From assembly GCA_016193315.1 (NCBI GenBank), contig JACPSJ010000001.1, forward strand, positions 471,478 to 535,477: DNA of 64,000 bases, given 5' to 3'. Both the position numbers and the translations under genes were made by a program. Of this stretch, positions 1 through 64,000 are shown one piece after another. The notes beneath the pieces were generated by a model. The model made no database searches, was not told where the DNA came from, and was given only the letters and a program-made list of their open reading frames with translations. Origin of the DNA: Candidatus Kerfeldbacteria bacterium. GTDB lineage: Bacteria > Patescibacteriota > Patescibacteriia > SBBC01 > CAIJZX01. Position 1 is the first letter of the stretch, and the number at the start of each line of letters is the position of its first letter.

Positions 1-808
1 TAATTTGCGATTAACGGTGCTGGGGGCGGGCAGTAATACATTGGTGGCCGATCGGGGCTTTGTCGGCACAATCATCATTGCTCGCCATGACGGACTCGAT
101 TGGCAACCGCCACGGGTGGTAGCCGAGGCCGGAGTCAAGTTGGGGCAGTTGATGGCCGGCGCATTGGCCCATCGTCTCGGTGGGTTAGCCTGGCTGGTCG
201 GGGTGCCTGGTACGGTCGGCGGAGCCATCTACGGAAATGCGGGTAGCCGGACGGAAGGCTTGGGCTACCTCGTTGACTGGGTGGAGACATTAGAACCAGA
301 TGGTTCGGTGCGGCGTTGGTTACCGGCCGAGTGTGGTTTCAGTTACCGGACCAGTGTGTTTAAATCCCTTCGCACCATCATTCTTCGCGCTCAGCTTAAA
401 CTCCCAGTGGTTTACCCGACGGCCGAGCGGATGGAATTACGACGGGCAGCGGCCGCGAAATCGGCGCACCAACCAACGATCGATTCCTCGGCCGGGTGCA
501 TTTTTAAGAACCCCGTCGTCGGCTCGAAACAATTACCTGACGGTTTACAACCATACCACTTTCCGGACGGCACCATCTCGGCCTGGCGTCTGGTAGCCGC
601 GGTTGGTCTCCAAGGTTTTCAGCTTGGTCAAGTGCAGATTTCTCCTCGCCACGCCAATTTCATGGTCAATCTCGGCGGGGCCAGAGCCGATCAGGTAGTT
701 CAGCTGATTAGCTTGGTCAAGCAGCGGGTTCGTGATACACTCGGAATCCAGCTCCAGGAAGAAGTCCAGTATCTTGGTTTTGATGATCCCGATCACTATC
801 AGCGCTAA
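1..808 (+). CDS. murB: UDP-N-acetylenolpyruvoylglucosamine reductase MurB, 5' end truncated by the window edge
   Basis: Open frame runs through position 1. Translation carries MurB FAD-binding and substrate-domain motifs (VLGAGSNTLV, GGAIYGNAG, CGFSYR). Confidence 0.75.
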   Translation, partial: NLRLTVLGAGSNTLVADRGFVGTIIIARHDGLDWQPPRVVAEAGVKLGQLMAGALAHRLGGLAWLVGVPGTVGGAIYGNAGSRTEGLGYLVDWVETLEPDGSVRRWLPAECGFSYRTSVFKSLRTIILRAQLKLPVVYPTAERMELRRAAAAKSAHQPTIDSSAGCIFKNPVVGSKQLPDGLQPYHFPDGTISAWRLVAAVGLQGFQLGQVQISPRHANFMVNLGGARADQVVQLISLVKQRVRDTLGIQLQEEVQYLGFDDPDHYQR

Positions 809-1118
809 AGATTTCAAACTGACACCGGCTCTGAAGTCGTATGTCAACGATAAGCTCGGTCGGCTAGCCAGATTATCGCCGAGCATTGAACGTATCGGGG
901 TCGAACTCGATGTTGATCGCCACCACCATCAGGGCCGCAATTTTCGGGTCGAAGTATGGATTTACTTGCCGCGACGTACCATCGCCGCCGGTTTGAAAGC
1001 CGAGGACATGCGGGCGGCCATTGATCTGGTCTGCCCCAGACTGGAGAGGCGGATCGTGCGTTACAAAGACCGGCTGGTGTCTCGCCGGCGTCGAGCCAGC
1101 CGGCAGATGGCCGGATAG
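783..1118 (+). CDS. hpf: Ribosome hibernation promoting factor / RaiA (short form)
   Basis: ISAKDFKLTPALKSYVNDKLGRL ... EDMRAAIDL matches the HPF/YfiA fold signature. The in-frame ATG at 783 overlaps the murB stop. Confidence 0.7.
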   Translation: MIPITISAKDFKLTPALKSYVNDKLGRLARLSPSIERIGVELDVDRHHHQGRNFRVEVWIYLPRRTIAAGLKAEDMRAAIDLVCPRLERRIVRYKDRLVSRRRRASRQMAG

Positions 1119-1167
1119 AACCGGCACGGTTGCGTTACCGCGCGGTTCTTGTATACTTATCCACACT

Positions 1168-1185
1168 GCCCCGCGGTGGGCTTTT
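1168..1185 (+). terminator. Weak candidate rho-independent terminator downstream of hpf
   Basis: gccc-cgcggt-gggc 4-bp GC stem followed by tttt. Confidence 0.25.
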
Positions 1186-1357
1186 GACAACTAACTGTGC
1201 CGAGGATTCGGCTTACGAGATGCTCTGCGTCTTGATCGGTAAGCGCTAACCGCACCACTCCCAGGCGGAGTTGTGCGGGGCCCCGAATCCGAAACTCCAA
1301 AGTCCCACCAACGGGCTGGGGGTTCCGTCAGCCTGCGGCACAGCGATCGGATCTACC

Positions 1358-1822
1358 ATGGCCAACGCCAAGGTTGATCAACAGCTTCGATCCAGCTCGA
1401 CGCTGGCGAGGTTGACCACCAAACCAAAAAACAAACCAGCCGAAATCCTCTTCGGCACCCACCTGACCCTCGATGGCTACGGAGCCAGCGCCAGCCGACT
1501 GAATGATATGGACACGGTCTTTACGGCCCTCAACGACCTGCCGGACTTGTTGGCGATGCAAAAGATTACCACTCCCTACGTCGTCAGATTCGCGGGTAAC
1601 GAGAAAAAGGACCCGGGTGGTTACTCGGGGTTCGTCATGATCGCCGAAAGCCACATTTCGGTCCACACTTTTCCCGAGCGCGGGTTTGTAACCATTGATG
1701 TGTACACTTGTCAGGGCCAGCTTGACGTCAAAACCTGCATCTCCTACTTCACCAGCCTGTTTCGTGCCCAGCGTTGGGAGCGCCACGTGATACGGCGCGG
1801 CCGGCATTACGGACGACAGTAA
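1358..1822 (+). CDS. S-adenosylmethionine decarboxylase proenzyme, small pyruvoyl-dependent type
   Basis: AESHISVHTFPE ... IDVYTC motifs typical of class-1 AdoMetDC. ATG at 1358 is in frame within the longer tracked ORF. Confidence 0.7.
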   Translation: MANAKVDQQLRSSSTLARLTTKPKNKPAEILFGTHLTLDGYGASASRLNDMDTVFTALNDLPDLLAMQKITTPYVVRFAGNEKKDPGGYSGFVMIAESHISVHTFPERGFVTIDVYTCQGQLDVKTCISYFTSLFRAQRWERHVIRRGRHYGRQ

Positions 1823-1848
1823 GTATAGACGCCGGCCGTTCGTCAGGC

Positions 1849-1877
1849 TTGATGGAACGGGATGTTTGTGATACAAT
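1849..1877 (+). promoter_or_regulatory. Putative sigma70-type promoter for secA (TTGATG-N17-TACAAT with extended TG)
   Basis: Read directly: ttgatg 1849-1854, 17-nt spacer, TG-n-tacaat 1872-1877, about 100 nt upstream of the secA start. Confidence 0.4.
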
Positions 1878-1974
1878 CGTGTCCGCTCGACCATCAGTAC
1901 CTCTGGTCTTGACCGGCCGAGAACTAATGTCTCAATCCTTCGCCCCGATGATTCATTCTCGGCGTTAACCGGCC

Positions 1975-4692
1975 ATGGCCTGGCTCAGCAAGTTATTTGG
2001 TGATGCCAACCAGCGGGCACTGCAATCGCTCAGTCCGCTGGTGGTGGAAATTAACGCTTGGCGAACGAAGTTAAAATCCTGGCCTGATGACCGCCTGGCC
2101 GGGAGGATGCAGGAGTTACGCCAAGCCGTGGCCGGGGATGCTCGTCGGCTGGATTCATTCCTGCCCGAAGTTTTTGCCCTCGTGCGCGACGCCAGTCGTC
2201 GGGCGCTGAAACAAGAGCACTTTGATGTCCAGCTGCAGGGCGGGATCGTTCTCCACCGCGGGGCCATCGCCGAAATGAAGACGGGCGAAGGAAAAACATT
2301 GGTGGCCACGGCGCCGGTGGCGCTCAACGCGCTGACCGGACAGGGAGTGCATGTGGTGACGGTGAATGACTATCTCGCCCGGCGGGATGCCGGCTGGATG
2401 GGTCAGGTCTATCATCTGCTCGGGCTGTCGGTCGGAGTGATTATTCATGAGCAGGCTTTTCGTTTCGACCCCACCTTCATCGACCCGAACGCCCTGGAGG
2501 AGCGGACCGCACACCTCCGACCCGTGACGCGGCCGGAAGCCTACCAAGCGGACATTACCTACGGGACGAACAATGAGTTCGGCTTCGATTACCTGCGTGA
2601 CAACATGGTACCCGACCGCCGCTACCTCGTGCAGCGACCGTTTGCCTACGCCATCATTGACGAGGTTGATAGCATTCTCATCGATGAAGCCCGGACACCG
2701 CTGATTATCTCCGCTCCGGCTGAGGAGTCTTCAGAGCGGTATCGTAAGTTTGCTCAATTGGTAACGCAGCTCGAAGCCGAGACTGATTACTTGGTCGACG
2801 AAAAAATGCGGGCCGCGACCTTAACCGAAGCTGGCATCGCGCGAGTCGAACGAAGCTTGGGTCTCGACAATATTTACACCGCTGGCGGCATTGAGCTGGT
2901 CCATCACCTCGAGCAAGCGCTGAAAGCCAAGACGCTTTTTCAACGCGACCGTGACTACGTTGTCCGGGAAGGCGAAGTCGTTATCGTCGACGAGTTCACC
3001 GGACGACTGATGTTCGGTCGGCGGTATTCCGAAGGGTTACACCAGGCGATCGAGGCCAAGGAGGGCTTGTCGGTCAAACAGGAGAGTCAAACGCTGGCCA
3101 CCATTTCACTGCAGAACCTTTTTCGGCTCTACCCGAAACTGGCCGGAATGACCGGCACAGCCGCCACCGAAGCTGAGGAGTTCCATAAGATTTATAACCT
3201 CGATGTCGCGGTGGTGCTAACCCACCGTCCAATGGTCCGCCGCGACTTGCCCGACAGCGTCTATAAAAACCAGCAGGGGAAGTTCCTGGCGGTCGTCCGG
3301 GAAGTCAAACGGCGACACACGGCCGGCCAGCCGATTCTCCTCGGCACCATCTCCATCGAAAAAAATGAACTCCTCAGCGAACTATTGCGTCGGGAGGGGA
3401 TTAGTCATGAAATTCTCCATGCCAAGAATCACGAGCGCGAAGCGCAAATTATCGCTCAAGCCGGTCGCTACGGCGCCGTCACCCTGGCCACTAATATCGC
3501 CGGCCGCGGCGTTGACATTATCCTCGGCGGCTCATCGACCGAGCCGGCCGAAGCCGAGCGGGTGAGGGGGGCCGGCGGTCTCCACGTCATCGGTACTGAG
3601 CGACATGAATCGCGGCGGATTGATAACCAGCTGCGCGGTCGCTCCGGGCGCCAAGGCGATCCTGGATCAAGCCAATTCTTCGTCTCGATGGAAGATGATC
3701 TGATGCGAATTTTTGGGTCTGACCGGATGAAGCGCATGATGGATCGGCTGGGCGTACCAGATGACATGCCGATCGAGAGTCAGCTGGTTTCCAAGTCGAT
3801 CGAACAAGCGCAGAAGAAGGTGGAGGGTCACAACTTCGACATTCGCAAACACTTGGTGGAGTACGATGACGTGATGAACAAGCACCGCGAAGTGATTTAC
3901 AAGCGTCGACGAGAAATTCTGCTGGCGGCGGGATCGGACGTCGAGCGGCGGGTGGAGGAAATGGTGGAGAAGGAAATGAGTCAAATCGTGTCCTTCCACA
4001 CCGCGGCGGAGACGGAAAGTACCTGGGATCTCGACGCCATGTACAATGCGGTCGAAGCGATCGGCCTAGTCGGTCTCAAAGGACGGTTGAAACTCGAGGA
4101 TTTCCGCGATCAAGCCGGCGACCAAGCCCACGACGCGCAGGCGCGAACGGCCATGGTCGGCTTTTTAATGACCGAAGCTAGGTCAAGGCTTGAAGCCCTT
4201 CGTCGTCAGGCTCCAGACCCCAAAGTATGGTCAGAGGTGGTGCGCAACGTCATCCTGCGGACCATTGATCAATTGTGGGTCGAACATCTTGACCTGATGG
4301 AACGGCTGCGCGAGGGGATTGGCCTCCGCGGTTACGGCCAAAAAGATCCGTTGGTGGAGTACAAAAAGGAAGCCTTCGATATCTTTACGCAACTGATCAA
4401 CTCCACCAACTCCCAGGTAGTGCAGACTGTATTCCGCCTGGCCTTCAGTGCTAGCGAGGCCGGACCAACTCCGGCCGAGCGACCACAACTCGTATTTTCG
4501 GCGCCGCAAAAGGAAGCCAGCCAAGCCAGAAGTCAAAGCCCGTTTGTGGCCGCCCGGCCGGTTGTCGGCGGCGTCGATTTAGCCAAGGTGGGACGCAACG
4601 ACCCTTGTCCTTGTGGCTCTGGCAAAAAATTCAAGAAGTGCTACTTAGCCAACAGCCCAGACTGCCGGATTTTGCATCCCGCGCCAGCTTGA
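1975..4692 (+). CDS. secA: Preprotein translocase ATPase SecA
   Basis: 905-aa ORF with canonical SecA N-terminus, DEAD-like motor motifs and the C-terminal zinc finger CPCGSGKKFKKC. Confidence 0.95.
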   Translation: MAWLSKLFGDANQRALQSLSPLVVEINAWRTKLKSWPDDRLAGRMQELRQAVAGDARRLDSFLPEVFALVRDASRRALKQEHFDVQLQGGIVLHRGAIAEMKTGEGKTLVATAPVALNALTGQGVHVVTVNDYLARRDAGWMGQVYHLLGLSVGVIIHEQAFRFDPTFIDPNALEERTAHLRPVTRPEAYQADITYGTNNEFGFDYLRDNMVPDRRYLVQRPFAYAIIDEVDSILIDEARTPLIISAPAEESSERYRKFAQLVTQLEAETDYLVDEKMRAATLTEAGIARVERSLGLDNIYTAGGIELVHHLEQALKAKTLFQRDRDYVVREGEVVIVDEFTGRLMFGRRYSEGLHQAIEAKEGLSVKQESQTLATISLQNLFRLYPKLAGMTGTAATEAEEFHKIYNLDVAVVLTHRPMVRRDLPDSVYKNQQGKFLAVVREVKRRHTAGQPILLGTISIEKNELLSELLRREGISHEILHAKNHEREAQIIAQAGRYGAVTLATNIAGRGVDIILGGSSTEPAEAERVRGAGGLHVIGTERHESRRIDNQLRGRSGRQGDPGSSQFFVSMEDDLMRIFGSDRMKRMMDRLGVPDDMPIESQLVSKSIEQAQKKVEGHNFDIRKHLVEYDDVMNKHREVIYKRRREILLAAGSDVERRVEEMVEKEMSQIVSFHTAAETESTWDLDAMYNAVEAIGLVGLKGRLKLEDFRDQAGDQAHDAQARTAMVGFLMTEARSRLEALRRQAPDPKVWSEVVRNVILRTIDQLWVEHLDLMERLREGIGLRGYGQKDPLVEYKKEAFDIFTQLINSTNSQVVQTVFRLAFSASEAGPTPAERPQLVFSAPQKEASQARSQSPFVAARPVVGGVDLAKVGRNDPCPCGSGKKFKKCYLANSPDCRILHPAPA

Positions 4693-4779
4693 CGAAGCTC
4701 AACGGCCTTTGGCCGGCGCGGAACCAACTTGTGTTTTGCCGAGGGGTAGGGTACGCTGAAACGTGTTACCGTCGTCACC

Positions 4780-5298
4780 ATGCAGCTGCTTCGAACGGGA
4801 TTATCTGACCGCGAGTTGGCGAGCAGTCTGTTTGCTCTCTGTCTCCAGGCCGACGCTGCCTTTGGCGGAGAGTTTGTCGACGCCGCCGCCAGCTACGGTT
4901 ACACCATTCATGTCCCGGAAGACGCGATCGACCACGGCGAATTACTGATTGCCCTGGTGTGGTTGGTGCAATGGATTTCTCGATCCCGACCGGGTCTCGT
5001 GCATGCCCTCGGGGGCCATTACCTATCGGCGGTCACCTCACTACCGTACTTCGGTAACCGCACGGACCGGCAGGCGTTAGAACGATTCTTCATCGACCGC
5101 ACCCATCACTATGACAGCCTGGTTGAACGGTCAGCCCAAGGACTTGACCTCATTGAGGTGGCCTACGAAATGTCAAAATATGCCCTCCGGAACTGGTTCG
5201 AAGTCCAGCATCACCTGCCGCGAGTCGAGATCGTCGTGGCCCACCTGCTAACTCAGTGGGTGGTCTCGGTGACCCAGACGGTTAAGGAGCTGTCATAA
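4780..5298 (+). CDS. Hypothetical protein
   Basis: 172-aa ORF with ATG start and coding-like composition. No recognisable family. Confidence 0.45.
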   Translation: MQLLRTGLSDRELASSLFALCLQADAAFGGEFVDAAASYGYTIHVPEDAIDHGELLIALVWLVQWISRSRPGLVHALGGHYLSAVTSLPYFGNRTDRQALERFFIDRTHHYDSLVERSAQGLDLIEVAYEMSKYALRNWFEVQHHLPRVEIVVAHLLTQWVVSVTQTVKELS

Positions 5299-5324
5299 CG
5301 ATCGCGCCCGGCATCGCGGTGGCG

Positions 5325-5353
5325 TTGACAGCCACGGTTTTTTGTGATAGAAT
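5325..5353 (+). promoter_or_regulatory. Putative strong sigma70-type promoter (TTGACA-N17-TAGAAT, extended TG) followed by a roughly 190-nt structured leader
   Basis: ttgaca 5325-5330, 17-nt spacer, tgaTAGAAT 5348-5353. Nested inverted repeats in the leader at about 5420-5475 (ccgagtg ... cactcgg; ctcga ... tcgag). Confidence 0.5.
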
Positions 5354-5543
5354 TGTTAATGTTCAGCCTGAAAACTGGACTTGTGTTCCTTACAGAAACA
5401 CAAAAAGAAAAACAAAAGCGCGGGGAGAGGCTCCGAGTGCTCGTTGATCTCGAACTAAATCGAGCGCAGCGAACACTCGGGTGGTCCTGATCGAGAACGT
5501 TACTTCGAGATGGATCCGTCAGCCTCTCCCTCCCACCCTTTTC

Positions 5544-6950
5544 ATGACGACTGTTTCGACGGCCCGTCAGTTTTCAATATCGGTCATTAGCCTGGGCATA
5601 CTCGGGGTAAGTTTTGCGACTCCGGCCGCGGCGCAATCTACAACCTGGCAACGGACGGCAGCTTTTGCGATGCCGAGCGAGGGCTCAACCACCGACGTTT
5701 TTGGGGGCGTGTTTCGAGGCGGAGCGAGCGTCGCCGCTGGTGATATTGACGGCGATGGCGACGAAGAAATTATCCTTGGCGCTGGGCGCGGTGGTGGACC
5801 GCACGTGGAAATCTACCGACCCGACGGCCGCCAAGTGGGTTCGTTTTTCGTTTTTAAACGGTCCCTGCACGCTGGTCTGAGCGTGGCGGCTGGCGATCTC
5901 GATGGCGACCACCAAGCAGAAATTATCGTCGGTCCGCGCGGAGACTACGCCCCAGAAATCCAAATCTACGATGACCACGGCCGCCGACAAGCTTCCTGGT
6001 TGGCCTTTGAGGCGTCGTACACCGGGGGTATTGAAGTCGCGGTCCTCCGGGCTGAGGGCGATCGGGCGGGCATGATTCTGGTCGCCAGCGGCAGCGGTCG
6101 CGACCAGGAAGTCCGAGCCTTCAGCCCGACCGGCCAACTACTTTTTCAGGATTGGTACCCCCACGGTAGGAATCCGGGCCACGGACTCGACATTGCCGCC
6201 ACGGACAGTTCCGTCTTTCATGAACCGGTGTTGGTGAGTGTACCCGGTGTCGGCGAGAAACCGTTGGTCTTAGTCCATGGTTTGTACTCCGGACGACTGC
6301 TGGCCTCCTGGCTGGCCTATGACCAGCGGGTGAAAACCGGCTTGTCAGTGGCGGCCGCCGACGGAACGGTAGTCACCGGTCCAGGTCGGCGGGGTGGTCC
6401 GGAAGTCCGGATATTCAGCGTTCGCGGTGTTCTTGATCGCGCCTACCGGGTATTCGAACCGACCTATTTCGGTGGTCTCGAAGTCGGCCTTCTCCGCCGT
6501 GGCGGCCGTCTCGAGTCAGTCGCCACCCCCAGCGGCAAACCGAGCCATTGGCTCCATCCGAAAATGGACAAGGCCATTGTGATCGACTTATCCGAACAGC
6601 AGTTGTACCTACTCGAGGGTGATCGGGTGATTTCGGTCCGGTCGGTATCGACCGGCCAATGGTCAACCCCGACGCCAGTCGGTAGCTTCCGGACGAAGAA
6701 TAAGATCGGCGTGGCCTACTCGCGGCGCTACGGATTGTACATGGAGTATTGGATGGCGTTTACGCCGGACGGCGCCTACGGACTCCACGCCCTGCCGTAC
6801 TGGTTGCTACGGAATGGGCAGAAGCACTACGAGGGCACCAACCACCTGGGCACGCCAGTTTCCCACGGTTGCATCCGCCAACGCCTCGAGGATGCCCGGT
6901 CGCTCTATGACTGGGCACCGATTGGGACGACCGTCATCGTTCGGCCCTAA
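5544..6950 (+). CDS. Secreted FG-GAP/VCBS-repeat protein fused to a C-terminal L,D-transpeptidase (YkuD) catalytic domain
   Basis: Signal peptide (FSISVISLGILGVSFATPAAAQ). Repeated GDIDGDGDEEIILG / GDLDGDHQAEIIVG FG-GAP motifs. C-terminal YkuD motif ... SHGCIR ... with the catalytic Cys. Confidence 0.75.
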   Translation: MTTVSTARQFSISVISLGILGVSFATPAAAQSTTWQRTAAFAMPSEGSTTDVFGGVFRGGASVAAGDIDGDGDEEIILGAGRGGGPHVEIYRPDGRQVGSFFVFKRSLHAGLSVAAGDLDGDHQAEIIVGPRGDYAPEIQIYDDHGRRQASWLAFEASYTGGIEVAVLRAEGDRAGMILVASGSGRDQEVRAFSPTGQLLFQDWYPHGRNPGHGLDIAATDSSVFHEPVLVSVPGVGEKPLVLVHGLYSGRLLASWLAYDQRVKTGLSVAAADGTVVTGPGRRGGPEVRIFSVRGVLDRAYRVFEPTYFGGLEVGLLRRGGRLESVATPSGKPSHWLHPKMDKAIVIDLSEQQLYLLEGDRVISVRSVSTGQWSTPTPVGSFRTKNKIGVAYSRRYGLYMEYWMAFTPDGAYGLHALPYWLLRNGQKHYEGTNHLGTPVSHGCIRQRLEDARSLYDWAPIGTTVIVRP

Positions 6951-6966
6951 GGCTGAGCGGCTGGGC

Positions 6967-6995
6967 TTGTCACAATTGACCCAGGGTCGTATACT
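6967..6995 (+). promoter_or_regulatory. Putative sigma70-type promoter for secDF (TTGTCA-N17-TATACT)
   Basis: ttgtca 6967-6972, 17-nt spacer, tatact 6990-6995. An 8-bp inverted repeat ctgatggt/accatcag lies immediately downstream (6996-7021). Confidence 0.45.
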
Positions 6996-7027
6996 CTGAT
7001 GGTTCCATCGTTGACCATCAGTGTTGC

Positions 7028-8674
7028 ATGCGTCGCTCCCGGGTCTGGTTCAGTTTTGGCTCCATTGTTGTCCTGGCTTTGTTAGCTGGCTATGTTGACT
7101 GGCCACAGGCACCGAAGCTAACCTTCCCGCCATTCAACCGGTCGTTCCCGCTCCGTCTCGGCCTTGATATTCAAGGCGGCAGCAGTTTGCTGTACGAAGC
7201 CGATGTCAGTAAAGTTCCGGCTGGAGATCGAGATTCGGCCTTGGCCGGTGTGCGCGATGTGATTGAACGCCGGGTCAATGCTTTTGGCGTGGCCGAGCCG
7301 GTGGTCCAAACCAGCCGGGTCGGTGGGCATTACCGCGTGGTGGTGGAACTGGCCGGTATCCATGACGTCAACGAGGCCATCCGTCAAATCGGCGAAACGC
7401 CGCTGTTGGAGTTCCGTAAGCCAGCCGGTCTACCAGACGCCGAAGCGAAGGCCAAGGCCGAAGAAGTACTGGCCAAGGCCAAGCAAGCAGGCAGTGATTT
7501 TTCCGCCCTGGCCAAAGAGTTTTCCGACGACCCCGGCAGTCGCGACCGGGGTGGAGATTTGGGTTTTGCTCGCCCCGGACAGTTTGTGCCAGAGTTCGAG
7601 CAGGCCTTGTTCGATCAATTGACCGTCGGCCAAATCAGCGACCAAACGGTAAAATCAAAATTCGGGTACCACATTATCAAGAAAATAGAAGAACGCGAGG
7701 TGGACGAGGACGAAAAGAAAATCAAGGAGGTTCATGGGGCCCATATCCTAATCGCCAGTCTCGAAAGTTCTCAAGAGGTCGGTAACTACCTGCCGACGAA
7801 ACTGTCGGGGAAACAGCTGCGACGGGCGGACGTGACTTTTGATCCGAATACTGGGGCGCCGGAAGTACAGTTGCAATTCAACGCCGAGGGATCAAAGTTA
7901 TTTGCCGAATTGACGAAGCAATACCTCCAGCGAGTGATTGGCATCTATCTGGATGGCCAGCCAATTAGTCTGCCGGTCGTCCAGTCAGAAATCACCTCTG
8001 GCACGGCGGTCATCACCGGCAACTTCAGTCTCGACGAAGCTAAGCAGTTGGCCCGGCGTTTGAACGCCGGGGCGCTGCCAGTGCCAATCACCCTCGTGAG
8101 CCAGCAGAACGTTGGCGCCAGTCTTGGGCAGTCGGCCGTGGAGCGAAGTTTTGCGGCCGGTTTGCTGGGGCTGGTTTTCGTAGCGGTGTTCATGATCTTG
8201 TACTATCGATTACCTGGCTTGCTGGCCGTCGTGGCCCTGGTGATCTACAGCCTGCTGGTGCTGGCGATTTTTAAGCTCTGGCCGGTGACCCTGACCTTGG
8301 CCGGCATGGCCGGCTTCATCCTCTCGATCGGCATGGCCGTCGATGCTAATATCCTCGTCTTTGAACGAACCAAGGAGGAGCTCCGCGCCGGACGACCATT
8401 ACGGTCGGCGATTGATGAGGGCTTTCGGCGAGCCTGGTTGTCGATTCGTGACTCCAACGTCTCCAGCCTGATTACCTCCTTCATTTTAATTTGGTTTGGC
8501 ACCAGCTTGGTCAAGGGTTTTGCCTTGACCCTAGCCATTGGGATCCTGGTATCGATGTTTTCCGCCTTGACGGTCACCCGCACCTTTCTGCACCTGGTGA
8601 CTGGCCCATGGATGGGCCGGCATTTGTGGCTCTTTGGCGTCTCCAGCGCACCAGCGACTTCGTCCGATGTTTAG
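7028..8674 (+). CDS. secD: Protein translocase subunit SecD; its periplasmic P1-head region carries parvulin-like motifs
   Basis: N-terminal TM plus SecD P1 base motifs ([25 protein letters not shown]) and the C-terminal 6-TM SecD core. The internal segment has GGDLGF ... FGYHIIK ... AHILIA motifs. Confidence 0.9.
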
Positions 8675-9572
8675 GATCATCCAAAAACGCCGCTGGTTGT
8701 TTATCCTGTCACTCCTAATTTTGGTACCAGGGCTGGTGGCGCTCGTTCGATTTGGCCTCAAGCTGGGCATTGACTTTACGGGCGGGACGCGAATGGTAGT
8801 TGCCTTTAGCGGGGACCGACCGAGCGGAACGTCGGTCATCGCCACGGTCAGCGATTTAGACCTCGGCCAAGTGACCACCCAAACCGCGGGTCAGAAAGAA
8901 ATGGTCTTGCGGTTGTCGAGCATCAGTAATGACCAACGTCAGCGCCTGCTGGAGCGATTGCAGGAGAAATTTCCGGGCGCGATGGAAGCCAGTTTCGATT
9001 CGATTGGCCCAACCATCGGCGCCGAACTGCTCCGCAAGGCCTATCTAGCCCTCGGTCTCGTGTTGCTGGCCATCGTGGTCTACGTCAGCTGGGCTTTCCG
9101 GCGGGTCAATGTCGGTCCGGTACCGGCCTCAGTCTACGGTTTGTCCGCCATTGTCGCCTTGGCCCACGATGTCTTGGTAGTGGTCGGCATTTTTGCCATC
9201 CTCGGTCACTATCGTGGAGCGGAAATCGACAGCCTGTTCGTGACCGCGGTCCTGACGGTGCTCGGTTTTTCGGTCCACGACACGATCGTCGTCTTCGACC
9301 GCATTCGCGAACGACTTTTGATCGGTGGTGAGTCGACATTTGAAGACACCGTTAACGTCAGCCTCAACCAGACGCTCACCCGGTCACTCAATACCTCACT
9401 GACCACCTTGTTTGTCCTGGTAGCCCTCTACCTTTTTGGCGGCGAAACGATCAAGTATTTCGTCCTGGCTCTGATCATCGGTATCGTTTCCGGCACCTAC
9501 TCCTCGATTTTCGTGGCCTCGCCATTACTGGTGGTCTACGAAGGCTGGAAGCGGCGGCGGGCACATCGCTAA
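8667..9572 (+). CDS. secF: Protein translocase subunit SecF
   Basis: [26 protein letters not shown] ... GIDFTGGT ... SecF signature. ATG at 8667 overlaps the secD end. Confidence 0.9.
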
Positions 9573-9715
9573 CATCCACGAACGAGCTCTGACGTTTTTG
9601 TTGGCAACAGAGTCTTCTTTCTGTACAAAACAGAGAGCAGTTTTCTTAGATGCTGGTCTTACAGAGCAGCACCACTGGACTATTGGGTCAGCTATGTTAC
9701 TATCACCCACGGAAC

Positions 9716-9744
9716 TTGACAGAGTTGCAACAAAATGCTATATT
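9716..9744 (+). promoter_or_regulatory. Putative sigma70-type promoter (TTGACA-N17-TATATT)
   Basis: ttgaca 9716-9721, 17-nt spacer, tatatt 9739-9744. About 25 nt upstream of the ATG at 9770. Confidence 0.5.
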
Positions 9745-9769
9745 CAATATTGACAGCAATTTATGGTCA

Positions 9770-10960
9770 ATGGCCGTTGAGCAACAATCTTCCGCCGGAT
9801 CGGGCGGTTCCCTTTTGGACCGAGTGCTGCTGAGCCAGCAGTCGGTCGCGCTTGAGCATTTCGATCCGGCCGACATTGTCAACGAACTACTGAAACAACT
9901 GTCGACCAAAGAGACCGACGTCTTGCGCCGTCGGTTTGCGCTGGGGCAGGAGGAAAGAGAAACGCTGGAGAAAATCGGCCAGCGGTACCACGTCACGCGG
10001 GAACGAGTACGGCAAATCGAACGCTGGGCGATTGACCGTCTCCGCCACTCCGGCCCGACCAGAACCTTACTTCACGATCTCGATGTCCTCTTGCAGCAAG
10101 TCTTGGAAGAACATGGCGGTTTGATGCGAGCAGACGAATTGTTCCAAGCTCTCCACAGCCATTCGTCACAAACCGCCCAATCTCAAGCGGCGATCGAATT
10201 TCTGCTCCACGAACTGATGACTGAGAAAGTTGAACGGCGATCGGGGCTCGGGATGAAGCCGTACTGGAAGTTGCGTTTCGGCAGCTTTGAACTGATGCCG
10301 CAGGTCATCGCCGAAGCCGAACGGGTCATTCGGGAGGTCGGCAAACCAATGGACCGGGATCGGCTGCTAGCCGGACTCAGGCAGCGGCCGCTCATTCGCG
10401 AGCAAGCTGAGCAACTCAGCGATCAGATCATCCTCAGCTACCTCAGCGTAGCCAAATCGATTGAGCGGAATCCCTATGGTGAGTACGGTCTGCGGAGCTG
10501 GGGCAGCATTATTCCCCGGCGGATGCACGACAAAATCCTGCTGGTCATGCGCAAGCACGGTCAGCCTCTCCACTTTCAGGAGATTACGCAGAAGATCAAC
10601 GAAATGGGTTTTGACCAGCGTCAGGCCTACCCGCCGACCGTCCACAACGAACTGATCCTCAACGACGAATACGTATTGGTTGGTCGCGGGATCTACGCTC
10701 TGCGCGAATGGGGCTACCAGCCGGGGGTAGTGGCCGATGTCCTAGCCAGCACTCTCCGCCAAGCCGGACGACCGCTGGCCCGGGAAGAGCTGGTGGAGAA
10801 AGTACTCCAACAACGAATGGTGAAACGGAACACCATCCACCTGGCCCTGACCAACAAACAGCGCTTCCATCGTTTACCCGATGGGCGATACGAGCTGGTC
10901 GAATCGGCCAGCGGCCACGGTCCCCTCCTGGTCAAAGGTAAAATATCATCGGCCGAATGA
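9770..10960 (+). CDS. Sigma-70 region-4 domain protein with C-terminal HARE-HTH-like domain(s)
   Basis: N-terminal region resembles sigma70 region 4 (ETDVLRRRFALGQEERETLEKIGQRYHVTRERVRQIERWAIDRLR). C-terminal region resembles the HARE-HTH fold of RNAP delta (ILLVMRKHGQPLHFQEITQKINEMGF ... YVLVGRGIYALREWGY). Confidence 0.6.
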   Translation: MAVEQQSSAGSGGSLLDRVLLSQQSVALEHFDPADIVNELLKQLSTKETDVLRRRFALGQEERETLEKIGQRYHVTRERVRQIERWAIDRLRHSGPTRTLLHDLDVLLQQVLEEHGGLMRADELFQALHSHSSQTAQSQAAIEFLLHELMTEKVERRSGLGMKPYWKLRFGSFELMPQVIAEAERVIREVGKPMDRDRLLAGLRQRPLIREQAEQLSDQIILSYLSVAKSIERNPYGEYGLRSWGSIIPRRMHDKILLVMRKHGQPLHFQEITQKINEMGFDQRQAYPPTVHNELILNDEYVLVGRGIYALREWGYQPGVVADVLASTLRQAGRPLAREELVEKVLQQRMVKRNTIHLALTNKQRFHRLPDGRYELVESASGHGPLLVKGKISSAE

Positions 10961-11049
10961 AACGAGGCTTAGTAGTCGGTTTGGCGAGGAGATTGTAAGC
11001 CGGCCGCTAGGATCATCAACCGAAAGGGGCATCTCCTAACAAACACTCG

Positions 11050-12444
11050 ATGGACATTTCGATCGTCATTCCGGAGTTCGCCAACCCCTTCGCTGCGCTG
11101 TGGTGGGCCTTTACCCACGGCGGTTTTATCATTGTCATCATTGCCCTCGGCTATGGCTTCTGGTGGATCTACCTCCAGGCGATTCAGATTCGTTTTTTGA
11201 CGAGGCGGCGCTATGTCTTACTAGCCATCGATGTGCCCAAAGAGAACGAACAGACCCCCAAAGCGGTTGAGCACATCTTCAGTCACTTTTCTGGCATCTA
11301 CCGTCAGGCCAACCTGGTTGAAAAATATGTCCACGGTTATGTCCAGCTGGCCATTAGCGTCGAACTCGTTTCACTCGGCGGCTACATCCAGTACCTCGTC
11401 CGTTGTCCGGCCGAGCACCGCGACTTGGTGGAGGCGGCCATCTACGCCCAGTATCCTGAGGCCGAAATCTCCGAAGTCGAAGACTATGCCTTTCAAGTCG
11501 CCCCCAAATTCCCGAACGATGAATACGACGTCTGGGCGTCCGAACTCGAGCTGACGAACAAAGAGGCCTACCCGATTCGCACCTATCCTTTGTGGGAACA
11601 CCCGTTAACGCAGACATTCCTGGACCCGATGGCGGCGTTACTGGAAGTTTTGGCCCGCCTCCGGGAAGGCGAACAAATCTGGTTACAGTGGGTCATCCGT
11701 CCACCGGCGAACGACCGCTGGCGGGAACGTGGCTTGGACCTGATTAACAAGCTGATCGGCGCGAAAGTCAAACCCAAGCGCGGCGCTCTTGATGTCCTGG
11801 TCGATACGCCAAGCAATGTCCTGATCGGTACCTACGAAACGATCACCCGGACACTGTTCGAACCAACTAGCGTCACCCAACGGCAGGAGAACGGACCGCC
11901 CAGCCTGATGCAACATTTGGCGCCGAACGTGCGGGCCGTGGTCGAAGGGATCGGTATCAAGATCTCGAAAACCGGCTTTCAAACGAAGGGCCGATTCGTG
12001 TACCTCGGTCGGAAAGATGTCTTCGATCGCACGCGAGTGAACGCCATTTTCGGTGCCTTGCGACAGTTTGCTTCGATGGACATGAACGGTTTCAAGCCGG
12101 ACAAGAAAATGAAAACGAAGCGGAATTATTTTCGGGTTGAGCAGCGAGAAGCAGTCTTGAAACGGCGGATCATCCTCGGCTATCGCGATCGTAGCCTATG
12201 GGCCGGGCGCTCGACGTACGTGCTGAACATCGAAGAGCTGGCCTCGGTTTGGCACTTCCCCGTGCGGACAGTCAAGGCGCCGCTGGTGAAGAAGACTGAA
12301 GCCAAGCGGGGCGAGCCGCCAAGCGCCCTGCCGCTCGGTCAGTTGCCGGAACGGCCGGCCACGCCAACCATGTCTAGCCCCGGGCCCGCCATCGCCCCCG
12401 GTCCGACGCGCGGCGCGGCACCCGAAAACCTGCCAGTCGCCTAG
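11050..12444 (+). CDS. Membrane protein of unknown function (N-terminal TM helices plus about 400-aa soluble domain), partner of the downstream ATPase
   Basis: 464-aa ORF with hydrophobic N-terminus (FAALWWAFTHGGFIIVIIALGYGFWWIYL). Stop lies 2 nt before the next start. No recognised family. Confidence 0.6.
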   Translation: MDISIVIPEFANPFAALWWAFTHGGFIIVIIALGYGFWWIYLQAIQIRFLTRRRYVLLAIDVPKENEQTPKAVEHIFSHFSGIYRQANLVEKYVHGYVQLAISVELVSLGGYIQYLVRCPAEHRDLVEAAIYAQYPEAEISEVEDYAFQVAPKFPNDEYDVWASELELTNKEAYPIRTYPLWEHPLTQTFLDPMAALLEVLARLREGEQIWLQWVIRPPANDRWRERGLDLINKLIGAKVKPKRGALDVLVDTPSNVLIGTYETITRTLFEPTSVTQRQENGPPSLMQHLAPNVRAVVEGIGIKISKTGFQTKGRFVYLGRKDVFDRTRVNAIFGALRQFASMDMNGFKPDKKMKTKRNYFRVEQREAVLKRRIILGYRDRSLWAGRSTYVLNIEELASVWHFPVRTVKAPLVKKTEAKRGEPPSALPLGQLPERPATPTMSSPGPAIAPGPTRGAAPENLPVA

Positions 12445-12446
12445 CC

Positions 12447-14141
12447 ATGCCCGACACTACTGCTGACAATCCGGTCCTGACCCTCTTCGCGACCACTAAT
12501 TTCCGTGGCGTGAAGCGGCCGTTCGGCATCAAACTTGATGATCGGCGGCGTCACATGTATATCATCGGCAAAACTGGGATGGGCAAGTCGACGATGTTGG
12601 AGAATATGATCATCCAAGATATTCGGGCTGGCCGTGGCTTAGCCGTAGTCGACCCACACGGCGATCTAGTCGAGAAAATAGTTAAGTTCATTCCCTCGTA
12701 CCGGGTCAATGATGTGGTCTATTTAAATCCGGCCGACGCCGACTACCCGATCGCCTTCAACATCCTGGAAACGATCAATCCCAGCCAGCGCCACCTGGTG
12801 GCTTCGGGGTTAATTGCCGTCTTTAAGAAACTGTGGATCGATTCGTGGGGGCCGCGGCTGGAATATATCTTGCGGAACACGATCCTGGCCCTGATCGAAT
12901 ACCCCGGCTCGACGCTCCTGGGCGTGACCAGGATGCTGGTCGATAAAGAGTACCGCCAAAAAGTTGTCCGGCACATTACTGACCCGATTATCAAAGTCTT
13001 TTGGCAAACTGAGTTCACCGCTTACGCTAACCAATTCCGAACTGAAGCAGTGGCCCCAATCCAAAACAAAATTGGGCAGTTCCTCTCGAGCTCGATCATC
13101 CGCAACATCGTCGGCCAGCCGAAATCGACCATCGACATGCGCGAGATCATGGATAACGGTAAAATCCTGCTGCTTAATTTGGCCAAGGGCCGGATCGGCG
13201 AAGATAACGCCGCGCTCCTCGGGGCGATGATGATCACCAAACTCCAGGTGGCCGCCATGAGTCGGATTGATGTCCCCGAGAACGAGCGCCGGGATTTCTA
13301 CCTCTACGTTGATGAATTCCAAAACTTCGCCACCGAGTCATTCGCCAACATCCTCTCAGAAGCCCGGAAGTATCGGCTCGACCTGATCATTGCCCACCAG
13401 TACATCGAACAGCTCGATGAGACTGTCCGGGCCGCCGTTTTCGGTAACGTCGGGACGCTGATCTGTTTTCGCGTCGGAGCCGCCGACGCCGAGTTCCTGG
13501 CCAAGGAATTCTTTCCGGTCTTCACGGAAACTGACTTGGTTAATCTGACCAAGTTCGACATGTATCTGAAACTGATGATTGATGGCGTGGCCTCCGAACC
13601 TTTTTCCGCCACCGGCCTACCACCAGTGGATAAGCCGGATGAACTCCAAGACCGGATTATCCGCGTCTCCCGGGAGCGCTATGCCAAGCAACGAGAGGTA
13701 GTCGAGGAGAAAATCTCTCGCTGGTCAGGGATGATGGTCGAAGCCGCGCTCCAGGAAGGCGGCCGGCCCGAGGGTCGTGGTCGCCGAGAATCAGGCGGCC
13801 CGGGGCCGGCCGAAACCCGCGACGGCACACCGAAACCCGCGGTGGAAATACAGAGTCGTCAGCCAGTCGTGACTGAGGGTATTCCCGCGCCCATCTCGCT
13901 GAGCCAGGCGCTTCGTCCAGATTCGCCGCGCCCCGGCCCAGATCGGCCGCGCCGGGATCGACGCCGGCCTCCCCGTCATCGCCCGCCGCCGCGGGCACCA
14001 GCGGCAACGACCGAAGCGGCGTCCATGCCGACGGCCACGAGTCGGCCACCACCGCTGACGCCGCCATCTCCACTCAGTCCAACCCCGCCGACCCCAAAAC
14101 CGTCCCCCCTCCAACCCGGTCAAGTCGTCCATCCATTATAA
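12447..14141 (+). CDS. TraG/VirD4 (T4CP)-like / FtsK-HerA superfamily P-loop ATPase with Pro/Arg-rich low-complexity C-terminal tail
   Basis: Walker A YIIGKTGMGKST. Walker B FYLYVDEFQNF. About 130-aa tail rich in P/R/T (PRRDRRRPPRHRPPPRAPAATT ... PTPPTPKPSP). Confidence 0.65.
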   Translation: MPDTTADNPVLTLFATTNFRGVKRPFGIKLDDRRRHMYIIGKTGMGKSTMLENMIIQDIRAGRGLAVVDPHGDLVEKIVKFIPSYRVNDVVYLNPADADYPIAFNILETINPSQRHLVASGLIAVFKKLWIDSWGPRLEYILRNTILALIEYPGSTLLGVTRMLVDKEYRQKVVRHITDPIIKVFWQTEFTAYANQFRTEAVAPIQNKIGQFLSSSIIRNIVGQPKSTIDMREIMDNGKILLLNLAKGRIGEDNAALLGAMMITKLQVAAMSRIDVPENERRDFYLYVDEFQNFATESFANILSEARKYRLDLIIAHQYIEQLDETVRAAVFGNVGTLICFRVGAADAEFLAKEFFPVFTETDLVNLTKFDMYLKLMIDGVASEPFSATGLPPVDKPDELQDRIIRVSRERYAKQREVVEEKISRWSGMMVEAALQEGGRPEGRGRRESGGPGPAETRDGTPKPAVEIQSRQPVVTEGIPAPISLSQALRPDSPRPGPDRPRRDRRRPPRHRPPPRAPAATTEAASMPTATSRPPPLTPPSPLSPTPPTPKPSPLQPGQVVHPL

Positions 14142-14162
14142 GTTTGGTATACTCGGCAAGCA

Positions 14163-15047
14163 ATGAGCAAGGTATCATGCGTTATTCCTGCTTACAACGA
14201 GGCTGAAAGTCTGCCGCACTTGTGGGCGCAATTGGAACCGGTCTTGCAAGCCTACCCCGACTGGGAGGCGATTGTGGTCAGTGACGGCAGCACGGATTCG
14301 ACCGTCGACGTCGTCCGACAACTTAGCCAACGCCAAGCGCGGCTTCGGCTGGTTGAACAGGGGCGGAATCTTGGTAAATCGGCGGCGCTCATGGCCGGCT
14401 TTGCGGCCGTGACCGGTGACATCATTGTCACCATTGATGCCGATTTGCAAGACGACCCGGCAGAAATTCCCAAGTTGGTAGATGAACTTGAACGCCGTCC
14501 CTACGATGTGGTCGGTGGGTGGAAACAACATCGGCGCGATCCGTGGATAAAAGTACTGTCTTCGAAAATCTTCAATCGCCTGGCCAACCGCGCCCTAAAG
14601 ACAAATTTCCATGATCTCAATTGTGGACTGAAAGTTTTTCGTCGCCCGGTGGTAGACCAGCTTGACCTATACGGCGACCTCTATCGATTCATTCCGCTCT
14701 TGGCGGTGGCCGATGGCTGGCGGGTCGGCGAAGTACCGGTCGCCCATCGGGCCCGGCAGTATGGGCACTCGAAGTATGGGCTACGGCTGAACGGCGCCTT
14801 TGACCTGATTAGTATCCTGCTGCTGACGAAGTACCGCCACCGACCACTCCACTTCTTCGGACGCTGGGGGGGTCTGCTCGTACTCGTTGGCAGCGGCCTA
14901 CTTGTTTATCTTGCTATTATCCATTGGCGGGGGCAGGCCATCGGTGAACGACCGCTGCTTATTTTCGGGGTGCTATTCGTCTTGTCCGGACTACAGCTGT
15001 TTTTCACTGGCTTGCTTGGCGATCTGATTGTCCAACGAAAACGATAA
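14163..15047 (+). CDS. Glycosyltransferase family 2, polyprenyl-phosphate sugar transferase (DPM1/GtrB/ArnC-like) with C-terminal TM helices
   Basis: VIPAYNEAESL ... VVSDGSTD ... DADLQDDP motifs (DxD) and two C-terminal TM segments. Confidence 0.8.
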   Translation: MSKVSCVIPAYNEAESLPHLWAQLEPVLQAYPDWEAIVVSDGSTDSTVDVVRQLSQRQARLRLVEQGRNLGKSAALMAGFAAVTGDIIVTIDADLQDDPAEIPKLVDELERRPYDVVGGWKQHRRDPWIKVLSSKIFNRLANRALKTNFHDLNCGLKVFRRPVVDQLDLYGDLYRFIPLLAVADGWRVGEVPVAHRARQYGHSKYGLRLNGAFDLISILLLTKYRHRPLHFFGRWGGLLVLVGSGLLVYLAIIHWRGQAIGERPLLIFGVLFVLSGLQLFFTGLLGDLIVQRKR

Positions 15048-15637
15048 TGGCGACCACGAACCGGCAGAAGTTCGCCACCGGCAACGTTGTTGTTCAAAGA
15101 TTGATCAACCGTTTTCACCATCAGATCAGCAACTTGGTGGCCGAGCTTCAGCCACAGAATATCTTGGAAGTCGGCTGTGGCGAAGGATTCCTGCTCGATG
15201 TTCTCCACCGGCGCCTGCCGGAGGTGCCAATCTTGGGTTTGGACAACAGTCAGGACGCCCTGTCTGATGGGCATCGATTATTTCCCGATCTGCCGCTCGA
15301 GTTTGGTGATATCTACCACCTGGTGCAACCCGACCGCAGTTGGGATGTGGTGGTGGCCAGTGAAGTTCTCGAACACCTCGACCGACCGAACGAAGCCTTA
15401 GCCGAACTACACCGGGTCGCCCAACGCTATGTTGTGCTGTCGGTGCCCTGGGAACCGTGGTTTCAACTTGGATCGCTGGCCCGGGGCAAGCATCTGCAAC
15501 GCTGGGGTAACCATCCCGAACATCTTAACCGCTGGAATCCGGTCACCTTTCGTCGCTTGGTCAGCCAGCGCCTGGTTGTAGAACGGATGTCCACGCAATC
15601 TTCGTTCCCATGGATGATCGTGGTGGCCAGGGTGTAG
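15047..15637 (+). CDS. Class I SAM-dependent methyltransferase
   Basis: ILEVGCGEGFLL (motif I) ... VVASEVLEHL. TAATG overlap with the upstream GT2. Confidence 0.7.
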   Translation: MATTNRQKFATGNVVVQRLINRFHHQISNLVAELQPQNILEVGCGEGFLLDVLHRRLPEVPILGLDNSQDALSDGHRLFPDLPLEFGDIYHLVQPDRSWDVVVASEVLEHLDRPNEALAELHRVAQRYVVLSVPWEPWFQLGSLARGKHLQRWGNHPEHLNRWNPVTFRRLVSQRLVVERMSTQSSFPWMIVVARV

Positions 15638-16506
15638 GCTGGTCTCGGTTATTCGGCTGGGGGCTGGCGGTGCTGGCCCTGTGGTTTGTTTTTCGTTGGC
15701 TACGCGGCGTTGATCCGCTGGTCTGGCAGCAGTTTCAGTCGCTTGAGGTTACCTCGGTGCTCATCTCTTTCGTTCTGTTCCAGGGCTGGTTTGTATTGCG
15801 GTACCTGGGCTGGGAATTTATCAGCCGTCGCTATGGATTGGATAGCCAGCGTGCATCGAACCTGCGGATGTGGACCCTGAGTGAATTGATGCGGTACATC
15901 CCGGGGAATGTCTGGTCCTTCGCCGCGCGATATCGCGGCGCCAAGGAGCGGGGGACGGGCCGCCGCGGCGCGGCTGTATCCTTAGTGGTCGAAGCGTCGA
16001 ATCTTGTTGCCGGAGCAGCCTTGGTAGCGGCCGTTTTTTGGCGTCCGGAGTGGTGGCTACTGTGGCTATTGGCAGCCGGGGTGTTTGTCACCATCTGGCC
16101 GTGGCTGGTGCGTCGCTTAGCCAGTTGGCGGAAATGGGAATTCCCAAAACCACTGTCATACCGTGATAGCGTGGTGCTCCTGGGAGTCTACCTGGCGGTG
16201 TGGTTGCTCTACGGCCTAGCGCAAGCCATCATCATCTTGTCGATTCCAGGGCTGTCGACTCCGGGCTTGACGTTTCTTCTGGGCATCAATGTCACTGCCT
16301 GGCTGATCGGCTACGTCAGCGTGATCACGCCGATGGGCTTGGGCGTGCGGGAAGTGGCCTTTGTGACATTGCTCAAAAACACGATTGCCCCCGGGGTCGG
16401 CAGCATGCTGGCCGTCCTGACACGTGTCTGGCTCGTGGTGTGTGAACTGGCTTTTCTCGGCCTAGTCACGATTTTCACCAGTCGTCGTCCGGGGTCACTT
16501 GAATAA
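15610..16506 (+). CDS. Lysylphosphatidylglycerol-synthase-TM-like / flippase-like membrane protein (UPF0104)
   Basis: Polytopic membrane protein with the YIPGNVWSFAARY motif characteristic of the LPG_synthase_TM family. Confidence 0.6.
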   Translation: MDDRGGQGVGWSRLFGWGLAVLALWFVFRWLRGVDPLVWQQFQSLEVTSVLISFVLFQGWFVLRYLGWEFISRRYGLDSQRASNLRMWTLSELMRYIPGNVWSFAARYRGAKERGTGRRGAAVSLVVEASNLVAGAALVAAVFWRPEWWLLWLLAAGVFVTIWPWLVRRLASWRKWEFPKPLSYRDSVVLLGVYLAVWLLYGLAQAIIILSIPGLSTPGLTFLLGINVTAWLIGYVSVITPMGLGVREVAFVTLLKNTIAPGVGSMLAVLTRVWLVVCELAFLGLVTIFTSRRPGSLE

Positions 16507-16534
16507 GCAGCCACATGATGATAGTCTGCGGCGC

Positions 16535-17620
16535 ATGAATTCAAGTGGCAAAAAAGTCATGGTTGGCCTCTCCGGCGGCGTTGATAGCGCCGTGGCAGCG
16601 CTTTTGTTGCAACGTCAAGGATACGAGGTTCATGCCGTGTTCATGAAAAATTGGTCAGCCGATGATTTTGGCGGGCCATGTCCATGGGCGGAAGATCAAA
16701 GGAGCGCTCAGGCGGTGGCCGATCACCTCCGCCTTCCACTCGAGACCTGGAACTTCGAGCGTCAATACCGTGATCGAGTCTTTCGGGTCATGCTCCGCGA
16801 CTACGCCAGTGGCCGAACGCCGAATCCTGACATTGTCTGCAATCGAGAAATCAAGTTCTCGTTGTTTCTCGATCGGGCAATCCGGCAAGCTAATTTTGTC
16901 GCCACTGGTCACTACGCCCAAACGCGAGACGGTCGCTTGTTCAAAGCGGTCGACCGCGATAAAGACCAGTCCTACTTTCTGGCGGCCGTTCCGGCTCAGG
17001 CGCTGCGGCACGTTATCTTCCCGCTGGCGCAGATGAAAAAGATGAAGGTCAGACAGCTAGCGAAAGAAGCTGGCCTGCCAAACTGGGATCGTCCAGACAG
17101 CACTGGTATTTGTTTTATCGGCGAAAAGAGAATGTTTGATTTCTTGAGCCGTCATCTGTCAGCCAGTCCCGGTCCAATTAAGCTCTGGGGTGGGGGAGTG
17201 GTCGGTCAACACCTCGGTTTACCTTTCTATACGATTGGGCAGCGGCATGGCTATGGTGTCCAGCTCGATCATCGGCTGTTAGCCCGGACCATCGGTCCTA
17301 GCCAGCCAGTCTTTGTGGCTGCCAAGGAGACGAAGACGAATACCTTGTTCGTTGTACCGGCTGAGTCGCCCGCTCTCGAGGCGAGGGAATTATTAATCGA
17401 TTTTCCACACTGGATCCATCAGCCCGCTTTACCGTGGCGTGGCATGGCCAAATTCCGCTACCGCCAGCCAGACACGCCGGTAACATTGCGGCCGGCCGGA
17501 GAAAAAATCCGTGTCGTCTGTCAAACGCCTCAGCGGGCGATTACTCCTGGACAGTACGCCGTTTTCTACGGCGGCGTGGAGTGTTTAGGCAGCGCGGTGA
17601 TTGACTCGACGGAACAATAA
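16535..17620 (+). CDS. mnmA: tRNA-specific 2-thiouridylase MnmA
   Basis: KVMVGLSGGVDSAVAALLL PP-loop. Conserved cysteines and the C-terminal MnmA domain. Confidence 0.9.
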   Translation: MNSSGKKVMVGLSGGVDSAVAALLLQRQGYEVHAVFMKNWSADDFGGPCPWAEDQRSAQAVADHLRLPLETWNFERQYRDRVFRVMLRDYASGRTPNPDIVCNREIKFSLFLDRAIRQANFVATGHYAQTRDGRLFKAVDRDKDQSYFLAAVPAQALRHVIFPLAQMKKMKVRQLAKEAGLPNWDRPDSTGICFIGEKRMFDFLSRHLSASPGPIKLWGGGVVGQHLGLPFYTIGQRHGYGVQLDHRLLARTIGPSQPVFVAAKETKTNTLFVVPAESPALEARELLIDFPHWIHQPALPWRGMAKFRYRQPDTPVTLRPAGEKIRVVCQTPQRAITPGQYAVFYGGVECLGSAVIDSTEQ

Positions 17621-17628
17621 AGCTAAGT

Positions 17629-18198
17629 TTGGTGAGTCCCACATTACGTTTCGTGCCCTTTTCTTGGAGGTCGGATCATGCGCCATTCTCGCGATACTGT
17701 CTTTGTGCCCGCCTGGTGTTTAGCGGGGCTGCATCTAGTACAGCTTACGTCAACCCTGGCCCACTAACCTTTAACATTCGAGACTCGACCACTGTCACGG
17801 TCTCACGAGGCATAGATGCTCGGCGGCTCTTTTCCGAGGCTGGCTACGAGCCAGACGGAAACCAGAGCCTGGATCTCGATTGCTATCCACTGGCGCGGCG
17901 GACGTACCGTCGTCAGGTTCTCTTCATCGAGGTCGGGACTTTTCGTCAGAGCGAAGACGAGGTTCGCGCGTTCCTGGCGGTCCGGGGTTTTTGTCCAGCC
18001 ACGATAATCGAGGTCCTGCTGGTCGCCAAGGAGTGGGATAACAATCGGTTGCCCTATACCTGGGTTCTTGATCAGACGTTGGCGGAGGAACAGTTAGGAA
18101 CCACGGCTGGATTCTGCAAGTGTAGTGGGCGGCACATTGGGCGCCTTAGTCGACATGATGGGCCATATTCTTCAATCCTCGCCGCCGTCCGAGAGTAA
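17629..18198 (+). CDS. Hypothetical protein (uncertain gene; TTG/GTG start, no internal Met)
   Basis: 189-aa ORF with no ATG anywhere in frame. Followed by a clear terminator. No family recognised. Confidence 0.3.
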   Translation: MVSPTLRFVPFSWRSDHAPFSRYCLCARLVFSGAASSTAYVNPGPLTFNIRDSTTVTVSRGIDARRLFSEAGYEPDGNQSLDLDCYPLARRTYRRQVLFIEVGTFRQSEDEVRAFLAVRGFCPATIIEVLLVAKEWDNNRLPYTWVLDQTLAEEQLGTTAGFCKCSGRHIGRLSRHDGPYSSILAAVRE

Positions 18199-18200
18199 AC

Positions 18201-18228
18201 ACCGCTTGGAAAGAGCGGTCTTTTCTTG
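18201..18228 (+). terminator. Rho-independent terminator
   Basis: accgct-tggaaag-agcggt stem-loop followed by cttttctt. Confidence 0.55.
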
Positions 18229-18243
18229 TACACTATCGGTAGC

Positions 18244-20070
18244 ATGACCGCCCAGAAAATTCGCGACGAGTTCACCAAGTTTTTCGTCAAACACAGCCAC
18301 ACTCCTTTGCCTTCTTCGTCGCTCGTCCCGGACAACGACCCGACTGTCTTATTGACGACGGCCGGCATGCAGCAATTCAAACCGTACTTCCTGGGAGAAA
18401 AAGACCCGGTCAAAGAGCTGAAAACAAAACGCGTCACTACGATTCAAAAATGTTTTCGCACCTCGGACATCGAGCAGGTTGGTGATCCTTCGCACCTGAC
18501 GTTTTTTGAAATGCTCGGTAATTTCAGTTTTGGCGACTACTGGAAAACCGAAGCCATCGATTTGGCCTGGGAATTCCTCACTCAGAAACTCCACTTACCC
18601 GCCAGCCGACTGTGGGCGACCGTTTTTTCCGGCCATGGCACGATCCCGCGGGACCGAGTGGCGGAGCGGGCGTGGGCCAAGCATTTGCCGAAGTCTCGGA
18701 TCGTAGCCCATGGTCGGTCTGATAACTTTTGGGGACCGCCGGGCACGACCGGCTCCTGCGGCCCGAGTTCGGAAATTCACTGGCAGCTGGTTGAACAGCC
18801 GCAGGGCAAGCCCGGCGGCGACAACCCGGAATTCGTGGAGCTGTGGAACCTGGTCTTTACCGAGTATTTCCAAGATGAGCGCGGCCGGCTGTCTGAATTG
18901 CCGAAACGCAATATCGACACCGGCTTAGGCTTGGAGCGGTTGGCCATGGTGGTCGAACAAAAAAATCATGTCTTCGAAACCGACATTTACCAACCGCTTA
19001 TCCGTCAACTCCGTCAGCTTGAATCGTTCGGCCGGACTAGCCAACTTGATCTCGACCGCCGTCGCGAGCGAATCGTAGCCGATCATCTCCGCGGGGCGGT
19101 GTTCCTGTTGGCCGATGGCGTCCGTTTCTCGAATAAAGACCAGGGCTATATCCTGCGCCGGATTGTTCGTCGGGCCGCCGACCAGTTTCTCCAACCCGAG
19201 TTCAGTCTTGACCCGCTGGTAACTATCCTGATCATCCACCACCAGCGCTATCCAGAGTTGAAACGTCAGGCTGCCTCGATACAGCAACAGCTGGCAGATG
19301 AACTTGAACTCTACCGCCGGGTGCTGAATCTCGACGTCGCGTCGCTAGTTAAGAAATTGCGAAAATCGAAGCCGCGGGCCCAAAGCGAAGTAGAAGTCCT
19401 GGCCGGTCCTTCGCATGCCAATTTGTCAGCCGACGAAGCCTTCACCCTGTACGCCACACACGGTTTGTCGCTCGATCGTTTACAACGGCTCGGCTACATC
19501 TTCGATCAGCCGATGGTGGAACGTAAAATCGCCGCCCACCAAGAAATCTCCCGGGCTGGGGCGACCAAGAAATTCGGCGGCCACGGGCTGGGCCATGGAC
19601 CGGAGACGAGCGGTTTGAGCCAAGACCAAATCTGGCAAGTAACGCGGCTCCATACGGCCACCCACCTCCTGCACGCCGCCCTACGGCAGGCGCTTGGCAC
19701 CCAAGTCCGGCAGAACGGCTCAGACATTACGCCCGAACGGCTGCGCTTCGATTTTACCTTTGATCGGAAACTGACTGATGAAGAAAAGCTACGGGTGGAA
19801 AACCTGGTCAACGAGAAAGTCAAGGCCGATCTGCCGGTGAAATGGGAAGTCATACCGTATCAGCAAGCGATCGACCAGGGGGCGCTGGCATTTTTCAAGG
19901 AGAAATATGGCGACCAGGTCAAAGTCTATACGATCAATGACTTTTCAAAGGAACTTTGCAACGGCCCGCACGTCGAACACACCAACCAGGTTGGTAAATT
20001 CAAGATCACCGCTGAACAGTCAATCGGGCGTGGCCTACGTCGGATCAAAGCCGAAGTTCAGTCTCCATGA
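18244..20070 (+). CDS. alaS: Alanine--tRNA ligase (AlaRS) lacking the C-terminal C-Ala domain
   Basis: Class II catalytic core (FTKFFVKHSHTPLPSSSLVP ... TTAGMQQFKPYF), tRNA-recognition region and editing domain with HxxxH (HTATHLLHAAL) and CxxxH (CNGPHV). Ends directly after the editing domain. Confidence 0.9.
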   Translation: MTAQKIRDEFTKFFVKHSHTPLPSSSLVPDNDPTVLLTTAGMQQFKPYFLGEKDPVKELKTKRVTTIQKCFRTSDIEQVGDPSHLTFFEMLGNFSFGDYWKTEAIDLAWEFLTQKLHLPASRLWATVFSGHGTIPRDRVAERAWAKHLPKSRIVAHGRSDNFWGPPGTTGSCGPSSEIHWQLVEQPQGKPGGDNPEFVELWNLVFTEYFQDERGRLSELPKRNIDTGLGLERLAMVVEQKNHVFETDIYQPLIRQLRQLESFGRTSQLDLDRRRERIVADHLRGAVFLLADGVRFSNKDQGYILRRIVRRAADQFLQPEFSLDPLVTILIIHHQRYPELKRQAASIQQQLADELELYRRVLNLDVASLVKKLRKSKPRAQSEVEVLAGPSHANLSADEAFTLYATHGLSLDRLQRLGYIFDQPMVERKIAAHQEISRAGATKKFGGHGLGHGPETSGLSQDQIWQVTRLHTATHLLHAALRQALGTQVRQNGSDITPERLRFDFTFDRKLTDEEKLRVENLVNEKVKADLPVKWEVIPYQQAIDQGALAFFKEKYGDQVKVYTINDFSKELCNGPHVEHTNQVGKFKITAEQSIGRGLRRIKAEVQSP

Positions 20071-20109
20071 TCATTCTCGCCGTGTATCCGTCGAGGGATA
20101 ATTCTAACC

Positions 20110-20538
20110 ATGGTCGCGAATCAAGATTTTGATCATCGCTTGACCATTGTCGCCCGGCCAGACCTACCATCGTGGCAGAGCATGAACGCGGTGGCTCATG
20201 TGGCGGCCTACCTGGGCCATCAGATGACCGATCGTTTTGATACGGGTGAATGGTTCGTCACCAAGGATGGCATTCGCCTGCCGCGCAACACTCAGTACGC
20301 GATTATTATTCTTCGGGCTGACCGGCAGCGGGTCAATGATTTTTTGGAGCCAGCGCAAGAACACGATCTTATCCACCTCGGACTCGTTCGGGACATGATC
20401 GACACGACCAATGATCAAGAAATTGAAATAATCCTCAGCCACAAGTCGGCGACGGATGTTGAATACCTAGCCGTCGGGGCGTTTGCGCCGAACGACCGGC
20501 TCAAAAAAATAACTTTTGGGCTCGCTTTATGGAAATAG
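20110..20538 (+). CDS. DUF2000-like small protein
   Basis: 142-aa ORF whose pattern resembles DUF2000 family proteins (weak recall-based assignment). Confidence 0.4.
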   Translation: MVANQDFDHRLTIVARPDLPSWQSMNAVAHVAAYLGHQMTDRFDTGEWFVTKDGIRLPRNTQYAIIILRADRQRVNDFLEPAQEHDLIHLGLVRDMIDTTNDQEIEIILSHKSATDVEYLAVGAFAPNDRLKKITFGLALWK

Positions 20539-20837
20539 CGAAACCACCGTCCCGAACGCTCTACCTGGCTCTGACGATGCTCCTCGGCGTCACCGTCAGT
20601 TATGGCCTCCACGCCCTGATCGAACTGTGGTACCTATCCTGGGCGCAAAATACGGGTCGCCTGATCACCTGGACCCGCCACCTCGGAATCGGACTGTGTG
20701 CCTTACCGCGGTGGCTCCAATACGGTTTACTCGCCGCTGGATTGGTCGGCGGGTTCCTGACTGGTCGAGTCTGGTGGCGCTGGGTGTATGGGGAAGGGCG
20801 GCGGTGGCCCAGGCGGAAAATGGTAGGCACCCCATGA
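20529..20837 (+). CDS. Small 2-TM membrane protein
   Basis: 102-aa ORF with two hydrophobic helices. ATGA overlap with the downstream HAD gene. The alternative reading (N-terminal extension of HAD) looks non-coding. Confidence 0.45.
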   Translation: MEIAKPPSRTLYLALTMLLGVTVSYGLHALIELWYLSWAQNTGRLITWTRHLGIGLCALPRWLQYGLLAAGLVGGFLTGRVWWRWVYGEGRRWPRRKMVGTP

Positions 20838-21481
20838 TCCGACATCTCTGGTTTGATTTCAGCGAGACGATCGTGGTGCTCAGGCAGGAACGGCATGATC
20901 GCTTGCGCTATGAATCGTATGCGGCAGTAGTTCATCAGCCGGTCACCGATGCGCTGATGGCGGAATATAACCAACTATATAAAGTACATAAACAAAGTAA
21001 TGCGGCCGTTTTTCGATCGTTAGGATTGCCGGGGAGTTATTGGTCGGGCCGAGTCAACTCCGTAGCCCCGCTAGAACTGTATCAACTAGCCGACCCGAGT
21101 ATTCCTTCAGTTCTTGAAGATTTGAAAGAGTTGTTACCAATCTCCATCTTCTCGAATATCAAGCTCGAAAGCATCCTCCCGTCCTTTAGAATTAGTCCAT
21201 TATGGTTTACCAACATCCTGTCTGCCGGGATGGTCAAGGAGCCAAAACCGGCCCTTGACGGCTTCAAGAAAATGGTGGAGTTATCTCGCTGCCAACCAGC
21301 CGAAATCCTGTACATCGGTGATGACATTGAGAAGGATGTACGCCCGGCCAAGCAGGTTGGGATTCGAGCTGGATTGATGTGGCATCACTCTCCAGAGGCA
21401 GACTTTCAGTTTGAAAGGTTTTCTGATATGCTGTCGCTGGTGAAATCATTACCTGCCTCTCCGCGGGCGGCAAACCCATGA
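20834..21481 (+). CDS. HAD-superfamily hydrolase
   Basis: Begins with a DxS-type motif I (HLWFDFSETIV). C-terminal YIGDDIEKDVRPAKQVGIRAGLMW (motif III/IV). Confidence 0.7.
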   Translation: MIRHLWFDFSETIVVLRQERHDRLRYESYAAVVHQPVTDALMAEYNQLYKVHKQSNAAVFRSLGLPGSYWSGRVNSVAPLELYQLADPSIPSVLEDLKELLPISIFSNIKLESILPSFRISPLWFTNILSAGMVKEPKPALDGFKKMVELSRCQPAEILYIGDDIEKDVRPAKQVGIRAGLMWHHSPEADFQFERFSDMLSLVKSLPASPRAANP

Positions 21482-21873
21482 GCGCTATTTCGCTTTGGCT
21501 CGTCCTCCACCTGAGCGGTGCGGCACTAGTGGCCGCCCTCATCATCGCGGCGGTGATCGCCCTGCTCCACAGGCGTCGCCAGTGGTACCGACCAGTCGCA
21601 TTTGGCTTGGCGATTCTGGTTGGGTGGCAACTCACCACCGGCGCTTGGCTTTCCCTTCTCTCCACTCATTCACCTTCGCTCGGTGCTTACTGTCGTAATA
21701 TTGGGCTCTACCTGCTCGTCATCGCGGCCACTTTATTCTGCCTGTACCGACGCATGCAGGTGGAGCGGTTGAAACGATTCCCCCTGCCTTTGACTTTGGC
21801 CAGCGGGGGAATCGGGATACTGGTCGCGGTGTTGGCGGCCTTGTCAATATTCGGAAAACTGGCTAGACTATAA
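21478..21873 (+). CDS. Small polytopic membrane protein
   Basis: 131-aa ORF with four hydrophobic segments. ATGA overlap with the HAD gene. Confidence 0.5.
   Translation: MSAISLWLVLHLSGAALVAALIIAAVIALLHRRRQWYRPVAFGLAILVGWQLTTGAWLSLLSTHSPSLGAYCRNIGLYLLVIAATLFCLYRRMQVERLKRFPLPLTLASGGIGILVAVLAALSIFGKLARL
21841..21869 (+). promoter_or_regulatory. Putative promoter for the metK leader (TTGTCA-N17-TAGACT)
   Basis: ttgtca 21841-21846, 17-nt spacer, tagact 21864-21869, placed just before the riboswitch start. Confidence 0.35.
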
Positions 21874-21882
21874 CCACAACCC

Positions 21883-22078
21883 ATCTATCAAGAGCGCAGA
21901 TCAGAGCCCTGGCTCGATGCCGGCCGTCGTCAATCGGCGCCGGCGGTAATCTGCCGACAACCTACCCCGAACCGAAGCATCAGCCATCGGTTCGCCGGCA
22001 AGGTGCCAATTCCAGCCTCATTCGTTTGAGTGGGGGAAGATAGCAGCGATCGTTGCGCTTCCCCCAGCCGGGAAAGCG
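21883..22078 (+). ncRNA. SAM-I (S-box)-like riboswitch with apparent translational (SD-sequestering) expression platform, upstream of metK
   Basis: CUAUCAAGAG at the 5' end. GCAGAU/AUCUGC P2 pairing. GACAACC and AAGGUGCCAAUUCCAGC conserved core. P4 hairpin CUCA-UUCGUU-UGAG. 3' P1 strand GAAGAUAG. Then GGGGGAAG ... CUUCCCCC hairpin and CUUCCC complementary to the GGGAAAG SD-like sequence before the ATG at 22081. Confidence 0.7.
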
Positions 22079-22080
22079 TT

Positions 22081-23151
22081 ATGCATCTGCCGCCGGTCTA
22101 CACGGTTGAGTCGGTCACCAGTGGTCATCCCGACAAGGTTTGCGACCAGATTTCGGACGCCATTCTCGACGCCTGCCTGGCGCAAGACCCGTATTCCCGG
22201 GTAGCCGTAGAAACGTTCGGCGCCCACGGCCAACTGATGATTGGCGGCGAGGTGACGACCACCGCGGACGTTGATTACGCCGCCATTGCCCGCCACGTGT
22301 ACCACCACATCGGCTACGGCGACGGGATCGACATCAACGTTCACGTTTCCTCCCAGTCGCCCGACATCGCCCGGGGTGTCGATGCCGGTGGCGCCGGCGA
22401 TCAAGGAATCATGTATGGCTTTGCGACCGATGAAACACCCGAAGGACTGCCCGCCGGCGTCGTTCTTGTCCATCGCCTGACCAAGGGCTTAGAGAATCTG
22501 CGCCGACATGACCAGCGCTTTTCCTTCCTTGGCCCTGACGGCAAGGCCCAAGTGAGTATTGAGCGTCGGGGCGTGAGCGCGGTGGTCGTCAGCGCGCAGC
22601 ATAACCAAGGGGTGACGCTGGAGGAACTCCGACGAGCATTATCTGATCATTTGGTCGAACCAGTGATCGATAGTCTTGACGGTGTGGGGGCCCATATCAA
22701 TCCGGCCGGGGCCTGGCACCGGGGGGGATTCGCCGCCGACACCGGACTGACTGGGCGGAAAATCATGGTCGATACCTACGGCGGAATTATCCCGCACGGC
22801 GGTGGGGCGTTTTCCGGCAAAGACGCCACCAAGGTTGATCGCTCCGGGGCCTACATGGCCCGTTTCGTGGCCAAGCAGATAGTGGCCAAAGGGTTGGCCA
22901 GACAATGTTTGGTGTCAGTGGCCTATGCCATCGGAAAAGCGGAGCCGGTAATGGTCGCAGCCACAGACGAAAATGGTCGAGACATTTCAGCCCACGCTCG
23001 GCAATTCGATTTTCGGCCCCAGGCTATTATTGAACGGCTCGGACTACGCCAGCCGATCTTCCAGCAGACTGCTGCGTACGGCCATTTTGTCGTATTAGTG
23101 TGCAGCCGTTGGTTCCACAACTACAGAAGCTGCCGCGCCGAACGGTCCTGA
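22081..23151 (+). CDS. metK: S-adenosylmethionine synthetase MetK
   Basis: ESVTSGHPDKVCDQISDAILDA ... GGGAFSGKD ... TAAYGHF motifs. The C-terminus after GHF is shorter than and divergent from E. coli MetK. Confidence 0.9.
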   Translation: MHLPPVYTVESVTSGHPDKVCDQISDAILDACLAQDPYSRVAVETFGAHGQLMIGGEVTTTADVDYAAIARHVYHHIGYGDGIDINVHVSSQSPDIARGVDAGGAGDQGIMYGFATDETPEGLPAGVVLVHRLTKGLENLRRHDQRFSFLGPDGKAQVSIERRGVSAVVVSAQHNQGVTLEELRRALSDHLVEPVIDSLDGVGAHINPAGAWHRGGFAADTGLTGRKIMVDTYGGIIPHGGGAFSGKDATKVDRSGAYMARFVAKQIVAKGLARQCLVSVAYAIGKAEPVMVAATDENGRDISAHARQFDFRPQAIIERLGLRQPIFQQTAAYGHFVVLVCSRWFHNYRSCRAERS

Positions 23152-23261
23152 CCATCACCGCCCTCGGCTCGCCACGGTTAGTCCTGGCACGGGTTCTACC
23201 GTCACTCTTCGGGACGGCCTACGGTACCAAGTTCAAGGTCTTCAAACCCCGGCCGAAAGTC

Positions 23262-23606
23262 ATGATGATTGGTCGCCTGGTCTGCGCTTACCCTGACGGA
23301 CTGAGTAAACCGATGTCCAAGTGGACTATCGTTAGCGATCTTGAAGTATCACATTTTGTCACCGCTAAGGACTTGATTCAAAAGAACCCGCAATTGCCAG
23401 TCCGGGTAACCAAACGACCGGCTAGCACGTACGCCGTCATCCGGCACATTGGTCCATACGCCAAGGAAGGTCCGACGATCAAACGGCTTCATGAATACAT
23501 GAAAGCAAACCACCTGAAGATCATCGGGCCGCACGAAGAAGTCTACCTGACCCGGCCCGGCCCGAAAGCGAAGACGATTATACGCTACGCCGTCCAGAAG
23601 CGATGA
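23262..23606 (+). CDS. GyrI-like (AraC effector-binding/SOUL fold) small-molecule-binding domain protein; start uncertain (tracked ORF begins at GTG 23100)
   Basis: C-terminal segment YAVIRHIGPYAKEGPTIKRLHEYMKANHLKIIGPHEEVYL matches the GyrI-like half-domain. Confidence 0.4.
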   Translation: MMIGRLVCAYPDGLSKPMSKWTIVSDLEVSHFVTAKDLIQKNPQLPVRVTKRPASTYAVIRHIGPYAKEGPTIKRLHEYMKANHLKIIGPHEEVYLTRPGPKAKTIIRYAVQKR

Positions 23607-24031
23607 ACCAAACACGGTCGCTAGCCACCGTCGCCATCTACTTCGCTAGCCTCGGCATTTTGCTGTCCGGGTATCTATCATATCAAACGCTGTTCGCGCC
23701 CATCGGCTGCTCACAAGCGCTGATCACCTGTGGCGGCACGCCGGTGGAGTTCTTCGGGATACCGCAATGCGTCCTAGGTTTTATCATGTTCTTGGCCGCG
23801 GCCATTGTCTCAATCTTAATCTTGGAATCGATGCGACCGGCGCCATGGTTGTCCATCCAGCTCTGGTTGAGCCTGGCCGGGACACTGTTTGCCGCCGGTC
23901 TGTCGGTTTATGAACTGTGGCTCCGTCAACCGGCGCCGACCACTATGCCGTCATGCGTCTATGGGTTCTTTCTGTATCTTGGTGTTCTGATCGCCACGAT
24001 CCTGGCTCGACGTCAGGAGGTGAGAGCATAA
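23603..24031 (+). CDS. 4-TM membrane protein, paralog 1 of a tandem triplet (contains Cx6C loop motif)
   Basis: 142 aa, four hydrophobic helices. CSQALITCGG. C-terminus ARRQEVRA shared with the two downstream paralogs. Confidence 0.6.
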   Translation: MNQTRSLATVAIYFASLGILLSGYLSYQTLFAPIGCSQALITCGGTPVEFFGIPQCVLGFIMFLAAAIVSILILESMRPAPWLSIQLWLSLAGTLFAAGLSVYELWLRQPAPTTMPSCVYGFFLYLGVLIATILARRQEVRA

Positions 24032-24396
24032 AATCTCTAGGGAAAACCATCGGCTATGGTCTGCTGTTGATCCCGATTTGGTTTTTGACGCTGTTCGTAC
24101 GGTCGATCATCTACGCCAGCGAACAGCCAATTGACTTTATCAGTGCCAATATTATTGCGGCGGTGGTAATGGCGGGTGCAACCTGGTGGCTGGGGCGGAA
24201 GATGAGGCTGGCCACGAAGACTGACACTGGTCTGGTCGGTATGGTATGGGTGGTAACCGTGGTCGTGGTCCTGGTCGTGGTGGCCTTTGGGAATCGAACG
24301 CCAGGGATCGTCTTTAGCAATTGGTCAGTGTACCTGACCTACGTTGGCATCTTAGTTGGCACCTTCTTAGCCCGACGAAAGGAGGTGAAAGCATGA
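24028..24396 (+). CDS. 4-TM membrane protein, paralog 2; apparent non-canonical ATA start (or start-codon-mutated pseudogene)
   Basis: Homologous to paralog 3 from the first codon (IKSLGKTIGYGLLL vs MKYPGKIISYGLLL). Same GGAGGTGA SD context. ATA at 24028 sits exactly where paralog 3 has ATG. Confidence 0.5.
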   Translation: MKSLGKTIGYGLLLIPIWFLTLFVRSIIYASEQPIDFISANIIAAVVMAGATWWLGRKMRLATKTDTGLVGMVWVVTVVVVLVVVAFGNRTPGIVFSNWSVYLTYVGILVGTFLARRKEVKA

Positions 24397-24809
24397 AATA
24401 TCCAGGAAAAATTATCAGTTACGGACTGCTACTATTTCTTGTCTGGCTGCTGTCGTCATACGTTTCTGCCTTGGCGACCGGGACGCAGGGGCAGGGTCCG
24501 CCTGAGGTTGACTTCAACTCCCGGCCGTTAGTGATCTCCGGCGTTAGCATCGCCCTGCTCATGGCTGGCGCAGCTTATTGGTTCAGCCGTAATCTCCATC
24601 TGCCCACGAAACGCGATGCGCTCATCACGAGCGTGTGGTGGATTGTGATCGTGGTGGCGTTGCAGATCTTGGTGATGTGGCCGTATCAAACAACGCCGGC
24701 ACTCTTCAGTGCCTGGGCGATGTACTTTCCCTATCTGGGCATTGTCTCCGCGGCGACGCTTGGTGTTCAAAAGACGAACCCTGTTTCCACGCAAAATCCG
24801 TATCCCTGA
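24393..24809 (+). CDS. 4-TM membrane protein, paralog 3
   Basis: ATG preceded by GGAGGTGA. Four hydrophobic helices. Overlaps the upstream paralog as gcATGAaa. Confidence 0.6.
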   Translation: MKYPGKIISYGLLLFLVWLLSSYVSALATGTQGQGPPEVDFNSRPLVISGVSIALLMAGAAYWFSRNLHLPTKRDALITSVWWIVIVVALQILVMWPYQTTPALFSAWAMYFPYLGIVSAATLGVQKTNPVSTQNPYP

Positions 24810-24989
24810 ACTAGGGCTCCTCAGCCAGACTAGGAGAAGTCGATGTTTATGGGCCGGCGGCGCTGAACCCCAAGGTTTGCGAAGTATCAGCAACTTGACA
24901 GCATCTTGCGCTTGTGCTGCGGTTTTTTTATAATCCAATTTAACCACTCGAATTTACGAATTTTTAGCTTATTCCTTAACCCTCGCCAT

Positions 24990-25772
24990 ATGAAACACAC
25001 TTCTATAGGAGTAGCCATTAGCCTGGCCGCGTTGGCAGTGTTCGCATTTGCCACCGCGGCTTCAGCCAATCACAGCTGGGGTCCGCCGTACCACTGGGCC
25101 AGGACGAGTAACCCGTTCACCCTTAAGGTTGGCGATAACGTTTCATCTAGCTGGGATTTTTATTTAGACACCGCGATCGCTGATTGGAGCCAGTCGAGTG
25201 TTCTCGACATGACGAAGGTGGCTGGCGGCACGCGACCAAAGACTTGCCGCCCGACTGCTGGTCGGGTTGAAAGCTGCAGCGCGAGGTATGGCAACACCGG
25301 CTGGCTCGGCATCGCCCAGATCTGGATCACCGGCGGCGAACACATCACCCAAGGCGTGGTGAAAGTCAACGACTATTACTTCAGCCAGCCATACTATAAT
25401 ACCGCCGGTTGGCGAAGTTTGGTGATGTGCCAGGAGCCTGGTCATACCCTAGGCCTTGGCCACCAGGACGAGAATTTCAACAACGACCCGATTCAGCCGC
25501 ACACCTGCATGGATTATTTCATCCCGGAGGCAAATGAAATTGTCCATCCGAACCAGCATGACTACGAGCAGCTGGAAGACATCTACAGCCACCTCGATAC
25601 CACCACCACGATTAGTCAAGCGGCTACCAGCCCGAGGTCATGGCAGTCAGCCCAGGCACCGCGCGAGTGGGGTCGAGAAATCCACCGTTCGCCTGATGGT
25701 CAGGCTTCAGTCTTCGTTCGTGATCTCGGTCTCGGTCGGAGGATTGTAACGCACGTCTTCTGGGCGGAATAA
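24990..25772 (+). CDS. Secreted zincin-like metallopeptidase-like protein with a degenerate QExxHxxGxxH motif
   Basis: Signal peptide MKHTSIGVAISLAALAVFAFATAASA. Motif CQEPGHTLGLGHQDE resembles the astacin/serralysin/snapalysin HExxHxxGxxH with the first His replaced by Gln. Confidence 0.55.
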   Translation: MKHTSIGVAISLAALAVFAFATAASANHSWGPPYHWARTSNPFTLKVGDNVSSSWDFYLDTAIADWSQSSVLDMTKVAGGTRPKTCRPTAGRVESCSARYGNTGWLGIAQIWITGGEHITQGVVKVNDYYFSQPYYNTAGWRSLVMCQEPGHTLGLGHQDENFNNDPIQPHTCMDYFIPEANEIVHPNQHDYEQLEDIYSHLDTTTTISQAATSPRSWQSAQAPREWGREIHRSPDGQASVFVRDLGLGRRIVTHVFWAE

Positions 25773-25797
25773 CGCTTCTGAGCTGAACAGTAGAGAA

Positions 25798-25830
25798 AGA
25801 ACACCCCGCTGGGGTGTTCTTTCGGTTTTT
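25798..25830. terminator. Rho-independent terminator (possibly bidirectional)
   Basis: agaacacccc-gctg-ggggtgttct 10-bp stem followed by ttcggttttt. Lies between convergent genes. Confidence 0.7.
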
Positions 25831-26024
25831 GACATCATTCCTTGCCTGGTTGTGATAGACTTGATGGTGTGGTTCACCAGAAGCTGATCATCTCCCTCAG
25901 CGTCGCGGCGGTTGTTGCCACGGCGGTAATACTTTTCTTTCAGGATCGTTCGTCTGAGCGCCCTGAGCAGAAGACTATACGGCAGTTTGTTCAAGTCGAC
26001 TTCATTGACTTGCGGTAGATCGGG

Positions 26025-26396
26025 TCAATCTCCAAGTTCCGGTCTGGCATGGGGCACGATTTTTCCGGTGGCGGTGAAACGTGTCGGAGCATGAAGCATT
26101 ATTTCACACCCTTCGGGCGCTTGACCGCCGATGCTCAAGGCGGCGGCCATGTCGTCCACGTCCCACCCGGACAAATCGGTGAACCGCTGGACATCGAAGT
26201 TGCTTCCTCGAAAGCCCAAGAGGTATTGACGAAACGATCGCCAGTGGGTTTCCGGTCCTTGGTATAACTGGTTCCATTCGTCACGCTCCCTTGATTCAAC
26301 CGCCAGCATCCGGATATCGAAGCCGAGGCGACGAATAAAGCAGACGGTCTCCCAGGCATTCAGTGCCTGTTCCAATCGCTCAATCACTTTTGGCAA
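26025..26396 (-). CDS. Hypothetical small protein (TTG start with perfect GGAGGTG SD)
   Basis: 123-aa minus-strand ORF. On the reverse strand the start reads ggataGGAGGTGtaccTTG. Confidence 0.5.
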   Translation of the reverse strand: MPKVIERLEQALNAWETVCFIRRLGFDIRMLAVESRERDEWNQLYQGPETHWRSFRQYLLGFRGSNFDVQRFTDLSGWDVDDMAAALSIGGQAPEGCEIMLHAPTRFTATGKIVPHARPELGD

Positions 26397-26664
26397 GGTA
26401 CACCTCCTATCCGAAGTTCAACAGTGGCAGAGTACAGCAGTACCGATTCAGGCCGAGGCTAGCAACAAGAAGTACAAAAGTCAAGTGCCGCTCCGGATCG
26501 ACATAATAATTATCTTGAACAACGTAGCAGGCTGATGGCAGCCGTTACTCCGCCACTACCGGGCGATCTGGGCGAGACACAGCCTGGCTCACCTCATCTC
26601 TTGTGCCCCTTCCGCCAACGCTGGTATACTCTGTGTACAATGATAATCAATTAGGTTTTTGGCC

Positions 26665-27522
26665 ATGAAGACGGTATTTTTCGCCTCGCTACTGGCCCTC
26701 CTCGCTTGGACGCAAGCCTCGGCCCAGCCGGCTTACTATTTTCAATTTTTTAATTTCGAAACCAACAATTACACCGAATCCTTCCCTTTCGGCCATTCCA
26801 ACGAGGTCGTCGTCGCCAGCCAGGGGCAGGACGTTCGGCAGCAACTGCCGATCGACTTGTCAATGTCGGTCAATGGTCAGCAAAGATGGACGTCAACTAT
26901 TGCCAACAACCCGACCCAGAACTGCCGCGGCGCGGATGGCTGCTCCACCCGCGGGCCAGTGACGGATGATCCCGGCGCGACTGCTTTCGTCGAGCTGACC
27001 GCCAAGGGTAAGGACGGTCAGACCATCGCCACTTACACCCGTGGCAACCGACCGACAAACACAGCGGTTACCAACCAGCCGACGACTTCAACAAACCGGA
27101 CCACCACCACGAACCGGACGACACCAGCCACGCCGACCACGTCAACAACCAATCGCACCACGGTCACTACCCAGCCGACGTCCACCAGCCAACAAGCGGA
27201 CACGAGCTGGCACCGGCGATGGTGGGAGGTTGGTTTCTGGGTCGGGATTTTCTGGCTCTTCCCCTGGGTCTTTGTCGGCTGGCAATGGACCAGATACAGG
27301 TTCTGGGGTTTTGGCTGGCCGTGGCCATGGTGGTTCTGGATTCCGCTGTGGTGGTTTATCCCGTGGTTTATCATCGGCTGGATCTGGTGGCTTGACTGGT
27401 GGCCGTGGTGGATGTGGTGGTGGTGGCTGTTCCCCTGGATTTTCTGGCTGTTCTGGTGGATTATCCTGTTCAAAGAAGCCATGATCTGGCATTGGCGCCA
27501 GAACCAAAGCGGGAACAGATGA
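26665..27522 (+). CDS. Secreted protein with Thr-rich linker and extraordinarily tryptophan-rich hydrophobic C-terminal region
   Basis: Signal peptide MKTVFFASLLALLAWTQASAQP. Linker TNRTTTTNRTTPATPTTSTTNRTTVTT. Final 104 aa contain 34 Trp (WPWPWWFWIPLWWFIPWFIIGWIWWLDWWPWWMWWWW ...). Confidence 0.6.
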   Translation: MKTVFFASLLALLAWTQASAQPAYYFQFFNFETNNYTESFPFGHSNEVVVASQGQDVRQQLPIDLSMSVNGQQRWTSTIANNPTQNCRGADGCSTRGPVTDDPGATAFVELTAKGKDGQTIATYTRGNRPTNTAVTNQPTTSTNRTTTTNRTTPATPTTSTTNRTTVTTQPTSTSQQADTSWHRRWWEVGFWVGIFWLFPWVFVGWQWTRYRFWGFGWPWPWWFWIPLWWFIPWFIIGWIWWLDWWPWWMWWWWLFPWIFWLFWWIILFKEAMIWHWRQNQSGNR

Positions 27523-27737
27523 ACGTTATTTCCCCGCCAGATAAAAACAGTTCGGTCTGGCCGGCATAGTGTTCTCTTGCCTCCCCGAACCGGATGGCGG
27601 TGGTTAGCATGGCCCGCGTGACTAAGATTTTCACGAACTACGCTCCGATCCCCGGACTAAAAATTACGGTCGTGTTTCCGGGGGGCCGTGATTTCCCTTC
27701 AATGGACAAACGCGCCTAGTTAGAATATCGTCGTTGT

Positions 27738-28010
27738 ATGTCACCTTGGTGGCGGAAAGGACTGTTTATGCCACCGTATGTGACGAAAGAACATTTCAAC
27801 GCCACTATGGATCAGTTTCGAAGAGATTTTTTTTCGAGCCATGAATTTCAGAGCACGATCAATAATCTTCCAAACGACCTGATGACAAAGATGGACGGAA
27901 CGTCTGTCATCCTTCAGCGCCTTGACCAGGAGCGCGTTTTAACGATCGAATGGATCCGCCGGATCGAAGGCGATCTATCAATGGTCAAGCAGCGTCTGAA
28001 GATAGCCTAA
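27738..28010 (+). CDS. Hypothetical small protein
   Basis: 90-aa ORF with ATG start, followed by a strong terminator. Confidence 0.4.
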   Translation: MSPWWRKGLFMPPYVTKEHFNATMDQFRRDFFSSHEFQSTINNLPNDLMTKMDGTSVILQRLDQERVLTIEWIRRIEGDLSMVKQRLKIA

Positions 28011-28030
28011 GGACCGCGGCCGGTGATTTG

Positions 28031-28051
28031 GCGCCCAAGCGGGCGTTTTTT
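28031..28051 (+). terminator. Rho-independent terminator
   Basis: cgccc-aagc-gggcg stem followed by tttttt. Confidence 0.65.
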
Positions 28052-28065
28052 GCTATACTTGGGAC

Positions 28066-29214
28066 GTGAAACCAACAACCAAAACTATTCTCATCGCAAT
28101 CCTGGTGGTGCTTATCCTCGGTGCAACAGCGTGGTGGCTTTTCTTCAACGGCAACTCAGCGGTTTCTGATCTGCCGCTGGTCAAAAACTTCCTTCAGCAA
28201 CGCGTCGATGCCGCGTTCAAGCCGGTAAACTGCCCGAATATACCACGAACCTTCCCGGCCGGCGCATATACTGGACCGCTGTATGACATGCATGTCCACA
28301 TGGCCGCCATCCCGGACGGACCGCCAGGAAGTCCGGTCGACCCGGGCGAGGGGCTGGCCCTCGGTATCAATACCTCGGTCGAGGACTACATCTGCATGAT
28401 GGACGTGGAGGGGACGCCGAAGGCCCTGGTCTTCTTTCCGGTTTGGGATCCGGTGCGCAAGCAAATGCTCGACGTGGTGAAACGAACCATGCAGAAATAT
28501 CCTGATCGTTTCATTCCGTTCATCATGCCGCCGGCCGATGACGGCTCGCCGACCGGTTTCCCGACGGTCGATGCCAAAACGCTCGAGGACATGCTCAGCG
28601 TGTATCCCGGACTGTTCCGCGGCTACGGTGAAATTGGCTTGTATGCACGCGACGGCGGCGCGCCGGAACTCAAACCTGATGCTCAGCGACTGTTGGACAT
28701 CTATCCGGTCATCCGGCAGCACAAACTCATCGCCTACTTCCACCTCGGGCAGGGGCAGAAAGACGAATTTGAAAAGATCCTCGAACAGAACCCTGGCATC
28801 ACCTTTATTTTTCACGGCGACCAGTTGGTCGAAGATGCTGGCGGCGGAGACAATTTGCAGCTGATTGATGAAATTCTGACCAATCACAAAAATGTGTATT
28901 ATGGCGTGGATGAACTCTATGGCGACGTCTGGCTGCTCCGTCGCGGAGTCAGCAAAGAAACATTCTTGACGCACCTGTCCAATCCTGAACCGTTGCTGGA
29001 GAAAGACTTGAAGACCTGGCGGGGGTTCATCGAGAAGCATCCGGACCAGGTACTATGGGACACGGATCGCGGCGGCGACGCTCGTTGGTCGCTTGATACC
29101 GATGTGGCGCTGGCGCTGAACGACTACAGCCGCATGTTTATTGGTCGGCTAAGTCCAGAGGTACAGGCGCGGTTCGCCTATCAAAATGCGGGACGACTCA
29201 TTGGTGAACGCTAG
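28066..29214 (+). CDS. Membrane-anchored metal-dependent amidohydrolase (TIM-barrel, Amidohydro_2-like)
   Basis: N-terminal TM anchor. YDMHVHM (HxH metal-binding motif). Later conserved His/Asp pattern. GTG start with TATACT immediately upstream. Confidence 0.6.
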   Translation: MKPTTKTILIAILVVLILGATAWWLFFNGNSAVSDLPLVKNFLQQRVDAAFKPVNCPNIPRTFPAGAYTGPLYDMHVHMAAIPDGPPGSPVDPGEGLALGINTSVEDYICMMDVEGTPKALVFFPVWDPVRKQMLDVVKRTMQKYPDRFIPFIMPPADDGSPTGFPTVDAKTLEDMLSVYPGLFRGYGEIGLYARDGGAPELKPDAQRLLDIYPVIRQHKLIAYFHLGQGQKDEFEKILEQNPGITFIFHGDQLVEDAGGGDNLQLIDEILTNHKNVYYGVDELYGDVWLLRRGVSKETFLTHLSNPEPLLEKDLKTWRGFIEKHPDQVLWDTDRGGDARWSLDTDVALALNDYSRMFIGRLSPEVQARFAYQNAGRLIGER

Positions 29215-29373
29215 CTCCGGTCCCAAATAACAAATCCCAAGGAAGCCCCAATAACCGAAATTCGAATGATCAAAATATATTTTCGAGCAAAAAGTATTTC
29301 GGTCATTTGATGATTGGTTATTCGGACTTGTTTGGAATTTGGTGCTGGGCATTTGGGATTTAATTGAGTATGT

Positions 29374-29763
29374 ATGCCAAAATCTGGAACTGTTGATGCG
29401 TACATCGCCGGCGCTCCAAAAGCAGCACGAATCATGTTGACGCAACTTCGGCGAGCGATCAAATCCGCCGCGCCAACCGCTAAAGAAGAAATAAGTTACG
29501 GCATTCCGTTTTATGAATACAAGAGTCCTGGATATAAAGGCCGCCTGGTGTACTTTGGCGCGTTTAAGAAGCACATCAGTATCTACGCCTGGGACCGGGA
29601 AGTCAACCAGCACAAAGAACTCAAGAAGTATAAGACCTCAACCGGCACGCTGCGGTTTCCGATTGGCACGAAGATACCCATGGCGCTAGTGAAAAAGGTG
29701 GTCAAAGCGCGGAGGCGAGAAATTAATCTGACCCTGAGGCCAAAAAGCAAGAGGCAATTGTGA
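29374..29763 (+). CDS. DUF1801 (YdhG-like) domain protein
   Basis: VDAYIAGAPKAARIMLTQLRRAIKSAAPTAKEEISYGIPFY ... LVYFGAFKKHISIY pattern typical of DUF1801. Located in a lower-GC stretch. Confidence 0.55.
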   Translation: MPKSGTVDAYIAGAPKAARIMLTQLRRAIKSAAPTAKEEISYGIPFYEYKSPGYKGRLVYFGAFKKHISIYAWDREVNQHKELKKYKTSTGTLRFPIGTKIPMALVKKVVKARRREINLTLRPKSKRQL

Positions 29764-30060
29764 TGAACCGGGAGGGAACGTTAAGAATCTGCCAGCGCGT
29801 GGATTTTCAGCCGGCCACGATCAGGATGAGTCATCACCAGGGGTTTGGAACGGCTGGAACGGTCCGCCGCTGAGTCGGTCTAACCGCTAACCGACGGTCG
29901 AGACCACCAGCTTGCTTGGCCAGGGCAGGAGGAGTACTCTGTGAGGGATGGAGGGCCTAGCCCTTTGTTAGCTGTTATCCACATGGGGCGCTGACTTCCC
30001 GCATCAAGGACGCGCCGATTACTTCATTGGGGATTCATTTATTATATTAACTGCACGCTT

Positions 30061-31791
30061 ATGATGCATAGTCCGCAGCGCATTCTCAGGGTTGGTCTCC
30101 GCCGGGGAATCTTGGGTGTCGTCAGCTTGGGGGCACTACTTCTACTGGCAGTGGCCAGCCAGCTCGAAACCGTTCAGGCCGCGGCGTTCACCGTTAACAG
30201 TACAACCGATAGCGTGGACATCAGCCCCGGTGACGGCGCCTGTGCTGATAGTGCTGGCGATTGTTCCCTCCGCGCGGCCATTATGGAGACCAACGCGCTT
30301 CCAGGGGCCGACAGTATTACCCTGCCCGCGGGCACGTACACGATCAGCATGGCCGGAATCGGCGAGGACGCTGCTCTGAGCGGCGATCTTGATATTTCCG
30401 ACGACTTGATTGTTTCCGGCGCTGGTGCGGCCGCCAGCCTGGTTGACGGGGGCGCGATCGACCGGGTGTTTGAAATACGTCCAGGGGCGACAGTCCATCT
30501 CCGTTGGCTACGCACGCAGAACGGCGACCCGGTGGCCAATGCCGGCGGCATCCTCAATCATGGGGACCTAACCCTTACTCGCGTTACAGTCACTAACAAT
30601 ACTGGACAGAATTTTGGCGGTGGCATCGCCAACTTCGGGACGATGTCAATTGGGTATTCAACCATCAGCCACAACGACACGGTCGGTGCTAATCTGAGTG
30701 GCGGCGGAGGCGGGATCTACAATGAAGGCACGTTGACCATAACGGGTAGCACCCTAAATGATAACACCACACTTGGACGCGGTGGAGCTATCTATAACCT
30801 TGATCAAACGCTGACGTTGACTAATAGCACGCTCAGTACCAACACGGCCCTAAACGGCGGGGGCATTTTCAACCGCTTCGGAACTGTCACCAGCACCCAT
30901 CTCACCATTACTAACAACACGGCGACCGACAATGGCGGCGGCGTTTGGAACTTCGGCGGAACAATGTCATTGGGCAATACTGTCATCAGTGGGAACAGCG
31001 CCGCCACGGCTGCAGACGATTGCGCCGGCGCGATCACGTCCCTCGGATATAATCTGGCCAGCGATGCCTCCTGCGGGCTTGGCGGAACCGGCGACCTCAA
31101 CAGTACGAACCCCATGCTGGGGCCATTGGCCAACAACAGCGGTCCGACCTTCACGCACGCGCTGCTCACTGGTAGCCCAGCAATTGATGCCGTTCCCCTG
31201 ATCGCCTGCACCGTCAGCACTGATCAACGCGGCGTCCCCAGGCCGATGGGTCCAGCCTGCGATATGGGCGCGTTCGAACGAGTGGTGCCGGAGGCCTGTA
31301 ATAACGTAGCCTTTGACACCATCATTGTTGGCACGGCTGGAAATAATACACTGAACGGCGGAAATGGCCGCGACTTGATCTTCGGCCTAGGCGGTAATGA
31401 CGTGTTGAACGGCAGTAATAATGACGACTGTCTGGTCGGCGGCTCCGGCCACGATCGCCTCAATGCCAGTAATGGCAATGACTACCTTGATGGCGAGGCG
31501 GGTAATGATCGACTGCACGCCAGCAACGGTAACGACACCCTGGTTGGCGGGGACGGCCGCGATGCGCTCAGCGGCAGCAATGGGATTGATCACCTTGACG
31601 GTGGCCTGGGAAACGACACCCTCTCCGGAGGGAACGGTGATGACGTCCTGGATGGCCATGACGGCGACGACCGGTTGTTCGGAGACAACGGCTACGACAC
31701 GCTGAGTGGCGGCGCCGGTACGGACAGGCTCGACGGTGGACTGGGCATAGATTCCTGCATTGGTGAGATCGAACTGTCCTGCGAGATATAG
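30061..31791 (+). CDS. Secreted CSLREA-domain / right-handed beta-helix protein with C-terminal RTX-type calcium-binding repeats
   Basis: Signal peptide. CSLRAAI motif (CSLREA N-terminal domain). Repeated NxxGGGI beta-helix turns. Tandem GGxGxDxL nonapeptides (GGNGRDLIFGLGGNDVLNGSNNDD ...) at the C-terminus. Confidence 0.75.
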   Translation: MMHSPQRILRVGLRRGILGVVSLGALLLLAVASQLETVQAAAFTVNSTTDSVDISPGDGACADSAGDCSLRAAIMETNALPGADSITLPAGTYTISMAGIGEDAALSGDLDISDDLIVSGAGAAASLVDGGAIDRVFEIRPGATVHLRWLRTQNGDPVANAGGILNHGDLTLTRVTVTNNTGQNFGGGIANFGTMSIGYSTISHNDTVGANLSGGGGGIYNEGTLTITGSTLNDNTTLGRGGAIYNLDQTLTLTNSTLSTNTALNGGGIFNRFGTVTSTHLTITNNTATDNGGGVWNFGGTMSLGNTVISGNSAATAADDCAGAITSLGYNLASDASCGLGGTGDLNSTNPMLGPLANNSGPTFTHALLTGSPAIDAVPLIACTVSTDQRGVPRPMGPACDMGAFERVVPEACNNVAFDTIIVGTAGNNTLNGGNGRDLIFGLGGNDVLNGSNNDDCLVGGSGHDRLNASNGNDYLDGEAGNDRLHASNGNDTLVGGDGRDALSGSNGIDHLDGGLGNDTLSGGNGDDVLDGHDGDDRLFGDNGYDTLSGGAGTDRLDGGLGIDSCIGEIELSCEI

Positions 31792-31848
31792 CACCCCCCA
31801 GAATGATAGGCCGGACCGATACGTGGTGGTTGTTCTGAGCGCGGTTCG

Positions 31849-32550
31849 ATGCCCAGACTGAATCAAGTCCGCGCTGAACTCCAACGCCTCAGTAAACCCA
31901 GCACGGCCAAGACCAGGCAGTGGTTTTTCCAGACCGGGCATGGCGAGTACAGCGAAGGAGATATATTTATCGGTGTCTCCGTTCCTGAGCAGCGCCGGGT
32001 CGCAAGGAAATATAGAGATTTGCCTCTGGCTGACGTCGAACGTCTGCTGCAGAGCCGATACCACGAACACCGCCTAACGGCCCTGTTCATCTTGGTCAGT
32101 CAATTCCAACGCCGCGACCAACACACACGCGAGATTATTGCCAAGCGGTATCTGCGGTGGCGGAAACAGATCAATAATTGGGATCTGGTCGATTCTTCGG
32201 CGCCCCACATCCTCGGGACATACCTACTCGACAAGCCGCGGCTGGTACTTTCGAGCCTAGCCGCTTCAAGGAACCTGTGGGAACGACGGATGTCGATCAT
32301 CGCCACGCAAACATTCATCCGCCACGGCCAGTTCCGCGATACGCTGAACTTAGCGAAAAAGCTGTTGCGCGATCCCCACGACCTAATCCATAAAGCTGTC
32401 GGCTGGATGCTTCGTGAAGTAGGAGATCGCGATCGTCCAACTGAAGAACGATTTTTGAAACGATACGCCAGGCAAATGCCCCGGACGATGCTGCGCTACG
32501 CCATTGAGAAGTTCCCGCCCGCGGGTCGTCGCCAGTATCTAGGCAGATAA
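31849..32550 (+). CDS. DNA alkylation repair protein (AlkD-like HEAT-repeat glycosylase family)
   Basis: 233-aa ORF with the DNA_alkylation family pattern (GDIFIGVSVPEQRRVARKY ... WDLVDSS ... KAVGWMLREVG). Confidence 0.6.
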   Translation: MPRLNQVRAELQRLSKPSTAKTRQWFFQTGHGEYSEGDIFIGVSVPEQRRVARKYRDLPLADVERLLQSRYHEHRLTALFILVSQFQRRDQHTREIIAKRYLRWRKQINNWDLVDSSAPHILGTYLLDKPRLVLSSLAASRNLWERRMSIIATQTFIRHGQFRDTLNLAKKLLRDPHDLIHKAVGWMLREVGDRDRPTEERFLKRYARQMPRTMLRYAIEKFPPAGRRQYLGR

Positions 32551-32552
32551 AG

Positions 32553-32581
32553 TTGACAGGGGGCGCAAACCGTCGTATAAT
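32553..32581 (+). promoter_or_regulatory. Consensus sigma70 promoter (TTGACA-N17-TATAAT) for the infA-rpmJ-rpsM-rpsK-rpsD-rpoA-rplQ-rplM-rpsI operon
   Basis: ttgaca 32553-32558, exact 17-nt spacer, tataat 32576-32581. About 100-nt leader with a long imperfect hairpin (ctcgggcagaat ... attcttgcctgccgag). Confidence 0.6.
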
Positions 32582-32680
32582 CGATCAGCCACCAAGCTAG
32601 ACTTCACGACCTCGGGCAGAATTGATGACAGCTAAGCGAAAATTCTTGCCTGCCGAGTCGTCCTCGACTAAGTTTTCTTA

Positions 32681-32944
32681 ATGCGGCGAAAGCGACCAGC
32701 CTTCGTTCCGACAAGCAGCCAAGAGCCGAAGCGAGACAAGGGTTTTATCACCCTCACAGGGGTGGTCACCGAATCGCTACCAGGAGCCATGTTCCGGTTG
32801 GAACTGGAGAACGGTCACCGAGTCTTGGCTCACTTGTCTGGAAAAATGCGACTCCATCGAATGAAGATTCTGCCCGGTGACAAGGTCCAATTAGAAATCA
32901 GCCCCTACGACTTGACCAAGGGTCGAATTGTCTACCGCCTGTGA
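32681..32944 (+). CDS. infA: Translation initiation factor IF-1 (with short N-terminal extension)
   Basis: S1-like core [68 protein letters not shown]. Confidence 0.9.
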
Positions 32945-33057
32945 AAGTCCGCTCATCAGTCAAACCAATCTGTAAAAACTGCCGCGTCATTCGCCGCGGC
33001 AAGCGGCTCTATGTCGTCTGCCCGACTAATCCGAAGCACAAACAGCGCCAAGGGTAG
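32941..33057 (+). CDS. rpmJ: 50S ribosomal protein L36 (GTG start overlapping the infA stop; too short to appear in the ORF track)
   Basis: Translation [38 protein letters not shown] matches the L36 zinc-ribbon consensus. Confidence 0.85.
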
Positions 33058-33093
33058 CCGAGTTCTCCGCCGCTTAAACTAGTCGTCTCTCAC

Positions 33094-33486
33094 ATGCCAG
33101 TTCTTCGCCTCGCCGGGATTAACCTGCCAGCCAAAAAACGCATCCAGGTGGCCCTAACCTATTTGTACGGCATCGGGCCAAGCTTGGCTGGAAGAATTAT
33201 TACCGCCGCCAAGATTGCTGGTAACCCGCGGGTTGAGGAATTGAATGAGACGCAGGTTGGCAAACTCCGCGAACTGATTGATAAACATCAGGTCGAGGGC
33301 GATTTAAAACGCGAAGTTCTCCTGAACATTAAACGGTTGAAAGAAATTGGTGCTTACCGGGGAATCCGGCATAGCAAAAACCTGCCGGTCCGAGGCCAGC
33401 GGACGCGAACGAATTCCCGCACGGTGCGCGGTAATGTTCGACGCACCATGGGCTCCGGTCGTCGGGCGCCAGCGGAGAAAACATAG
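33094..33486 (+). CDS. rpsM: 30S ribosomal protein S13
   Basis: LAGINLPAKKRIQVALTYLYGIGPSLAGRII ... S13 signature. Confidence 0.9.
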   Translation: MPVLRLAGINLPAKKRIQVALTYLYGIGPSLAGRIITAAKIAGNPRVEELNETQVGKLRELIDKHQVEGDLKREVLLNIKRLKEIGAYRGIRHSKNLPVRGQRTRTNSRTVRGNVRRTMGSGRRAPAEKT

Positions 33487-33490
33487 TCGT

Positions 33491-33940
33491 ATGATTGACC
33501 ACGGACTCGATTCTCATCAATCGGCGCCAGCCAGCGATACGAAATCTACACCGGCCGCGGCGACCCTGAAGTCGAAAAAGCCGAAGAAGAAATTCGTCAC
33601 CCACGGTCAGGCGCATATTCAAGCGACCTACAATAATACCATCGTCACGATTACCGATCAAAACGGTAACGTTTTAGCCTGGTCGTCGGCGGGGAAAGTT
33701 GGTTTCTCCGGACCGAAAAAAAGCACCCCCTATGCGGCCGCGATTATCGTCCGCGACCTGGTCGAACGTATCCGGCCAGTCGGCCTGAAGCAGATTGACG
33801 TCTTTGTCCGCGGCGTCGGTTTGGGTCGGGAGGCCGCTATCCGGGCGCTCGTCGCCCAGGGGCTGACCATCAACATCATCAAAGACTTGACGCCGATGCC
33901 GCATAATGGTCCGCGGCCGCCACGGGTTCGCCGCGTATAA
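33491..33940 (+). CDS. rpsK: 30S ribosomal protein S11 (with N-terminal extension)
   Basis: [42 protein letters not shown] ... S11 signature. ATG at 33491. Confidence 0.9.
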
Positions 33941-33944
33941 AGTC

Positions 33945-34562
33945 ATGGCTCGCTACACCGGTCCCAAACTGAAACTCTCCCGCCGCTTCGGTCAAGCCCT
34001 GTTTGGCACCGCCAAGGAAGCCAAAGTTCTCCAGCGTCGAAATTACCCACCTGGCCAGCACGGCCCGGCCGCCAGTGGACGGCAGTCCGAGTACGCGCTC
34101 CAACTGCGGGAAAAGCAAAAAGCCAAAATTATGTACGGGCTACTGGAGCGGCAATTCCGTAAGTACTTTTCCGAGGCCTACAAGTCGAGCGGCGACACCG
34201 GTGTACAGCTGTTGCAGCTTTTAGAACGTCGCCTTGATAATGTGGTCTATCGCCTCGGCTTGGCCTCGACCCGGGCTCAGGCTCGACAGCTCGTTAACCA
34301 TGGGCATGTGGTAGTGAATGGCCGGCGAGTTGACGTCCCATCGTATCGAGTCAAAGTCAATGACGTCATTGGCGTTAAACCCCAGAGTTCAACTCTCACC
34401 CATTTTACGACGCTTGCTAAATCGCTTGAAAACTACCAGCCACTGACCTGGCTCGAACTGAACAAAACAGCACTCTCGGGTCGAGTCACTGGCTTACCAG
34501 AAGGCAGTCAATTGGAACAGACTATCAGCCCACAATTGATCGTCGAGTTTTATTCGCGTTAA
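33945..34562 (+). CDS. rpsD: 30S ribosomal protein S4
   Basis: [16 protein letters not shown] ... S4 N-terminus and S4 RNA-binding domain. Confidence 0.9.
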
Positions 34563-34573
34563 CCGCCGCGTCT

Positions 34574-35395
34574 ATGGAATCGATTCCTTTACCGCGCAAC
34601 ATCGTGCAGAAAACCATGGGTCCGCATCGTAGCGCCTTTACGATTGAGCCGCTGTACCCCGGCTACGGCACGACGTTGGGAAATACGTTGCGCCGCGTAT
34701 TGCTATCATCGCTACCAGGCGCCGCCATTACCGCCGTTAAAATCGAGGGGATCAACCACGAATTCTCGGCCATTCCAAAAGTCAAGGAAGATGTGGTCGA
34801 TATCCTCCTCAATGTGAAACAGATACGGCTGAAAGTTCACCGCGACGAGCCGCTGACCGTCCACCTGAAAGCAAAAGGCAACAAACCAGTGACCGCCGGA
34901 GATCTGGAAAAGAATGCGGATTTGGAAGTCGTCAATCCAAAGCAGCCGATTGCCACCCTGACCGACAAAACAGCCAGCTTCGAGATGGAATTGACTGTGG
35001 CCCGGGGCCGGGGATATGTGCCGGTCGAGAACCGCGAGAAAGATCGACTGCCGATCGGCACCATCGCCATCGATGCCATTTATACGCCGGTCAAGAATGT
35101 CAATTTTACCACCGAGCATGTGCGGGTTGAACAGATGACAAATTTTGACAAGCTTATTCTTGATATCACCACCGACGGTAGCCTGACACCGGATGAAGCC
35201 TTACGGCAGGCCGCCTCGATCATGGTTGAACACTTCCAATTTGTCCTGACCGGTCCCACCGAGACAGCGGCGATGCCCACCATTCCCGATCCGACCAGCG
35301 AGCCCGAGCCGGATGCGACGGCGACTGAGAAACAGAAGAAGAAACCGAGCCGTCGAAAAAAAGATGATCAGTCGGCAGCCACCGAGGAGACCTAG
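34574..35395 (+). CDS. rpoA: DNA-directed RNA polymerase alpha subunit, N-terminal domain only (alpha-CTD absent; ends in low-complexity tail)
   Basis: alpha-NTD of about 225 aa conserved. The remaining 46 aa are PTETAAMPTIPDPTSEPEPDATATEKQKKKPSRRKKDDQSAATEET, with no alpha-CTD helix-hairpin-helix. Confidence 0.9.
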   Translation: MESIPLPRNIVQKTMGPHRSAFTIEPLYPGYGTTLGNTLRRVLLSSLPGAAITAVKIEGINHEFSAIPKVKEDVVDILLNVKQIRLKVHRDEPLTVHLKAKGNKPVTAGDLEKNADLEVVNPKQPIATLTDKTASFEMELTVARGRGYVPVENREKDRLPIGTIAIDAIYTPVKNVNFTTEHVRVEQMTNFDKLILDITTDGSLTPDEALRQAASIMVEHFQFVLTGPTETAAMPTIPDPTSEPEPDATATEKQKKKPSRRKKDDQSAATEET

Positions 35396-35397
35396 GC

Positions 35398-35751
35398 GTG
35401 CGACACCGGAAGGCCAAGCGGACGCTTGATCGCACGAGCGCGCAGCGCCAACGCCTGTTGCGTAACTTGGCCGTGGCCCTAATCATCAATGGCCGGATCA
35501 CCACCACGCCGGCGCGGGCGAAGTTAGTTCGCCGTTTTGTCGAACGACTTATTTCAACTGGCAAACAACCCACGCTAGTTCACCGCCGTCAACTGCTGCA
35601 AGCCTTGCCACACCGTCCGGCCGTGCAGGTTATTCTCCAGCGTCTGGCTCCCCAGTTTCAGCGCCGTGCTGGTGGCTACACCCGGCGGTCGAATCTTGGG
35701 CGTCGGGCCGGCGACGGAGCCGAACAGGTGAAACTTGAATTTATTGAGTAA
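35398..35751 (+). CDS. rplQ: 50S ribosomal protein L17 (GTG start)
   Basis: RHRKAKRTLDRTSAQRQRLLRNLAVALIINGRITTT ... L17 signature. aggaga SD-like sequence upstream. Confidence 0.9.
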   Translation: MRHRKAKRTLDRTSAQRQRLLRNLAVALIINGRITTTPARAKLVRRFVERLISTGKQPTLVHRRQLLQALPHRPAVQVILQRLAPQFQRRAGGYTRRSNLGRRAGDGAEQVKLEFIE

Positions 35752-36109
35752 GCCGATGACCACGATCGAAATGAATGCCGCCGGACAAGCCTTGGGTCGT
35801 CTGGCTACCGCCATTGCTGGCGCGCTCCAGGGTAAGAGGAATCCAGCCTACCGCCCAGACCGTCCAGGCGGAGTGTCAGTAGTGGTCCGAAACATTAACC
35901 AAGTACGTCTTACTGGGCGGAAACGAACTCAAAAAATGTATCGACGTTTTAGTGGCTATCCTGGCGGCCTAAAATGTCAGACCGCCGGCCAACTGCTGAG
36001 CCATCATCCTGACCAGGTTCTTCGGTTAGCAGTCAAACGAATGCTACCGAACAACCGCCACCGTGAGCAACTATTACAACGATTAGTGATCGAGCGGCGC
36101 CCGACATGA
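35735..36109 (+). CDS. rplM: 50S ribosomal protein L13
   Basis: MNLLSKP ... GQALGRLAT ... YRRFSGYPGGLK ... KRMLPNN pattern of L13. Overlaps the rplQ end. Confidence 0.85.
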   Translation: MNLLSKPMTTIEMNAAGQALGRLATAIAGALQGKRNPAYRPDRPGGVSVVVRNINQVRLTGRKRTQKMYRRFSGYPGGLKCQTAGQLLSHHPDQVLRLAVKRMLPNNRHREQLLQRLVIERRPT

Positions 36110-36615
36110 CCAAGAAACCGATCGTCAAAACAACCCCCCGACGACTCCGGTCCACGGCGAGGGAACGAAAAATTACTTCTCCGCCGGCTAGCCGTCAGGA
36201 GCTCAAGGTTTCTCCTTCGACACCACCGCCTTACTTGTTTGCGGTGGGCCGGCGAAAAGAAGCGGTGGCCCGTATTCGTTGGTATCATCAGGGTCCGACT
36301 GATTTCGTCATTAATGGTCGACCAATGGCGGAGTACTTTCCGGTGGCGGCCGACCAGCAACTCATCACTGCGCCCCTCCGCACCTGCCAACGCTCCCTGG
36401 CCGAGCGAGTACAGATCAAAGTTTCGGGGGGCGGGACGCAGGGTCAAGCCGAAGCAATTCGCCTTGGTCTCGCCCGCGTTTTAGTCAAAGTCGATCCTGA
36501 CTACCGTCTGGCGCTGAAACGAGCCGGTTTTCTTCGACGCGACCCACGGGTTAAGGAACGTAAAAAGTACGGCTTGAAACGGGCCCGTCGGGCTCCACAA
36601 TGGCAGAAGCGTTAG
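36106..36615 (+). CDS. rpsI: 30S ribosomal protein S9 (with basic N-terminal extension)
   Basis: YLFAVGRRKEAVARIRWYHQGPTDFVINGRP ... GGGTQGQAEAIRLGLARVL ... KKYGLKRARRAPQWQKR. ATGA overlap with rplM. Confidence 0.9.
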   Translation: MTKKPIVKTTPRRLRSTARERKITSPPASRQELKVSPSTPPPYLFAVGRRKEAVARIRWYHQGPTDFVINGRPMAEYFPVAADQQLITAPLRTCQRSLAERVQIKVSGGGTQGQAEAIRLGLARVLVKVDPDYRLALKRAGFLRRDPRVKERKKYGLKRARRAPQWQKR

Positions 36616-36635
36616 ACGCCTGGTAAACTGCGGCT

Positions 36636-38111
36636 ATGATCCCACGCCCCAGTTCGGCTAACGGCGGTAGCATTGCCAAGAATACTACCTACCTGACGGG
36701 GGCACTGATCGGACAGAAAATCCTGTCTTTTTTGTATGTCCTTATTCTGGCCCGGCTGGTTGGAGTACGAGTCACTGGAGATTACTTCAGCGCGCTGTCG
36801 TTTATTACCTTGTTCTCCATTTTTATCGACCTTGGCCTGACCCCGGCCTTTATCCGCCAGACGGCCCGCGACCGGCAGCAGGGTTTAACGGATCTCCACC
36901 ACATAGTCACATTCAAGCTTCTTTCGTCGGCGGTGGTGATTGCGGCTTTATTCGGATCGATTGCCTTGCTCGACTCAATGGGCCGTTCTCACCCCGACTC
37001 GCTATTCATCCGCTGGGCGGCGGTGATCATGGTTCTCGACTCGATGACCCTGACACTGTATGGATACTTCCGGGGTATCCAGCGACTGGAGTTTGAATCG
37101 ATTGGGACGATTCTCCACCGCGTGGTGGTGATGATCATCGGCATCACCGGCCTGGTACTAGGCGCACATCCGGTGATTACGGTCATGGCCGTCCTCGGCG
37201 GGAGTGCCTCGAACTTTTTGTACGTCGTCTTCCACCTCTGGCGGCAGGGCGTTGTCTGGCGACCACGGTTGCAGTGGCGGGTGCTCCGCTCGCTGCTGCG
37301 CTTGGCCTTACCTTTTGGCGTGGCTGGCCTTTTTACCGCCGTCTACGCCAGCAGTGACAACGTCCTGCTAAGCATTTTTGGCGGCAACCGCGAGGTTGGC
37401 TTGTACGGTTTGGCGGCCAAGATAATTTTAGCCTTTCAGATTTTGCCCGCCGCCCTCGTGGCGGCCACGTTTCCCGCCATGAGCGCCGCCTTTATCACCG
37501 ACCGGGCGCGGCTGGAGCGTATTTTTCGCTATTCCATGCAGTACCTGATGGTTATTACCGTCCCGCTGATGGTGATCGTCAGCCTGCTAGCCAAGCAAAT
37601 CATTATCCTCGGCTGGGGGGCTTTCTGGCTCGATGCGGTCTGGCCACTCCGGTTCCTGGCTTTGGCCTTGCCATTCCTGTTTCTCAACTATCCGGTCGGC
37701 TACTTGCTCAACGCCGCCAACGCCCAAACCCGCAATACCATCAATATCGGCATTACGGTGGTGGTCAATGTGGCGCTGAACTTGGTTTTTATTGAACAGT
37801 ATACTTACCGTTCGGTCACCATCATCGCCCTGGGGTCAGCCGCCCTGCTGTTCTCCTTGGGCCTCTGGTATGTACGACGAATCATCACTGTTCCGGCTCA
37901 GGCGTTGTTGACTACGTTGGGCAAAACTCTACTGGCCGGTTTGATTGTCGCCCTGTTTGGCTGGTGGCTTATTCCACAGTTGGACGGACGAACCGGCGCT
38001 ATCACCGCGGCCATCCTGATGGGACTGCTATACCTGGTCCTCGCTTTTGTGCTGCGGTTGATGCGGACAAGTGATGCCCAAGCGCTCCTCCAGCGGCTGC
38101 GCCGTACATGA
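36636..38111 (+). CDS. Oligosaccharide/polysaccharide flippase (Wzx-like, MOP superfamily)
   Basis: 491-aa polytopic membrane protein with about 12-14 TM helices and a pattern typical of polysaccharide biosynthesis transporters. Confidence 0.7.
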   Translation: MIPRPSSANGGSIAKNTTYLTGALIGQKILSFLYVLILARLVGVRVTGDYFSALSFITLFSIFIDLGLTPAFIRQTARDRQQGLTDLHHIVTFKLLSSAVVIAALFGSIALLDSMGRSHPDSLFIRWAAVIMVLDSMTLTLYGYFRGIQRLEFESIGTILHRVVVMIIGITGLVLGAHPVITVMAVLGGSASNFLYVVFHLWRQGVVWRPRLQWRVLRSLLRLALPFGVAGLFTAVYASSDNVLLSIFGGNREVGLYGLAAKIILAFQILPAALVAATFPAMSAAFITDRARLERIFRYSMQYLMVITVPLMVIVSLLAKQIIILGWGAFWLDAVWPLRFLALALPFLFLNYPVGYLLNAANAQTRNTINIGITVVVNVALNLVFIEQYTYRSVTIIALGSAALLFSLGLWYVRRIITVPAQALLTTLGKTLLAGLIVALFGWWLIPQLDGRTGAITAAILMGLLYLVLAFVLRLMRTSDAQALLQRLRRT

Positions 38112-39916
38112 GCCGCTTTATCCTCATCACCGAATTTTTCCCGCCCGAGATCGGGGGCATCCAGACCAGTCTAGAACTAATAGCTCCGGTCTTTGGCTCC
38201 GAGCTGACGGTCATCGCCCCGCCGCAGCGCGGGGATGATGACTTCGACCGCCGGCAGCCCTACCAAACCATTCGGCGGTCGTTGTTCAGTGGACCGGGCT
38301 GGCCATCGTGGCAGTGGCTTGTCCCGTGGCTGTGGTCTCGTCGCCGGCAAGCCGAGCTGGTTCTTTTCGGCCACTTCAGCGGCGCCGTGTTGGCCGGGTG
38401 GCTCAGTCGTTGGTTTGGCCTACGCTACGCGATTTTGGTCTACGGGCGAGACCTGCTAACTGAACAGCGCCGCTGGCCGCTGCGTTGGTTCATGGGCACA
38501 GTACTCCGTTCGGCCACCTGGATCGGGGTGATTAGTGATTTTACTGCTGGTCTAGTACGACAGTACCGCGTGCCAGAGAACAAACTTGTTTTAACTCATC
38601 CCGCCGTGCCTGAAGAACTTACCGTGAAAGTACCGTCCACCAGGAATGATCCTCAGTTGGTGACCGTCTGCCGTCTCGTGACCCGCAAAAATGTGGCGAC
38701 CGTCATACGCGCGGTAGCTAAGCTACGTTCGGAAATCCCGGCTCTAGAGTACCACATCATCGGCGACGGTCCGGAGCGGGGAGCGCTCGAACGCTTGAGG
38801 CAAGAGATGAAACTTTCTAGCCAGGTAACGTTTCATGGCTGGGTCAGCGAGCCAGAAAAGATTCGCCTTCTGCAGGCCAGCACCATCGGGGTATTGGTGC
38901 CACGAGTGTTGGAGGCGGGGAGTGATGTTGAGGGCCTAGGCATTTTTTACCTGGAAGCAGCCGCCTGCGGTCTGCCGTTGGTGGCCAGTGCGACCGGGGG
39001 AGTAACCGACATCGCTGATGATGAAAAAACGGCTTTGGTTACTGATCCAGAAGATATCGATAGCCTAGTGAAATCTATCCGCCGGCTGATCATTGACCCC
39101 GCCCTCAGCGCCCGACTTGGACAGGCTGGGCAGGAGCTCGTCCGGCGGGAGTTTACTGTCCCGGTCAGGAACCGGCGAGTAGAAGCGCTCGTCCAAGGAT
39201 GGCACATGTCCAATCCACCGCTGGTATCGATCATTATACCCGCCTTCCAGGCGGCGAAGACGATCGGTCGGACCATCACCTCCGTATTGAAGCAAACCTG
39301 GCCCCACTGGGAGCTCATCGTCGTTGATGACGGATCGACTGATCAACTGACCCAGGCGCTTGCACCACACCGTTCACAGATACAGTTCATTCATCAAACA
39401 AATCAGGGGGCTCCGCTCGCCCGGAATAGGGGCGCGGCCGCGGCCCAGGGTCAATTCTTGCTTTTTCTTGACGCCGATACGTGGCTTCATCCGCAGGCCC
39501 TGACCGCCATGATCGTCGCCCTGCTGACTCATCCGTCGGTCAGCTATGCCTATAGCAATTTTCGATTCGGGCCGAAAATGTTTCGTCTCTTCGACTTTAA
39601 CCGAGCGCGCCTACGCCAGATGAACTATATTCACACTACCTCGCTGATTCGGCGAGCAGATTTTCCTGGTTTCGACCCGGCCCTACGTCGGTTTCAAGAC
39701 TGGGATGTGTGGCTAACCCTGCTGCGAAGTGGTCAGCATGGAATCTGGGTACCGACCGAACTCTTCCGCGTTCAACAACAGCGTGGTGGGATGAGTACCT
39801 GGCTGCCATCATTCGTCTATCGTCTGCCGTGGATCGGACGAGGTCGAGGCAGCGATACTATCCGACGCTACCGTCAGGCTGAGTTAATGATCCGCCGAAA
39901 ACACCACCTCGACTGA
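38108..39916 (+). CDS. Bifunctional glycosyltransferase: N-terminal GT4 (GT-B) fused to C-terminal GT2 (GT-A)
   Basis: N-terminal ITEFFPPEIGGIQT ... and EGLGIFYLEAAACGLPLVAS (GT4 E-x7-E region). C-terminal VSIIIPAFQAAKTIGRTITSVLKQTWPHWELIVVDDGSTD (GT2). Confidence 0.75.
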   Translation: MSRFILITEFFPPEIGGIQTSLELIAPVFGSELTVIAPPQRGDDDFDRRQPYQTIRRSLFSGPGWPSWQWLVPWLWSRRRQAELVLFGHFSGAVLAGWLSRWFGLRYAILVYGRDLLTEQRRWPLRWFMGTVLRSATWIGVISDFTAGLVRQYRVPENKLVLTHPAVPEELTVKVPSTRNDPQLVTVCRLVTRKNVATVIRAVAKLRSEIPALEYHIIGDGPERGALERLRQEMKLSSQVTFHGWVSEPEKIRLLQASTIGVLVPRVLEAGSDVEGLGIFYLEAAACGLPLVASATGGVTDIADDEKTALVTDPEDIDSLVKSIRRLIIDPALSARLGQAGQELVRREFTVPVRNRRVEALVQGWHMSNPPLVSIIIPAFQAAKTIGRTITSVLKQTWPHWELIVVDDGSTDQLTQALAPHRSQIQFIHQTNQGAPLARNRGAAAAQGQFLLFLDADTWLHPQALTAMIVALLTHPSVSYAYSNFRFGPKMFRLFDFNRARLRQMNYIHTTSLIRRADFPGFDPALRRFQDWDVWLTLLRSGQHGIWVPTELFRVQQQRGGMSTWLPSFVYRLPWIGRGRGSDTIRRYRQAELMIRRKHHLD

Positions 39917-40825
39917 TTGTCGGGCCAGCGGCTTTTTGCTAGACTGGTGGCTATGCCCGATCCTGTGGTGACGATGGTTGTTGTCAGTTGGAATGTCCGT
40001 CGCTCGCTCCGTCAGTGCTTACGGGCCGCCGAAGCCAGCCGGGGCATCCGCTGGCAGATTATTGTCGTTGACAACGCCTCAACCGATGGTTCGGTCGACT
40101 TAGTCAGACGTCAATTTCCCCGGGTCGTCCTGATAGCAAACGATATCAATCGTGGATTTGCGGCCGCTGTCAATCAGGCCCTCCGGCGCTCGCGAGGGGA
40201 CGTATTATTACTCAACCCCGACCTAGTCCTGCAGCCGAGAACGGTAGCCTCGATGGCCGCATGGTTTTTACGCCGCCCAAGAGTGGGGATTATCGGTCCC
40301 CAACTCATCTATCCTGATGGCCGTTTGCAGCCATCGGTCAAGCGCTTCCCACGATGGATCGATCTGTTCCTGCTGCTGAGCAAAGTTCCGAATATTGTCC
40401 CGCGTTTATCCGCTCGCTACCAAGCCACTGACTTCGACTACCAGCGAATTCAAGTGGTCGACCAGGTTATGGGGTCCTGCTTTCTTATCCGCCGTCAGAC
40501 CCTCGATCAGGTCGGTTTATTCGATGAGCAGTTTTGGATTTGGTACGAGGAAGTTGATTTCTGCCGACGAGCGAAGGCATTGGGGTGGGAGACGCTCTAC
40601 GTCGCCGACGCGGTCGCCACCCACGAACGCGGGCAAAGTTTTCGCCAGGTCAGTGTCCGGCGAAAACAACTACTCCTGCGACAGAGTATCGGCCACTATA
40701 CCCGAAAACATCTCGGCCAGCTACAGTTCTTTGGCTTATGGCCAGCATTCGCCATCAGCTGGCTGTCGGCATTGGTGATCGATTTCTTTCGGTGGGGCAA
40801 GCCAATGGTAGCGAGCGACTTTTGA
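39917..40825 (+). CDS. Glycosyltransferase family 2 (rhamnosyltransferase-like)
   Basis: VVVSWNVRRSL ... IIVVDNASTDGS ... NRGFAAAVNQAL ... typical GT2_7 pattern. Confidence 0.75.
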   Translation: MSGQRLFARLVAMPDPVVTMVVVSWNVRRSLRQCLRAAEASRGIRWQIIVVDNASTDGSVDLVRRQFPRVVLIANDINRGFAAAVNQALRRSRGDVLLLNPDLVLQPRTVASMAAWFLRRPRVGIIGPQLIYPDGRLQPSVKRFPRWIDLFLLLSKVPNIVPRLSARYQATDFDYQRIQVVDQVMGSCFLIRRQTLDQVGLFDEQFWIWYEEVDFCRRAKALGWETLYVADAVATHERGQSFRQVSVRRKQLLLRQSIGHYTRKHLGQLQFFGLWPAFAISWLSALVIDFFRWGKPMVASDF

Positions 40826-42238
40826 ATGGACGATCGAGCGAAGATACTCTACCGGTGGACGATGGTAGCAGTCGGGGCGGCGGAATTGCTATCCTGGTTG
40901 GCCTTCCGTTTGGGATTGATGGTACCGATTACCAGTTTGGTTATCGCCTTCGTCTGGTGGTTAGCCTGGCGATGGCCGAAGTGGTTGTCCCTGGTCAGCC
41001 TGGTGGAGCTGGTGATTGGGGGCAAGGGGTACTTGTTCTGGCTCGATCTCTCCGGCTCAGTTAGTCTTCACATCCCAATTCGGATGATTGTGTTTTCGGT
41101 CTTGCTCGTGGCCACGGCCGTGTCGTGGTACCGTGAGAAGAGGTGGCCATGGCCGACCAGAGCGTTCATGCCGGCCGCGGTCCTGCTGCTGTGGGTCATC
41201 ATCATGACTGGCTGGGGACTGGCTGTCGGCCATGGCCTGTCGACCACCTATCAGGATGCCAACGCGTGGGGGTACCTGTTGATTCTGCCGTGCTGGTGGT
41301 TTTGGTGGCGGAAACAACCAGGCTGGCAATCGCTCATCCTGACCGTGCTGCTGGCTGGCGTGACCACGGTGGCGATCAAAACGTGGGTTGTCCAGGTACT
41401 GTTTAATCACCTCTCGGCGCCAACACTCGAAACGTTCTACCGCTGGATCCGACAAACTGGCATCGGCGAAATCACGCACCTCAGCGGGCCGCTCTACCGA
41501 GTCTTCTTCCAAAGCCATCTTTACCTCTTGCTCGGCTTGCTCCTGACGGTCAGCGGCTGGCTGTTTGGCCGAGCCCCGCGGTGGTGGCTGTGGCCGATGA
41601 TTGCTAGCGGGGTTGGCCTTTACCTGAGCCTATCCCGCAGCCTGTGGTTGGGAGTAGCCGGCGGGGGAGTCGTCCTCCTCTACCAGTTTTTGCAAGCCCG
41701 TCGCAGTCTGTCTGCCTGGCGGGTGATATGGCTCCTGCCGCTAGCCATCGCCATCTGGCTACTGTCGTCGTGGGCGGTTAACTTCCCGTACGTGCTCAGC
41801 CCGGTCGGCGCCCCCCGCCCGTCAAGCGCAGTCATTGCCCGTCTATACTCTCCCGGTTCACAACAGGCAGCCAGTGCCCGGGCCAATCAATTTCGGCCGC
41901 TGATCCAAGCCATCAGGCAACAACCGCTGACCGGACATGGTTTCGGCACGACCGTCCGTTACTACAGTACCGACCCACGGGTGAAGGGCTGGCGGACGAC
42001 GTTTGCCTTTGAACTCGGTTATCTCGATCTATGGTTAAAATTTGGTATCATCGGGCTCGGATTGCTGAGCTGGTGGGTGTGGTCGATCAGGCAAAACCTC
42101 CGGCGCACCAAATGGTATCCGTGGCTGTGGGGCGGGGTAATTGCGATTCTCGTGACCCACCTGACTACTCCCTATCTTAATCATCCACTCGGGCTGGGCT
42201 GGCTAGCCTTGGTCACTGTTTATGCGTCCGATCAGTGA
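40826..42238 (+). CDS. O-antigen ligase / polymerase-like membrane protein (Wzy_C family)
   Basis: Polytopic membrane protein with the Wzy_C hallmark LYLSLSRSLWLGVAGG. Confidence 0.7.
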   Translation: MDDRAKILYRWTMVAVGAAELLSWLAFRLGLMVPITSLVIAFVWWLAWRWPKWLSLVSLVELVIGGKGYLFWLDLSGSVSLHIPIRMIVFSVLLVATAVSWYREKRWPWPTRAFMPAAVLLLWVIIMTGWGLAVGHGLSTTYQDANAWGYLLILPCWWFWWRKQPGWQSLILTVLLAGVTTVAIKTWVVQVLFNHLSAPTLETFYRWIRQTGIGEITHLSGPLYRVFFQSHLYLLLGLLLTVSGWLFGRAPRWWLWPMIASGVGLYLSLSRSLWLGVAGGGVVLLYQFLQARRSLSAWRVIWLLPLAIAIWLLSSWAVNFPYVLSPVGAPRPSSAVIARLYSPGSQQAASARANQFRPLIQAIRQQPLTGHGFGTTVRYYSTDPRVKGWRTTFAFELGYLDLWLKFGIIGLGLLSWWVWSIRQNLRRTKWYPWLWGGVIAILVTHLTTPYLNHPLGLGWLALVTVYASDQ

Positions 42239-43256
42239 GGTACCACTGGTAACCGTCCAGATCGTCACCTGGAACAGCTTAACGCACTTACCAAGCTGCC
42301 TGGCGGCGATCATGCAACAGCGCGGACCAGCCCGCCAACTGATGATCGTCGATAACGCCTCGGTCGACAACACCGTACACTGGCTCGAGGAACATTTCCC
42401 TCACCTTAATTTGCTGCGCAATACGCGGAACCTCGGCTTCTGTCGTGCTCACAATCAGGCCCTGCGGCTGTCCAAGAGCCCGTATGTTCTGATTCTCAAC
42501 CCGGATGTCATTCTTCAGCCGGACTGGCTCGAGCGAGGGATCAACTACCTCGAGGGTCACCCTCCGGCCGGCAGCTTCGGTGGTAAACTACTGCGCTATC
42601 ACTATTCCGCCGATGAGTTGAAAGAAGTCGTACCGTCTGGTATAATCGACAGCACCGGTTTACATTGTTTCCGTAACCGGCAGGTCAGCGATCGGGGTAG
42701 CGGCCAGGCCGACCGTGGCCAATATGATCAAGCGGGCGAAGTGTTTGGTATCTCTGGTGCTTGTTTGCTCTTGCGTCGGTCAGCGCTGGAATCAATTCGT
42801 TGGCACGATGAATACCTGGACGAAGACTTCTTCGCCTATAAGGATGATGTTGACCTAGCTTGGCGCCTCCAGCGGTTGGGGTGGTCGAGTTGGTACGACC
42901 CGCAGGCGGTGGCTTATCACTACCGCACAGTTCGAGGACTGGATACAATACGGAACGTAGCACTGAGTAAAAACTACCGCTCGCGCCACCAGATGATTAG
43001 CTTTTACTCATATCGAAATCATTGGTTGTTACTGGCCAAGCATGAGCGTCGATCAACGTGGTGGCTCGACGGGCCATGGATTAGTTGGTATGAATTGCGC
43101 AAGTTCGCCTTTCTTCTCCTCACGCAGCCTCGTACCCTACAGGCGATCGGTAGCGTCATCCGGTTGTGGCCGCGTATACGGCGGAAAGCCCGACTACTGG
43201 AGCACCACGCTCGCCGGTCGCCACTGGCCATACGATCTTGGTTTGTGATGTCCTAA
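42222..43256 (+). CDS. Glycosyltransferase family 2
   Basis: VTVQIVTWNSLTHL ... MIVDNASVDNT ... NLGFCRAHNQAL. DxD in ILNPDV. Confidence 0.75.
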   Translation: MRPISEVPLVTVQIVTWNSLTHLPSCLAAIMQQRGPARQLMIVDNASVDNTVHWLEEHFPHLNLLRNTRNLGFCRAHNQALRLSKSPYVLILNPDVILQPDWLERGINYLEGHPPAGSFGGKLLRYHYSADELKEVVPSGIIDSTGLHCFRNRQVSDRGSGQADRGQYDQAGEVFGISGACLLLRRSALESIRWHDEYLDEDFFAYKDDVDLAWRLQRLGWSSWYDPQAVAYHYRTVRGLDTIRNVALSKNYRSRHQMISFYSYRNHWLLLAKHERRSTWWLDGPWISWYELRKFAFLLLTQPRTLQAIGSVIRLWPRIRRKARLLEHHARRSPLAIRSWFVMS

Positions 43257-43262
43257 ACCGGC

Positions 43263-44072
43263 ATGGATCTCTCCATTCTCGTCCTCAATTACAAGACGAA
43301 AGGCCTCCTGAAGCAGTGCTTACGTGGTATTCTCGACAGCCAGTTGCTGCTAGCATATGAGGTGATCGTGGTTGATAATGACTCGCGCGACGGCAGTGTC
43401 GGCATGGTTCGACAGCAGTTCCCAGCGGTCCAGGTCATTGCCTCGCCGAAAAACGTAGGCTTTGCCGCCGGCATGAACATCGGCTTAGCTCGGGCGACCG
43501 GTCGGGTGGTCCTGCTTCTCAATCCTGATGTCGCCATCTTCCACCAAGCCGTCGCCACGCTCATCGACTATCTTGATACGCATCCTCAGGTCGGTCTGGC
43601 GGCGCCAAAACTCATTAATCCCGACGGTACCACCCAGCTTTCCTGTTATCGTTTCCCCAACATTTGGACACCGCTGTTACGGCGGACGCCACTCGGACGT
43701 TTCCCCGCCGGTCGACGAACGCTCCGGCGTTACCTGATGAGTGACTGGGATCATCAGGACAACCGTGCGGTCGGTTGGGTGCTCGGGGCCTGTATGCTGA
43801 TTCGTCGTACGTCGCTTGAGCGCATCGGACCGTTCGATGAACGTTTTTTCCTGTATTTTGAGGATGTCGATCTCTGTCGTCGCATGTGGCAAGCCGGATG
43901 GGAGGTCCACTACGCCGCCAGCGCCGAAATGGTTCATTATCACCAACGTCTGTCGGCCGAATACCCAGGCCTCCAGGGGCTGTTCTCCTACCCCACGAGA
44001 ATTCACATCCAGAGCGGCCTGAAGTACTTCAGCAAGTACCTCGGGTCGCCACCCCCGCCGCACCAGGTATGA
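43263..44072 (+). CDS. Glycosyltransferase family 2
   Basis: SILVLNYKTKGLL ... VIVVDNDSRDGS ... NVGFAAGMNIGL ... LLNPDV. Confidence 0.75.
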   Translation: MDLSILVLNYKTKGLLKQCLRGILDSQLLLAYEVIVVDNDSRDGSVGMVRQQFPAVQVIASPKNVGFAAGMNIGLARATGRVVLLLNPDVAIFHQAVATLIDYLDTHPQVGLAAPKLINPDGTTQLSCYRFPNIWTPLLRRTPLGRFPAGRRTLRRYLMSDWDHQDNRAVGWVLGACMLIRRTSLERIGPFDERFFLYFEDVDLCRRMWQAGWEVHYAASAEMVHYHQRLSAEYPGLQGLFSYPTRIHIQSGLKYFSKYLGSPPPPHQV

Positions 44073-46036
44073 AGTGGCTCCGCTGGCAACCAAAACTCAT
44101 CGGTCTCCATTTCACGCGGGCTTCACGTTCCCGGCGCCGTTGGCGCCTTTGGTTGCGGCGCGGCCTGTGGTCGTTGGCGGCTCTCGTGACCATCATGGTG
44201 GTGACCGCCGGCTACTACTACCCCAAAGCCAAACACGCGCTGTCCGCCGCACGACAAGCGCAGCAGCTGGCCAAACAATTACCGGGCGACTTGTCGGCCC
44301 AGCGATTTGCGCAGGCCAAGAAGCGGGTGAAAGACCTGCAGGCGGCTATTGACCAAAGCCAGCAAGCGGTCAGCCAGATGGCCGGGCTGCGCCATTGGCC
44401 ATACATCGGTCGTCAGTTCCGGACGGTGGAAACGCTCCTCGTACTTGGTGACGACTCGGTTGAGGCGGTCAAAGCTTTGGTCGATTTTGCGGACCAACTA
44501 CTCAGTCCTTTTGCCAACCGCGGCTCAGTCACCATCGCCAGCATCAGTCGGAAGGAGAAAGGGCAACTTTTGGCCGACATCGCCGCCCACGAGTCTTCAC
44601 TGCGTCGAGCCGAACAGGCGATGGACCGCGCGGCATCAAGACTCAATTTCATCCCCGCCCGTGGCCTTATCCGTCCGCTGGCTAACATCGTCCGGCCGCT
44701 GAAAGAACAATTTCCCCTGCTGCAGCACGGTCTCCAGCAGGCCGTACCGGCCAGCCGAATTTTACCTACCGTCTTGGGCTATCCAGAAGAAAAAAAATAT
44801 CTATTCCTGCTCCAAAATAATACTGAACTACGACCGGGCGGCGGATTCATTGGAACCTATGGCGTCATGAATGTTGCGTCCGGCGAAATCGTCAATCTGA
44901 CGACTGATAACAGCTACAACCTTGAAACCGGCCGCACTCTTCCGATCGTGCCGCCGCCGGAACCAGTGGCGCGGTACCTCAAGACACGTAACTGGTACTT
45001 CCGTGATGCTAACTGGTCACCAGATTTCCCCACCTCAGCCCAGCAAGCACTGTTACTCTACCAGCGCGCCGGCGGCCGACGGGATATCGATGGCGTGGTG
45101 GCCATCACGCCGACAGCCATCACCGCCTTACTCCAACTCGTTGGTCCGATTACTATTGATCGCCTGGAGTTTACGGCCGAAAACTTTACCGATCGCTTGC
45201 AACAATACGTTGACGTTGATTTTCGTCAGGCCGGTGTGAGTGAAGACGACCGGAAAGATATTATTGGCCCATTGACCACTACGTTGGTCGACCGTATCCT
45301 TAGTCTCCCCCTGGCCGACTGGTCAAAGCTCTTCCTGGTCCTCAGTCAGCAGCTGAATGAAAAACAGTTGTTGCTGTCGATGCACGACCCGGTAGTCCAG
45401 AGCGTGTTGGTCGATCAAAATTGGGCCGGCGCCATTGCCTCCCCCGAAGGTGGAGATTCGTTACTAATTGCCGACGCCAATCTGGCCAGTTTAAAAACGG
45501 ATCCAGCCATCGAGCGAAGCTACGAGTACCGTGTTCGGGTAGCCGACGGACGGGCCGAGGGCTGGCTGCAAATTCGCTACCGCCACACTAGACCCTTTGA
45601 TTGGAAAACAACTCGCTACAATACCTACGTCCGGATCTACGTCCCGGACGGGTCAAGGTTACTCGACGCCCAGGGTGCGCAGCTGCGAGAAAAGTCAAAC
45701 GCTCCCGGGCCGGTGACCACCTCGACGGAACTCGGGAAAACGGTGTTTGCGGCTTTTAAATCGATTGAACCGAAAACGGAGAACGCGCTCACCGTTCATT
45801 ACCAGTTGCCGGACCACATCGCTCAATTCCTCGAATCATCACATGAGTACCGCCTGGTGTGGCAAAAACAACCTGGCCTCGAATCCGCTGGGCTGACGCT
45901 GACGGTCACCACCCCAGGTCGCGTGCCAATCCAAGCGTCTAACCTTGACAACCAGGCCCGCCTAAGTAAAGATAGCGTCGCTTTTCAGGGGCCGCTGCGT
46001 GAGGATCGGGCCGCCCTTATTACCTACCGTCGCTAA
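44069..46036 (+). CDS. DUF4012 domain-containing membrane-anchored protein
   Basis: N-terminal TM. LLQNNTELRPGGGFIGTYGVM matches the DUF4012 core. ATGA overlap with the upstream GT2. Confidence 0.65.
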   Translation: MKWLRWQPKLIGLHFTRASRSRRRWRLWLRRGLWSLAALVTIMVVTAGYYYPKAKHALSAARQAQQLAKQLPGDLSAQRFAQAKKRVKDLQAAIDQSQQAVSQMAGLRHWPYIGRQFRTVETLLVLGDDSVEAVKALVDFADQLLSPFANRGSVTIASISRKEKGQLLADIAAHESSLRRAEQAMDRAASRLNFIPARGLIRPLANIVRPLKEQFPLLQHGLQQAVPASRILPTVLGYPEEKKYLFLLQNNTELRPGGGFIGTYGVMNVASGEIVNLTTDNSYNLETGRTLPIVPPPEPVARYLKTRNWYFRDANWSPDFPTSAQQALLLYQRAGGRRDIDGVVAITPTAITALLQLVGPITIDRLEFTAENFTDRLQQYVDVDFRQAGVSEDDRKDIIGPLTTTLVDRILSLPLADWSKLFLVLSQQLNEKQLLLSMHDPVVQSVLVDQNWAGAIASPEGGDSLLIADANLASLKTDPAIERSYEYRVRVADGRAEGWLQIRYRHTRPFDWKTTRYNTYVRIYVPDGSRLLDAQGAQLREKSNAPGPVTTSTELGKTVFAAFKSIEPKTENALTVHYQLPDHIAQFLESSHEYRLVWQKQPGLESAGLTLTVTTPGRVPIQASNLDNQARLSKDSVAFQGPLREDRAALITYRR

Positions 46037-46040
46037 CTCC

Positions 46041-47048
46041 ATGTTCACCCGACGTATCGGGATTGATCTCGGCACCACCTATACGTTAGTTCACTTACCC
46101 GGTCGCGGAATTGTTCTCAACGAACCGTCAGTGGTAGCAATATCACTGCTCGACAAGAAAGTACTGGCGGTTGGTGACGAAGCAAAAGAGATGATTGGCC
46201 GCACCCCTGACACCATTGTTGCTTCACGCCCACTGAAGGATGGGGTGATTGCTGACTATCGCACCACCGAAGCAATGTTGCGCTACTTTATTAATAAGGC
46301 GCTCGGGGGGGTGCGTTTTTTTCGGGCCGAGGTGATGGTCGCGGTCCCCGGCGGCATCACCTCAACTGAACGTCGAGCCGTGATCGATGCGACGTTAGCG
46401 GCCGGAGCCCGGGCCGCGTATATCATCAAGGAACCGATCGCGGCGGCCATCGGTGCCAATATCCCCATTGGTTCGCCATCCGGGCACATGATCATAGATA
46501 TCGGAGGTGGGACGTCAGAAATCGCCGTCTTGTCGCTGGGGGGCATCGTGGTCAACACCTCGGTTCGGATTGGCGGGAACAAATTCGACTACGCCATTCA
46601 GGAACATGTGCGCAAGAAATACGGCTTGGCGATCGGCGAACGGACCGCCGAAGATATTAAGATTACTATTGGCAGCGCCTTAGTGATGGATGATAAGTTG
46701 TCAACTGATATCCGCGGTCGTGACATGATCACGGGCTTGCCGCGGACGGTCACCATCGTCTCCGATGATGTGACGGAAGCCATCCAGAACGAGCTGGCCG
46801 GTATCATCCAAGCGATCAAGAACGTCTTACAGGATACGCCCCCCGAACTGTCGGCGGACGTGATGGACAAAGGCATGGTCCTGAGCGGCGGTTCGTCCTT
46901 GCTGCGTAATATCGACAAGCTCCTCGCTCAGGCTATCGGAGTCCCAGCCTATGTGGCGGATGAGCCTGAACTCTGTGTCGCCCGCGGCACTGGCGTGGCG
47001 CTTGACAATCTCGAATCGTACAAGCGGAGTATTCTGGCCACCAGATAA
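46041..47048 (+). CDS. mreB: Rod shape-determining protein MreB (paralog 1, embedded in the glycosyltransferase cluster)
   Basis: RIGIDLGTTYTLV ... NEPSVVA ... IIDIGGGTSEIAVLSLGGIV ... actin-fold motifs. Confidence 0.9.
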   Translation: MFTRRIGIDLGTTYTLVHLPGRGIVLNEPSVVAISLLDKKVLAVGDEAKEMIGRTPDTIVASRPLKDGVIADYRTTEAMLRYFINKALGGVRFFRAEVMVAVPGGITSTERRAVIDATLAAGARAAYIIKEPIAAAIGANIPIGSPSGHMIIDIGGGTSEIAVLSLGGIVVNTSVRIGGNKFDYAIQEHVRKKYGLAIGERTAEDIKITIGSALVMDDKLSTDIRGRDMITGLPRTVTIVSDDVTEAIQNELAGIIQAIKNVLQDTPPELSADVMDKGMVLSGGSSLLRNIDKLLAQAIGVPAYVADEPELCVARGTGVALDNLESYKRSILATR

Positions 47049-48244
47049 TGGTCATTGGCATCGACGCCTCTCGGGCCAACGAGCGGGAAAAGACAGGTAC
47101 CGAGTGGTACAGTTGGCACCTGCTACGCGTCCTCGTGCCGCTGCTTGGCGAGCACCGAGTTCGACTCTACACCCGCGAGCCGCTTGAACCGATTCTCCGG
47201 CAGCTTGGACCGCCGGTGGAAGAGCGCGTGCTTCGTTGGCCACCGGGGGTACTGTGGAGCCATCTTCGATTGTCGTGGGAACTTCTCTGGTCGCCGCCGG
47301 ATGTTCTCCTGATCACCGCTGATACCGTTCCGCTTATCCACCCGCGTCGAACGTATACCACTATCCATGACGTGGCTTTCGAGCGCTTCCCGGCCCTCTA
47401 TGCCCAACACTCAGTTCAACGACGCCTCGGGTGGCTACGGCCGGTCATTCATCTAGCTGTTCGAATCGTCACCCTCGGCCGGTACAGCGCTTCAGAACTT
47501 GACTACCACCGCTGGTCTGTCCGTCACGCCTTACGCGCCAGCCGAAAGATCCTGACCGTTTCGGAGTTTACGAAGTCTGAACTAGTCAGCCTTTTGGGAG
47601 CCGGGCCAGAGCAGGTAGTCGTCACGTCGCAAGGGGTCAGCCAGCCAGCTTCGTTTGTGACGGTTGATGAGCATCAGATCCAAACCATCCTGGCACGATT
47701 GGGGCTGTCGCGACCATACTTTTTGTTTCTGGGCCGCCTGGAAGCCAAAAAGAATATCGAATTACTGGTCCATGGTTATGTTGAGTATCGTCGTCAGGCG
47801 GCCCGGCCAGTCAATTTAGTCTTGGTGGGAAATCCTGGACAAGGATGGGCGGGAGTCGGGGCCTGGCTTCACCAAGCAAAACGTAGACAAGGCATTTACC
47901 AGCTCGGCTGGCAGTCGCCGAATGATTTACGAGTGCTACAGAAAGGAGCGTCGGGTTTTGTATTCTTGTCGCAATACGAAGGTTTCGGCCGGCCGCCTCT
48001 CGAGTCGCTGAGCGCTCGGGTGCCGGTATTGGCTAGCCGCACGGCCGCCCTCCCAGAAGTTCTAGGTTCATGCGCCCTCTATGTTGACCAGCTGGACCCG
48101 AGCCACGTCGCCCGGGGGCTGGCCCGATTGGCGGAGGACGAACCGCTGCGTGCGAGTTTAGTCAGGTGCGGCCTGCAACGCGTTCAGCAGTTCACCTGGG
48201 AGGAAACCGCCCGACGAACCGTGGCCGTACTCCTCTCAGCGTAG
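47048..48244 (+). CDS. Glycosyltransferase family 4 (GT-B, group 1)
   Basis: FLFLGRLEAKKNIELLV ... EGFGRPPLESLSARVPVLASRTAALPEVLG. Confidence 0.75.
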   Translation: MVIGIDASRANEREKTGTEWYSWHLLRVLVPLLGEHRVRLYTREPLEPILRQLGPPVEERVLRWPPGVLWSHLRLSWELLWSPPDVLLITADTVPLIHPRRTYTTIHDVAFERFPALYAQHSVQRRLGWLRPVIHLAVRIVTLGRYSASELDYHRWSVRHALRASRKILTVSEFTKSELVSLLGAGPEQVVVTSQGVSQPASFVTVDEHQIQTILARLGLSRPYFLFLGRLEAKKNIELLVHGYVEYRRQAARPVNLVLVGNPGQGWAGVGAWLHQAKRRQGIYQLGWQSPNDLRVLQKGASGFVFLSQYEGFGRPPLESLSARVPVLASRTAALPEVLGSCALYVDQLDPSHVARGLARLAEDEPLRASLVRCGLQRVQQFTWEETARRTVAVLLSA

Positions 48245-48276
48245 CCCTTGCATATTGGCGGTCATCATGGTAGAGT

Positions 48277-49296
48277 TTGCTTCGTTCCGTGACTACCCGC
48301 CGCAACAGTCCATCCCGATCGGCGGCTCGCTGGCCATTTCTCGGCCAGGAGCGCCTTGGGTATCGACTCCTGGCGGCACTGCAAGCTGACCAATTGCCAC
48401 CGTCGGTGCTCTTTGCTGGGCCCGCTCAGCTCGGGAAACGTTCGGCCGCGCGCTGGTTGGCAAGGTTTGATCGTTGCTTGTCGGCCGGCCGGCGGCCATG
48501 TGATCACTGTCTTAGTTGCCGCCAGCTGGCAGTTGATCAGCATCCTCAAGTCTCGACCCTGACGGCGAACAACGACCACCCCCTCAGGATTGATGCTATT
48601 CGTCAGGCGACACGAAGTTTCCCCTTCCGTCTTGACCCTTCCGAACGCCGTTGGCTCATCATCCTCCACGCTGAATTGATGACCGAAAGTGCAAGCAACG
48701 CCCTCCTAAAATTTCTTGAAGAATCCCCAGCCGGTGTCATGACGGTGCTAACGACCAATAACCTAGCCCAACTACCAGCCACGATTGTCTCGCGATCAGC
48801 CGTTTACTTTTGGCACCTCGTCCCGCCACAAAAAATGATTACTCAACTGAGATTGTGGTTGGTCGAACGCGCCCTGCCCCCGACGATTCGTCCGGCCGAC
48901 ATCATCGCTCGCGCGGCCGGCCGCCCCGGACTACTCCATCGTCTCGCTCAGCAACCGCAGGTCCTGATCGATGAACTCGAATTATTAGCCGTTTTTTTTC
49001 GAGCTTTTGTCGGGCGTGAGGCAGCCGCCATCCAATCTCTCTTGTCCGAAATTGATGACCGCCTGAATGAAAACTATTTTCATCTCTGGGAACTTGGTTT
49101 ACGTGAACTACTGTTAGCCAAGTTGAACCTGACGAGTCGCCGCCTCTGGCCGAGCTGGCATGATCGGCTTGAGCGTTACATTGAAGATATCTCGCTGGCC
49201 GAATTACTGGCTCGCTCCGACCGCTGGCTGGAACGATTTCGTCTCTTTCATCACCATGTGGCACCCCGACTTGTCGCCGCCGACCTCCTGGCCTAG
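48277..49296 (+). CDS. holB: DNA polymerase III delta-prime subunit (start uncertain; TTG at 48277)
   Basis: LFAGPAQLGKRSAARWLA (P-loop-like). CDHCLSCRQ zinc module. SNALLKFLEESP sensor motif. Confidence 0.7.
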   Translation: MLRSVTTRRNSPSRSAARWPFLGQERLGYRLLAALQADQLPPSVLFAGPAQLGKRSAARWLARFDRCLSAGRRPCDHCLSCRQLAVDQHPQVSTLTANNDHPLRIDAIRQATRSFPFRLDPSERRWLIILHAELMTESASNALLKFLEESPAGVMTVLTTNNLAQLPATIVSRSAVYFWHLVPPQKMITQLRLWLVERALPPTIRPADIIARAAGRPGLLHRLAQQPQVLIDELELLAVFFRAFVGREAAAIQSLLSEIDDRLNENYFHLWELGLRELLLAKLNLTSRRLWPSWHDRLERYIEDISLAELLARSDRWLERFRLFHHHVAPRLVAADLLA

Positions 49297-50365
49297 GCTT
49301 AAGCCGCTCGTAGTCACCCTGGCGGCACTCCTCCTCCTGGGGCAGGGGTGCACCATTCGCATCGGTCAGCCGACCACGAACGACGGCGGTGTCTTCCGTT
49401 CCGATGACCACGGGCAAACCTGGATGCAGAAAACGTTTGTCGGCCGGCAAAAAAAACGCCTCCTCACTATTAGCGATGTCTCCGGAGTCGCACTCGTCTT
49501 TGATCCTCGCGACCACAAACACATCTTTCTCGGCACGCGCGTGAACGGCCTGTGGCAGACAACGGATAGCGGGGAACATTGGCAGCCCACTACCCTCCGG
49601 GCTGGCCGCTTCGACTGCCTCAGCTTTGATCCGGATAACAGCCAGATTCTGTACACGGCTAGCGGCAGCACCGTGCTGAAAAGTACCGACGGTGGGGGCA
49701 GTTGGAGCCCGGTCTACCTCGAAGCTCAGCCCGGCCACATCGTCAAGTGTGTCATTGTCAATCCCCTGGCCGGTAATGAGATTTGGGCTCTCACCAGCGG
49801 CGGCAAACTGATCCTCAGCCAGGATTATGGTCAACGCTGGACAGTGCGGACCACCATGACGCCATTGGAACCGCGGCGGCTGACTTTTGACTTCGATGGC
49901 TCCGGTCGAATCTATGTCTTTTCCACCACCGGCGGTATTTATGTCATTCGTGATCACGGAACAACGGTGGAAAATCTTAGCGCCCCTCTCCAATCGTTTT
50001 CCGGCGGCAGCGACATCCGGGCCGTCACCATTGTGAGTGGACCCACCCCATCATGGTATTTGGGCACGCTCTATGGTTTGCTGGTTAGCCACGATCGCGG
50101 CCTAACCTGGACCAGTATTCCGACCCTGGTGACGCCCCGGAGTGTAGCCATCGAAAACGTGGCCGTTAACCCCCGTCAGTCAGATGAGATCTTTATCATT
50201 GCCGGCCAAAAACTTCATCGGACTACTAACGGTGGTACGTCATGGTCGGTCAGCACCCTGCCAACCAAGCGAATTCCTACCCTCCTGACATTTGATCCGA
50301 CCGACCCCGACCAGCTCTACATTTCCACCCTCAAGCCAGTGAAGAAAAAATCAGGTCTGTTTTAG
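49256..50365 (+). CDS. Secreted BNR/Asp-box repeat beta-propeller protein (Ycf48-like)
   Basis: Signal peptide. Repeated SxDxGxTW motifs (SDDHGQTW, TTDSGEHW, STDGGGSW, SQDYGQRW, SHDRGLTW, TTNGGTSW). Confidence 0.65.
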   Translation: MWHPDLSPPTSWPRLKPLVVTLAALLLLGQGCTIRIGQPTTNDGGVFRSDDHGQTWMQKTFVGRQKKRLLTISDVSGVALVFDPRDHKHIFLGTRVNGLWQTTDSGEHWQPTTLRAGRFDCLSFDPDNSQILYTASGSTVLKSTDGGGSWSPVYLEAQPGHIVKCVIVNPLAGNEIWALTSGGKLILSQDYGQRWTVRTTMTPLEPRRLTFDFDGSGRIYVFSTTGGIYVIRDHGTTVENLSAPLQSFSGGSDIRAVTIVSGPTPSWYLGTLYGLLVSHDRGLTWTSIPTLVTPRSVAIENVAVNPRQSDEIFIIAGQKLHRTTNGGTSWSVSTLPTKRIPTLLTFDPTDPDQLYISTLKPVKKKSGLF

Positions 50366-50369
50366 CGCC

Positions 50370-50921
50370 GTGGACTACCTCACCATTCTGGCTTCCCACA
50401 TCCAGCGAGCACGCGATTTTCTTGAGCGCGAACTGGCTGGCCTGCGAACGGGACGGGCTAATCCCAGCTTGATCGAACGCCTGTCAATCAGCTGCTATGG
50501 TAGCGTCAGTCCGCTGCAGGAGGTGGCCGCCATTCACAGTCCAGAGCCACAGCAGCTCGTCGTCCAACCATGGGACCCGGGTATTATCAGGGATATCGAG
50601 CGCGCTCTCAGCCAGTCTACGCTTGGAGTCACGCCAGTCGTGGAGGGTAAGATTATTCGTCTCCCGTTTCCACCCATGACCGATGATCGACGTCAGGAAC
50701 TGCTCCGCCTAGTTAAAGACAAAGGTGAACAAGCGAAGGTTCGTATTCGCGTGGGCCGCGAAGAAGTAGTGAAAAAGTTACGTCAACAAGAACGTGACCG
50801 GCAGATATCCGAAGACGAACTCGAGGCCGCGATGAAAACTATCCAGTCACGTGTCGATCAGGCGACGACTGACATCGATGCCAGCCTGACGCGCAAAAGA
50901 GACGAGTTAGAAACGCGCTAG
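50370..50921 (+). CDS. frr: Ribosome recycling factor (GTG start)
   Basis: RRF pattern including LAGLRTGRANPSLIERLSISCYGSVSPLQEVAAI and the C-terminal coiled region. Confidence 0.9.
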   Translation: MDYLTILASHIQRARDFLERELAGLRTGRANPSLIERLSISCYGSVSPLQEVAAIHSPEPQQLVVQPWDPGIIRDIERALSQSTLGVTPVVEGKIIRLPFPPMTDDRRQELLRLVKDKGEQAKVRIRVGREEVVKKLRQQERDRQISEDELEAAMKTIQSRVDQATTDIDASLTRKRDELETR

Positions 50922-50922
50922 C

Positions 50923-52026
50923 ATGACCTTGCTCCTCTTTATCCTTATCCTTAGCCTGTTGGTCTTTGTTCATGAGCTAGGTCATTTTCTAGCGGCCCGC
51001 CGTTTTGGGATCGGTGTTCTGGAGTTCGGCTTTGGATTCCCACCTCGTCTGCGGGGCTGGCGGCGTGGTCAAACATTGTGGTCAATCAACCTAATCCCCT
51101 TCGGCGGCTTTGTTCGGCTCGAGGGCGAGACTGATCGTCAATCGAGCAGCCCCACCAGTTTTGCCCAGGCTTCGTGGGCCAAGAAATTTGTCATTTTGGC
51201 GGCCGGCGTCCTGATGAACTACGTCCTCGCCTGGTTGTTGCTATCAATTGTCCTGAGCGTCGGTGTCACCGTTGACCCCACCACCATTGGTCGTGACTCC
51301 TACCAGCGTCTGACACAGCGTCGTCTTGAGGCCTTTGTTTCCCCCGGTGGCTCGGCAGCCGCAGCTGGACTCCGATCCGGCGATACCATCGAGTCGATTA
51401 ATGGGCAAACTTTCGTATCAACGGACAGTTTAATCGCCTATGCGCGGTCCCAGGACTACCCACCACTGACCATTGTCTTCCGCCCAGCCTCAGGTCCATC
51501 CCGGACGGCGATGATCAACCCTCGGGCGGCCAGCGGCACTGATCGCCCGCTCTATGGCTTTGGTCTTCAAAGTTTAGCCACCATTCGTTACCCCTGGTAC
51601 GTGACACCGTTCTTCGGCCTGAAACAGACCCTCAGCCTGACGAACCAAACATGGAAGGGCATTGCGCAGCTAGCACGTGAACTGGTTGTCTCCGGACGCG
51701 TCAGTCAGGATTTAACTGGCCCGGTCGGCATCGCGGTCCTGATCGGCGAAATCCGACAGTTGGGCCTGCTGGCTGTCCTCCAGTTTGTAGCCATCCTGTC
51801 CATTAGCCTGGCGGTTATTAATTTTTTACCATTACCCGCCCTCGACGGTGGTCGGGCAGTGTTTGCCGTGGTCGAACAGATCCGTGGCCGTCCGTTAAGC
51901 TCGCGCTGGGAACAGGCCATCCATGCGGCCGGCTTCTACCTCATCCTCCTGCTGCTGATTATCATCAGCATCCATGATGCCCAACGCTTCAATCTCTTTC
52001 AACGACTCTTCCGTCTCGACCAATAA
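50923..52026 (+). CDS. rseP: RIP zinc metalloprotease RseP/site-2 protease (M50) with PDZ domain
   Basis: HELGHFLAARRFGI (HExxH in TM1). PDZ segment. LDGG motif (LPLPALDGGRAV). Confidence 0.9.
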   Translation: MTLLLFILILSLLVFVHELGHFLAARRFGIGVLEFGFGFPPRLRGWRRGQTLWSINLIPFGGFVRLEGETDRQSSSPTSFAQASWAKKFVILAAGVLMNYVLAWLLLSIVLSVGVTVDPTTIGRDSYQRLTQRRLEAFVSPGGSAAAAGLRSGDTIESINGQTFVSTDSLIAYARSQDYPPLTIVFRPASGPSRTAMINPRAASGTDRPLYGFGLQSLATIRYPWYVTPFFGLKQTLSLTNQTWKGIAQLARELVVSGRVSQDLTGPVGIAVLIGEIRQLGLLAVLQFVAILSISLAVINFLPLPALDGGRAVFAVVEQIRGRPLSSRWEQAIHAAGFYLILLLLIIISIHDAQRFNLFQRLFRLDQ

Positions 52027-52028
52027 CT

Positions 52029-53084
52029 ATGTTGAATAAGGTTCTCGGGCGCTTCTCGCACGATCTCGGCATCGACCTCGGTACCACCAACACCTTGGTC
52101 TACGTCCGCGACCACGGCATCGTCATGAACGAACCTTCGGTGGTAGCGGTCAATACGCGGACGAGTCAGGTCCTGGCCGTTGGTGAAGCCGCTCGGCGTA
52201 TGGTCGGAAAAACTCCGGCCCACATTGTCGCCAGCCGGCCCCTCGTGGACGGTGTAATTTCTGATTTCGAGGTGACGGAAAAAATGCTGAAATATTTTTT
52301 TGACCGAGTACACCGGGATTCACTCGGGTGGTTGCCGCGGCCTCGCGTGGTCATCGGCATTCCGCTCGGGGTGACCGAAGTCGAACGCAAGGCGGTCGAG
52401 GATGCCACTTTACACGCTGGGGCACGGGAAGTTTATCTGATTGAGGAGCCGATGGCCGCGGCCATCGGCGCCCGACTACCGATCCACGACGCTTCAGGTA
52501 ACATGGTGGTTGATATTGGCGGCGGGACAACGGAAATTGCCGTCATCTCTCTGGGCGGCGTTGTCGCCTGGCGTTCCCTCCGTTTGGCCGGCAATCGACT
52601 GGATCAAGACATCATCCAGTACGCCCGTGACCATTTTAATTTGTTACTTGGGGAACGCACGGCCGAAGAGATCAAAATGAAAATCGGGACCGTCTGGGAG
52701 CCGATGGAGGCGACGGAAACGAAAATGCGCGGCCGTGATTTGATTACTGGTCTACCGAAGGAAGTGGCCATCACGAGTGTCCAAGTGCACGATGCCCTGC
52801 AGCGTCCAATTCGGACCATTATCGAGAACATCAAGGCCACGCTCGAAAGTACCCCCCCCGAACTGGTGGCCGATATTTTCGAACGTGGCGTCCTGCTGGC
52901 CGGCGGTGGCGCTCTGCTCCGCGGCATCGGCCAAGCGATTCAAGCTGAGACCCAAATCCCGATTCATGTCGACGATGATCCATTGACCGCGGTGGTTCGT
53001 GGCACCGGTATTGTTTTGGAGGATCTTCAGTACCTACGAAAAGTTCTGGTCATGTCTAACGAGGACCAACCAACGAGCGTCTAG
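52029..53084 (+). CDS. mreB: Rod shape-determining protein MreB (paralog 2, in the mreBCD-mrdA operon)
   Basis: LGIDLGTTNTLVYV ... NEPSVVA ... VVDIGGGTTEIAVISLGGVV. Confidence 0.9.
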   Translation: MLNKVLGRFSHDLGIDLGTTNTLVYVRDHGIVMNEPSVVAVNTRTSQVLAVGEAARRMVGKTPAHIVASRPLVDGVISDFEVTEKMLKYFFDRVHRDSLGWLPRPRVVIGIPLGVTEVERKAVEDATLHAGAREVYLIEEPMAAAIGARLPIHDASGNMVVDIGGGTTEIAVISLGGVVAWRSLRLAGNRLDQDIIQYARDHFNLLLGERTAEEIKMKIGTVWEPMEATETKMRGRDLITGLPKEVAITSVQVHDALQRPIRTIIENIKATLESTPPELVADIFERGVLLAGGGALLRGIGQAIQAETQIPIHVDDDPLTAVVRGTGIVLEDLQYLRKVLVMSNEDQPTSV

Positions 53085-53104
53085 GTGGTTGAGTTTTCCT
53101 GGCC

Positions 53105-53887
53105 ATGAAAACCCGGTACATCCGCCCCAACGTTTTCACCTTGACAGCTCTGATGATAGTTTTCTTGTGGCTAGTTGGAGGTCGACTTGAATGGTCCGCT
53201 GGCCTACTCTTGCGACCGGCAACGAAGGCCGTCGGAACGGTACGTCGCTGGCTGGTGATGCCGGCTGACGTGGCGGCGCTTCGTCACGAACGGGACGCGC
53301 TACAACAACAATTGCTTGCTGTCAGCCAGCAGTTAGCCGAGGCGCGTGGGCGTCTCGAGGTGGCCGCCAACCTAAGCCAACTAGCAGAGTTTCTAGACCA
53401 AGCCAACATTTCCTCAATCACCGCCTCGGTCATCGCTTACAGCCCAGACCCCGGTGTTCAGAGTATCGCTATCCAGCGGGGACGTCGGCACGGTGTCACT
53501 GAAGGTCTGGCCGTAGTCGCCAGTGATGGCACCATGGTTGGGACGGTGGCTCGAGTTCATAACCAGACCGCTACGGTGCGGCTCTTGACCGACGGTCAGT
53601 CACGGGTGCTGGCGAAAGTGGGCAACCAAAGCTCCAGTCGCGGTCTCATTCGCGGTGAGCGCGGGTTAACCATGATCATGGAATTCATCCCGAAGAACGA
53701 CCGACTGGGGCCCGGCCAAATCGTGGCCACCTCCGATCTCGATCCTCGCATTCCGCCTGATCTTTTGATTGGCACGGTCGAACATGTCCAACTCCAGCCC
53801 GGAGCGTTATTCCAATCGGCGCGCGTTCGTTCCGCGACCACCTTCAATCGTTTGGGACTCGTCGCCGTCGTGAAGCCCCATCTATGA
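53105..53887 (+). CDS. mreC: Rod shape-determining protein MreC
   Basis: N-terminal TM, coiled coil, and C-terminal beta-domain with the GxxVV ... DG.L.G pattern (GLAVVASDGTMVGTVARV; GQIVATSDLDPRIPPDLLIGTV). Confidence 0.8.
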   Translation: MKTRYIRPNVFTLTALMIVFLWLVGGRLEWSAGLLLRPATKAVGTVRRWLVMPADVAALRHERDALQQQLLAVSQQLAEARGRLEVAANLSQLAEFLDQANISSITASVIAYSPDPGVQSIAIQRGRRHGVTEGLAVVASDGTMVGTVARVHNQTATVRLLTDGQSRVLAKVGNQSSSRGLIRGERGLTMIMEFIPKNDRLGPGQIVATSDLDPRIPPDLLIGTVEHVQLQPGALFQSARVRSATTFNRLGLVAVVKPHL

Positions 53888-54423
53888 CAGGTCAGGTAGC
53901 GAAGAGCATCCTGATTCTAGTCATTATTATTATTGTCGTGACCGCGGATCTAGCCGGCATCAAGGCCATACCTGGACTGGCGGTCGTTATCCAACCATCG
54001 TTACTGCTGACGATGATTCTCACCCTCACCCAAGGTTGGCGCTTCGGGTTGTTAGCGGCGCTCGTCGCCGGCGGGTTTTATCAGCTAGTTTCAACCTTCA
54101 CGCCATGGGCGCCCATCTTGGCTTTCGTCGGCACCGCCACCCTGGTCTCCTTCCTAACGCGACGTGTACTGACCACCAAATCGACCATGAGCTTCTTGAG
54201 TTTGATGGCCATCGGAACGTTCGGGTTTTACCTCATCCTGGTTGGCGTGGCCGGCGTCGCCTACGCTCTTAATCCGCACCAGTCCAAGCCGCTACTGCTG
54301 ATGTGGTTGCCACCACTTCTATTCCAACTGATCTCCCATCCGTTCCTCGGTTGGCTGTTTTGGCGCTTGACCAATCGACGGCAACGGTTGACCCAAGCCA
54401 CCACGCCCGATTATCAATTCTAG
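53884..54423 (+). CDS. mreD: Rod shape-determining protein MreD-like membrane protein
   Basis: 179-aa polytopic membrane protein immediately after mreC with ATGA overlap. Assignment is by position and hydrophobicity. Confidence 0.6.
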   Translation: MTGQVAKSILILVIIIIVVTADLAGIKAIPGLAVVIQPSLLLTMILTLTQGWRFGLLAALVAGGFYQLVSTFTPWAPILAFVGTATLVSFLTRRVLTTKSTMSFLSLMAIGTFGFYLILVGVAGVAYALNPHQSKPLLLMWLPPLLFQLISHPFLGWLFWRLTNRRQRLTQATTPDYQF

Positions 54424-54425
54424 GC

Positions 54426-56333
54426 ATGGTCTATCCTTCCTGGCTACCGAAGGTTCAAGCTCACGGCCTCGACCTTCATCCTCGGCCGCCCATCATCGAC
54501 ACTGACCCGCGTCAAGCCCGGCTTGACGCGGAACGTATGTCCAGCCTGCAACAACAGGGGTCATGGCGATGGACCTCACTGATGATGTTGGTCATTGGCC
54601 TGTTGGTCGTGGTCCGCCTGGTTGATCTCCAGATAGTCAACGGCCATCGCTATCGCCAACGTGCCGAGTACAATCGGCTCCGGCTCGAATACGTGCCGGC
54701 CGCTCGTGGTTCCATTGTCGATCGTCATGGCCAGGTGCTCGCCGACAACGTGCCCAATTTTACGTTGACCGTCACTCCGGCTGACCTACCAATGACAACC
54801 GCTGATCGGCGGTTAGCGCTCACACGCTTGAGTGAGCTGACGAAGGTCCCGCTGGCAACCATCGAGGAAAAACTAGCGACGGTGTCTGCCCGCGCCGCTG
54901 ATCCGGTGGTCATACTCGACCACCTGCCGGCGGCAGGAGCTCTGCAGTGGATGGTTCAAACCAGCTCCTGGACGTGGGTCTCGATTGATGGTCGACCGAC
55001 ACGACAGTACCCTTTCGGCCTCGCCCTGTCGCCCATTCTTGGTTACGTTGGCCCGGTCACAACTGATGAGTTGCGGCAGGATCCTCAGCTCCGACCGACG
55101 ATGCTGACCGGCAAGGCAGGCCTGGAACGAATCCATAACCAACAGTTGTCCGGCACTGATGGCCAACGAGCCATCGAACGTGACGTGCTCAACCAACGCC
55201 ACCACGTTCTCCAGGAACAACCGCCGGTGACCGGAGAAACTCTGGTGCTGACAGTCGATGCCAAGCTGCAGCAACAACTCTTCGACCGCCTAGCCGAGGC
55301 CGTCCGACTGTCCCGCGGCAGCGGTGGTGGAGCCGTCGCCATCGACCCCAAAACTGGCCAGGTCTTAGCACTCGTCAGCTACCCCACCTTCGACAACAAC
55401 TGGTTCGTGACGGCCAACCACGGCAATGAAATCCGTGGCGCCCTAGCGGACCCGCATCGGCCGTTTCTCAATCGGGCAATCAGTGGCCAATATCCATCCG
55501 GCTCGATCATCAAGCCACTGATTGCCGCCGCCGGCTTGGCTGAAGATCTGATTACGCCAACCACAACCGTGATGAGCTCCGGCGGCCTACCAGTCGGTAC
55601 CGACTTTTTTCCAGATTGGAAGGCTGGCGGCCATGGCGCAACGAACTTAACCAAGGCCATTGCTGAGTCAGTTAATACATATTTCTATTATCTAGCCGGC
55701 GGTTACGAACAACATCCCGGTCTCGGGGTTGACCTGATCGTAACCTATCTCCAACGGTTCGGTTGGGGTAGTCGACTGGACATCGATCTGCCTGGCGAAG
55801 CCGCTGGGTTGTTACCGACCAGAGAGTGGCGGGCCAACGTCCGAGCCACTCCCTGGCGACTCGGCGACACCTATCACCTGGCGATCGGACAAGGCGATCT
55901 ACTGGTCACACCACTCCAGGTCGCCGTCGCCGTGGCCGCCATCGCCAACGATGGAGTCTTGTATCAGCCTCAGCTGGTGCAGGCCGTGGTCAAGAGTGCT
56001 AATCAGTCGGTGCGACGATTCAAACCAGCCGTAATCCGCCGACTCAACCTGCCGCCGTCGACGTTGTCGGTCGTCCGCCGAGCGATGCGTGAGGGCGTCC
56101 TGAGCGGAAGTTCGCAAGCTCTACAAACATTATCGGTCAATGCCGCGGGCAAAACCGGGACGGCCGAGTTCGGCAACGCCGGAAAAACGCATGCCTGGTA
56201 CACCGTTTTTGCGCCATACGAAGACCCGCAAATTGTCTTGGCGGTGGTCATCGAGGGGGGAGGGGAGGGCCACCAATCAGCACTGCCTGTCGCGCAGCGT
56301 GTTTTAGACTGGTATTTCTCGGCCGACCGTTAA
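54426..56333 (+). CDS. mrdA: Penicillin-binding protein 2 (elongation-specific peptidoglycan D,D-transpeptidase)
   Basis: N-terminal TM and dimerisation domain. Transpeptidase motifs SGSIIKP (SxxK), SVN-like and KTGTA. Confidence 0.9.
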   Translation: MVYPSWLPKVQAHGLDLHPRPPIIDTDPRQARLDAERMSSLQQQGSWRWTSLMMLVIGLLVVVRLVDLQIVNGHRYRQRAEYNRLRLEYVPAARGSIVDRHGQVLADNVPNFTLTVTPADLPMTTADRRLALTRLSELTKVPLATIEEKLATVSARAADPVVILDHLPAAGALQWMVQTSSWTWVSIDGRPTRQYPFGLALSPILGYVGPVTTDELRQDPQLRPTMLTGKAGLERIHNQQLSGTDGQRAIERDVLNQRHHVLQEQPPVTGETLVLTVDAKLQQQLFDRLAEAVRLSRGSGGGAVAIDPKTGQVLALVSYPTFDNNWFVTANHGNEIRGALADPHRPFLNRAISGQYPSGSIIKPLIAAAGLAEDLITPTTTVMSSGGLPVGTDFFPDWKAGGHGATNLTKAIAESVNTYFYYLAGGYEQHPGLGVDLIVTYLQRFGWGSRLDIDLPGEAAGLLPTREWRANVRATPWRLGDTYHLAIGQGDLLVTPLQVAVAVAAIANDGVLYQPQLVQAVVKSANQSVRRFKPAVIRRLNLPPSTLSVVRRAMREGVLSGSSQALQTLSVNAAGKTGTAEFGNAGKTHAWYTVFAPYEDPQIVLAVVIEGGGEGHQSALPVAQRVLDWYFSADR

Positions 56334-56355
56334 AAATGAGGGTGTGGATAACCCA

Positions 56356-56384
56356 TTGACACATAACGGTTTTCACCGTAGCAT
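56356..56384 (+). promoter_or_regulatory. Putative sigma70-type promoter for greA (TTGACA-N17-TAGCAT)
   Basis: ttgaca 56356-56361, 17-nt spacer, tagcat 56379-56384. Confidence 0.45.
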
Positions 56385-56421
56385 ACGTCCGGTCGACATC
56401 CACCAGCCGTTTTCTGCGTAG

Positions 56422-56889
56422 ATGCAAGAAAAAGCCACCTATCTCACGAAAGAGGGCTTAGCCAAACTTCAGGCTGAGTTAGAGCATCTTGTTCGTGTTC
56501 GACGGAAGGAGATCGCAGCTCGAATTCAGGAAGCTAAGGAACTCGGGGATTTGTCGGAGAATGCTGAGTACCAAGAAGCGAAGAACGAACAAGCTTTCAA
56601 CGAGGGGCATATTGAGGAGCTTGAAAACACGATCAAGCACGCCCAGATAATTCCTGATGCCGCCCCGGATAATGGCCGAGTCCAAGTTGGCTCGCGGGTC
56701 AAAACTCATGATGGCTCTCGAGACTGGACGTTCTCCATCGTTGGGTCGAACGAAGCCGACCCGCGAGCGGGACGAATTTCGAATGAGTCCCCACTCGGTC
56801 GGGCGCTGCTCGGAAAAAGGATTAAGGATACCATCCGGGTCGACACCCCCAAAGGGCTGATCGAATACACCATCACTAACATCATCTAG
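56422..56889 (+). CDS. greA: Transcription elongation factor GreA
   Basis: YLTKEGLAKLQAELEHL ... GDLSENAEYQEAKNEQ ... GreA coiled-coil and FKBP-like domain. Confidence 0.9.
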   Translation: MQEKATYLTKEGLAKLQAELEHLVRVRRKEIAARIQEAKELGDLSENAEYQEAKNEQAFNEGHIEELENTIKHAQIIPDAAPDNGRVQVGSRVKTHDGSRDWTFSIVGSNEADPRAGRISNESPLGRALLGKRIKDTIRVDTPKGLIEYTITNII

Positions 56890-56947
56890 CGAGTCGGATG
56901 CGGACCGTTGCTTGTCGACGACGGTGATCTTGGCTATACTGAGTTCA

Positions 56948-58399
56948 ATGACACGGCGAAGCGACCAGGAGCAGTTGCGTTGGCAACGACGCGCCAACCT
57001 CATCAAAGCCGGCATCGATGTCTATCCAGCTCGTACCAACCGCACGACCACTGCGGCCGACCTGCTTTCGAATTGGCGCGATAATCAGACGGTCACGATC
57101 GCCGGCCGGATCCGTTCGTTTCGGCTCCAGGGTGGTTCAGCCTTTTTGCACTTGGCAGATGAAACGGCGAAACTACAAGTATTTTTTCAAAAAAAGAATC
57201 TCTCCGCATTTACTGATTTGACCGGTCAGATTGACCTGGGAGATTTTCTCGAAGTGACCGGCACTACGTTCGTCACCAAGCGTGGAGAAAAAACGGTTGA
57301 TGCGACCACGGTGGTTTGGCTGGCGAAAGCATTGCGCCCGCTGCCATCGGAGTGGCACGGCCTAGAAGATGTGGAATTACGGTATCGATATCGTGAGCTC
57401 GATCTACTTTCCCATCAAGACGTCAAACGAACTTTTATCGACCGGGCGAGAATCTTTTCTGCGGTTCATGAATTTTTGCGGCAGCGCGGTTTCTTAGAAG
57501 TTGAAACACCGGTCTTGCAACCGATTCCCGGCGGCGCAAGTGCGAAGCCTTTCATCACGCACCACCACGCGGTTGACGCCGATATGTATTTACGGGTGGC
57601 TCCGGAACTGTATTTAAAACGATTAATTGTTGCCGGCCTTGGCCGGGTCTATGAAATAGGCCGAAATTTCCGAAATGAAGGTATGGATCGAGATCACAAT
57701 CCAGAGTTCTCCGAAATGGAATGTTACGCGGCTTTTACCGATTATCGATGGATGATGAAGTTGGTAGAAGACCTCATCATCCATGTCACCACGGTCATCC
57801 ACGGCCAGGCAGAAATACCTTGGCCCAATAAAAAAATTAGACTTCAAAAGCCGTTTGCGCGCATGACCTATCGTCAGGCCGTCCGGGAAGAAACCGGGAT
57901 AGATGTGGATACGATCGATGACAAAAAACTTCGCTCCGCGGCCACAAAAATGAAAACCGATCTCAAGGGCAAAGATAACCGGGCCCAAATGATCGATGAA
58001 ATTTTTAAAACCCACGTCCGGCCCAAAATGATCCAGCCCATTTTTATACACGACTACCCCATCGAACTTTCTCCGCTGGCGAAGAAAATATTTTCCAATC
58101 CACAATACACCGAACGCTTTCAATTATTCATCGCCGGGACGGAGCTGTGCAACGCCTTCAGCGAGCTAAACGATCCAGTCGATCAGCGTCAGCGGTTTGA
58201 AGCCCAGGAAAACATGCGCGCCAAGGGCGATGATGAGGCCCAACGGATCGATGAAACGTTCTTACGATCACTGGAATATGGCATGCCGCCGACTTCCGGT
58301 TTAGGCGTCGGGATAGATCGATTGGTGGCAGTCATCCTCGGCAAAAAAACAATCAAGGAGGTGATACTCTTTCCGACCATGAAGCCAGAATCTCCATGA
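56948..58399 (+). CDS. lysS: Lysine--tRNA ligase (class II)
   Basis: Anticodon-binding OB fold, then class II motifs (FRNEGMDRDHNPEFSEMECY; GGASAKPF; GLGVGIDRLV). Confidence 0.9.
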   Translation: MTRRSDQEQLRWQRRANLIKAGIDVYPARTNRTTTAADLLSNWRDNQTVTIAGRIRSFRLQGGSAFLHLADETAKLQVFFQKKNLSAFTDLTGQIDLGDFLEVTGTTFVTKRGEKTVDATTVVWLAKALRPLPSEWHGLEDVELRYRYRELDLLSHQDVKRTFIDRARIFSAVHEFLRQRGFLEVETPVLQPIPGGASAKPFITHHHAVDADMYLRVAPELYLKRLIVAGLGRVYEIGRNFRNEGMDRDHNPEFSEMECYAAFTDYRWMMKLVEDLIIHVTTVIHGQAEIPWPNKKIRLQKPFARMTYRQAVREETGIDVDTIDDKKLRSAATKMKTDLKGKDNRAQMIDEIFKTHVRPKMIQPIFIHDYPIELSPLAKKIFSNPQYTERFQLFIAGTELCNAFSELNDPVDQRQRFEAQENMRAKGDDEAQRIDETFLRSLEYGMPPTSGLGVGIDRLVAVILGKKTIKEVILFPTMKPESP

Positions 58400-58474
58400 T
58401 CCCTTTAGAAATCTACGGACGAAGCGCGGACCACCCCAAGGGGCCCAGTTCTCATCCATGTAATTTCTAACGGG

Positions 58475-59026
58475 ATGACTCGTGATGAAGCGGTCGCTAT
58501 TCTCCACCAGCATGTGAAGAACGAAAATTTACGACGCCACATGTACGCCACCGAGGCGGCGATGCGGGCGTACGCCGCTAAGTACCATGGCGATCCGGAC
58601 GAGTGGGGAATGGTCGGTCTACTCCACGATTTTGATTGGGAAATTCACCCCAACCTCCATGACCATCCGCGGAAGGGCCAGTTCATCCTGGAGAGTAGGG
58701 GAGTGCCAGAACCGATCCGTCGAGCCATCCTGGCTCATGCGCCATTGACCGATGTCAAGCCAGAGTCGATGATGGAAAAATGTATTTTTGCCGTTGATGA
58801 GATGGCTGGGTTTATCGTGGCTTGTGCTTTAGTTCAGCCAGACAAACAGCTGGCTCAGGTCACCGTTGAGGGCATCAAGAAAAAACTCAAGAGCAAAGGT
58901 TTTGCCGCCAAGGTCAATCGTGGCGAAATCGCCGCCGGCGTGGCTATACTCGGCATTCCAGAAGACGAACATTACCAGAATGTCCTGGCGGCGATGCAAG
59001 GCATTCACGAAGCCTTGGGATTATGA
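58475..59026 (+). CDS. HD-domain (HDIG-like) phosphohydrolase
   Basis: H ... LLHDFDWE ... pattern of HD superfamily metal-dependent phosphohydrolases. Confidence 0.7.
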   Translation: MTRDEAVAILHQHVKNENLRRHMYATEAAMRAYAAKYHGDPDEWGMVGLLHDFDWEIHPNLHDHPRKGQFILESRGVPEPIRRAILAHAPLTDVKPESMMEKCIFAVDEMAGFIVACALVQPDKQLAQVTVEGIKKKLKSKGFAAKVNRGEIAAGVAILGIPEDEHYQNVLAAMQGIHEALGL

Positions 59027-60252
59027 TCGATCAAGCGCAACTTGAAGGCCTGCACCGTCGCGGCCGGAAGTTTCGCGGCTTGCTTCTGAAACTGAAGGAT
59101 CAAACTGGTCGAACGAACAAGGTCTTACGTCAAGAACTCGAATTACTGCAAGCCCAGATCAATGCGGCCAGCAAACTAATTCCCGCCATGCCAGCGGACG
59201 AGAAAAAGAAAACCATCGCTCGTTTAAAACCCATTTCCGACCAGATTGCTACACTGAAGGCTCAGTTAGCAAACCAGGATGAGATCAAACTTCCAAACAT
59301 TCCCCAACCCGACGTACCCGACGGCGAGGACGAGTCAGCCAATATCGTTGAACGCGAAGTGGGTAAAAAGCCGAAGCTCAAGAACCCGAAGGATTACTTA
59401 GCGCTCACTGAACCGTCGGCACTGGTTGATTTAAAACGCGGGGCCAAGGTTTCCGGCTCGCGTTTTGGCTATCTGACCGGGGTGCTAGCGCAAATGCAAT
59501 TTGCCTTGATTCAATACGCCCAGTCGGTGATTTTGAATAAAGGTTTTACCATGGTCGTCCCGCCGGTGATGGTTACCGAGGACAACATGGCCGCCATGGG
59601 CTACCTGGCCGGCGGGGGAGAGAATGATGTTTACCACCTCGAGAAGGACAAACTCTATTTAGTCGGCACCGCCGAGCAATCAATCGGACCGATGCATCGC
59701 GACGAAGTATTTACTGAAGCCGAGCTCCCGAAACGCTACCTGGCATTTTCTAGTTGCTTCCGTCGCGAAGCCGGCAGTTATGGTCAGGATACGAAAGGCA
59801 TTTTTCGCGTCCATCAGTTCGATAAGCTGGAAATGTTCTCGTTCACACTACCCGAGGCATCAGACCATGAGCACGAGTTACTATTGCGCATCCAGGAGGA
59901 GTTAATGCAAGGCCTCAAACTTCCGTATCGAGTGGTTAAACTTTGCGCCGGCGACCTCGGTTGGCCGAGCGCCCGCACCTGGGATATTGAGACCTGGCTC
60001 CCGAGCCAAGGCGCCTACCGAGAAACACACTCGACTTCAACGACGACTGATTACCAATCGCGAGCCCTGAATATAAAAGTCAAACGGAGCAGTGGGGAAA
60101 AAGAGCACGTCCACCTGCTCAATGGAACCGCCTTCGCTATCGGTCGGACACTAATAGCTATCCTGGAAAACTATCAGCAATCGGACGGGACCGTCACCAT
60201 CCCACCCGTGCTCCAACCTTTCCTCAACGGGCTAGCGGCCATTGGTCGCTAG
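59023..60252 (+). CDS. serS: Serine--tRNA ligase
   Basis: N-terminal coiled-coil arm. Class II core with FRREAGSYGQDTKGIFRVHQFDKLEMF and GTAFAIGRTLIAILEN. ATGA overlap with the HD gene. Confidence 0.9.
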   Translation: MIDQAQLEGLHRRGRKFRGLLLKLKDQTGRTNKVLRQELELLQAQINAASKLIPAMPADEKKKTIARLKPISDQIATLKAQLANQDEIKLPNIPQPDVPDGEDESANIVEREVGKKPKLKNPKDYLALTEPSALVDLKRGAKVSGSRFGYLTGVLAQMQFALIQYAQSVILNKGFTMVVPPVMVTEDNMAAMGYLAGGGENDVYHLEKDKLYLVGTAEQSIGPMHRDEVFTEAELPKRYLAFSSCFRREAGSYGQDTKGIFRVHQFDKLEMFSFTLPEASDHEHELLLRIQEELMQGLKLPYRVVKLCAGDLGWPSARTWDIETWLPSQGAYRETHSTSTTTDYQSRALNIKVKRSSGEKEHVHLLNGTAFAIGRTLIAILENYQQSDGTVTIPPVLQPFLNGLAAIGR

Positions 60253-60262
60253 CAAATCCCGC

Positions 60263-61378
60263 ATGGCTTTCGTCGACCGGACCTGGATTGAGTTGTCGAC
60301 CACGGCCCTCTACCACAATCTCTATCAGGTTCGTCAGGCCATCGGACCGGAGGTGGGGATCGCAGCGGTGCTGAAAGCCAACGCCTACGGTCATGGCTGG
60401 CGTCAACTCTGGCCGCTGCTGGCCAGCCAGCGCCTACGAGCAATTGCGGTTGCCCACGGCCATGAGGCACTAGCTCTTCGCCAGGATGGCTACCGTGGCC
60501 CGCTTATTGTCCTCACCCACTGGCTGCCAAACCAGCTCGGACGGTTAGTTTCCCACCAGGTCGAGCTCGTGGTTTGGGATTTCGAGTCATGGAAACACGT
60601 TCAGTACATGGCGCGGCGATTACGCCGACCAGTCCAACTCCACCTGAAGCTCGATACCGGTACGTCGCGCATCGGTTTTGTTGAACGCGACCTGCCGAGC
60701 TTACGACGTTTTCTTTCCACCCATCCTTCGTCGGTCACTATCCGCGGCATTTTCTCGCACCTGGCCAATGCTGAGGAGTGGTCAACACAAAGAACGAATG
60801 GCCAGATCAAGTATTTTACGACCCTAACAAGTAAACTGCGCATAACGGCCGATGAATACCACCTCGCCTGTACCGCCGCGGCCCTACGATACCCGGCCAG
60901 TCGGCTATCGTTTATTCGCCTCGGCATCGGTTTATACGGCCATTGGCCTTCGACGGCCATTGAACGTTGGGCTAGGGGGCGGCCGATTCGACTGCAGCCG
61001 GTTCTGTCATGGTACAGTCGTCTCAGTCAAGTCAAGCGCGTGCCACGTGGAGCGGCTGTTGGTTACGGTTCGACGGTGCAGGTCAGACGTCCAACGGTGC
61101 TCGGTCTTATTCCGGTTGGGTATAGCGACGGCTACGATCGGCGGGCCTCAAACCGATGGTGGGTGATAGTCAATAATCGTCGGGCCCCAGTCATCGGTCG
61201 GGTATCGATGAATCTCTTAACCGTCGATTTAACTGATGTGCCGGGCCCGGTGGCTGGGCAACGTCTGACCCTGGTCGGCACCGGGGTGTCGCCCGAAGCG
61301 TTCAGCCGGGCGGTCGGGACGATCCACTATGAAGTTCTATCCCGCCTTCATCCGGATATTCCCCGCTACCCAGTATGA
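60263..61378 (+). CDS. alr: Alanine racemase
   Basis: AVLKANAYGHG PLP-lysine motif. C-terminal beta-domain. ATG at 60263 (tracked ORF begins at TTG 60242). Confidence 0.85.
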   Translation: MAFVDRTWIELSTTALYHNLYQVRQAIGPEVGIAAVLKANAYGHGWRQLWPLLASQRLRAIAVAHGHEALALRQDGYRGPLIVLTHWLPNQLGRLVSHQVELVVWDFESWKHVQYMARRLRRPVQLHLKLDTGTSRIGFVERDLPSLRRFLSTHPSSVTIRGIFSHLANAEEWSTQRTNGQIKYFTTLTSKLRITADEYHLACTAAALRYPASRLSFIRLGIGLYGHWPSTAIERWARGRPIRLQPVLSWYSRLSQVKRVPRGAAVGYGSTVQVRRPTVLGLIPVGYSDGYDRRASNRWWVIVNNRRAPVIGRVSMNLLTVDLTDVPGPVAGQRLTLVGTGVSPEAFSRAVGTIHYEVLSRLHPDIPRYPV

Positions 61379-62409
61379 TCTTCCGAACCGGCCGGCGGCG
61401 CACGGTGCCCGAAGCGAACCCCATTGGCCCGCGGCGTTCAGAAAACCCGCTCTTCACCCCTCCAACCTCAGCCTTTGGGCGCTATCGCCGCCGGATCATC
61501 GCCTCCACCATCGCCGCCGTGGCCGGAGTCGGCCTGGCGGTCCTTACCTACGGGGCGTGGTTTGCCGTTGAGGCCGTCACCATTTCCGGAGTCCATCAAC
61601 TCGACCCAGCCAGCCTGGAACGAGTGGCCTGGCAATATCTTGACCGCCAACGCTGGTTGATCATCCCAAACCGCACACTGTGGTTGCTCTCGACGACTGA
61701 TCTGGCGAATTATCTTCGCACCAAGATTGAGCGCCGTCTGTCGGTCGAGCAAGTCATAGTCAATAAGCAATTCCCTCATCGTCTCACGGTGCGGGTGCTC
61801 GAGCGGATCCCCATCTTTGTTTGGCGTAGTAACGATCAGCAGTTTACCATCGATCGACAGGGGATTGTGATCGAACAATTGCCCCCCTCCACCAGCTCTG
61901 GCTGGCCAATCATAATCGATGAGCAACCGGAAGTGGTCAACATCCAAACTCGCGTCATCGACGGCACCGTGGTTGAAGCCTTGCAGGATTTAGACCGTCT
62001 GATGGTGGCCGCCAACTTCGATGTGGCGAACTATCTTATCCCGATCCCAACCTGTCCGCCGCCAGCAGCGATACCGAGTACAAACGTAAACGGGATCACG
62101 AATACGAACCTCAACGCTAATGCATCGCCCGTCGTCAACAACGATCAACGACTGGACTTATTATCGAACGGGCCAGCGACAAACACGCCCAGTCAACCTC
62201 AGACCACTCCAGACTGTGATCTCCCGGGCCTGCACTTCCGCAGCCTGGAGCTTCACGCACAATTGCGCGACGGGCCACGCCTCCTGTTCGATCGTCAACA
62301 AGATCTCGACCAGGCCGTCGCCATCGCGCAACGAGTTCTGCTCGACCCGGCCAACCGCCAAGCCAACTATATCGACATCCGATTCGGCGAACGCGTCTAC
62401 GTGCGCTAG
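61375..62409 (+). CDS. Cell division protein FtsQ/DivIB-like (TM plus POTRA domain)
   Basis: Basic N-terminus, single TM (IAAVAGVGLAVLTYGAWF), POTRA-like VEAVTISGVHQL. ATGA overlap with alr. Confidence 0.6.
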   Translation: MIFRTGRRRTVPEANPIGPRRSENPLFTPPTSAFGRYRRRIIASTIAAVAGVGLAVLTYGAWFAVEAVTISGVHQLDPASLERVAWQYLDRQRWLIIPNRTLWLLSTTDLANYLRTKIERRLSVEQVIVNKQFPHRLTVRVLERIPIFVWRSNDQQFTIDRQGIVIEQLPPSTSSGWPIIIDEQPEVVNIQTRVIDGTVVEALQDLDRLMVAANFDVANYLIPIPTCPPPAAIPSTNVNGITNTNLNANASPVVNNDQRLDLLSNGPATNTPSQPQTTPDCDLPGLHFRSLELHAQLRDGPRLLFDRQQDLDQAVAIAQRVLLDPANRQANYIDIRFGERVYVR

Positions 62410-62509
62410 AGCTCCGAAGAATCAATTAGAGTCTTAAAAGATACCTTCTGCGACGCTAATAAAAACAATTTGACCTGATCTGGCGCGGTCTGAGGGGGTT
62501 CCCTACTGC

Positions 62510-63817
62510 TTAGGGTAGGTACCGGAGTGGGTCGTCGGGAATTCCGTCGGCCCGAATTTCAAAGTGAAGGTGGGCACCAGTGGTGATTCCGCCCGCGCCC
62601 GCCGTCCCCGGTAGTCCGCCCGACAGACCAACCACCTCACCCTGCTTTACAAATTGGTCAGGCTTGAGGTAGATGGTGCTGAGGTGGAGGTAGCGGCTAG
62701 AAATACCGTCGGCATGGACTAGCCCCAAGAAGTTCAGGGCACTGCGGGTCTTGCGTCCGGCATTGTCGTAATAAAACCCGCGATCGCTGATGACTGAAAC
62801 GACGCCGTCGGCGGTCGCCCGGACTGGTGTCCCTTGGGGCACGGCGATATCAAGGCCGGAGTGCTCCAGGCAGTAGGGGCTCTTCCATATGGCGCAGCGG
62901 AATGGATAGGTCGAATCATGAAAATAGGCGCTAATCGTCCCCCGCACTGGCCACAGGAACCCGCGCGAGGAAAATGCTGGCGGATCGTCGTCGCCACTCA
63001 GTTGGAGTTGGATTTGACGCTCCAGAGCACCGATGGTGGCATTCGCCTGTTGTTCTTCGCGAACGGATTGCTGTAGCAATTCGTTATATTGTCCAGCCGT
63101 TCGCTCGACGCTGCTCAGTAACGTCTCTTGCAACTGGCGTTGGTCAACCGTCGATTGATGGTCGATTTCTAATTGCAGCTTGGCTTGCTCGACGTCGTCC
63201 TTGGTCCGGCCCAGTTGATCAAACTTGGCCTGGAGCTCATCCTTCAGACGCCGAATCATGCCCACGTTCTCTTGGAGTGATTGGTTGAGGCTAGCATAAG
63301 CTTGCGCCTGATCGAAGAATCCCGCAAAGTTTGATTGGGTCAGGACCACCGTCAGCAACGGCGTGCGTGAGGTACGATCGAGCTGCTTGAGCGTTTCGGC
63401 CAACTGGCCTTGCCGGTTCCGTAACTGCTCGTTTTTGTCGTCGATTGACGCCTGGACCGAAGTCATTTCTAACTGCAGCTTGGCGATTTCTTCTTCCTTG
63501 GTCTTAATGTCAAAGTTGGTGAGGGCTATTTGGTGATCGATGGCGGCGATTTGCGATTGGACATCCTGAATTTCCGTCCGAGCCTGGTTCACAGCCTGTT
63601 CGTAGGACGCCGATTGGCGTCGTAAATCTTCGATCCTTTGACGTTTGGCCTCAATTTGCGCATTCAAATCAGCGATCGGGTCGACCGCCGGAGCCACCGT
63701 CGGTGCTTCAGACTGGGCCCAGGCGTTGAATTGGGACCAGGCAAAAAAACTGCCGATCATGACCAGGGCCATCAGAAACCCAACTATGGATAGAGACTTG
63801 TGTTTTCGCTTTTCCAT
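62510..63817 (-). CDS. Coiled-coil M23 family metallopeptidase (EnvC/LytM-like murein hydrolase or activator)
   Basis: N-terminal signal/TM. Long coiled coil (about 250 aa). C-terminal M23 domain with HxxxD-like and HLHFE motifs (GLDIAVPQGTPVRATADGVV ... GAHLHFEIR). Confidence 0.8.
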   Translation of the reverse strand: MEKRKHKSLSIVGFLMALVMIGSFFAWSQFNAWAQSEAPTVAPAVDPIADLNAQIEAKRQRIEDLRRQSASYEQAVNQARTEIQDVQSQIAAIDHQIALTNFDIKTKEEEIAKLQLEMTSVQASIDDKNEQLRNRQGQLAETLKQLDRTSRTPLLTVVLTQSNFAGFFDQAQAYASLNQSLQENVGMIRRLKDELQAKFDQLGRTKDDVEQAKLQLEIDHQSTVDQRQLQETLLSSVERTAGQYNELLQQSVREEQQANATIGALERQIQLQLSGDDDPPAFSSRGFLWPVRGTISAYFHDSTYPFRCAIWKSPYCLEHSGLDIAVPQGTPVRATADGVVSVISDRGFYYDNAGRKTRSALNFLGLVHADGISSRYLHLSTIYLKPDQFVKQGEVVGLSGGLPGTAGAGGITTGAHLHFEIRADGIPDDPLRYLP

Positions 63818-63946
63818 ATTCGTTCCCGTCAAGGGTAGCACAAACGGACGCTCGCGTCAACTCATCCCCGATCGAGAAGCGTTAATATCTGATCAAGTCG
63901 CCGGACCGTTTCCTCATGACCGAGGAGGGAGAGGATAGAGAAAACG

Positions 63947-64000
63947 TCAGGGCTCCCGGCGCGTAAGGTCAAAGCCACTCGCAGCGGCCATAGGACCTCG
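63947..64000 (-). CDS. 3' end of an unidentified minus-strand ORF running off the window edge
   Basis: Open frame on the reverse strand ending at a stop whose complement (tca) lies at 63947-63949. Only 17 codons visible. Confidence 0.2.
   Translation of the reverse strand, partial: RGPMAAASGFDLTRREP

What the first reader, a model, noticed from the sequence alone, without database searches (positions are those of the whole stretch)
7420..7800. SecD periplasmic P1-head region carries parvulin-like (PpiC/SurA-type) motifs, possibly circularly permuted
Between the conserved SecD P1 base strands (ETPLLEFRK ... and ... [17 protein letters not shown]) the roughly 120-aa insert reads: ... [94 protein letters not shown]. 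The alpha-helical FxxLAKxxSxD, GGDLG and FGYHIIK segments are the signature of parvulin PPIase domains. The HILV-type first strand appears after rather than before them, which suggests a permuted parvulin fold. A foldase module fused into the translocon's substrate-handling head would be a functionally meaningful fusion and is not a standard SecD feature.
Basis: partly seen in the sequence, partly recalled or inferred. Interest (0 to 1): 0.65.

Follow-up and report, generated by a model that had tools for sequence, protein, structure and literature searches.

The report
SecD with built-in permuted parvulin foldase
In this candidate-phyla-radiation bacterium, the SecD subunit of the protein-export machine carries a well-conserved prolyl-isomerase (parvulin) domain with a rearranged strand order in its outward-facing loop, which suggests that export and folding help are joined in one protein.

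Summary
The secD gene (7028..8674, +, 548 aa; 100% identical to a Candidatus Kerfeldbacteria SecD) carries a 124-residue insert (residues 132-255) between the P1 base and the P1 head. The head is retained.

The insert is a parvulin PPIase domain (Pfam Rotamase_3, E = 5.8e-25) whose first strand, "[11 protein letters not shown]", follows β4 instead of preceding α1. That makes it a circular permutation. Six lines of evidence support this:
- A full-length alignment to SurA-P2 and Pin1 after moving the strand to the front.
- A small but consistent Pfam gain over 10 controls.
- Invariance of both catalytic histidines.
- Coupled loss of the two histidines across 258 homologues (p = 9e-13, not phylogeny-corrected).
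- The same strand found upstream of the core in canonical parvulins.
- A confident AlphaFold domain model (pLDDT 94, pTM 0.87) with a β4/β1' hairpin.

The fusion is common in Patescibacteria and was not seen outside them. Tandem two-parvulin versions exist. The same permuted parvulin also occurs in stand-alone PrsA-like foldases of Saccharimonadia and in some Acidobacteriota.

I found no paper describing either the fusion or the permutation. Catalytic activity and coupling to translocation are inferred, not shown.

The parts
7028..8674 (+). secD gene (548 aa), including the stop codon
   Evidence: ORF list. NCBIfam TIGR01129 secD scores 398 bits against a cutoff of 244. 100% identical to P0001, 'protein translocase subunit SecD [Candidatus Kerfeldbacteria bacterium]'.
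7034..7099 (+). TM1 (residues 3-24). It places the following loop outside the cytoplasm.
   Evidence: Helix 3-24 in the AF2 model, and alignment to T. thermophilus SecDF.
7157..7420 (+). P1 base, N-terminal part (residues 44-131), ending in ...[11 protein letters not shown]
   Evidence: Pfam SecD_1st on residues 75-132, E = 1.6e-16. Aligns to 3aqp residues 32-117.
7421..7792 (+). Whole insert (residues 132-255) relative to T. thermophilus SecDF, where it takes the place of residues 118-156
   Evidence: phmmer alignment to 3aqp: query 41-131 matches Tt 32-117, and query 256-524 matches Tt 157-425. Parvulin-free SecDs have a median 30-aa linker at this site, against 139 aa with the insert.
7433..7693 (+). 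Parvulin core in the order α1-α2-α3-β2-α4-β3-β4 (residues 136-222). Contains the [22 protein letters not shown] and FGYHIIK motifs.
   Evidence: Pfam PF13616 E = 5.8e-25 and PF00639 E = 1.5e-21. AF2 secondary structure.
7529..7531 (+). Asp168 codon (gac), equivalent to Pin1 Cys113
   Evidence: BLASTP alignment to Pin1. Conserved in at least 90% of the 45 sequences in A1.
7670..7672 (+). His215 codon (cac) in β4, equivalent to Pin1 His157
   Evidence: Invariant in A1 and A2.
7715..7759 (+). Relocated β1 strand (β1', residues 230-244, [15 protein letters not shown]), forming a hairpin with β4
   Evidence: AF2 strands 213-227 and 230-244 with pLDDT around 90-97. Aligns to SurA-P2 'VTEVHARHILL' and Pin1 'VRCSHLLV' once moved to the front. 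An HMM of this strand hits the canonical β1 upstream of the core in other parvulins.
7742..7744 (+). His239 codon (cat) in β1', equivalent to Pin1 His59
   Evidence: Invariant in A1 and A2. Lost together with the β4 His across homologues.
7799..8083 (+). P1 head subdomain (residues 258-352), retained
   Evidence: Pfam SecDF_P1_head E = 2e-28, profile positions 20-114 of 114.
8093..8602 (+). SecD membrane domain, TM2-6 (residues 356-525), with Asp439 equivalent to T. thermophilus Asp340
   Evidence: Pfam SecD_SecF_C. Alignment to 3aqp, residue mapping. D439 is invariant.
8634..9572 (+). secF gene (312 aa as listed), overlapping the end of secD
   Evidence: ORF list. Pfam SecD_SecF_C E = 1.8e-57 and Sec_GG.

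Best explanation
The SecD of this Kerfeldbacteria (Patescibacteria) genome carries a complete parvulin-type peptidyl-prolyl isomerase domain. It sits in the connector between the base and the head of the extracytoplasmic P1 domain.

The domain is circularly permuted. The chain enters at helix α1 straight from the last P1-base strand and runs through α1-α2-α3-β2-α4-β3-β4. It then turns back in a hairpin and supplies the strand that is normally first (β1, carrying the first catalytic His) as its last element. From there it continues into the P1 head.

Shown here:
- The domain identity and the insertion site.
- The rearranged order.
- Conservation of the catalytic His/Asp/Ser-Thr/His positions and of the hydrophobic pocket residues.
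- An intact SecD motor, with secF adjacent.

Inferred:
- The domain is an active foldase, or at least a substrate-holding module.
- It receives the unfolded chain as SecDF pulls it out of SecYEG.
- It thereby does in cis what PrsA, PpiD or SurA do in trans.
- The permutation moves the domain's two tether points from the far end of the β1/β4 pair to the β1/α1 junction. In Pin1 that junction borders the substrate-binding loop, so the catalytic cleft would be held next to the base/head hinge.
For: **Domain identity.** Pfam and NCBIfam matches and PDB matches to SurA and PrsA.

**Insertion site and retained head.**

**Permutation.**
- Moving residues 230-249 in front of the core gives an end-to-end alignment with SurA-P2 (residues 262-368) and with Pin1 (residues 55-163).
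- The same move extends PF00639 coverage from profile positions 15-96 to 1-96 and raises the score from 81.4 to 85.4 bits. Ten shuffled or decoy controls stay at 81.2-81.7 bits and start at position 14-15.
- H215, H239 and I240 are invariant, and D168 and L241 are at least 90% conserved, across 45 SecDs of 57-75% identity.
- Of 144 single-insert SecDs, 135 have the His strand after the core and none has it before.
- The two histidines are kept or lost together: 242 both, 7 β4 only, 0 strand only, 9 neither. Fisher p = 9e-13, not corrected for phylogeny.
- A 17-column HMM of the strand finds the canonical β1 upstream of the core in unrelated stand-alone parvulins.
- The domain-only AF2 model has pLDDT 94.3 and pTM 0.87, with β4 (213-227) and β1' (230-244) as one hairpin. 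The insert is also the best-predicted part of the full-length model.
- Foldseek's best PDB hit is a periplasmic parvulin PPIase, 8hm3/8hm4 (E = 6.7e-7, TMq 0.69).

**Functional SecDF.** TIGR01129 above cutoff, an invariant D439 equivalent to T. thermophilus D340, and secF adjacent.

**Selection.** All 120 best homologues carry the domain.

**Plausibility of coupling.** AlphaFold models place the SurA parvulin domains on the E. coli SecDF P1 head (PMC9987972). A parvulin lipoprotein cross-links to SecD in Mycoplasma pneumoniae (bioRxiv 10.1101/2024.09.05.611430).
Against: - No activity data exist. Some parvulins that keep both histidines are inactive, for example SurA P1 (own knowledge).
- I could not inspect model coordinates, so I did not verify the side-chain geometry of the His215/His239 pair or the orientation of the cleft relative to the P1 head.
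- The Pfam gain on rearrangement is small (about 4 bits). With PF13616 one shuffle came within 1.1 bits of the real construct.
- Full-length pTM is only 0.44, so inter-domain placement is unreliable.
- In the tandem forms one parvulin copy has degenerated, which shows that catalysis by every copy is not required.
Confidence: 0.72

Rival explanations
1. The parvulin domain is present and permuted but is catalytically inert. It would serve only as an extra binding or holdase surface, or as a structural spacer, for the P1 head, like the inactive parvulin domains of PpiD and SurA P1.
For: In the tandem SecD forms the outer copy has lost both histidines and often the GGDLG motif, yet it is retained. 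A few single-insert SecDs have lost both histidines. PpiD's parvulin domain is inactive (own knowledge; PpiD background in PMC9643414).
Against: In the window protein and in about 93% of single-insert homologues (130 of 138), both histidines are present. Asp168 and the pocket residues L178, V187 and F190 are invariant or at least 90% conserved in the 45-sequence family alignment. This is the pattern of active parvulins such as SurA P2 and Par10. In the tandem forms one copy always keeps the full set of residues.
Confidence: 0.22
2. There is no permutation. The parvulin core simply lacks β1, and the '[11 protein letters not shown]' strand is the first strand of the SecD P1 head, whose Pfam match starts only at profile position 20.
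For: The P1-head profile match covers positions 20-114 of 114, so the first 19 profile positions are unaccounted for. The strand lies directly before the head.
Against: - The same strand follows the parvulin core in 112 of 120 stand-alone PrsA-like proteins, which have no SecD head.
- Parvulin-free SecDs have only a roughly 30-aa linker here.
- The strand matches the canonical β1 of SurA-P2, Pin1 and other parvulins.
- Its His is invariant and is lost together with the β4 His.
- The isolated insert folds as a single compact domain with pTM 0.87, with no head present.
- T. thermophilus SecDF has a non-homologous 39-residue segment at this position.
Confidence: 0.04
3. The insert is an assembly or gene-calling artefact, such as a chimeric contig or two genes fused by a frameshift.
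For: The source is a metagenome-assembled genome.
Against: The reading frame is continuous. The same architecture is found in more than 190 distinct homologues from independent samples and several candidate phyla.
Confidence: 0.01

Closest known systems
PrsA (Bacillus subtilis and other Firmicutes), an extracytoplasmic lipoprotein foldase
   Same: A parvulin-type PPIase acting on the trans side of the membrane on proteins that have just left SecYEG. The window insert hits PrsA models and structures. Patescibacteria are generally regarded as having a single membrane, like Firmicutes (own knowledge).
   Different: PrsA is a separate lipoprotein whose parvulin has the canonical strand order and is inserted in an NC chaperone domain. 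Here the parvulin is permuted, has no NC chaperone domain, and is part of the SecD polypeptide.
SurA (E. coli), parvulin domains P1 and P2
   Same: SurA P2 is the best sequence match in the PDB (E = 2.6e-24 as is, 9.3e-26 after rearrangement). AlphaFold models place the SurA parvulin domains on the SecDF P1 head (PMC9987972).
   Different: SurA is soluble and periplasmic, has the canonical order, and interacts transiently. In the window protein the contact is covalent and permanent.
PpiD/YfgM at the SecYEG translocon
   Same: A membrane-anchored protein containing a parvulin domain that sits at the translocon exit and promotes translocation (PMC9643414).
   Different: PpiD is a separate protein with its own TM anchor and a SurA_N-like chaperone domain. 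Its parvulin domain is inactive (own knowledge).
Mpn444/Mpn436 of Mycoplasma pneumoniae
   Same: Surface lipoproteins with an active parvulin domain that cross-link to SecD and are proposed to fold chains emerging from Sec (bioRxiv 10.1101/2024.09.05.611430).
   Different: They are separate, large trimeric lipoproteins and are not an insertion in SecD.
Thermus thermophilus SecDF (3AQP, 5YHF) and Deinococcus SecDF (5XAN)
   Same: Same P1 base, P1 head, TM core and proton-pathway Asp.
   Different: They have a 39-residue non-parvulin segment (Tt residues 118-156) where the window protein has the 124-residue parvulin insert.
Stand-alone PrsA-like foldases of Saccharimonadia and other Patescibacteria (found here: L023, L063, P0271-P0390)
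   Same: Same permuted parvulin order (α1...β4, then the EVxASHILI strand), with about 48% mean core identity to the SecD insert.
   Different: Their parvulin is embedded in a SurA_N_3 chaperone domain and not in SecD. The genes are not next to secDF in the two genomes I looked at.

Membership tests
Parvulin PPIase (Pfam PF00639 / PF13616) | Profile match above the curated gathering score | tested here: met
   PF13616 scores 88.5 bits (cutoff 22.5) and PF00639 scores 77.6 bits (cutoff 21.7).
Parvulin PPIase (Pfam PF00639 / PF13616) | Catalytic positions equivalent to Pin1 His59, Cys113 (or Asp), Thr152/Ser154 and His157 | tested here: met
   H239, D168, S210 and H215 by alignment to Pin1. H215 and H239 are invariant and D168 is at least 90% conserved. 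S210 varies between Ser and Thr in the alignment.
Parvulin PPIase (Pfam PF00639 / PF13616) | Fold of four helices around a four-stranded antiparallel sheet | tested here: inconclusive
Parvulin PPIase (Pfam PF00639 / PF13616) | Canonical element order β1-α1-α2-α3-β2-α4-β3-β4 | tested here: not met
   The β1 equivalent (residues 230-244) follows β4, and the profile matches start at position 15 or 32. The domain is a circular permutant of the family fold.
Parvulin PPIase (Pfam PF00639 / PF13616) | Peptidyl-prolyl cis/trans isomerase activity | not testable with these tools
   Needs an enzyme assay.
SecD (TIGR01129; RND-superfamily SecDF) | Family model above its cutoff, with P1 base, P1 head and the C-terminal membrane domain | tested here: met
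   TIGR01129 scores 398.3 bits (cutoff 244.4). Pfam SecD_1st, SecDF_P1_head and SecD_SecF_C all match. The full model matches SecDF structures.
SecD (TIGR01129; RND-superfamily SecDF) | Conserved TM4 Asp of the proton pathway (T. thermophilus Asp340) | tested here: met
   D439 aligns to Tt D340 and is invariant in 45 homologues.
SecD (TIGR01129; RND-superfamily SecDF) | A partner SecF encoded adjacently or fused | tested here: met
   secF lies at 8634..9572 with SecD_SecF_C at E = 1.8e-57.
PrsA / SurA / PpiD-type chaperones | Parvulin embedded in a SurA_N / NC chaperone domain | tested here: not met
   No SurA_N-type match in the window SecD. Such matches are found in the stand-alone CPR proteins L023 and L063. 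The window protein is therefore not a member, although it may work like one.

The most novel reading that the evidence does not exclude
The SecD-embedded, circularly permuted parvulin is an active foldase that is mechanically coupled to the proton-driven swing of the P1 head. Each power stroke would hand the emerging chain to the catalytic cleft, giving a single-polypeptide 'pull-and-fold' machine that replaces PrsA, PpiD or SurA in genome-reduced Patescibacteria.

As a natural Rosetta-stone fusion, it would also give independent evidence that the SecDF P1 head and parvulin chaperones work as a unit in bacteria generally, as proposed for E. coli SurA-SecDF. The permutation would be the adaptation that lets the domain be spliced into a loop with its active site facing the hinge.
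Probability: 0.4. Interest if true: 0.78.

Novelty: new variant of a known kind. Interest (0 to 1): 0.62.

Why it matters
How proteins leaving SecYEG are handed to folding helpers is an open question. Contacts between SecDF and parvulin chaperones (SurA, PpiD, PrsA-like lipoproteins) have so far been inferred from low-resolution EM, cross-links and AlphaFold docking.

A natural, widely conserved covalent fusion of a parvulin into the SecD P1 domain is classic Rosetta-stone evidence for that partnership. It also offers a compact system for testing it structurally and biochemically.

The fusion documents a natural circular permutation of the parvulin fold, apparently undescribed, that is present in two different host proteins. 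That is useful for protein-evolution and domain-insertion studies, and it explains why standard profiles annotate these domains as truncated.

For CPR biology, it points to how organisms with tiny genomes economise on envelope proteostasis.

Tried and rejected
- **Foldseek with the full-length model** returned only SecDF and RND pumps, and the parvulin hits were buried.
- **Foldseek with the domain model** gave only 3 PDB hits at E <= 1e-3 despite strong sequence hits. This is consistent with a sequential aligner struggling with a permutant, but I do not count it as evidence.
- **The Pfam rearrangement test with PF13616** discriminates poorly: one shuffle reached 97.3 bits against 98.4 for the real construct. 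Only PF00639 separates the real construct from all controls.
- **Origin of the insert.** Mean core identities do not resolve whether the SecD insert came from the CPR PrsA-like gene, from a canonical parvulin or from the tandem form: SecD-single versus CPR PrsA-like 0.48, canonical 0.46, tandem B 0.38, tandem A 0.28.
- **Gene neighbourhood.** The stand-alone permuted foldase shows no linkage to secDF in two genomes.
- **Cluster look-up** gave almost no organism names.
- **Two fusion loci labelled Proteobacteria** were considered as evidence for a wider distribution. One was rejected because its 29.9% GC cannot be Lysobacteraceae. The other, on a 5.8-kb contig, remains uncertain.
- **Literature searches** for SecD with parvulin or rotamase, parvulin with circular permutation or 'permut', and parvulin with Candidate Phyla Radiation found nothing describing this.
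Full report
**1. What is at the coordinates**

The window region 7420-7800 lies inside one ORF, 7028..8674 on the + strand, of 548 aa. It covers residues 132-258.

The protein is 100% identical to a database entry named 'protein translocase subunit SecD [Candidatus Kerfeldbacteria bacterium]' from an 857-kb contig. It scores 398 bits on the NCBIfam secD model, against a cutoff of 244. secF follows at 8634..9572 and overlaps the end of secD. An FG-GAP/YkuD L,D-transpeptidase gene lies upstream, and a Sigma70_r4/HARE-HTH gene lies downstream.

**2. Domain anatomy**

Pfam splits the extracytoplasmic P1 loop as follows:

| Residues | Pfam match | E-value |
|---|---|---|
| 75-132 | SecD_1st (P1 base, N part) | 1.6e-16 |
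| 136-222 | Rotamase_3 / Rotamase | 5.8e-25 / 1.5e-21 |
| 258-352 | SecDF_P1_head | 2e-28 |
| 356-521 | SecD_SecF_C (membrane domain) | 1.4e-13 |

Against T. thermophilus SecDF (3AQP), residues 41-131 align to Tt 32-117 and residues 256-524 align to Tt 157-425. So residues 132-255 take the place of a 39-residue Tt segment.

In 71 SecD relatives without a parvulin, the linker at this site has a median length of 30 aa. In 197 relatives with one, the median is 139 aa.

The parvulin is therefore an insertion in the base-to-head connector, and the P1 head is retained. The motor part looks intact: Asp439 aligns with Tt Asp340 and is invariant.

**3. Is the parvulin circularly permuted?**

The Pfam matches begin at profile position 32 of 116 (PF13616) or 15 of 97 (PF00639), so the first strand is missing in front. 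Behind β4 ('FGYHIIK') the chain reads '...[15 protein letters not shown]'. Seven lines of evidence say this is the missing β1.

- **(i) Alignment after rearrangement.** Placing residues 230-249 in front of the core gives end-to-end alignments to SurA P2 (262-368, with 'VTEVHARHILL' opposite '[11 protein letters not shown]') and to the whole Pin1 PPIase domain (55-163). The residue equivalences are H239 = His59, D168 = Cys113, S210 = Thr152 and H215 = His157.
- **(ii) Pfam gain with controls.** The same rearrangement extends PF00639 coverage to profile positions 1-96 and raises the score to 85.4 bits. Six shuffles, one reversal and three decoy strands all stay at 81.2-81.7 bits and start at position 14-15. 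PF13616 also scores the real construct best, but only 1.1 bits above the best shuffle, so this test is supportive and small.
- **(iii) Conservation.** In 45 SecDs of 57-75% identity, H215, H239 and I240 are invariant. D168, G175, D177, E189, F190, Y214, I217, E234 and L241 are at least 90% conserved.
- **(iv) Motif census.** Of 144 SecDs with a single insert, 135 have an H-[ILVM]-[ILVFM] strand after the core only, none has it before, and 9 have none. Among 61 stand-alone single-core parvulins from the same genome scan, 51 have it before the core.
- **(v) Coupled loss.** Across 258 permuted domains, the β4 His and the post-core-strand His are kept or lost together: 242 both, 7 β4 only, 0 strand only, 9 neither. 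Fisher p = 9e-13, or 5e-6 for SecD alone. These values are not corrected for phylogeny.
- **(vi) Strand HMM.** A 17-column HMM of the SecD strand recognises the canonical β1 upstream of the core in unrelated stand-alone parvulins.
- **(vii) AlphaFold.** AF2 predicts the isolated insert as one compact domain with pLDDT 94.3 and pTM 0.87. β4 (213-227) and the relocated strand (230-244) form a single hairpin, followed by a short helix into the head. In the full-length model the insert is the most confident part.

**4. Rival reading of the strand**

The P1-head profile match starts at position 20, so the strand could in principle belong to the head. This is very unlikely. The same strand follows the core in 112 of 120 stand-alone PrsA-like proteins that have no SecD head. 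Parvulin-free SecDs have no such element. The insert also folds confidently on its own.

**5. Distribution**

All 120 best homologues (57-100% identity) carry Rotamase plus SecD domains. The named ones are Kerfeldbacteria, Nomurabacteria or 'Patescibacteria group'.

An exhaustive HMMER search with the P1 region found 324 clusters (at 50% identity) with E <= 1e-30. The top 150 break down as follows:

| Class among the top 150 | Approximate count |
|---|---|
| No parvulin core | 69 |
| One parvulin core | 49 |
| Two parvulin cores | 32 |

They come from Buchanan-, Komeili-, Magasanik-, Parcu- and Peregrinibacteria and from unclassified Patescibacteria. One Uhrbacteria SecD lacks the insert. Every non-CPR hit was a stand-alone parvulin protein.

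Two fusion loci are labelled Proteobacteria and sit on short contigs. One has 29.9% GC and is clearly mis-binned. The other remains uncertain.

**6. Tandem forms**

SecDs of 650-1075 aa have two parvulin cores at the same site. The order is: P1 base, core A (no β1 in front, often degenerate), 'EVKASHILI', core B, one more strand, then the P1 head. Pfam sees B as a complete canonical parvulin covering PF00639 positions 1-97 of 97.

In 27 of 31 such proteins, His is retained in the strand before B and in B's β4, but lost in A's β4 and in the final strand. The simplest reading is a canonical active domain B nested inside the β4/β1' hairpin of a degenerate permuted domain A. This is an inference from sequence, and I could not model it.

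**7. The permuted parvulin is not confined to SecD**

Stand-alone proteins with a SurA_N_3 chaperone domain have the same order, with no β1 upstream. Examples are L023 from Saccharimonadales and L063. Three Pyrinomonadaceae (Acidobacteriota) proteins also have it, and the one I scanned (L016) has an N-terminal zinc ribbon.

The 120 closest relatives of the Saccharimonadales protein are named 'peptidylprolyl isomerase' or 'foldase protein PrsA'. They are permuted in 112 cases, and none is canonical.

Mean core identities do not resolve which host came first. The stand-alone gene is not next to secDF in two genomes. No second parvulin is encoded in the 64-kb window.

**8. How it most likely works**

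*Established background.* SecDF uses the proton-motive force to move its P1 head, which binds the emerging chain and pulls it away from SecYEG (summarised in PMC6028853). Parvulin chaperones act at the translocon exit, including PpiD/YfgM (PMC9643414) and PrsA in monoderms. AlphaFold places SurA's parvulin domains on the SecDF P1 head (PMC9987972). A parvulin lipoprotein cross-links to SecD in M. pneumoniae.

*Shown here.* A conserved parvulin with an intact catalytic set is hard-wired into the base/head connector of a SecD that otherwise looks functional.

*Inferred.* The domain catalyses prolyl isomerisation, holds the chain that SecDF is extracting, or does both. It would replace a separate PrsA/PpiD-type factor.

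In a canonical parvulin the two chain ends lie together at the outer end of the β1/β4 pair. The permutation closes that end with a hairpin and opens the β1/α1 junction instead. That gives two adjacent tether points beside the loop that borders the active site in Pin1 (own knowledge). This would suit insertion into a host loop with the cleft facing the hinge.

My confidence in each step:

| Claim | Confidence |
|---|---|
| Parvulin domain inserted in SecD P1 | about 0.99 |
| Circular permutation | about 0.9 |
| Active foldase or holdase acting on translocating chains | about 0.6-0.7 |
| Mechanical coupling to the head swing | speculative |

**9. Novelty**

Both parent families are well known. 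The domain combination is visible in precomputed Pfam annotations, but the proteins are simply named SecD.

Within the searchable library I found no paper describing a SecD-parvulin fusion or a circularly permuted parvulin. Subscription literature could not be searched.

I classify the finding as a new variant of a known kind. It is of moderate-to-high interest as a Rosetta-stone fusion for the SecDF-chaperone hand-off and as a natural permutation of the parvulin fold.

Noticed in passing
P0124-P0126, P0130-P0132, P0164 and others; loci L008-L012 (for example L011:2716-4779): SecD relatives with two parvulin cores at the same site. An active, canonical-order domain appears to be nested in the β4/β1' hairpin of a degenerate permuted one: in 27 of 31 cases the histidines are kept in B and the strand before it, and lost in A and the final strand. 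Some are single-chain SecDF fusions of more than 1000 aa (P0164, L010).
   Followed up: partly
L023:2281-3366, L063:2311-3405; proteins P0271-P0390: A large family of stand-alone SurA_N_3 + parvulin 'PrsA-like' proteins in Saccharimonadia and other Patescibacteria has the same circularly permuted parvulin (112 of 120, none canonical). Standard profiles report the domain as N-terminally truncated.
   Followed up: partly
L016:2002-3579; L037:2089-3591 and L037:3663-5102: Pyrinomonadaceae (Acidobacteriota) proteins also have the permuted order (core followed by 'EVHARHIL'). The one I scanned with Pfam (L016) has an N-terminal zinc ribbon. This suggests the permutation is older or more widespread than the CPR, or that it was transferred.
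   Followed up: no
L002 (contig JAACEG010000012.1) and L012 (CAYQNA010000026.1): SecD-parvulin genes sit on short contigs binned as Lysobacteraceae and Gammaproteobacteria. L002 has 29.9% GC and its SecD is 57% identical to CPR proteins, so it is almost certainly a mis-binned CPR contig. L012 (47.5% GC) is uncertain.
   Followed up: partly
window 1-64000 compared with loci L001-L013: The window has 56.6% GC, much higher than the other fusion-bearing CPR loci (29-47.5%). That is an unusually GC-rich Patescibacteria genome.
   Followed up: no
window 8634-8674: As listed, secD and secF overlap by 41 nt (secF with a TTG start). An internal Met ('[10 protein letters not shown]') a few codons downstream, still within the overlap, could be the true start.
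   Followed up: no
window 5481-6950 and 9650-10960: The neighbours are an FG-GAP repeat + YkuD L,D-transpeptidase protein upstream and a Sigma70_r4 + HARE-HTH protein downstream. ORFs 4780-5298 and 11050-12444 have no Pfam match.
   Followed up: partly
model m3442cd8071f0 (window residues 130-256): Foldseek against the PDB gave only 3 hits at E <= 1e-3 for a domain whose sequence matches SurA at 1e-24. The permuted topology may be handicapping the sequential 3Di alignment. A register estimate from turn motifs (DG or NG) in homologues suggests a β-bulge may be needed for both histidines to face the same side. This could not be checked without coordinates.
   Followed up: no

Follow-up and report, generated by a model that had tools for sequence, protein, structure and literature searches.

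How a VirD4-like ATPase with neither a membrane domain of its own nor secretion genes around it might be put to work is the question raised by two adjacent genes on the chromosome of a Candidatus Kerfeldbacteria bacterium (Patescibacteria). Much of bacterial diversity belongs to the ultra-small Patescibacteria, whose phylum-specific protein families are for the most part without known function. VirD4-type homologues were reported in 2,918 of 3,035 Patescibacteria genomes and VirB4 in 2,417, with only 148 of 5,713 VirD4-type genes located near virB4 (PMC12102498). The abundance of VirD4-like genes apart from virB4 is already published (PMC12102498), and the analysis presented here concerns the gene pair itself. 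Our preferred reading, to which we assign a probability of roughly one half, is that each gene contributes one half of a single translocation ATPase that is docked at the membrane and vertically inherited in the core Patescibacteria genome.

Locus organization and genomic context

The window (the whole stretch of DNA analysed, 64 kb) is a housekeeping gene region according to Pfam scans of its ORFs. Gene 1 (ORF 11050-12444, + strand, 464 aa) ends with the stop codon TAG (12442-12444), which is followed by "cc" and the ATG of gene 2 at 12447 (ORF 12447-14141, + strand, 564 aa). The genes lie in different reading frames, parted by the stop codon plus 2 nt, and these coordinates bear out the 2-nt spacing given in a preliminary description of the locus. 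The features upstream of and including gene 1 are as follows:

7028..9572, + strand: secD, containing a parvulin PPIase insert, and secF, both kept in synteny on the upstream side
9650..10960, + strand: upstream neighbour, sigma-70 region 4 and HARE-HTH protein (Pfam Sigma70_r4, 5.8e-14; HARE-HTH, 1.6e-11)
9716..9744, + strand: candidate operon promoter, sigma-70-like TTGACA-17-TATATT with upstream TG (11 of 12 consensus positions; consensus match only)
10987..11037, + strand: 7-nt inverted repeat AGGAGAT ... ATCTCCT within the spacer of 89 nt upstream of gene 1
11050..12444, + strand: gene 1, DUF8128 (PF26449) membrane protein, proposed ATPase anchor or adaptor

The Pfam scans took in 52 ORFs of the window (almost every one with a minimum length of 150 aa; small pilin genes lay outside the scan), and no VirB, relaxase, pilus, or phage families were found among these 52, as had been claimed before for the 64 kb. 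With regard to T4SS linkage, this negative result applies to the 64-kb window within its 857-kb parent contig. Rfam and tRNA matches were likewise absent from the window. The true start of the sigma-r4/HARE-HTH gene is probably Met41 (nt 9770), and matches of its homologues start near aa 50. The promoter match was the best site within 6900-17700, and no strong + strand terminator-like site was detected between it and 14141. Both the window and its close relatives carry glycosyltransferase genes downstream of the pair, and secA was observed nearby in the window as well as in one related locus (L083).

The arms of the inverted repeat (10987-10993 and 11031-11037) are 37 nt apart and are not used in the minimum-energy fold of the spacer region, which folds only marginally better than shuffled sequences (z = -1.8; equalled by 12 of 200 shuffles). 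In two close relatives that were compared, the upstream gene stops 22 nt short of the DUF8128 gene or overlaps it by 4 nt; as the spacer is absent there, the repeat is not conserved, and it is probably not functional. The "conserved hairpin" previously placed at 10978-11030 was abandoned for being outside the minimum-energy fold, not significant, and missing with its spacer in these two relatives; its position is also corrected here to the coordinates given above.

Gene 1: a DUF8128 membrane protein

The soluble domain of gene 1 had been taken to belong to no recognisable family, but gene 1 does have one: precomputed matches and gene tables list PF26449 (DUF8128) for a 100%-identical database protein and for nearly all homologues, this model being absent from the Pfam set used for our own scans. 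The family comprises 1,911 representatives at 50% identity, and literature searches on PF26449/DUF8128 and on DUF87 in Patescibacteria returned nothing. The following features (all + strand) were assigned within gene 1:

11083..11184: N-terminal helix of hydrophobic residues, aa 12-45, with RFLTRRR after it at aa 48-54 (Kyte-Doolittle profile, sequence)
11206..12264: predicted cytoplasmic alpha/beta domain, aa 53-405, VirB4-N-terminal-domain-like fold
11437-11487: near-invariant AIYAQYP.AEI.EVEDY motif within this domain
12232..12333: segment EELAS(L/V)WHFPV..VKAP.VKKTEAKRGEPP..LP, aa 395-428 (columns invariant or nearly so among 41 and 75 sequences)
12421..12435: C-terminal P.NLP motif, aa 458-462, past a variable-length linker (P458, N460, L461, and P462 in at least 90% of sequences)

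Of the hydrophobic N-terminal helices described earlier, the hydrophobic N-terminus (aa 12-45) was recovered and the plural was not, as AlphaFold predicted a single N-terminal helix (aa 13-52). Judging from the positive-inside rule, the N-terminus would be located outside and the remainder of the protein in the cytoplasm. Fold comparison showed that the cytoplasmic domain has a fold like that of the VirB4 N-terminal domain, at modest Foldseek TM-scores of 0.31-0.36, with EccE as the second-best match. This likeness to VirB4 is structural only: gene 1 matched no VirB4-domain Pfam model (PF03135, CagE_TrbE_VirB, being the one expected to match), and hhalign of the DUF8128 profile against TrwK of R388 returned a probability of 0.4%. 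The query and the 41 alignment members matched no known family in the Pfam set without PF26449, DUF8128 had no match in NCBIfam or PADLOC, and its profiles (41 and 75 sequences) had none among PDB sequences. The AlphaFold model has a pLDDT below 50 from aa 410 onwards, and the conserved segment of aa 395-428 is a candidate docking peptide.

Gene 2: a VirD4-type ATPase without a membrane domain

The product of gene 2 scored 53 bits against PF10412 (cut-off 20.5) and 26.3 bits against PF12696 (cut-off 22), and its predicted structure, of medium quality (pLDDT 71.5), is similar in 3D to solved coupling proteins. No hydrophobic segment is present (maximum 19-aa Kyte-Doolittle value 1.27), and Walker A begins at aa 41. 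Family matches, fold, and hydropathy are thus in agreement with the preliminary description, which had reported a TraG/VirD4-type P-loop ATPase lacking an N-terminal TM domain of its own, and its Walker A and B calls and Pro/Arg-rich tail were also recovered (all + strand):

12447..13736: gene 2 core, aa 1-430, soluble VirD4/TrwB-type coupling-protein ATPase
12567-12593: Walker A GKTGMGKST, aa 41-49, invariant across 41 homologues
13302-13328: Walker B LYVDEFQNF, aa 286-294, invariant across 41 homologues
13737..14141: tail, aa 431-564, Pro/Arg-rich disordered region (25% Pro, 13% Arg)
13890-13913: tail motif PISLSQAL
14109-14138: terminal tail motif LQPGQVVHPL

Tails of homologues vary in length (about 90-220 aa) and composition, with "ISL.EAL" and "L.PGQVV" recurring in most of them. 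Scores remained below the NCBIfam cut-offs for TraD (56 bits vs. 366) and VirD4 CD1115 (39.7 bits vs. 250), for the VirB4 model TIGR00929 (23 bits vs. 643), and for the CedD model NF053655, which was matched weakly (30.8 bits vs. 600; 1.2e-7). An identity as FtsK/SpoIIIE, assessed by the PF01580 motor, a 4TM N-terminus, and the gamma domain, was rejected. A HerA reading, which would call for a HerA central domain with a nuclease or defence partner such as NurA or Sir2, was weighed and not adopted. In PADLOC, gene 2 matched a single mad8/HerA-type model (6.3e-18).

Conservation and synteny of the pair

The ATPase gene directly follows the DUF8128 gene in 61 of 80 species-representative loci, corresponding to 61 of the 76 with enough downstream DNA, so that the pairing, whose conservation across relatives the preliminary description had left to be checked, is conserved. 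The spacing has a median of 6 nt and overlaps are common. In the remaining 15 of 76 loci the ATPase gene is not adjacent, its place being taken in 8 of them by glycosylation and surface-protein genes. The usual order, which recurs across lineages, is secD-secF-(sigma-r4/HARE-HTH)-DUF8128-ATPase: SecD and SecF are encoded upstream of the pair in 44/80 loci, and the sigma-r4/HARE-HTH gene lies directly 5' of DUF8128 in 46/80, while genes downstream of the pair are kept only among close relatives. Median identities amounted to 67% for the ATPase (core), 52% for SecD, and 40% for DUF8128, and the ATPase exceeded SecD in all of the 40 loci compared. The pair is widespread in Patescibacteria and under strong purifying selection, its ATPase being more conserved than SecD of the same loci, and it looks like a core feature of Patescibacteria rather than a stray conjugation or defence gene. 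The label "orphan" holds for the local neighbourhood and fails for the pair as such, which is a widely conserved syntenic Patescibacteria module amid housekeeping genes.

True DUF8128-ATPase fusions were not found in the 80 loci, nor among 120 further homologues of a MAG labelled Saccharibacteria (L076), a MAG seemingly not close to Southlakia. One apparent fusion (L047) was rejected as an artefact of a 100-N scaffold gap. A single protein of 921 aa is, by contrast, encoded by SEML1_0293 of Southlakia epibionticum, with T4CP domains from about 370 aa on; this gene directly follows a sigma-r4/HARE gene, and the published annotation marks it as core and as enriched in Patescibacteria (PMC10633639). 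It shares its three Pfam ATPase domains with gene 2 and its sigma-r4/HARE-HTH neighbour on the upstream side with the pair, in one protein instead of two. Going by the published domain coordinates, SEML1_0293 is presumably a DUF8128-ATPase fusion and likely the Southlakia orthologue of the pair. In Tn-seq it was called non-essential, with reads decreasing from 5,817 to 1,372 over the time course (Wang et al. 2023, PMC10633639), and its sigma-r4/HARE neighbour SEML1_0294 was essential (Wang 2023 Table S1, PMC10633639). As this presumed orthologue was called non-essential, a requirement for growth in laboratory co-culture does not account for the extreme conservation.

Proposed mechanism and alternative explanations

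We infer that the pair represents a VirB3-VirB4-like layout in split form. One N-terminal helix would hold DUF8128 in the membrane with its VirB4-N-terminal-domain-like domain on the cytoplasmic face, and the ATPase of gene 2 would form a hexameric ring, as its relatives do. DUF8128 would dock this ring to the membrane and so stand in for VirB3 plus the VirB4 N-terminal domain, which serve the VirB4 motor, and for the N-terminal TM domain of ordinary coupling proteins. The Pro/Arg-rich tail with its two short motifs may recruit a partner or substrate. From the parallel to CedD and the T4CP family, we regard DNA as the most probable cargo, which would be handed to, or received from, a channel whose genes lie elsewhere (the ComEC competence channel or a T4SS-like apparatus), no channel component being visible in the pair. 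The earlier suggestion that the membrane part comes from the upstream protein fits the conserved pairing (61/76), the tight or overlapping spacing (median 6 nt), the predicted N-out/C-in orientation, and the VirB4-N-terminal-domain-like cytoplasmic fold. An extension of this model that we regard as unlikely is that the pair is a self-contained, phylum-specific DNA-import motor that functionally replaces ComFA-type uptake ATPases and feeds host or environmental DNA to nucleotide-auxotrophic Patescibacteria, possibly as a split form near the VirB4/VirD4 ancestor. If so, its conservation together with its dispensability in rich co-culture would reflect a function needed in nature and not in the laboratory.

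A possible, albeit doubtful, alternative is that gene 2 encodes an ordinary coupling protein of the patescibacterial T4SS (here a VirB4/VirB6/VirB8/pilin cluster encoded elsewhere), which delivers protein effectors or DNA to the host cell, with DUF8128 merely replacing a lost TM domain. HMM matches and fold alike place the ATPase in the T4CP family, its VirB4-N-terminal-domain-like partner could fit VirB3/VirB8-type contacts, and its motif-bearing tail resembles those of TraD-type T4CPs, which bind substrates or adaptors. T4CP genes are often situated away from virB4, which is present in about 80% of Patescibacteria genomes, but the genomes with VirD4-type genes outnumber those with virB4 by at least 501, a figure blurred by MAG incompleteness and a second paralogue (PMC12102498). 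Moreover, the T4SS genes of Southlakia are essential and its T4SS was described as lacking a recognisable coupling protein (Wang et al. 2023, PMC10633639), whereas SEML1_0293 was called non-essential, and the pair is syntenic with secDF, not with T4SS genes. The latter synteny could instead point to a protein-handling motor tied to Sec export, i.e., a membrane-tethered unfoldase/translocase for envelope or surface proteins. The upstream secD-secF (44/80 loci), secA nearby (window and L083), and the glycosyltransferase genes after the pair in the window and close relatives would fit, as would EccE, the second-best DUF8128 fold match and partner of the protein-secreting EccC ATPase, and protein transport by some T4CPs (PMC12857230). 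We nevertheless consider this improbable, since small genomes may keep gene order without a functional link, the sigma-r4/HARE gene often separates secF from the pair, downstream genes are conserved among close relatives only, and the pair contains no signal-peptide-handling or chaperone domain.

Mere proximity of two functionally unrelated genes would accommodate the 15 of 76 loci without adjacency and the very different evolutionary rates (40% vs. 67% median identity). It is made very unlikely by adjacency in 61/76 loci at a spacing typical of translational coupling, by the complementary features of the two proteins (TM helix plus VirB4-N-terminal-domain-like fold vs. a TM-less VirB4/VirD4-type motor), and by the probable fusion in Southlakia. 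The defence-type function considered in the preliminary description, here an anti-phage or anti-plasmid module of the HerA/MADS/Dnd type, has next to no chance of being correct: no complete PADLOC defence system was found at the pair, in which only the ATPase matches a model (mad8), a match that reflects shared ATPase ancestry, and gene 1 matches none; no other defence component was present among the Pfam-scanned window ORFs. Defence islands are typically patchy and fast-evolving, whereas the pair keeps its synteny from lineage to lineage, lies in a housekeeping region, and is under purifying selection stronger than that on SecD. Under the preferred reading of a membrane-docked, split VirB3/VirB4-style motor, DUF8128 as membrane-anchored, VirB4-N-terminal-domain-like partner of an "orphan" VirD4-like ATPase would turn two unexplained annotations into one testable model and offer an explanation for why thousands of Patescibacteria T4CP genes are not located beside virB4. 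The pair also bears on the origin of the VirB4 and VirD4 motors and possibly of EccE-type partners of type VII secretion.

Comparison with known systems

In comparison to type IV coupling proteins (TrwB of R388, VirD4, TraD/TraG, DotL/IcmO, Cag-beta), gene 2 lacks an N-terminal TM domain and, in the window, linkage to relaxase or Mpf genes; it is far below the NCBIfam equivalog cut-offs, paired with DUF8128, and chromosomal, syntenic, and highly conserved instead of being carried on a mobile element. Similarity to EccE-EccC of the mycobacterial ESX (type VII) systems is much weaker, EccC being a multi-domain FtsK-like ATPase with TM segments of its own in systems that export proteins. CedD of the Sulfolobales (CedD/TedD including Thermoproteales), a VirD4-like ATPase that DNA import depends on, has its gene separate from those of the channel, and some of its orthologues are devoid of a TM domain and presumed to bind the membrane via another protein (PMC11823120). 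Unlike the pair, CedD is archaeal, UV-induced, and works with CedA/CedB, and it is not known to have a DUF8128 partner. The layout of VirB3-VirB4 (TrwM-TrwK of R388) is split here between two proteins, without VirB6 or VirB8 neighbours, and the ATPase half is T4CP-like by sequence, without sequence-level similarity to VirB4 models. A comparable arrangement is that of TrsD-TrsE of Staphylococcus plasmid pGO1 (MPF-FATA), where the gene of a small protein immediately precedes that of a shortened VirB4-type ATPase (25886-26569; 26584-28602), a remote relationship of the upstream protein to the VirB4 N-terminus having been described (PMC12102498). TrsD-TrsE differs in being located inside a conjugation operon, in the size of TrsD (227 aa vs. 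464 aa for DUF8128), and in hhalign probabilities of at most 0.5% for both proteins against the DUF8128 profile (TrsD 0.5%, as a single-sequence target and thus a weak test). Its arrangement nonetheless provides a precedent for the split layout proposed here.

Gene pair and genomic setting

The window is a core chromosomal region and contains, as the preliminary description stated, two tightly linked open reading frames (ORFs); the TAG stop codon of the first is followed by 2 nt before the second begins in a different reading frame.

11050-12444, + strand: gene 1 (DUF8128), 464-aa ORF
12447-14141, + strand: gene 2 (ATPase), 564-aa ORF

A conserved hairpin had been proposed directly upstream. 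An inverted repeat with 7-nt arms is present (10987-10993 and 11031-11037, 37 nt apart), but it is unused in the minimum-energy fold of the spacer, the stability of the fold is barely above that of shuffled sequences (z = -1.8), and the spacer is absent from both close relatives examined, in which the upstream gene and DUF8128 lie 22 nt apart or share a 4-nt overlap. The hairpin was therefore discarded as a feature. The true start of the upstream sigma-r4/HARE-HTH gene (9650-10960) is probably internal to its longest ORF: matches to homologues set in around aa 50, and the region's best sigma-70-like promoter match (9716-9744, TTGACA-17-TATATT with TG) is located 25 nt before Met41 (nt 9770). 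Its product is Patescibacteria-enriched, and the Southlakia counterpart is essential.

The window encodes cell wall and shape proteins (MurB, L,D-transpeptidase, two MreB, MreC, PBP2, alanine racemase, an FtsQ-like protein), protein export components (SecA, SecD, SecF), translation and transcription proteins (MnmA, AlaRS, LysRS, ribosomal proteins S11, S4 and S9, RpoA), MetK, RseP, and many glycosyltransferases. Among 52 window ORFs (nearly all those of 150 aa or longer, above the size of small pilins), Pfam detected no type IV secretion system (T4SS) or relaxase family and none from pili or phages, in line with the earlier statement that such genes are missing; tRNA and Rfam searches of the window gave no match. 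The periplasmic P1 domain of SecD (7028-8674) is interrupted by a parvulin-type PPIase (Rotamase PF00639/PF13616, aa 136-222), i.e., a foldase built into a Sec accessory subunit, and the insert recurs in two related secD-carrying loci (L083, L084). Two MreB paralogues (45999-47048 and 52029-53084), accompanied by MreC (53105-53887) and PBP2 (54303-56333), occur in this ultra-small-cell lineage. A 576-aa protein (30061-31791) has six matches to RTX calcium-binding nonapeptide repeats, and several ORFs ahead of it (23.9-29.2 kb) are without a Pfam family.

Gene 2: ATPase core and tail

Gene 2 matched TrwB_AAD_bind (3.4e-14), DUF87 and TraG-D_C above the Pfam cut-offs, and the TraD, VirD4, CedD and VirB4 models of NCBIfam below threshold; its top PDB sequence match was TrwB. 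These matches place it, by sequence, as a VirD4/VirB4-clade ATPase resembling type IV coupling proteins (T4CPs), without a membrane domain of its own. The TraG/VirD4-like assignment in the preliminary description thus stands, as do the Walker A (GKTGMGKST, aa 41-49) and Walker B (LYVDEFQNF, aa 286-294) motifs, both invariant in 41 homologues, and the missing transmembrane (TM) domain, no hydrophobic segment being present. The tail (final 134 residues; 25% Pro, 13% Arg) is Pro/Arg-rich as noted before. Its length and composition differ among homologues, most of which nevertheless share two short motifs, so the tail would be a disordered linker with conserved putative docking motifs and not plain low-complexity sequence.

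aa 482-489 of gene 2: PISLSQAL, tail motif 'ISL.EAL'
C-terminus of gene 2: LQPGQVVHPL, tail motif 'L.PGQVV'

Gene 1: DUF8128

Gene 1 is 100% identical to hypothetical protein HYY50_02585 of a Candidatus Kerfeldbacteria MAG, encoded there on a contig of 857 kb. Searches against local Pfam and NCBIfam libraries gave no match; both the identical protein and nearly all homologues have a precomputed PF26449 annotation (DUF8128 in gene tables), so the earlier view of a soluble domain of no recognisable family no longer holds. A library of 1.84 billion proteins contains 1,911 family representatives at 50% identity (E <= 0.001). In the alignment, the N-terminal hydrophobic helix is conserved and the soluble domain well conserved (including AIYAQYP.AEI.EVEDY); the peptide EELAS.WHFPV..VKAP.VKKTEAKRGEPP..LP is conserved, yet of low structural confidence, and the C-terminal part consists of a variable linker and a terminal P.NLP motif.

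aa 12-45 of gene 1: single long hydrophobic stretch, followed by RFLTRRR

The AlphaFold model is confident (pLDDT 81, pTM 0.75) and comprises one long helix (aa 13-52) and an alpha/beta domain; of the N-terminal hydrophobic helices described before, the hydrophobic N-terminus remains, reduced to one helix. With acidic residues ahead of the helix and RFLTRRR behind it, the positive-inside rule suggests a cytoplasmic soluble domain. The top 13 Foldseek matches were all chains of TrwK, the VirB4 of R388 (probability 0.98-1.00; TM-scores modest, 0.31-0.36; one chain of 457 residues). Since no P-loop protein (TrwB, FtsK, HerA, isolated VirB4 C-terminal domain 4ag5) was among them, the matched part of TrwK is probably the VirB4 N-terminal domain. 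Sequence and profile methods revealed no link of DUF8128 to VirB4, to the pGO1 proteins TrsD and TrsE, or to any PDB sequence, so homology with VirB4 is suggested by the modelled fold alone.

Conservation of pairing and synteny

With one genome per GTDB species, at least 591 loci with a DUF8128 relative were found, and the best 80 were analysed. The ATPase directly follows DUF8128 in 61 of these 80, or in 61 of the 76 with sufficient downstream DNA, which bears out the pairing in relatives; stop and start codons are separated by a median of 6 nt, with overlaps or gaps of 1-9 nt in many pairs. The direct upstream neighbour of DUF8128 is the sigma-r4/HARE-HTH gene in 46 of the 80 loci and secF in 24. 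The commonest order is secD-secF-(sigma-r4/HARE)-DUF8128-ATPase, often with mnmA a few kb downstream, and close relatives share the entire window order, including a GT2 gene, a methyltransferase gene and an LPG-synthase-like gene. In 40 of 40 loci, conservation of the ATPase exceeded that of SecD.

Median best-HSP identity to window proteins across related loci
ATPase core: 67%
SecD: 52%
SecF: 47%
MnmA: 42%
DUF8128: 40%
sigma-r4/HARE: 37%

Eight of the loci that lack an adjacent ATPase (L043, L053, L055, L056, L062, L064, L071, L078; about 7300-13200 in each) carry, after DUF8128, genes for a glycosyltransferase of the GT4 family, a DUF4012 protein (~800-870 aa) and a surface-repeat protein with DUF11 (~650 aa); the window's own DUF4012 gene (43886-46036) lies within a glycosylation cluster.

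A core function passed on by vertical inheritance, and not a mobile-element or defence function, is favoured by three observations: the strong purifying selection, the fixed synteny and the housekeeping context. The defence-type module considered in the preliminary description draws on generic ATPase similarity, and the same three observations make it highly improbable.

Functional interpretation

VirD4-type proteins are widespread in Patescibacteria: 5,713 homologues were reported across 2,918 of 3,035 genomes, only 148 of them near virB4, while VirB4 occurred in 2,417 genomes (Quinonero-Coronel et al. 2025, PMC12102498). The authors described no partner gene; in their view, t4cp exaptation 'cannot be ruled out' (PMC12102498). 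The presumed Southlakia epibionticum orthologue, SEML1_0293, is marked as core and Patescibacteria-enriched and comes directly after SEML1_0294, the essential sigma-r4/HARE-HTH protein (Wang et al. 2023, PMC10633639). Its ATPase domains (PF10412, residues 402-719; PF12696, 655-716; PF01935, 405-618; PMC10633639) start ~370 residues later than in the window protein; size and position after SEML1_0294 fit a putative DUF8128-ATPase fusion. By Tn-seq, SEML1_0293 was non-essential at all three time points. Its normalised reads dropped from 5,817 to 2,940 to 1,372 and those of the neighbouring genes remained level (PMC10633639), at most hinting at a fitness cost. A second T4CP-like protein, the essential SEML1_0142 (1,019 aa), has a P-loop domain starting ~380 residues in (PMC10633639); such a protein may explain why Patescibacteria genomes have, on average, about two T4CP homologues each.

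In the simplest reading, genes 1 and 2 make one machine: DUF8128 would supply the membrane helix and a VirB4-N-terminal-domain-like platform, and the VirD4-type ATPase the motor. The main competing explanation, that the ATPase simply serves as coupling protein of a distant T4SS, is possible but rather doubtful. The Southlakia T4SS, described as without a recognisable coupling protein, has essential genes (PMC10633639), whereas SEML1_0293 is non-essential; moreover, genomes with T4CP genes outnumber those with virB4 by at least 501, a soft count given MAG incompleteness and the second paralogue. Sec-linked protein handling, to which the gene order points, appears unlikely. For the proposed two-protein machine, DNA would be the favoured substrate, considering the known substrates of the family and the precedent of Sulfolobales CedD, a VirD4-like ATPase encoded away from the other ced genes, needed for DNA import and in some orthologues without a TM domain (PMC11823120). 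In Southlakia, ComEC, like SEML1_0293, is called non-essential, no ComFA-type uptake ATPase is annotated, and the true essential FtsK is SEML1_0096 (PMC10633639); the first two points likewise favour DNA.

Comparison with known systems

Already known are the many 'orphan' T4CPs of Patescibacteria, the non-essentiality of one orthologue, and DUF8128 as a Pfam entry; no publication on PF26449 or DUF8128 turned up in the literature searches. New, as far as searched, are the conserved DUF8128-T4CP pairing and its synteny, the predicted VirB4-N-terminal-domain-like (and EccE-like) fold of DUF8128, the putative split VirB3/VirB4-like architecture, the conserved ATPase tail motifs, and an ATPase conservation exceeding that of SecD. 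Current understanding is not overturned; what results is a testable model of how a protein pair widespread in, and specific to, this phylum may work. Together, the two proteins would reproduce, in split form, either the VirB3-VirB4 layout or that of a TM-bearing T4CP. A formal precedent for a split layout is found on plasmid pGO1, where the TrsD gene immediately precedes that of TrsE, a shortened VirB4; DUF8128 has no detectable relationship to TrsD.

Follow-up and report, generated by a model that had tools for sequence, protein, structure and literature searches.

SAM-I or S-box riboswitches (RF00162), as known from the Bacillus subtilis yitJ and metK leaders and the metF aptamer of Thermoanaerobacter tengcongensis, are built around a P1-P4 four-way junction. 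This layout is shared by the leader preceding metK in the DNA analyzed here, a contiguous stretch of 64 kb from a candidate-phyla-radiation (CPR) bacterium which is referred to in its whole length as the window. The likeness to SAM-I further comprises J1/2 (AAGAG), the P3 core (CAACC with GGUGC), J3/4 (AAUUCC) and the J4/1-P1 segment (AAGAUA), as well as the pseudoknot between the P2 loop and J3/4, the place before metK and a switching strand overlapping the 3' side of the aptamer. In contrast to the described members, the window element possesses a three-way junction with an extra hairpin instead of the P2 K-turn, a longer P3 with an A.C mismatch at its base and a P1 of only 5 bp, and it scores 27.6 bits against an Rfam gathering cut-off of 44.4. 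Unlike in typical SAM-I leaders, moreover, the platform appears to hide the RBS and lacks an intrinsic terminator. Judged from these comparisons, the window element most probably descends from SAM-I and works like it, deviating from the class in the curated score and in the K-turn and conforming to it in the other features tested. Accordingly, we regard the leader at 21882-22080 as a SAM-I-class riboswitch exerting translational control of metK by SD sequestration, a reading to which we assign a probability of roughly 0.75.

Among the described systems, a SAM-I riboswitch reported to act mainly at the level of translation is SAM-I(Xcc) from Xanthomonas campestris (PMC7270179). Its SAM-I aptamer is coupled to translation initiation via anti-SD/SD pairing, an arrangement resembling the one deduced for the window, and a tRNA-sensing feature has been reported in addition (PMC7270179). 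The two differ in phylum, in the gene set controlled (a met operon in X. campestris) and in the platform sequence. To our knowledge, a P2 junction of the window type has not been reported for SAM-I(Xcc). A related ligand-pocket core is also found in SAM-IV (RF00634) and SAM-I/IV (RF01725), both belonging to clan CL00012 and tending to be devoid of a K-turn. In these classes, P4 is located 3' of P1 and a second pseudoknot is formed; in the window, by contrast, P4 (22016-22035) is located inside the junction, with J3/4 preceding and the 3' strand of P1 following it, and the best match within the clan is RF00162. With respect to P2, the k-junction has to be considered, an elaborated K-turn known from TPP riboswitches that has become a three-way junction, with a third helix interrupting the non-bulged strand while the G.A pairs are kept (PMC4005666). 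The window likewise has a three-way junction where the helix must bend sharply for a tertiary contact, but it is the bulged (3') strand that carries the hairpin, following a GAU loop, and tandem G.A pairs are missing. In engineered SAM-I RNAs, the K-turn has been functionally replaced by other kinks (PMC4316175).

The metK locus and its SAM-I aptamer

The gene metK (22081-23151, forward strand) encodes an S-adenosylmethionine synthetase with all three S-AdoMet synthetase Pfam domains (PF00438, PF02772, and PF02773). The gene product is 100% identical to protein P0001 and 60-71% identical to proteins from metagenome-assembled genomes of Patescibacteria (CPR). Upstream, an ORF encoding a hydrophobic protein of 131 aa ends at 21873, leaving a leader of 207 nt up to the metK ATG (22081-22083), just the gap described in the earlier sequence-only reading of this DNA. 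Within the 3' end of the upstream ORF, a promoter-like site (TTGTCA, 17-nt spacer, TAGACT; 21841-21869, forward strand; 9/12 matches) is found, a single occurrence compared to 0.3 expected, whose function is putative. Relatives show TATACT and, 3' of it, an ACAAC motif at an equal spacing from the aptamer, and the transcript likely starts a few bases 5' of P1. About 30 nt 5' of the promoter-like site and still inside the ORF, there is a perfect 10-bp inverted repeat, CGATTCCCCC / GGGGGAATCG, at 21775-21784 / 21805-21814. Its arms resemble the CUUCCCCC and GGGGGAA strands of the leader, and between the 3' arm (21805-21814) and the anti-SD strand (22056-22065) complementarity reaches 90%, which could be of relevance if read-through transcripts exist. 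At the other end of the gene, 120 bp are absent from the window at 23089/23090 when compared with two otherwise 100% identical contigs (L161, 2510-2629). In L161, this piece comprises the native MetK C-terminus (GKPGLPWEQ and stop) plus 91 nt of spacer; due to its absence, the metK ORF of the window ends in a foreign 20-aa tail (356 versus 345 aa). The gap may stem from the assembly or may reflect a genuine deletion variant.

When scanning the whole 64-kb window with Rfam at the curated gathering thresholds, no match was obtained. In a permissive scan of 21800-22150 (351 nt), RF00162 was the only match and aligned to 21882-22046 over its full length (model positions 1-108) with E = 3e-4, with P2 taking up 57 nt where the model expects 24 and P3 36 nt instead of 3. 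The Rfam check proposed along with the SAM-I assignment was thus borderline, the full-length alignment speaking for membership and the score, well under the cut-off, against it, and the case could therefore be settled only by comparison with relatives. A covariance model for the clade, derived from the metK leaders of 15 Patescibacterial loci, leaving out the window and with the structure set by hand, matches 21882-22046 with 50.9 bits and an E-value of about 6e-11 (model positions 1-113), which is its only match on either strand of the 64 kb. It also matches 50 of 66 related Patescibacterial metK loci. RF00162 itself is found above cut-off directly 5' of metK in 14 of the 20 nearest genome loci, that is, at the very position which the element occupies in the window. 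The alignment of the 15 leaders shows 92.2% of cells paired and double changes in 16 of 24 pairs, with none out of 500 shuffles being as good. When MAFFT and RNAalifold were combined on 22 leaders, on the other hand, insertions disturbed the alignment so that nothing beyond the pseudoknot and a P4 stub was obtained, and for this reason the structure was hand-set on the cleaner one of 15 sequences. Two large collection scans with MetK did not reveal anything above 69% identity, and closer relatives (68-71%, and 100%) only came from a protein search and contig look-ups. The Logan contigs L161 and L162 equal the window across the whole leader and hence do not provide comparative information. Taken together, the full-length RF00162 alignment and the independent clade model indicate more than a chance resemblance, and the element directly 5' of metK is almost certainly a homologous SAM-I-class aptamer, as had been proposed. 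A second SAM riboswitch was not found in the 64-kb window, neither with Rfam at gathering thresholds nor with the clade model. Consequently, none precedes the ORF at 1271-1822 (forward strand), which carries the motif ESHISVHTFPE and which we take, by recognition of this motif, to encode AdoMetDC; the earlier statement that this gene is devoid of such a leader is borne out.

Within the stretch aligned by both RF00162 and the clade model, the aptamer extends from 21885 to 22043, with all its elements on the forward strand. P1 is formed by CUAUC (21885-21889) and GAUAG (22039-22043), amounting to only five contiguous base pairs, and is followed by J1/2 AAGAGC (21890-21895), a conserved part of the ligand-pocket core matching the consensus of both models. 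All motifs listed in the sequence-only reading were located where it had placed them, to within one base: CUAUCAAGAG at the P1/P2 junction (21885-21894), a P2 helix of GCAGAU (21896-21901) and AUCUGC (21949-21954), GACAACC (21956-21962), the core motif AAGGUGCCAAUUCCAGC (22000-22016) and GAAGAUAG (22036-22043) with the 3' strand of P1. Two of the hairpins, however, have to be assigned differently. The GCCGGC hairpin exists (21919-21944) but is an extra arm of P2 and not P3, which is instead found at 21956-22007, with GACAACC pairing at its base with GGUGCC, as deduced from the alignments and inverted repeat I9. Likewise, CUCA and UGAG are present at 22017-22020 and 22027-22030, but in the register of the relatives, and in the RF00162 alignment, P4 (22016-22035) consists of CCUCAU (22016-22021) and GUGGGG (22030-22035). 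This register agrees with leaders L166 and L083, where GGGG is directly 5' of AAAGAUA; CUCA/UGAG can be an alternative pairing, possible in the ON state. The distal P3 is extended by pairing of 21965-21966 with 21997-21998 and of 21968-21975 with 21987-21994, the latter 8-bp stem being reported independently by the repeat finder. Between P3 and P4, J3/4 AAUUCCAG (22008-22015) includes CCAG (22012-22015), the pseudoknot partner of CUGG in the P2b loop (21909-21912). Besides complementarity, this pseudoknot is supported by covariation in relatives, showing CG in 15, UA in 3 and AU in 1 at one pair and UA in 18, CG in 3 and AU in 1 at the next.

Hence, P1-P4 are arranged around one junction, in order and over the full model, and all proposed aptamer pairs are canonical. 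The core is intact, with J1/2 AAGAG, P3 CAACC with GGUGC, J3/4 and J4/1-P1 AAGAUAG matching the consensus of both RF00162 and the clade model. Presumably, these positions, including the J1/2 AAGAG, the C-A-A with U-G in P3 and the A-U and U-A pairs of P1, make up the SAM pocket as in published SAM-I structures; the neighboring A21957.C22006 mismatch at the P3 base departs from the G-C of the consensus. This replacement of a near-invariant G-C pair beside the ligand pocket characterizes one CPR SAM-I sublineage, being common to the window and leaders L083, L085, L092, L108, L112, L113, L163-L168, L170, and L171, and covariation is seen at the pair flanking it, which is G-C in the window but A-U in L083. 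In thermodynamic terms, the predicted four-way junction is only partly reproduced. Alignment and canonical pairing argue for it, and folding the aptamer without constraints yields an MFE structure (-64.6 kcal/mol, z = -3.1) that contains P1, the GCCGGC arm, distal P3 and P4, but in which the 3' strand of P2a is re-paired with the 3' strand of P3. Enforcing the SAM-I fold gives -59.6 kcal/mol, 5 kcal/mol above the MFE before pseudoknot and ligand are counted. The sequence AUCUGCCG occurs twice, at 21949-21956 (3' strand of P2a) and at 22085-22092 (metK codons 2-4), so that the 5' strand of P2a can pair with either copy; in the MFE of the whole leader, it is the downstream copy that is paired. 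Chance could well produce such an 8-mer repeat within about 220 nt.

The expression platform in the window and among relatives

Downstream of the aptamer, two mutually exclusive hairpins on the forward strand make use of the common strand CUUCCC (22058-22063). The first, termed anti-sequestor (22032-22065; inverted repeat I6), is the alternative hairpin noticed in the earlier reading, and pairs GGGGGAAG (22032-22039) with CUUCCCCC (22058-22065). The repeat finder reports the two strands as a 9-nt inverted repeat of 100% complementarity (22031-22039 / 22058-22066), and an inner stem is formed by 22043-22047 with 22052-22056, resulting in a predicted energy of -20.8 kcal/mol. Its 5' arm draws on J4/1 and the 3' strand of P4 as well as on G22039, the first base of the 3' strand of P1, which is thus common to P1 and the anti-sequestor. 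The second hairpin, the sequestor (22055-22079; -12.2 kcal/mol predicted), ends 1 nt before the AUG, with UAUG following the stem. The pairing of CUUCCC with GGGAAAG which had been expected here is recovered, but as part of a longer predicted stem, in which GCGCUUCCC (22055-22063) pairs with GGGAA(A)GCGU (22070-22079). In its 3' arm resides the SD-like GGGAAAG (22070-22076), to which we tentatively ascribe the role of the SD; GGGA would be a weak one. At the corresponding position, relatives show AGGAAAG, AAGGAAG, AAGGAGAG or AAAGG. A survey of start codons in the window gave a few clear AGGAGG or GAGG cases and was too noisy to define SD usage because start sites are uncertain. In models of the whole leader, the OFF and ON folds reach -60.2 and -64.0 kcal/mol, respectively, and are therefore within 4 kcal/mol of each other before pseudoknot and ligand are counted. 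In line with SD sequestration, the modeled folds and the comparison with relatives place an RBS-like site in a helix that excludes, and is excluded by, one overlapping the aptamer, with both helices being conserved.

Direct support exists for the homology and structure of the aptamer, for two helices that exclude each other and that are conserved and covary, and for the lack of a terminator. On this basis, a switch with SAM as the probable ligand is proposed. At low SAM (ON), GGGGGAAG, comprising the 3' strand of P4, J4/1 and the first P1 base, would pair with CUUCCCCC, keeping the SD-like GGGAAAG and the AUG free, and MetK would be made. At high SAM (OFF), the ligand would lock P1 and P4 and thereby occupy GGGGGAAG. 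The freed GCGCUUCCC would then pair with GGGAAAGCGU, burying the RBS in a stem separated from the AUG by a single nucleotide, and initiation of translation would be blocked. With SD sequestration as the primary event, the main effect might still be brought about secondarily, either by termination through Rho or because metK mRNA that is not translated decays faster. Such secondary effects are a general property of translational riboswitches in other bacteria, but the present data do not point to any rut site, Rho gene or RNase site of this organism, and a contribution of this kind, which we consider rather improbable as the main effect, would add to the sequestration mechanism and not replace it.

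Among the relatives, the nine closest leaders (L163-L171, with MetK 68-71% identical) are most informative on the platform. All nine have kept the sequestor stem with an SD-like 3' arm and lack a U-run of more than three, the AUG beginning 1-9 nt 3' of the stem. The anti-sequestor is kept in L163-L168, L170 and L171, thus in all but L169, which is truncated on the 5' side. In terms of sequence, the nine show GGGGRAAG with CUUYCCCC or CUUYCCCC with an SD-like arm located 1-9 nt 5' of the AUG. The three strands involved covary, as the window triplet G22036:C22061:G22072 corresponds to A:U:A in L163. Compensatory changes in the sequestor are seen in this leader as well as in L164, where GCG/CGC of the window is UUA/UAA, and in L168 with AAG/CUU changed to AGG/CCU. 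As MAFFT had placed the 3' arms of six platform sequences out of register, these helices were checked by folding each sequence separately.

More distant leaders, about 45 in number, form from the same strands (GGGAAAGAU, AUCUUUCC, GGAAAG) a stem followed by U5-8, i.e., a terminator, to whose stem the sequestor of the window corresponds, only that no U-tract comes after it. In several of these, e.g., L103, L089 and L110, there is no gap between the U-tract and the AUG. From this correspondence in position and sequence (CUUUCC...GGAAAG, then U5-8), it could be argued that the hairpin at 22055-22079 is an intrinsic terminator as well and that control is transcriptional, as in most SAM-I riboswitches. 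In the window, however, UAUG directly follows the stem in place of a U-tract, so that the AUG begins 2 nt after it, and a terminator-like site was not found anywhere in 21600-22300. Moreover, the U-tract is absent from all nine closest relatives but kept in GC-rich leaders outside this sublineage (L012, L089, and L112), indicating that its loss is lineage-specific and not due to simple GC drift. Termination at this hairpin is consequently very unlikely, and the earlier proposal of a translational rather than a terminator-type platform, made from the missing U-tract, gains support from the conservation in relatives. From the comparison of the leader sequences, we conclude that the window lineage has probably turned a terminator-type platform into a translational one.

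Several other arrangements were noticed in the leaders compared. L085 (1398-1496) and L092 (396-490) are compact SAM-I aptamers without P4 hairpin that score above the Rfam cut-off (45.4 and 53.7 bits, respectively) and have the metK start codon inside the 3' strand of P1 (GAUAUG). Hence, the aptamer itself would occlude the start, pointing to translational control elsewhere in the clade. The P3 of L086 (1188-1457) contains about 150-200 additional nucleotides which split the aptamer and are bounded by an inverted repeat of about 20 nt (TTAAGTCTGTTGCCATTTAA / TTAAATGGCAACAGACTTA); they could represent a small element that has been inserted or else P3 itself, extended to a great length. Besides, a glmS ribozyme (52.6 bits) is located just 3' of metK in a Kaiserbacteria genome (L007, 4168-4361), demonstrating that other classical cis-regulatory RNAs occur in CPR. 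A limited literature search for riboswitches in CPR/Patescibacteria did not reveal anything specific.

A three-way junction in place of the P2 K-turn

The P2 domain (21896-21954, forward strand) forms a three-way junction, as deduced from canonical pairing and the MFE of the isolated domain. Its basal helix P2a is made up of 21896-21901 and 21949-21954, P2b of 21904-21906 and 21913-21915, and the hairpin GCCGGC...GCCGGC (21919-21944) is inserted between P2b and the 3' strand of P2a, thus constituting an extra P2 arm, P2c. The three helices are joined by the strands CA, GAU and GGUA. At the place of the K-turn, a GAU bulge followed by P2c is found instead of GA, with CA on the opposite strand and without tandem G.A pairs. 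The same kind of three-way junction is the MFE of the isolated P2 domain not only in the window but also in L164, L083 and L168, and junctions of the P2c type recur in L164, L168, L083 and L025 with stem sequences that are unrelated and compensated. A different topology is seen in eight other leaders (L100, L110, L023, L024, L104, L105, L163, and L167), in which the P2 hairpin is inserted into the 5' (non-bulged) strand. This corresponds to the k-junction topology, and some of these leaders keep the GA on the 3' strand, e.g., L110 with UUUGAU. We know of no previous description of k-junction topology in SAM-I.

Other readings of the window P2 were discarded. A K-turn is incompatible with the impossibility of tandem G.A pairs, and a k-junction with their absence as well as with the insertion being in the bulged (3') strand. 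A dispersed palindromic repeat was rejected as an explanation of P2c since a second copy does not exist in the window, even when allowing up to 3 mismatches.

The low RF00162 score of the window is attributable to the P2c hairpin sitting inside P2. Generally, P2 insertions cost about 20-30 bits, and leaders bearing one reach similarly low values (24.6 bits for L168 and 34.6 bits for L083) or, as in L163, L164 and L167, are not matched by RF00162 at E < 0.01. Relatives having a normal K-turn and the same platform, by contrast, pass the cut-off (L166 with 54.9, L171 with 58.2 and L170 with 53.2 bits), the latter despite a 110-nt insertion in P3. Enlargement is also evident from the aptamer lengths, which span 95-197 nt in CPR, with at least 130 nt in 13 of 52, compared to 92-109 nt in the complete non-CPR leaders from the same searches (n = 21). 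CPR might accordingly harbor an unrecognised structural subclass of SAM-I, in which the P2 K-turn has repeatedly been replaced by three-way junctions of two topologies, with the hairpin on the bulged strand as in the window or on the non-bulged strand in a k-junction-like manner, and which still binds SAM but is missed at the Rfam cut-off. We consider the chances of this broader proposal to be about even.

Several features count against a functional SAM-I switch in the window, namely the 27.6 bits, the missing K-turn, the A.C mismatch by the pocket, the 5-bp P1 and an enforced fold lying above the MFE. Taken to the extreme, the element could be a decaying relic, in which insertions, K-turn loss, A.C mismatch and short P1 have abolished sensing and left metK constitutive, in line with the score under the cut-off and an MFE without P2a or the P3 base. 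However, no damage is seen in the core and pocket positions, in the complementarity of the pseudoknot or in any of the helices, and A.C mismatch, 5-bp P1 and platform are also present in L166, L170 and L171, all passing the cut-off. As, in addition, five lineages possess junctions of the P2c type, the stems of which are compensated, decay appears highly improbable. Least probable of all is a shift of the SAM-I architecture to another ligand such as SAH or a different adenosyl compound, for which the unusual A.C mismatch by the pocket and the remodelled P2 might be adduced, but against which stand the pocket nucleotides, unchanged by the RF00162 alignment, and the regulated gene being metK, with SAM as its product.

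In conclusion, translational SAM-I riboswitches (PMC7270179) as well as the replacement of the K-turn in engineered RNAs (PMC4316175) are already known, and the existing knowledge of how SAM-I riboswitches work is not changed by the metK leader. New is a natural three-way junction with a bulged-strand hairpin instead of the K-turn, together with its recurrence in CPR and the resulting blind spot in Rfam annotation. In evolutionary terms, loss of the U-tract would make a terminator-type platform purely translational while all three switching strands are kept. The natural K-turn replacement is directly testable, SAM-I being a standard host for K-turn studies, and if the proposed subclass holds true, the P2-junction aptamers of CPR would represent a natural experiment on what can substitute for a K-turn. 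For the Patescibacteria, this means that SAM-I riboswitches are under-called at the Rfam cut-off and that leaders of this kind are recovered by a clade-aware model.
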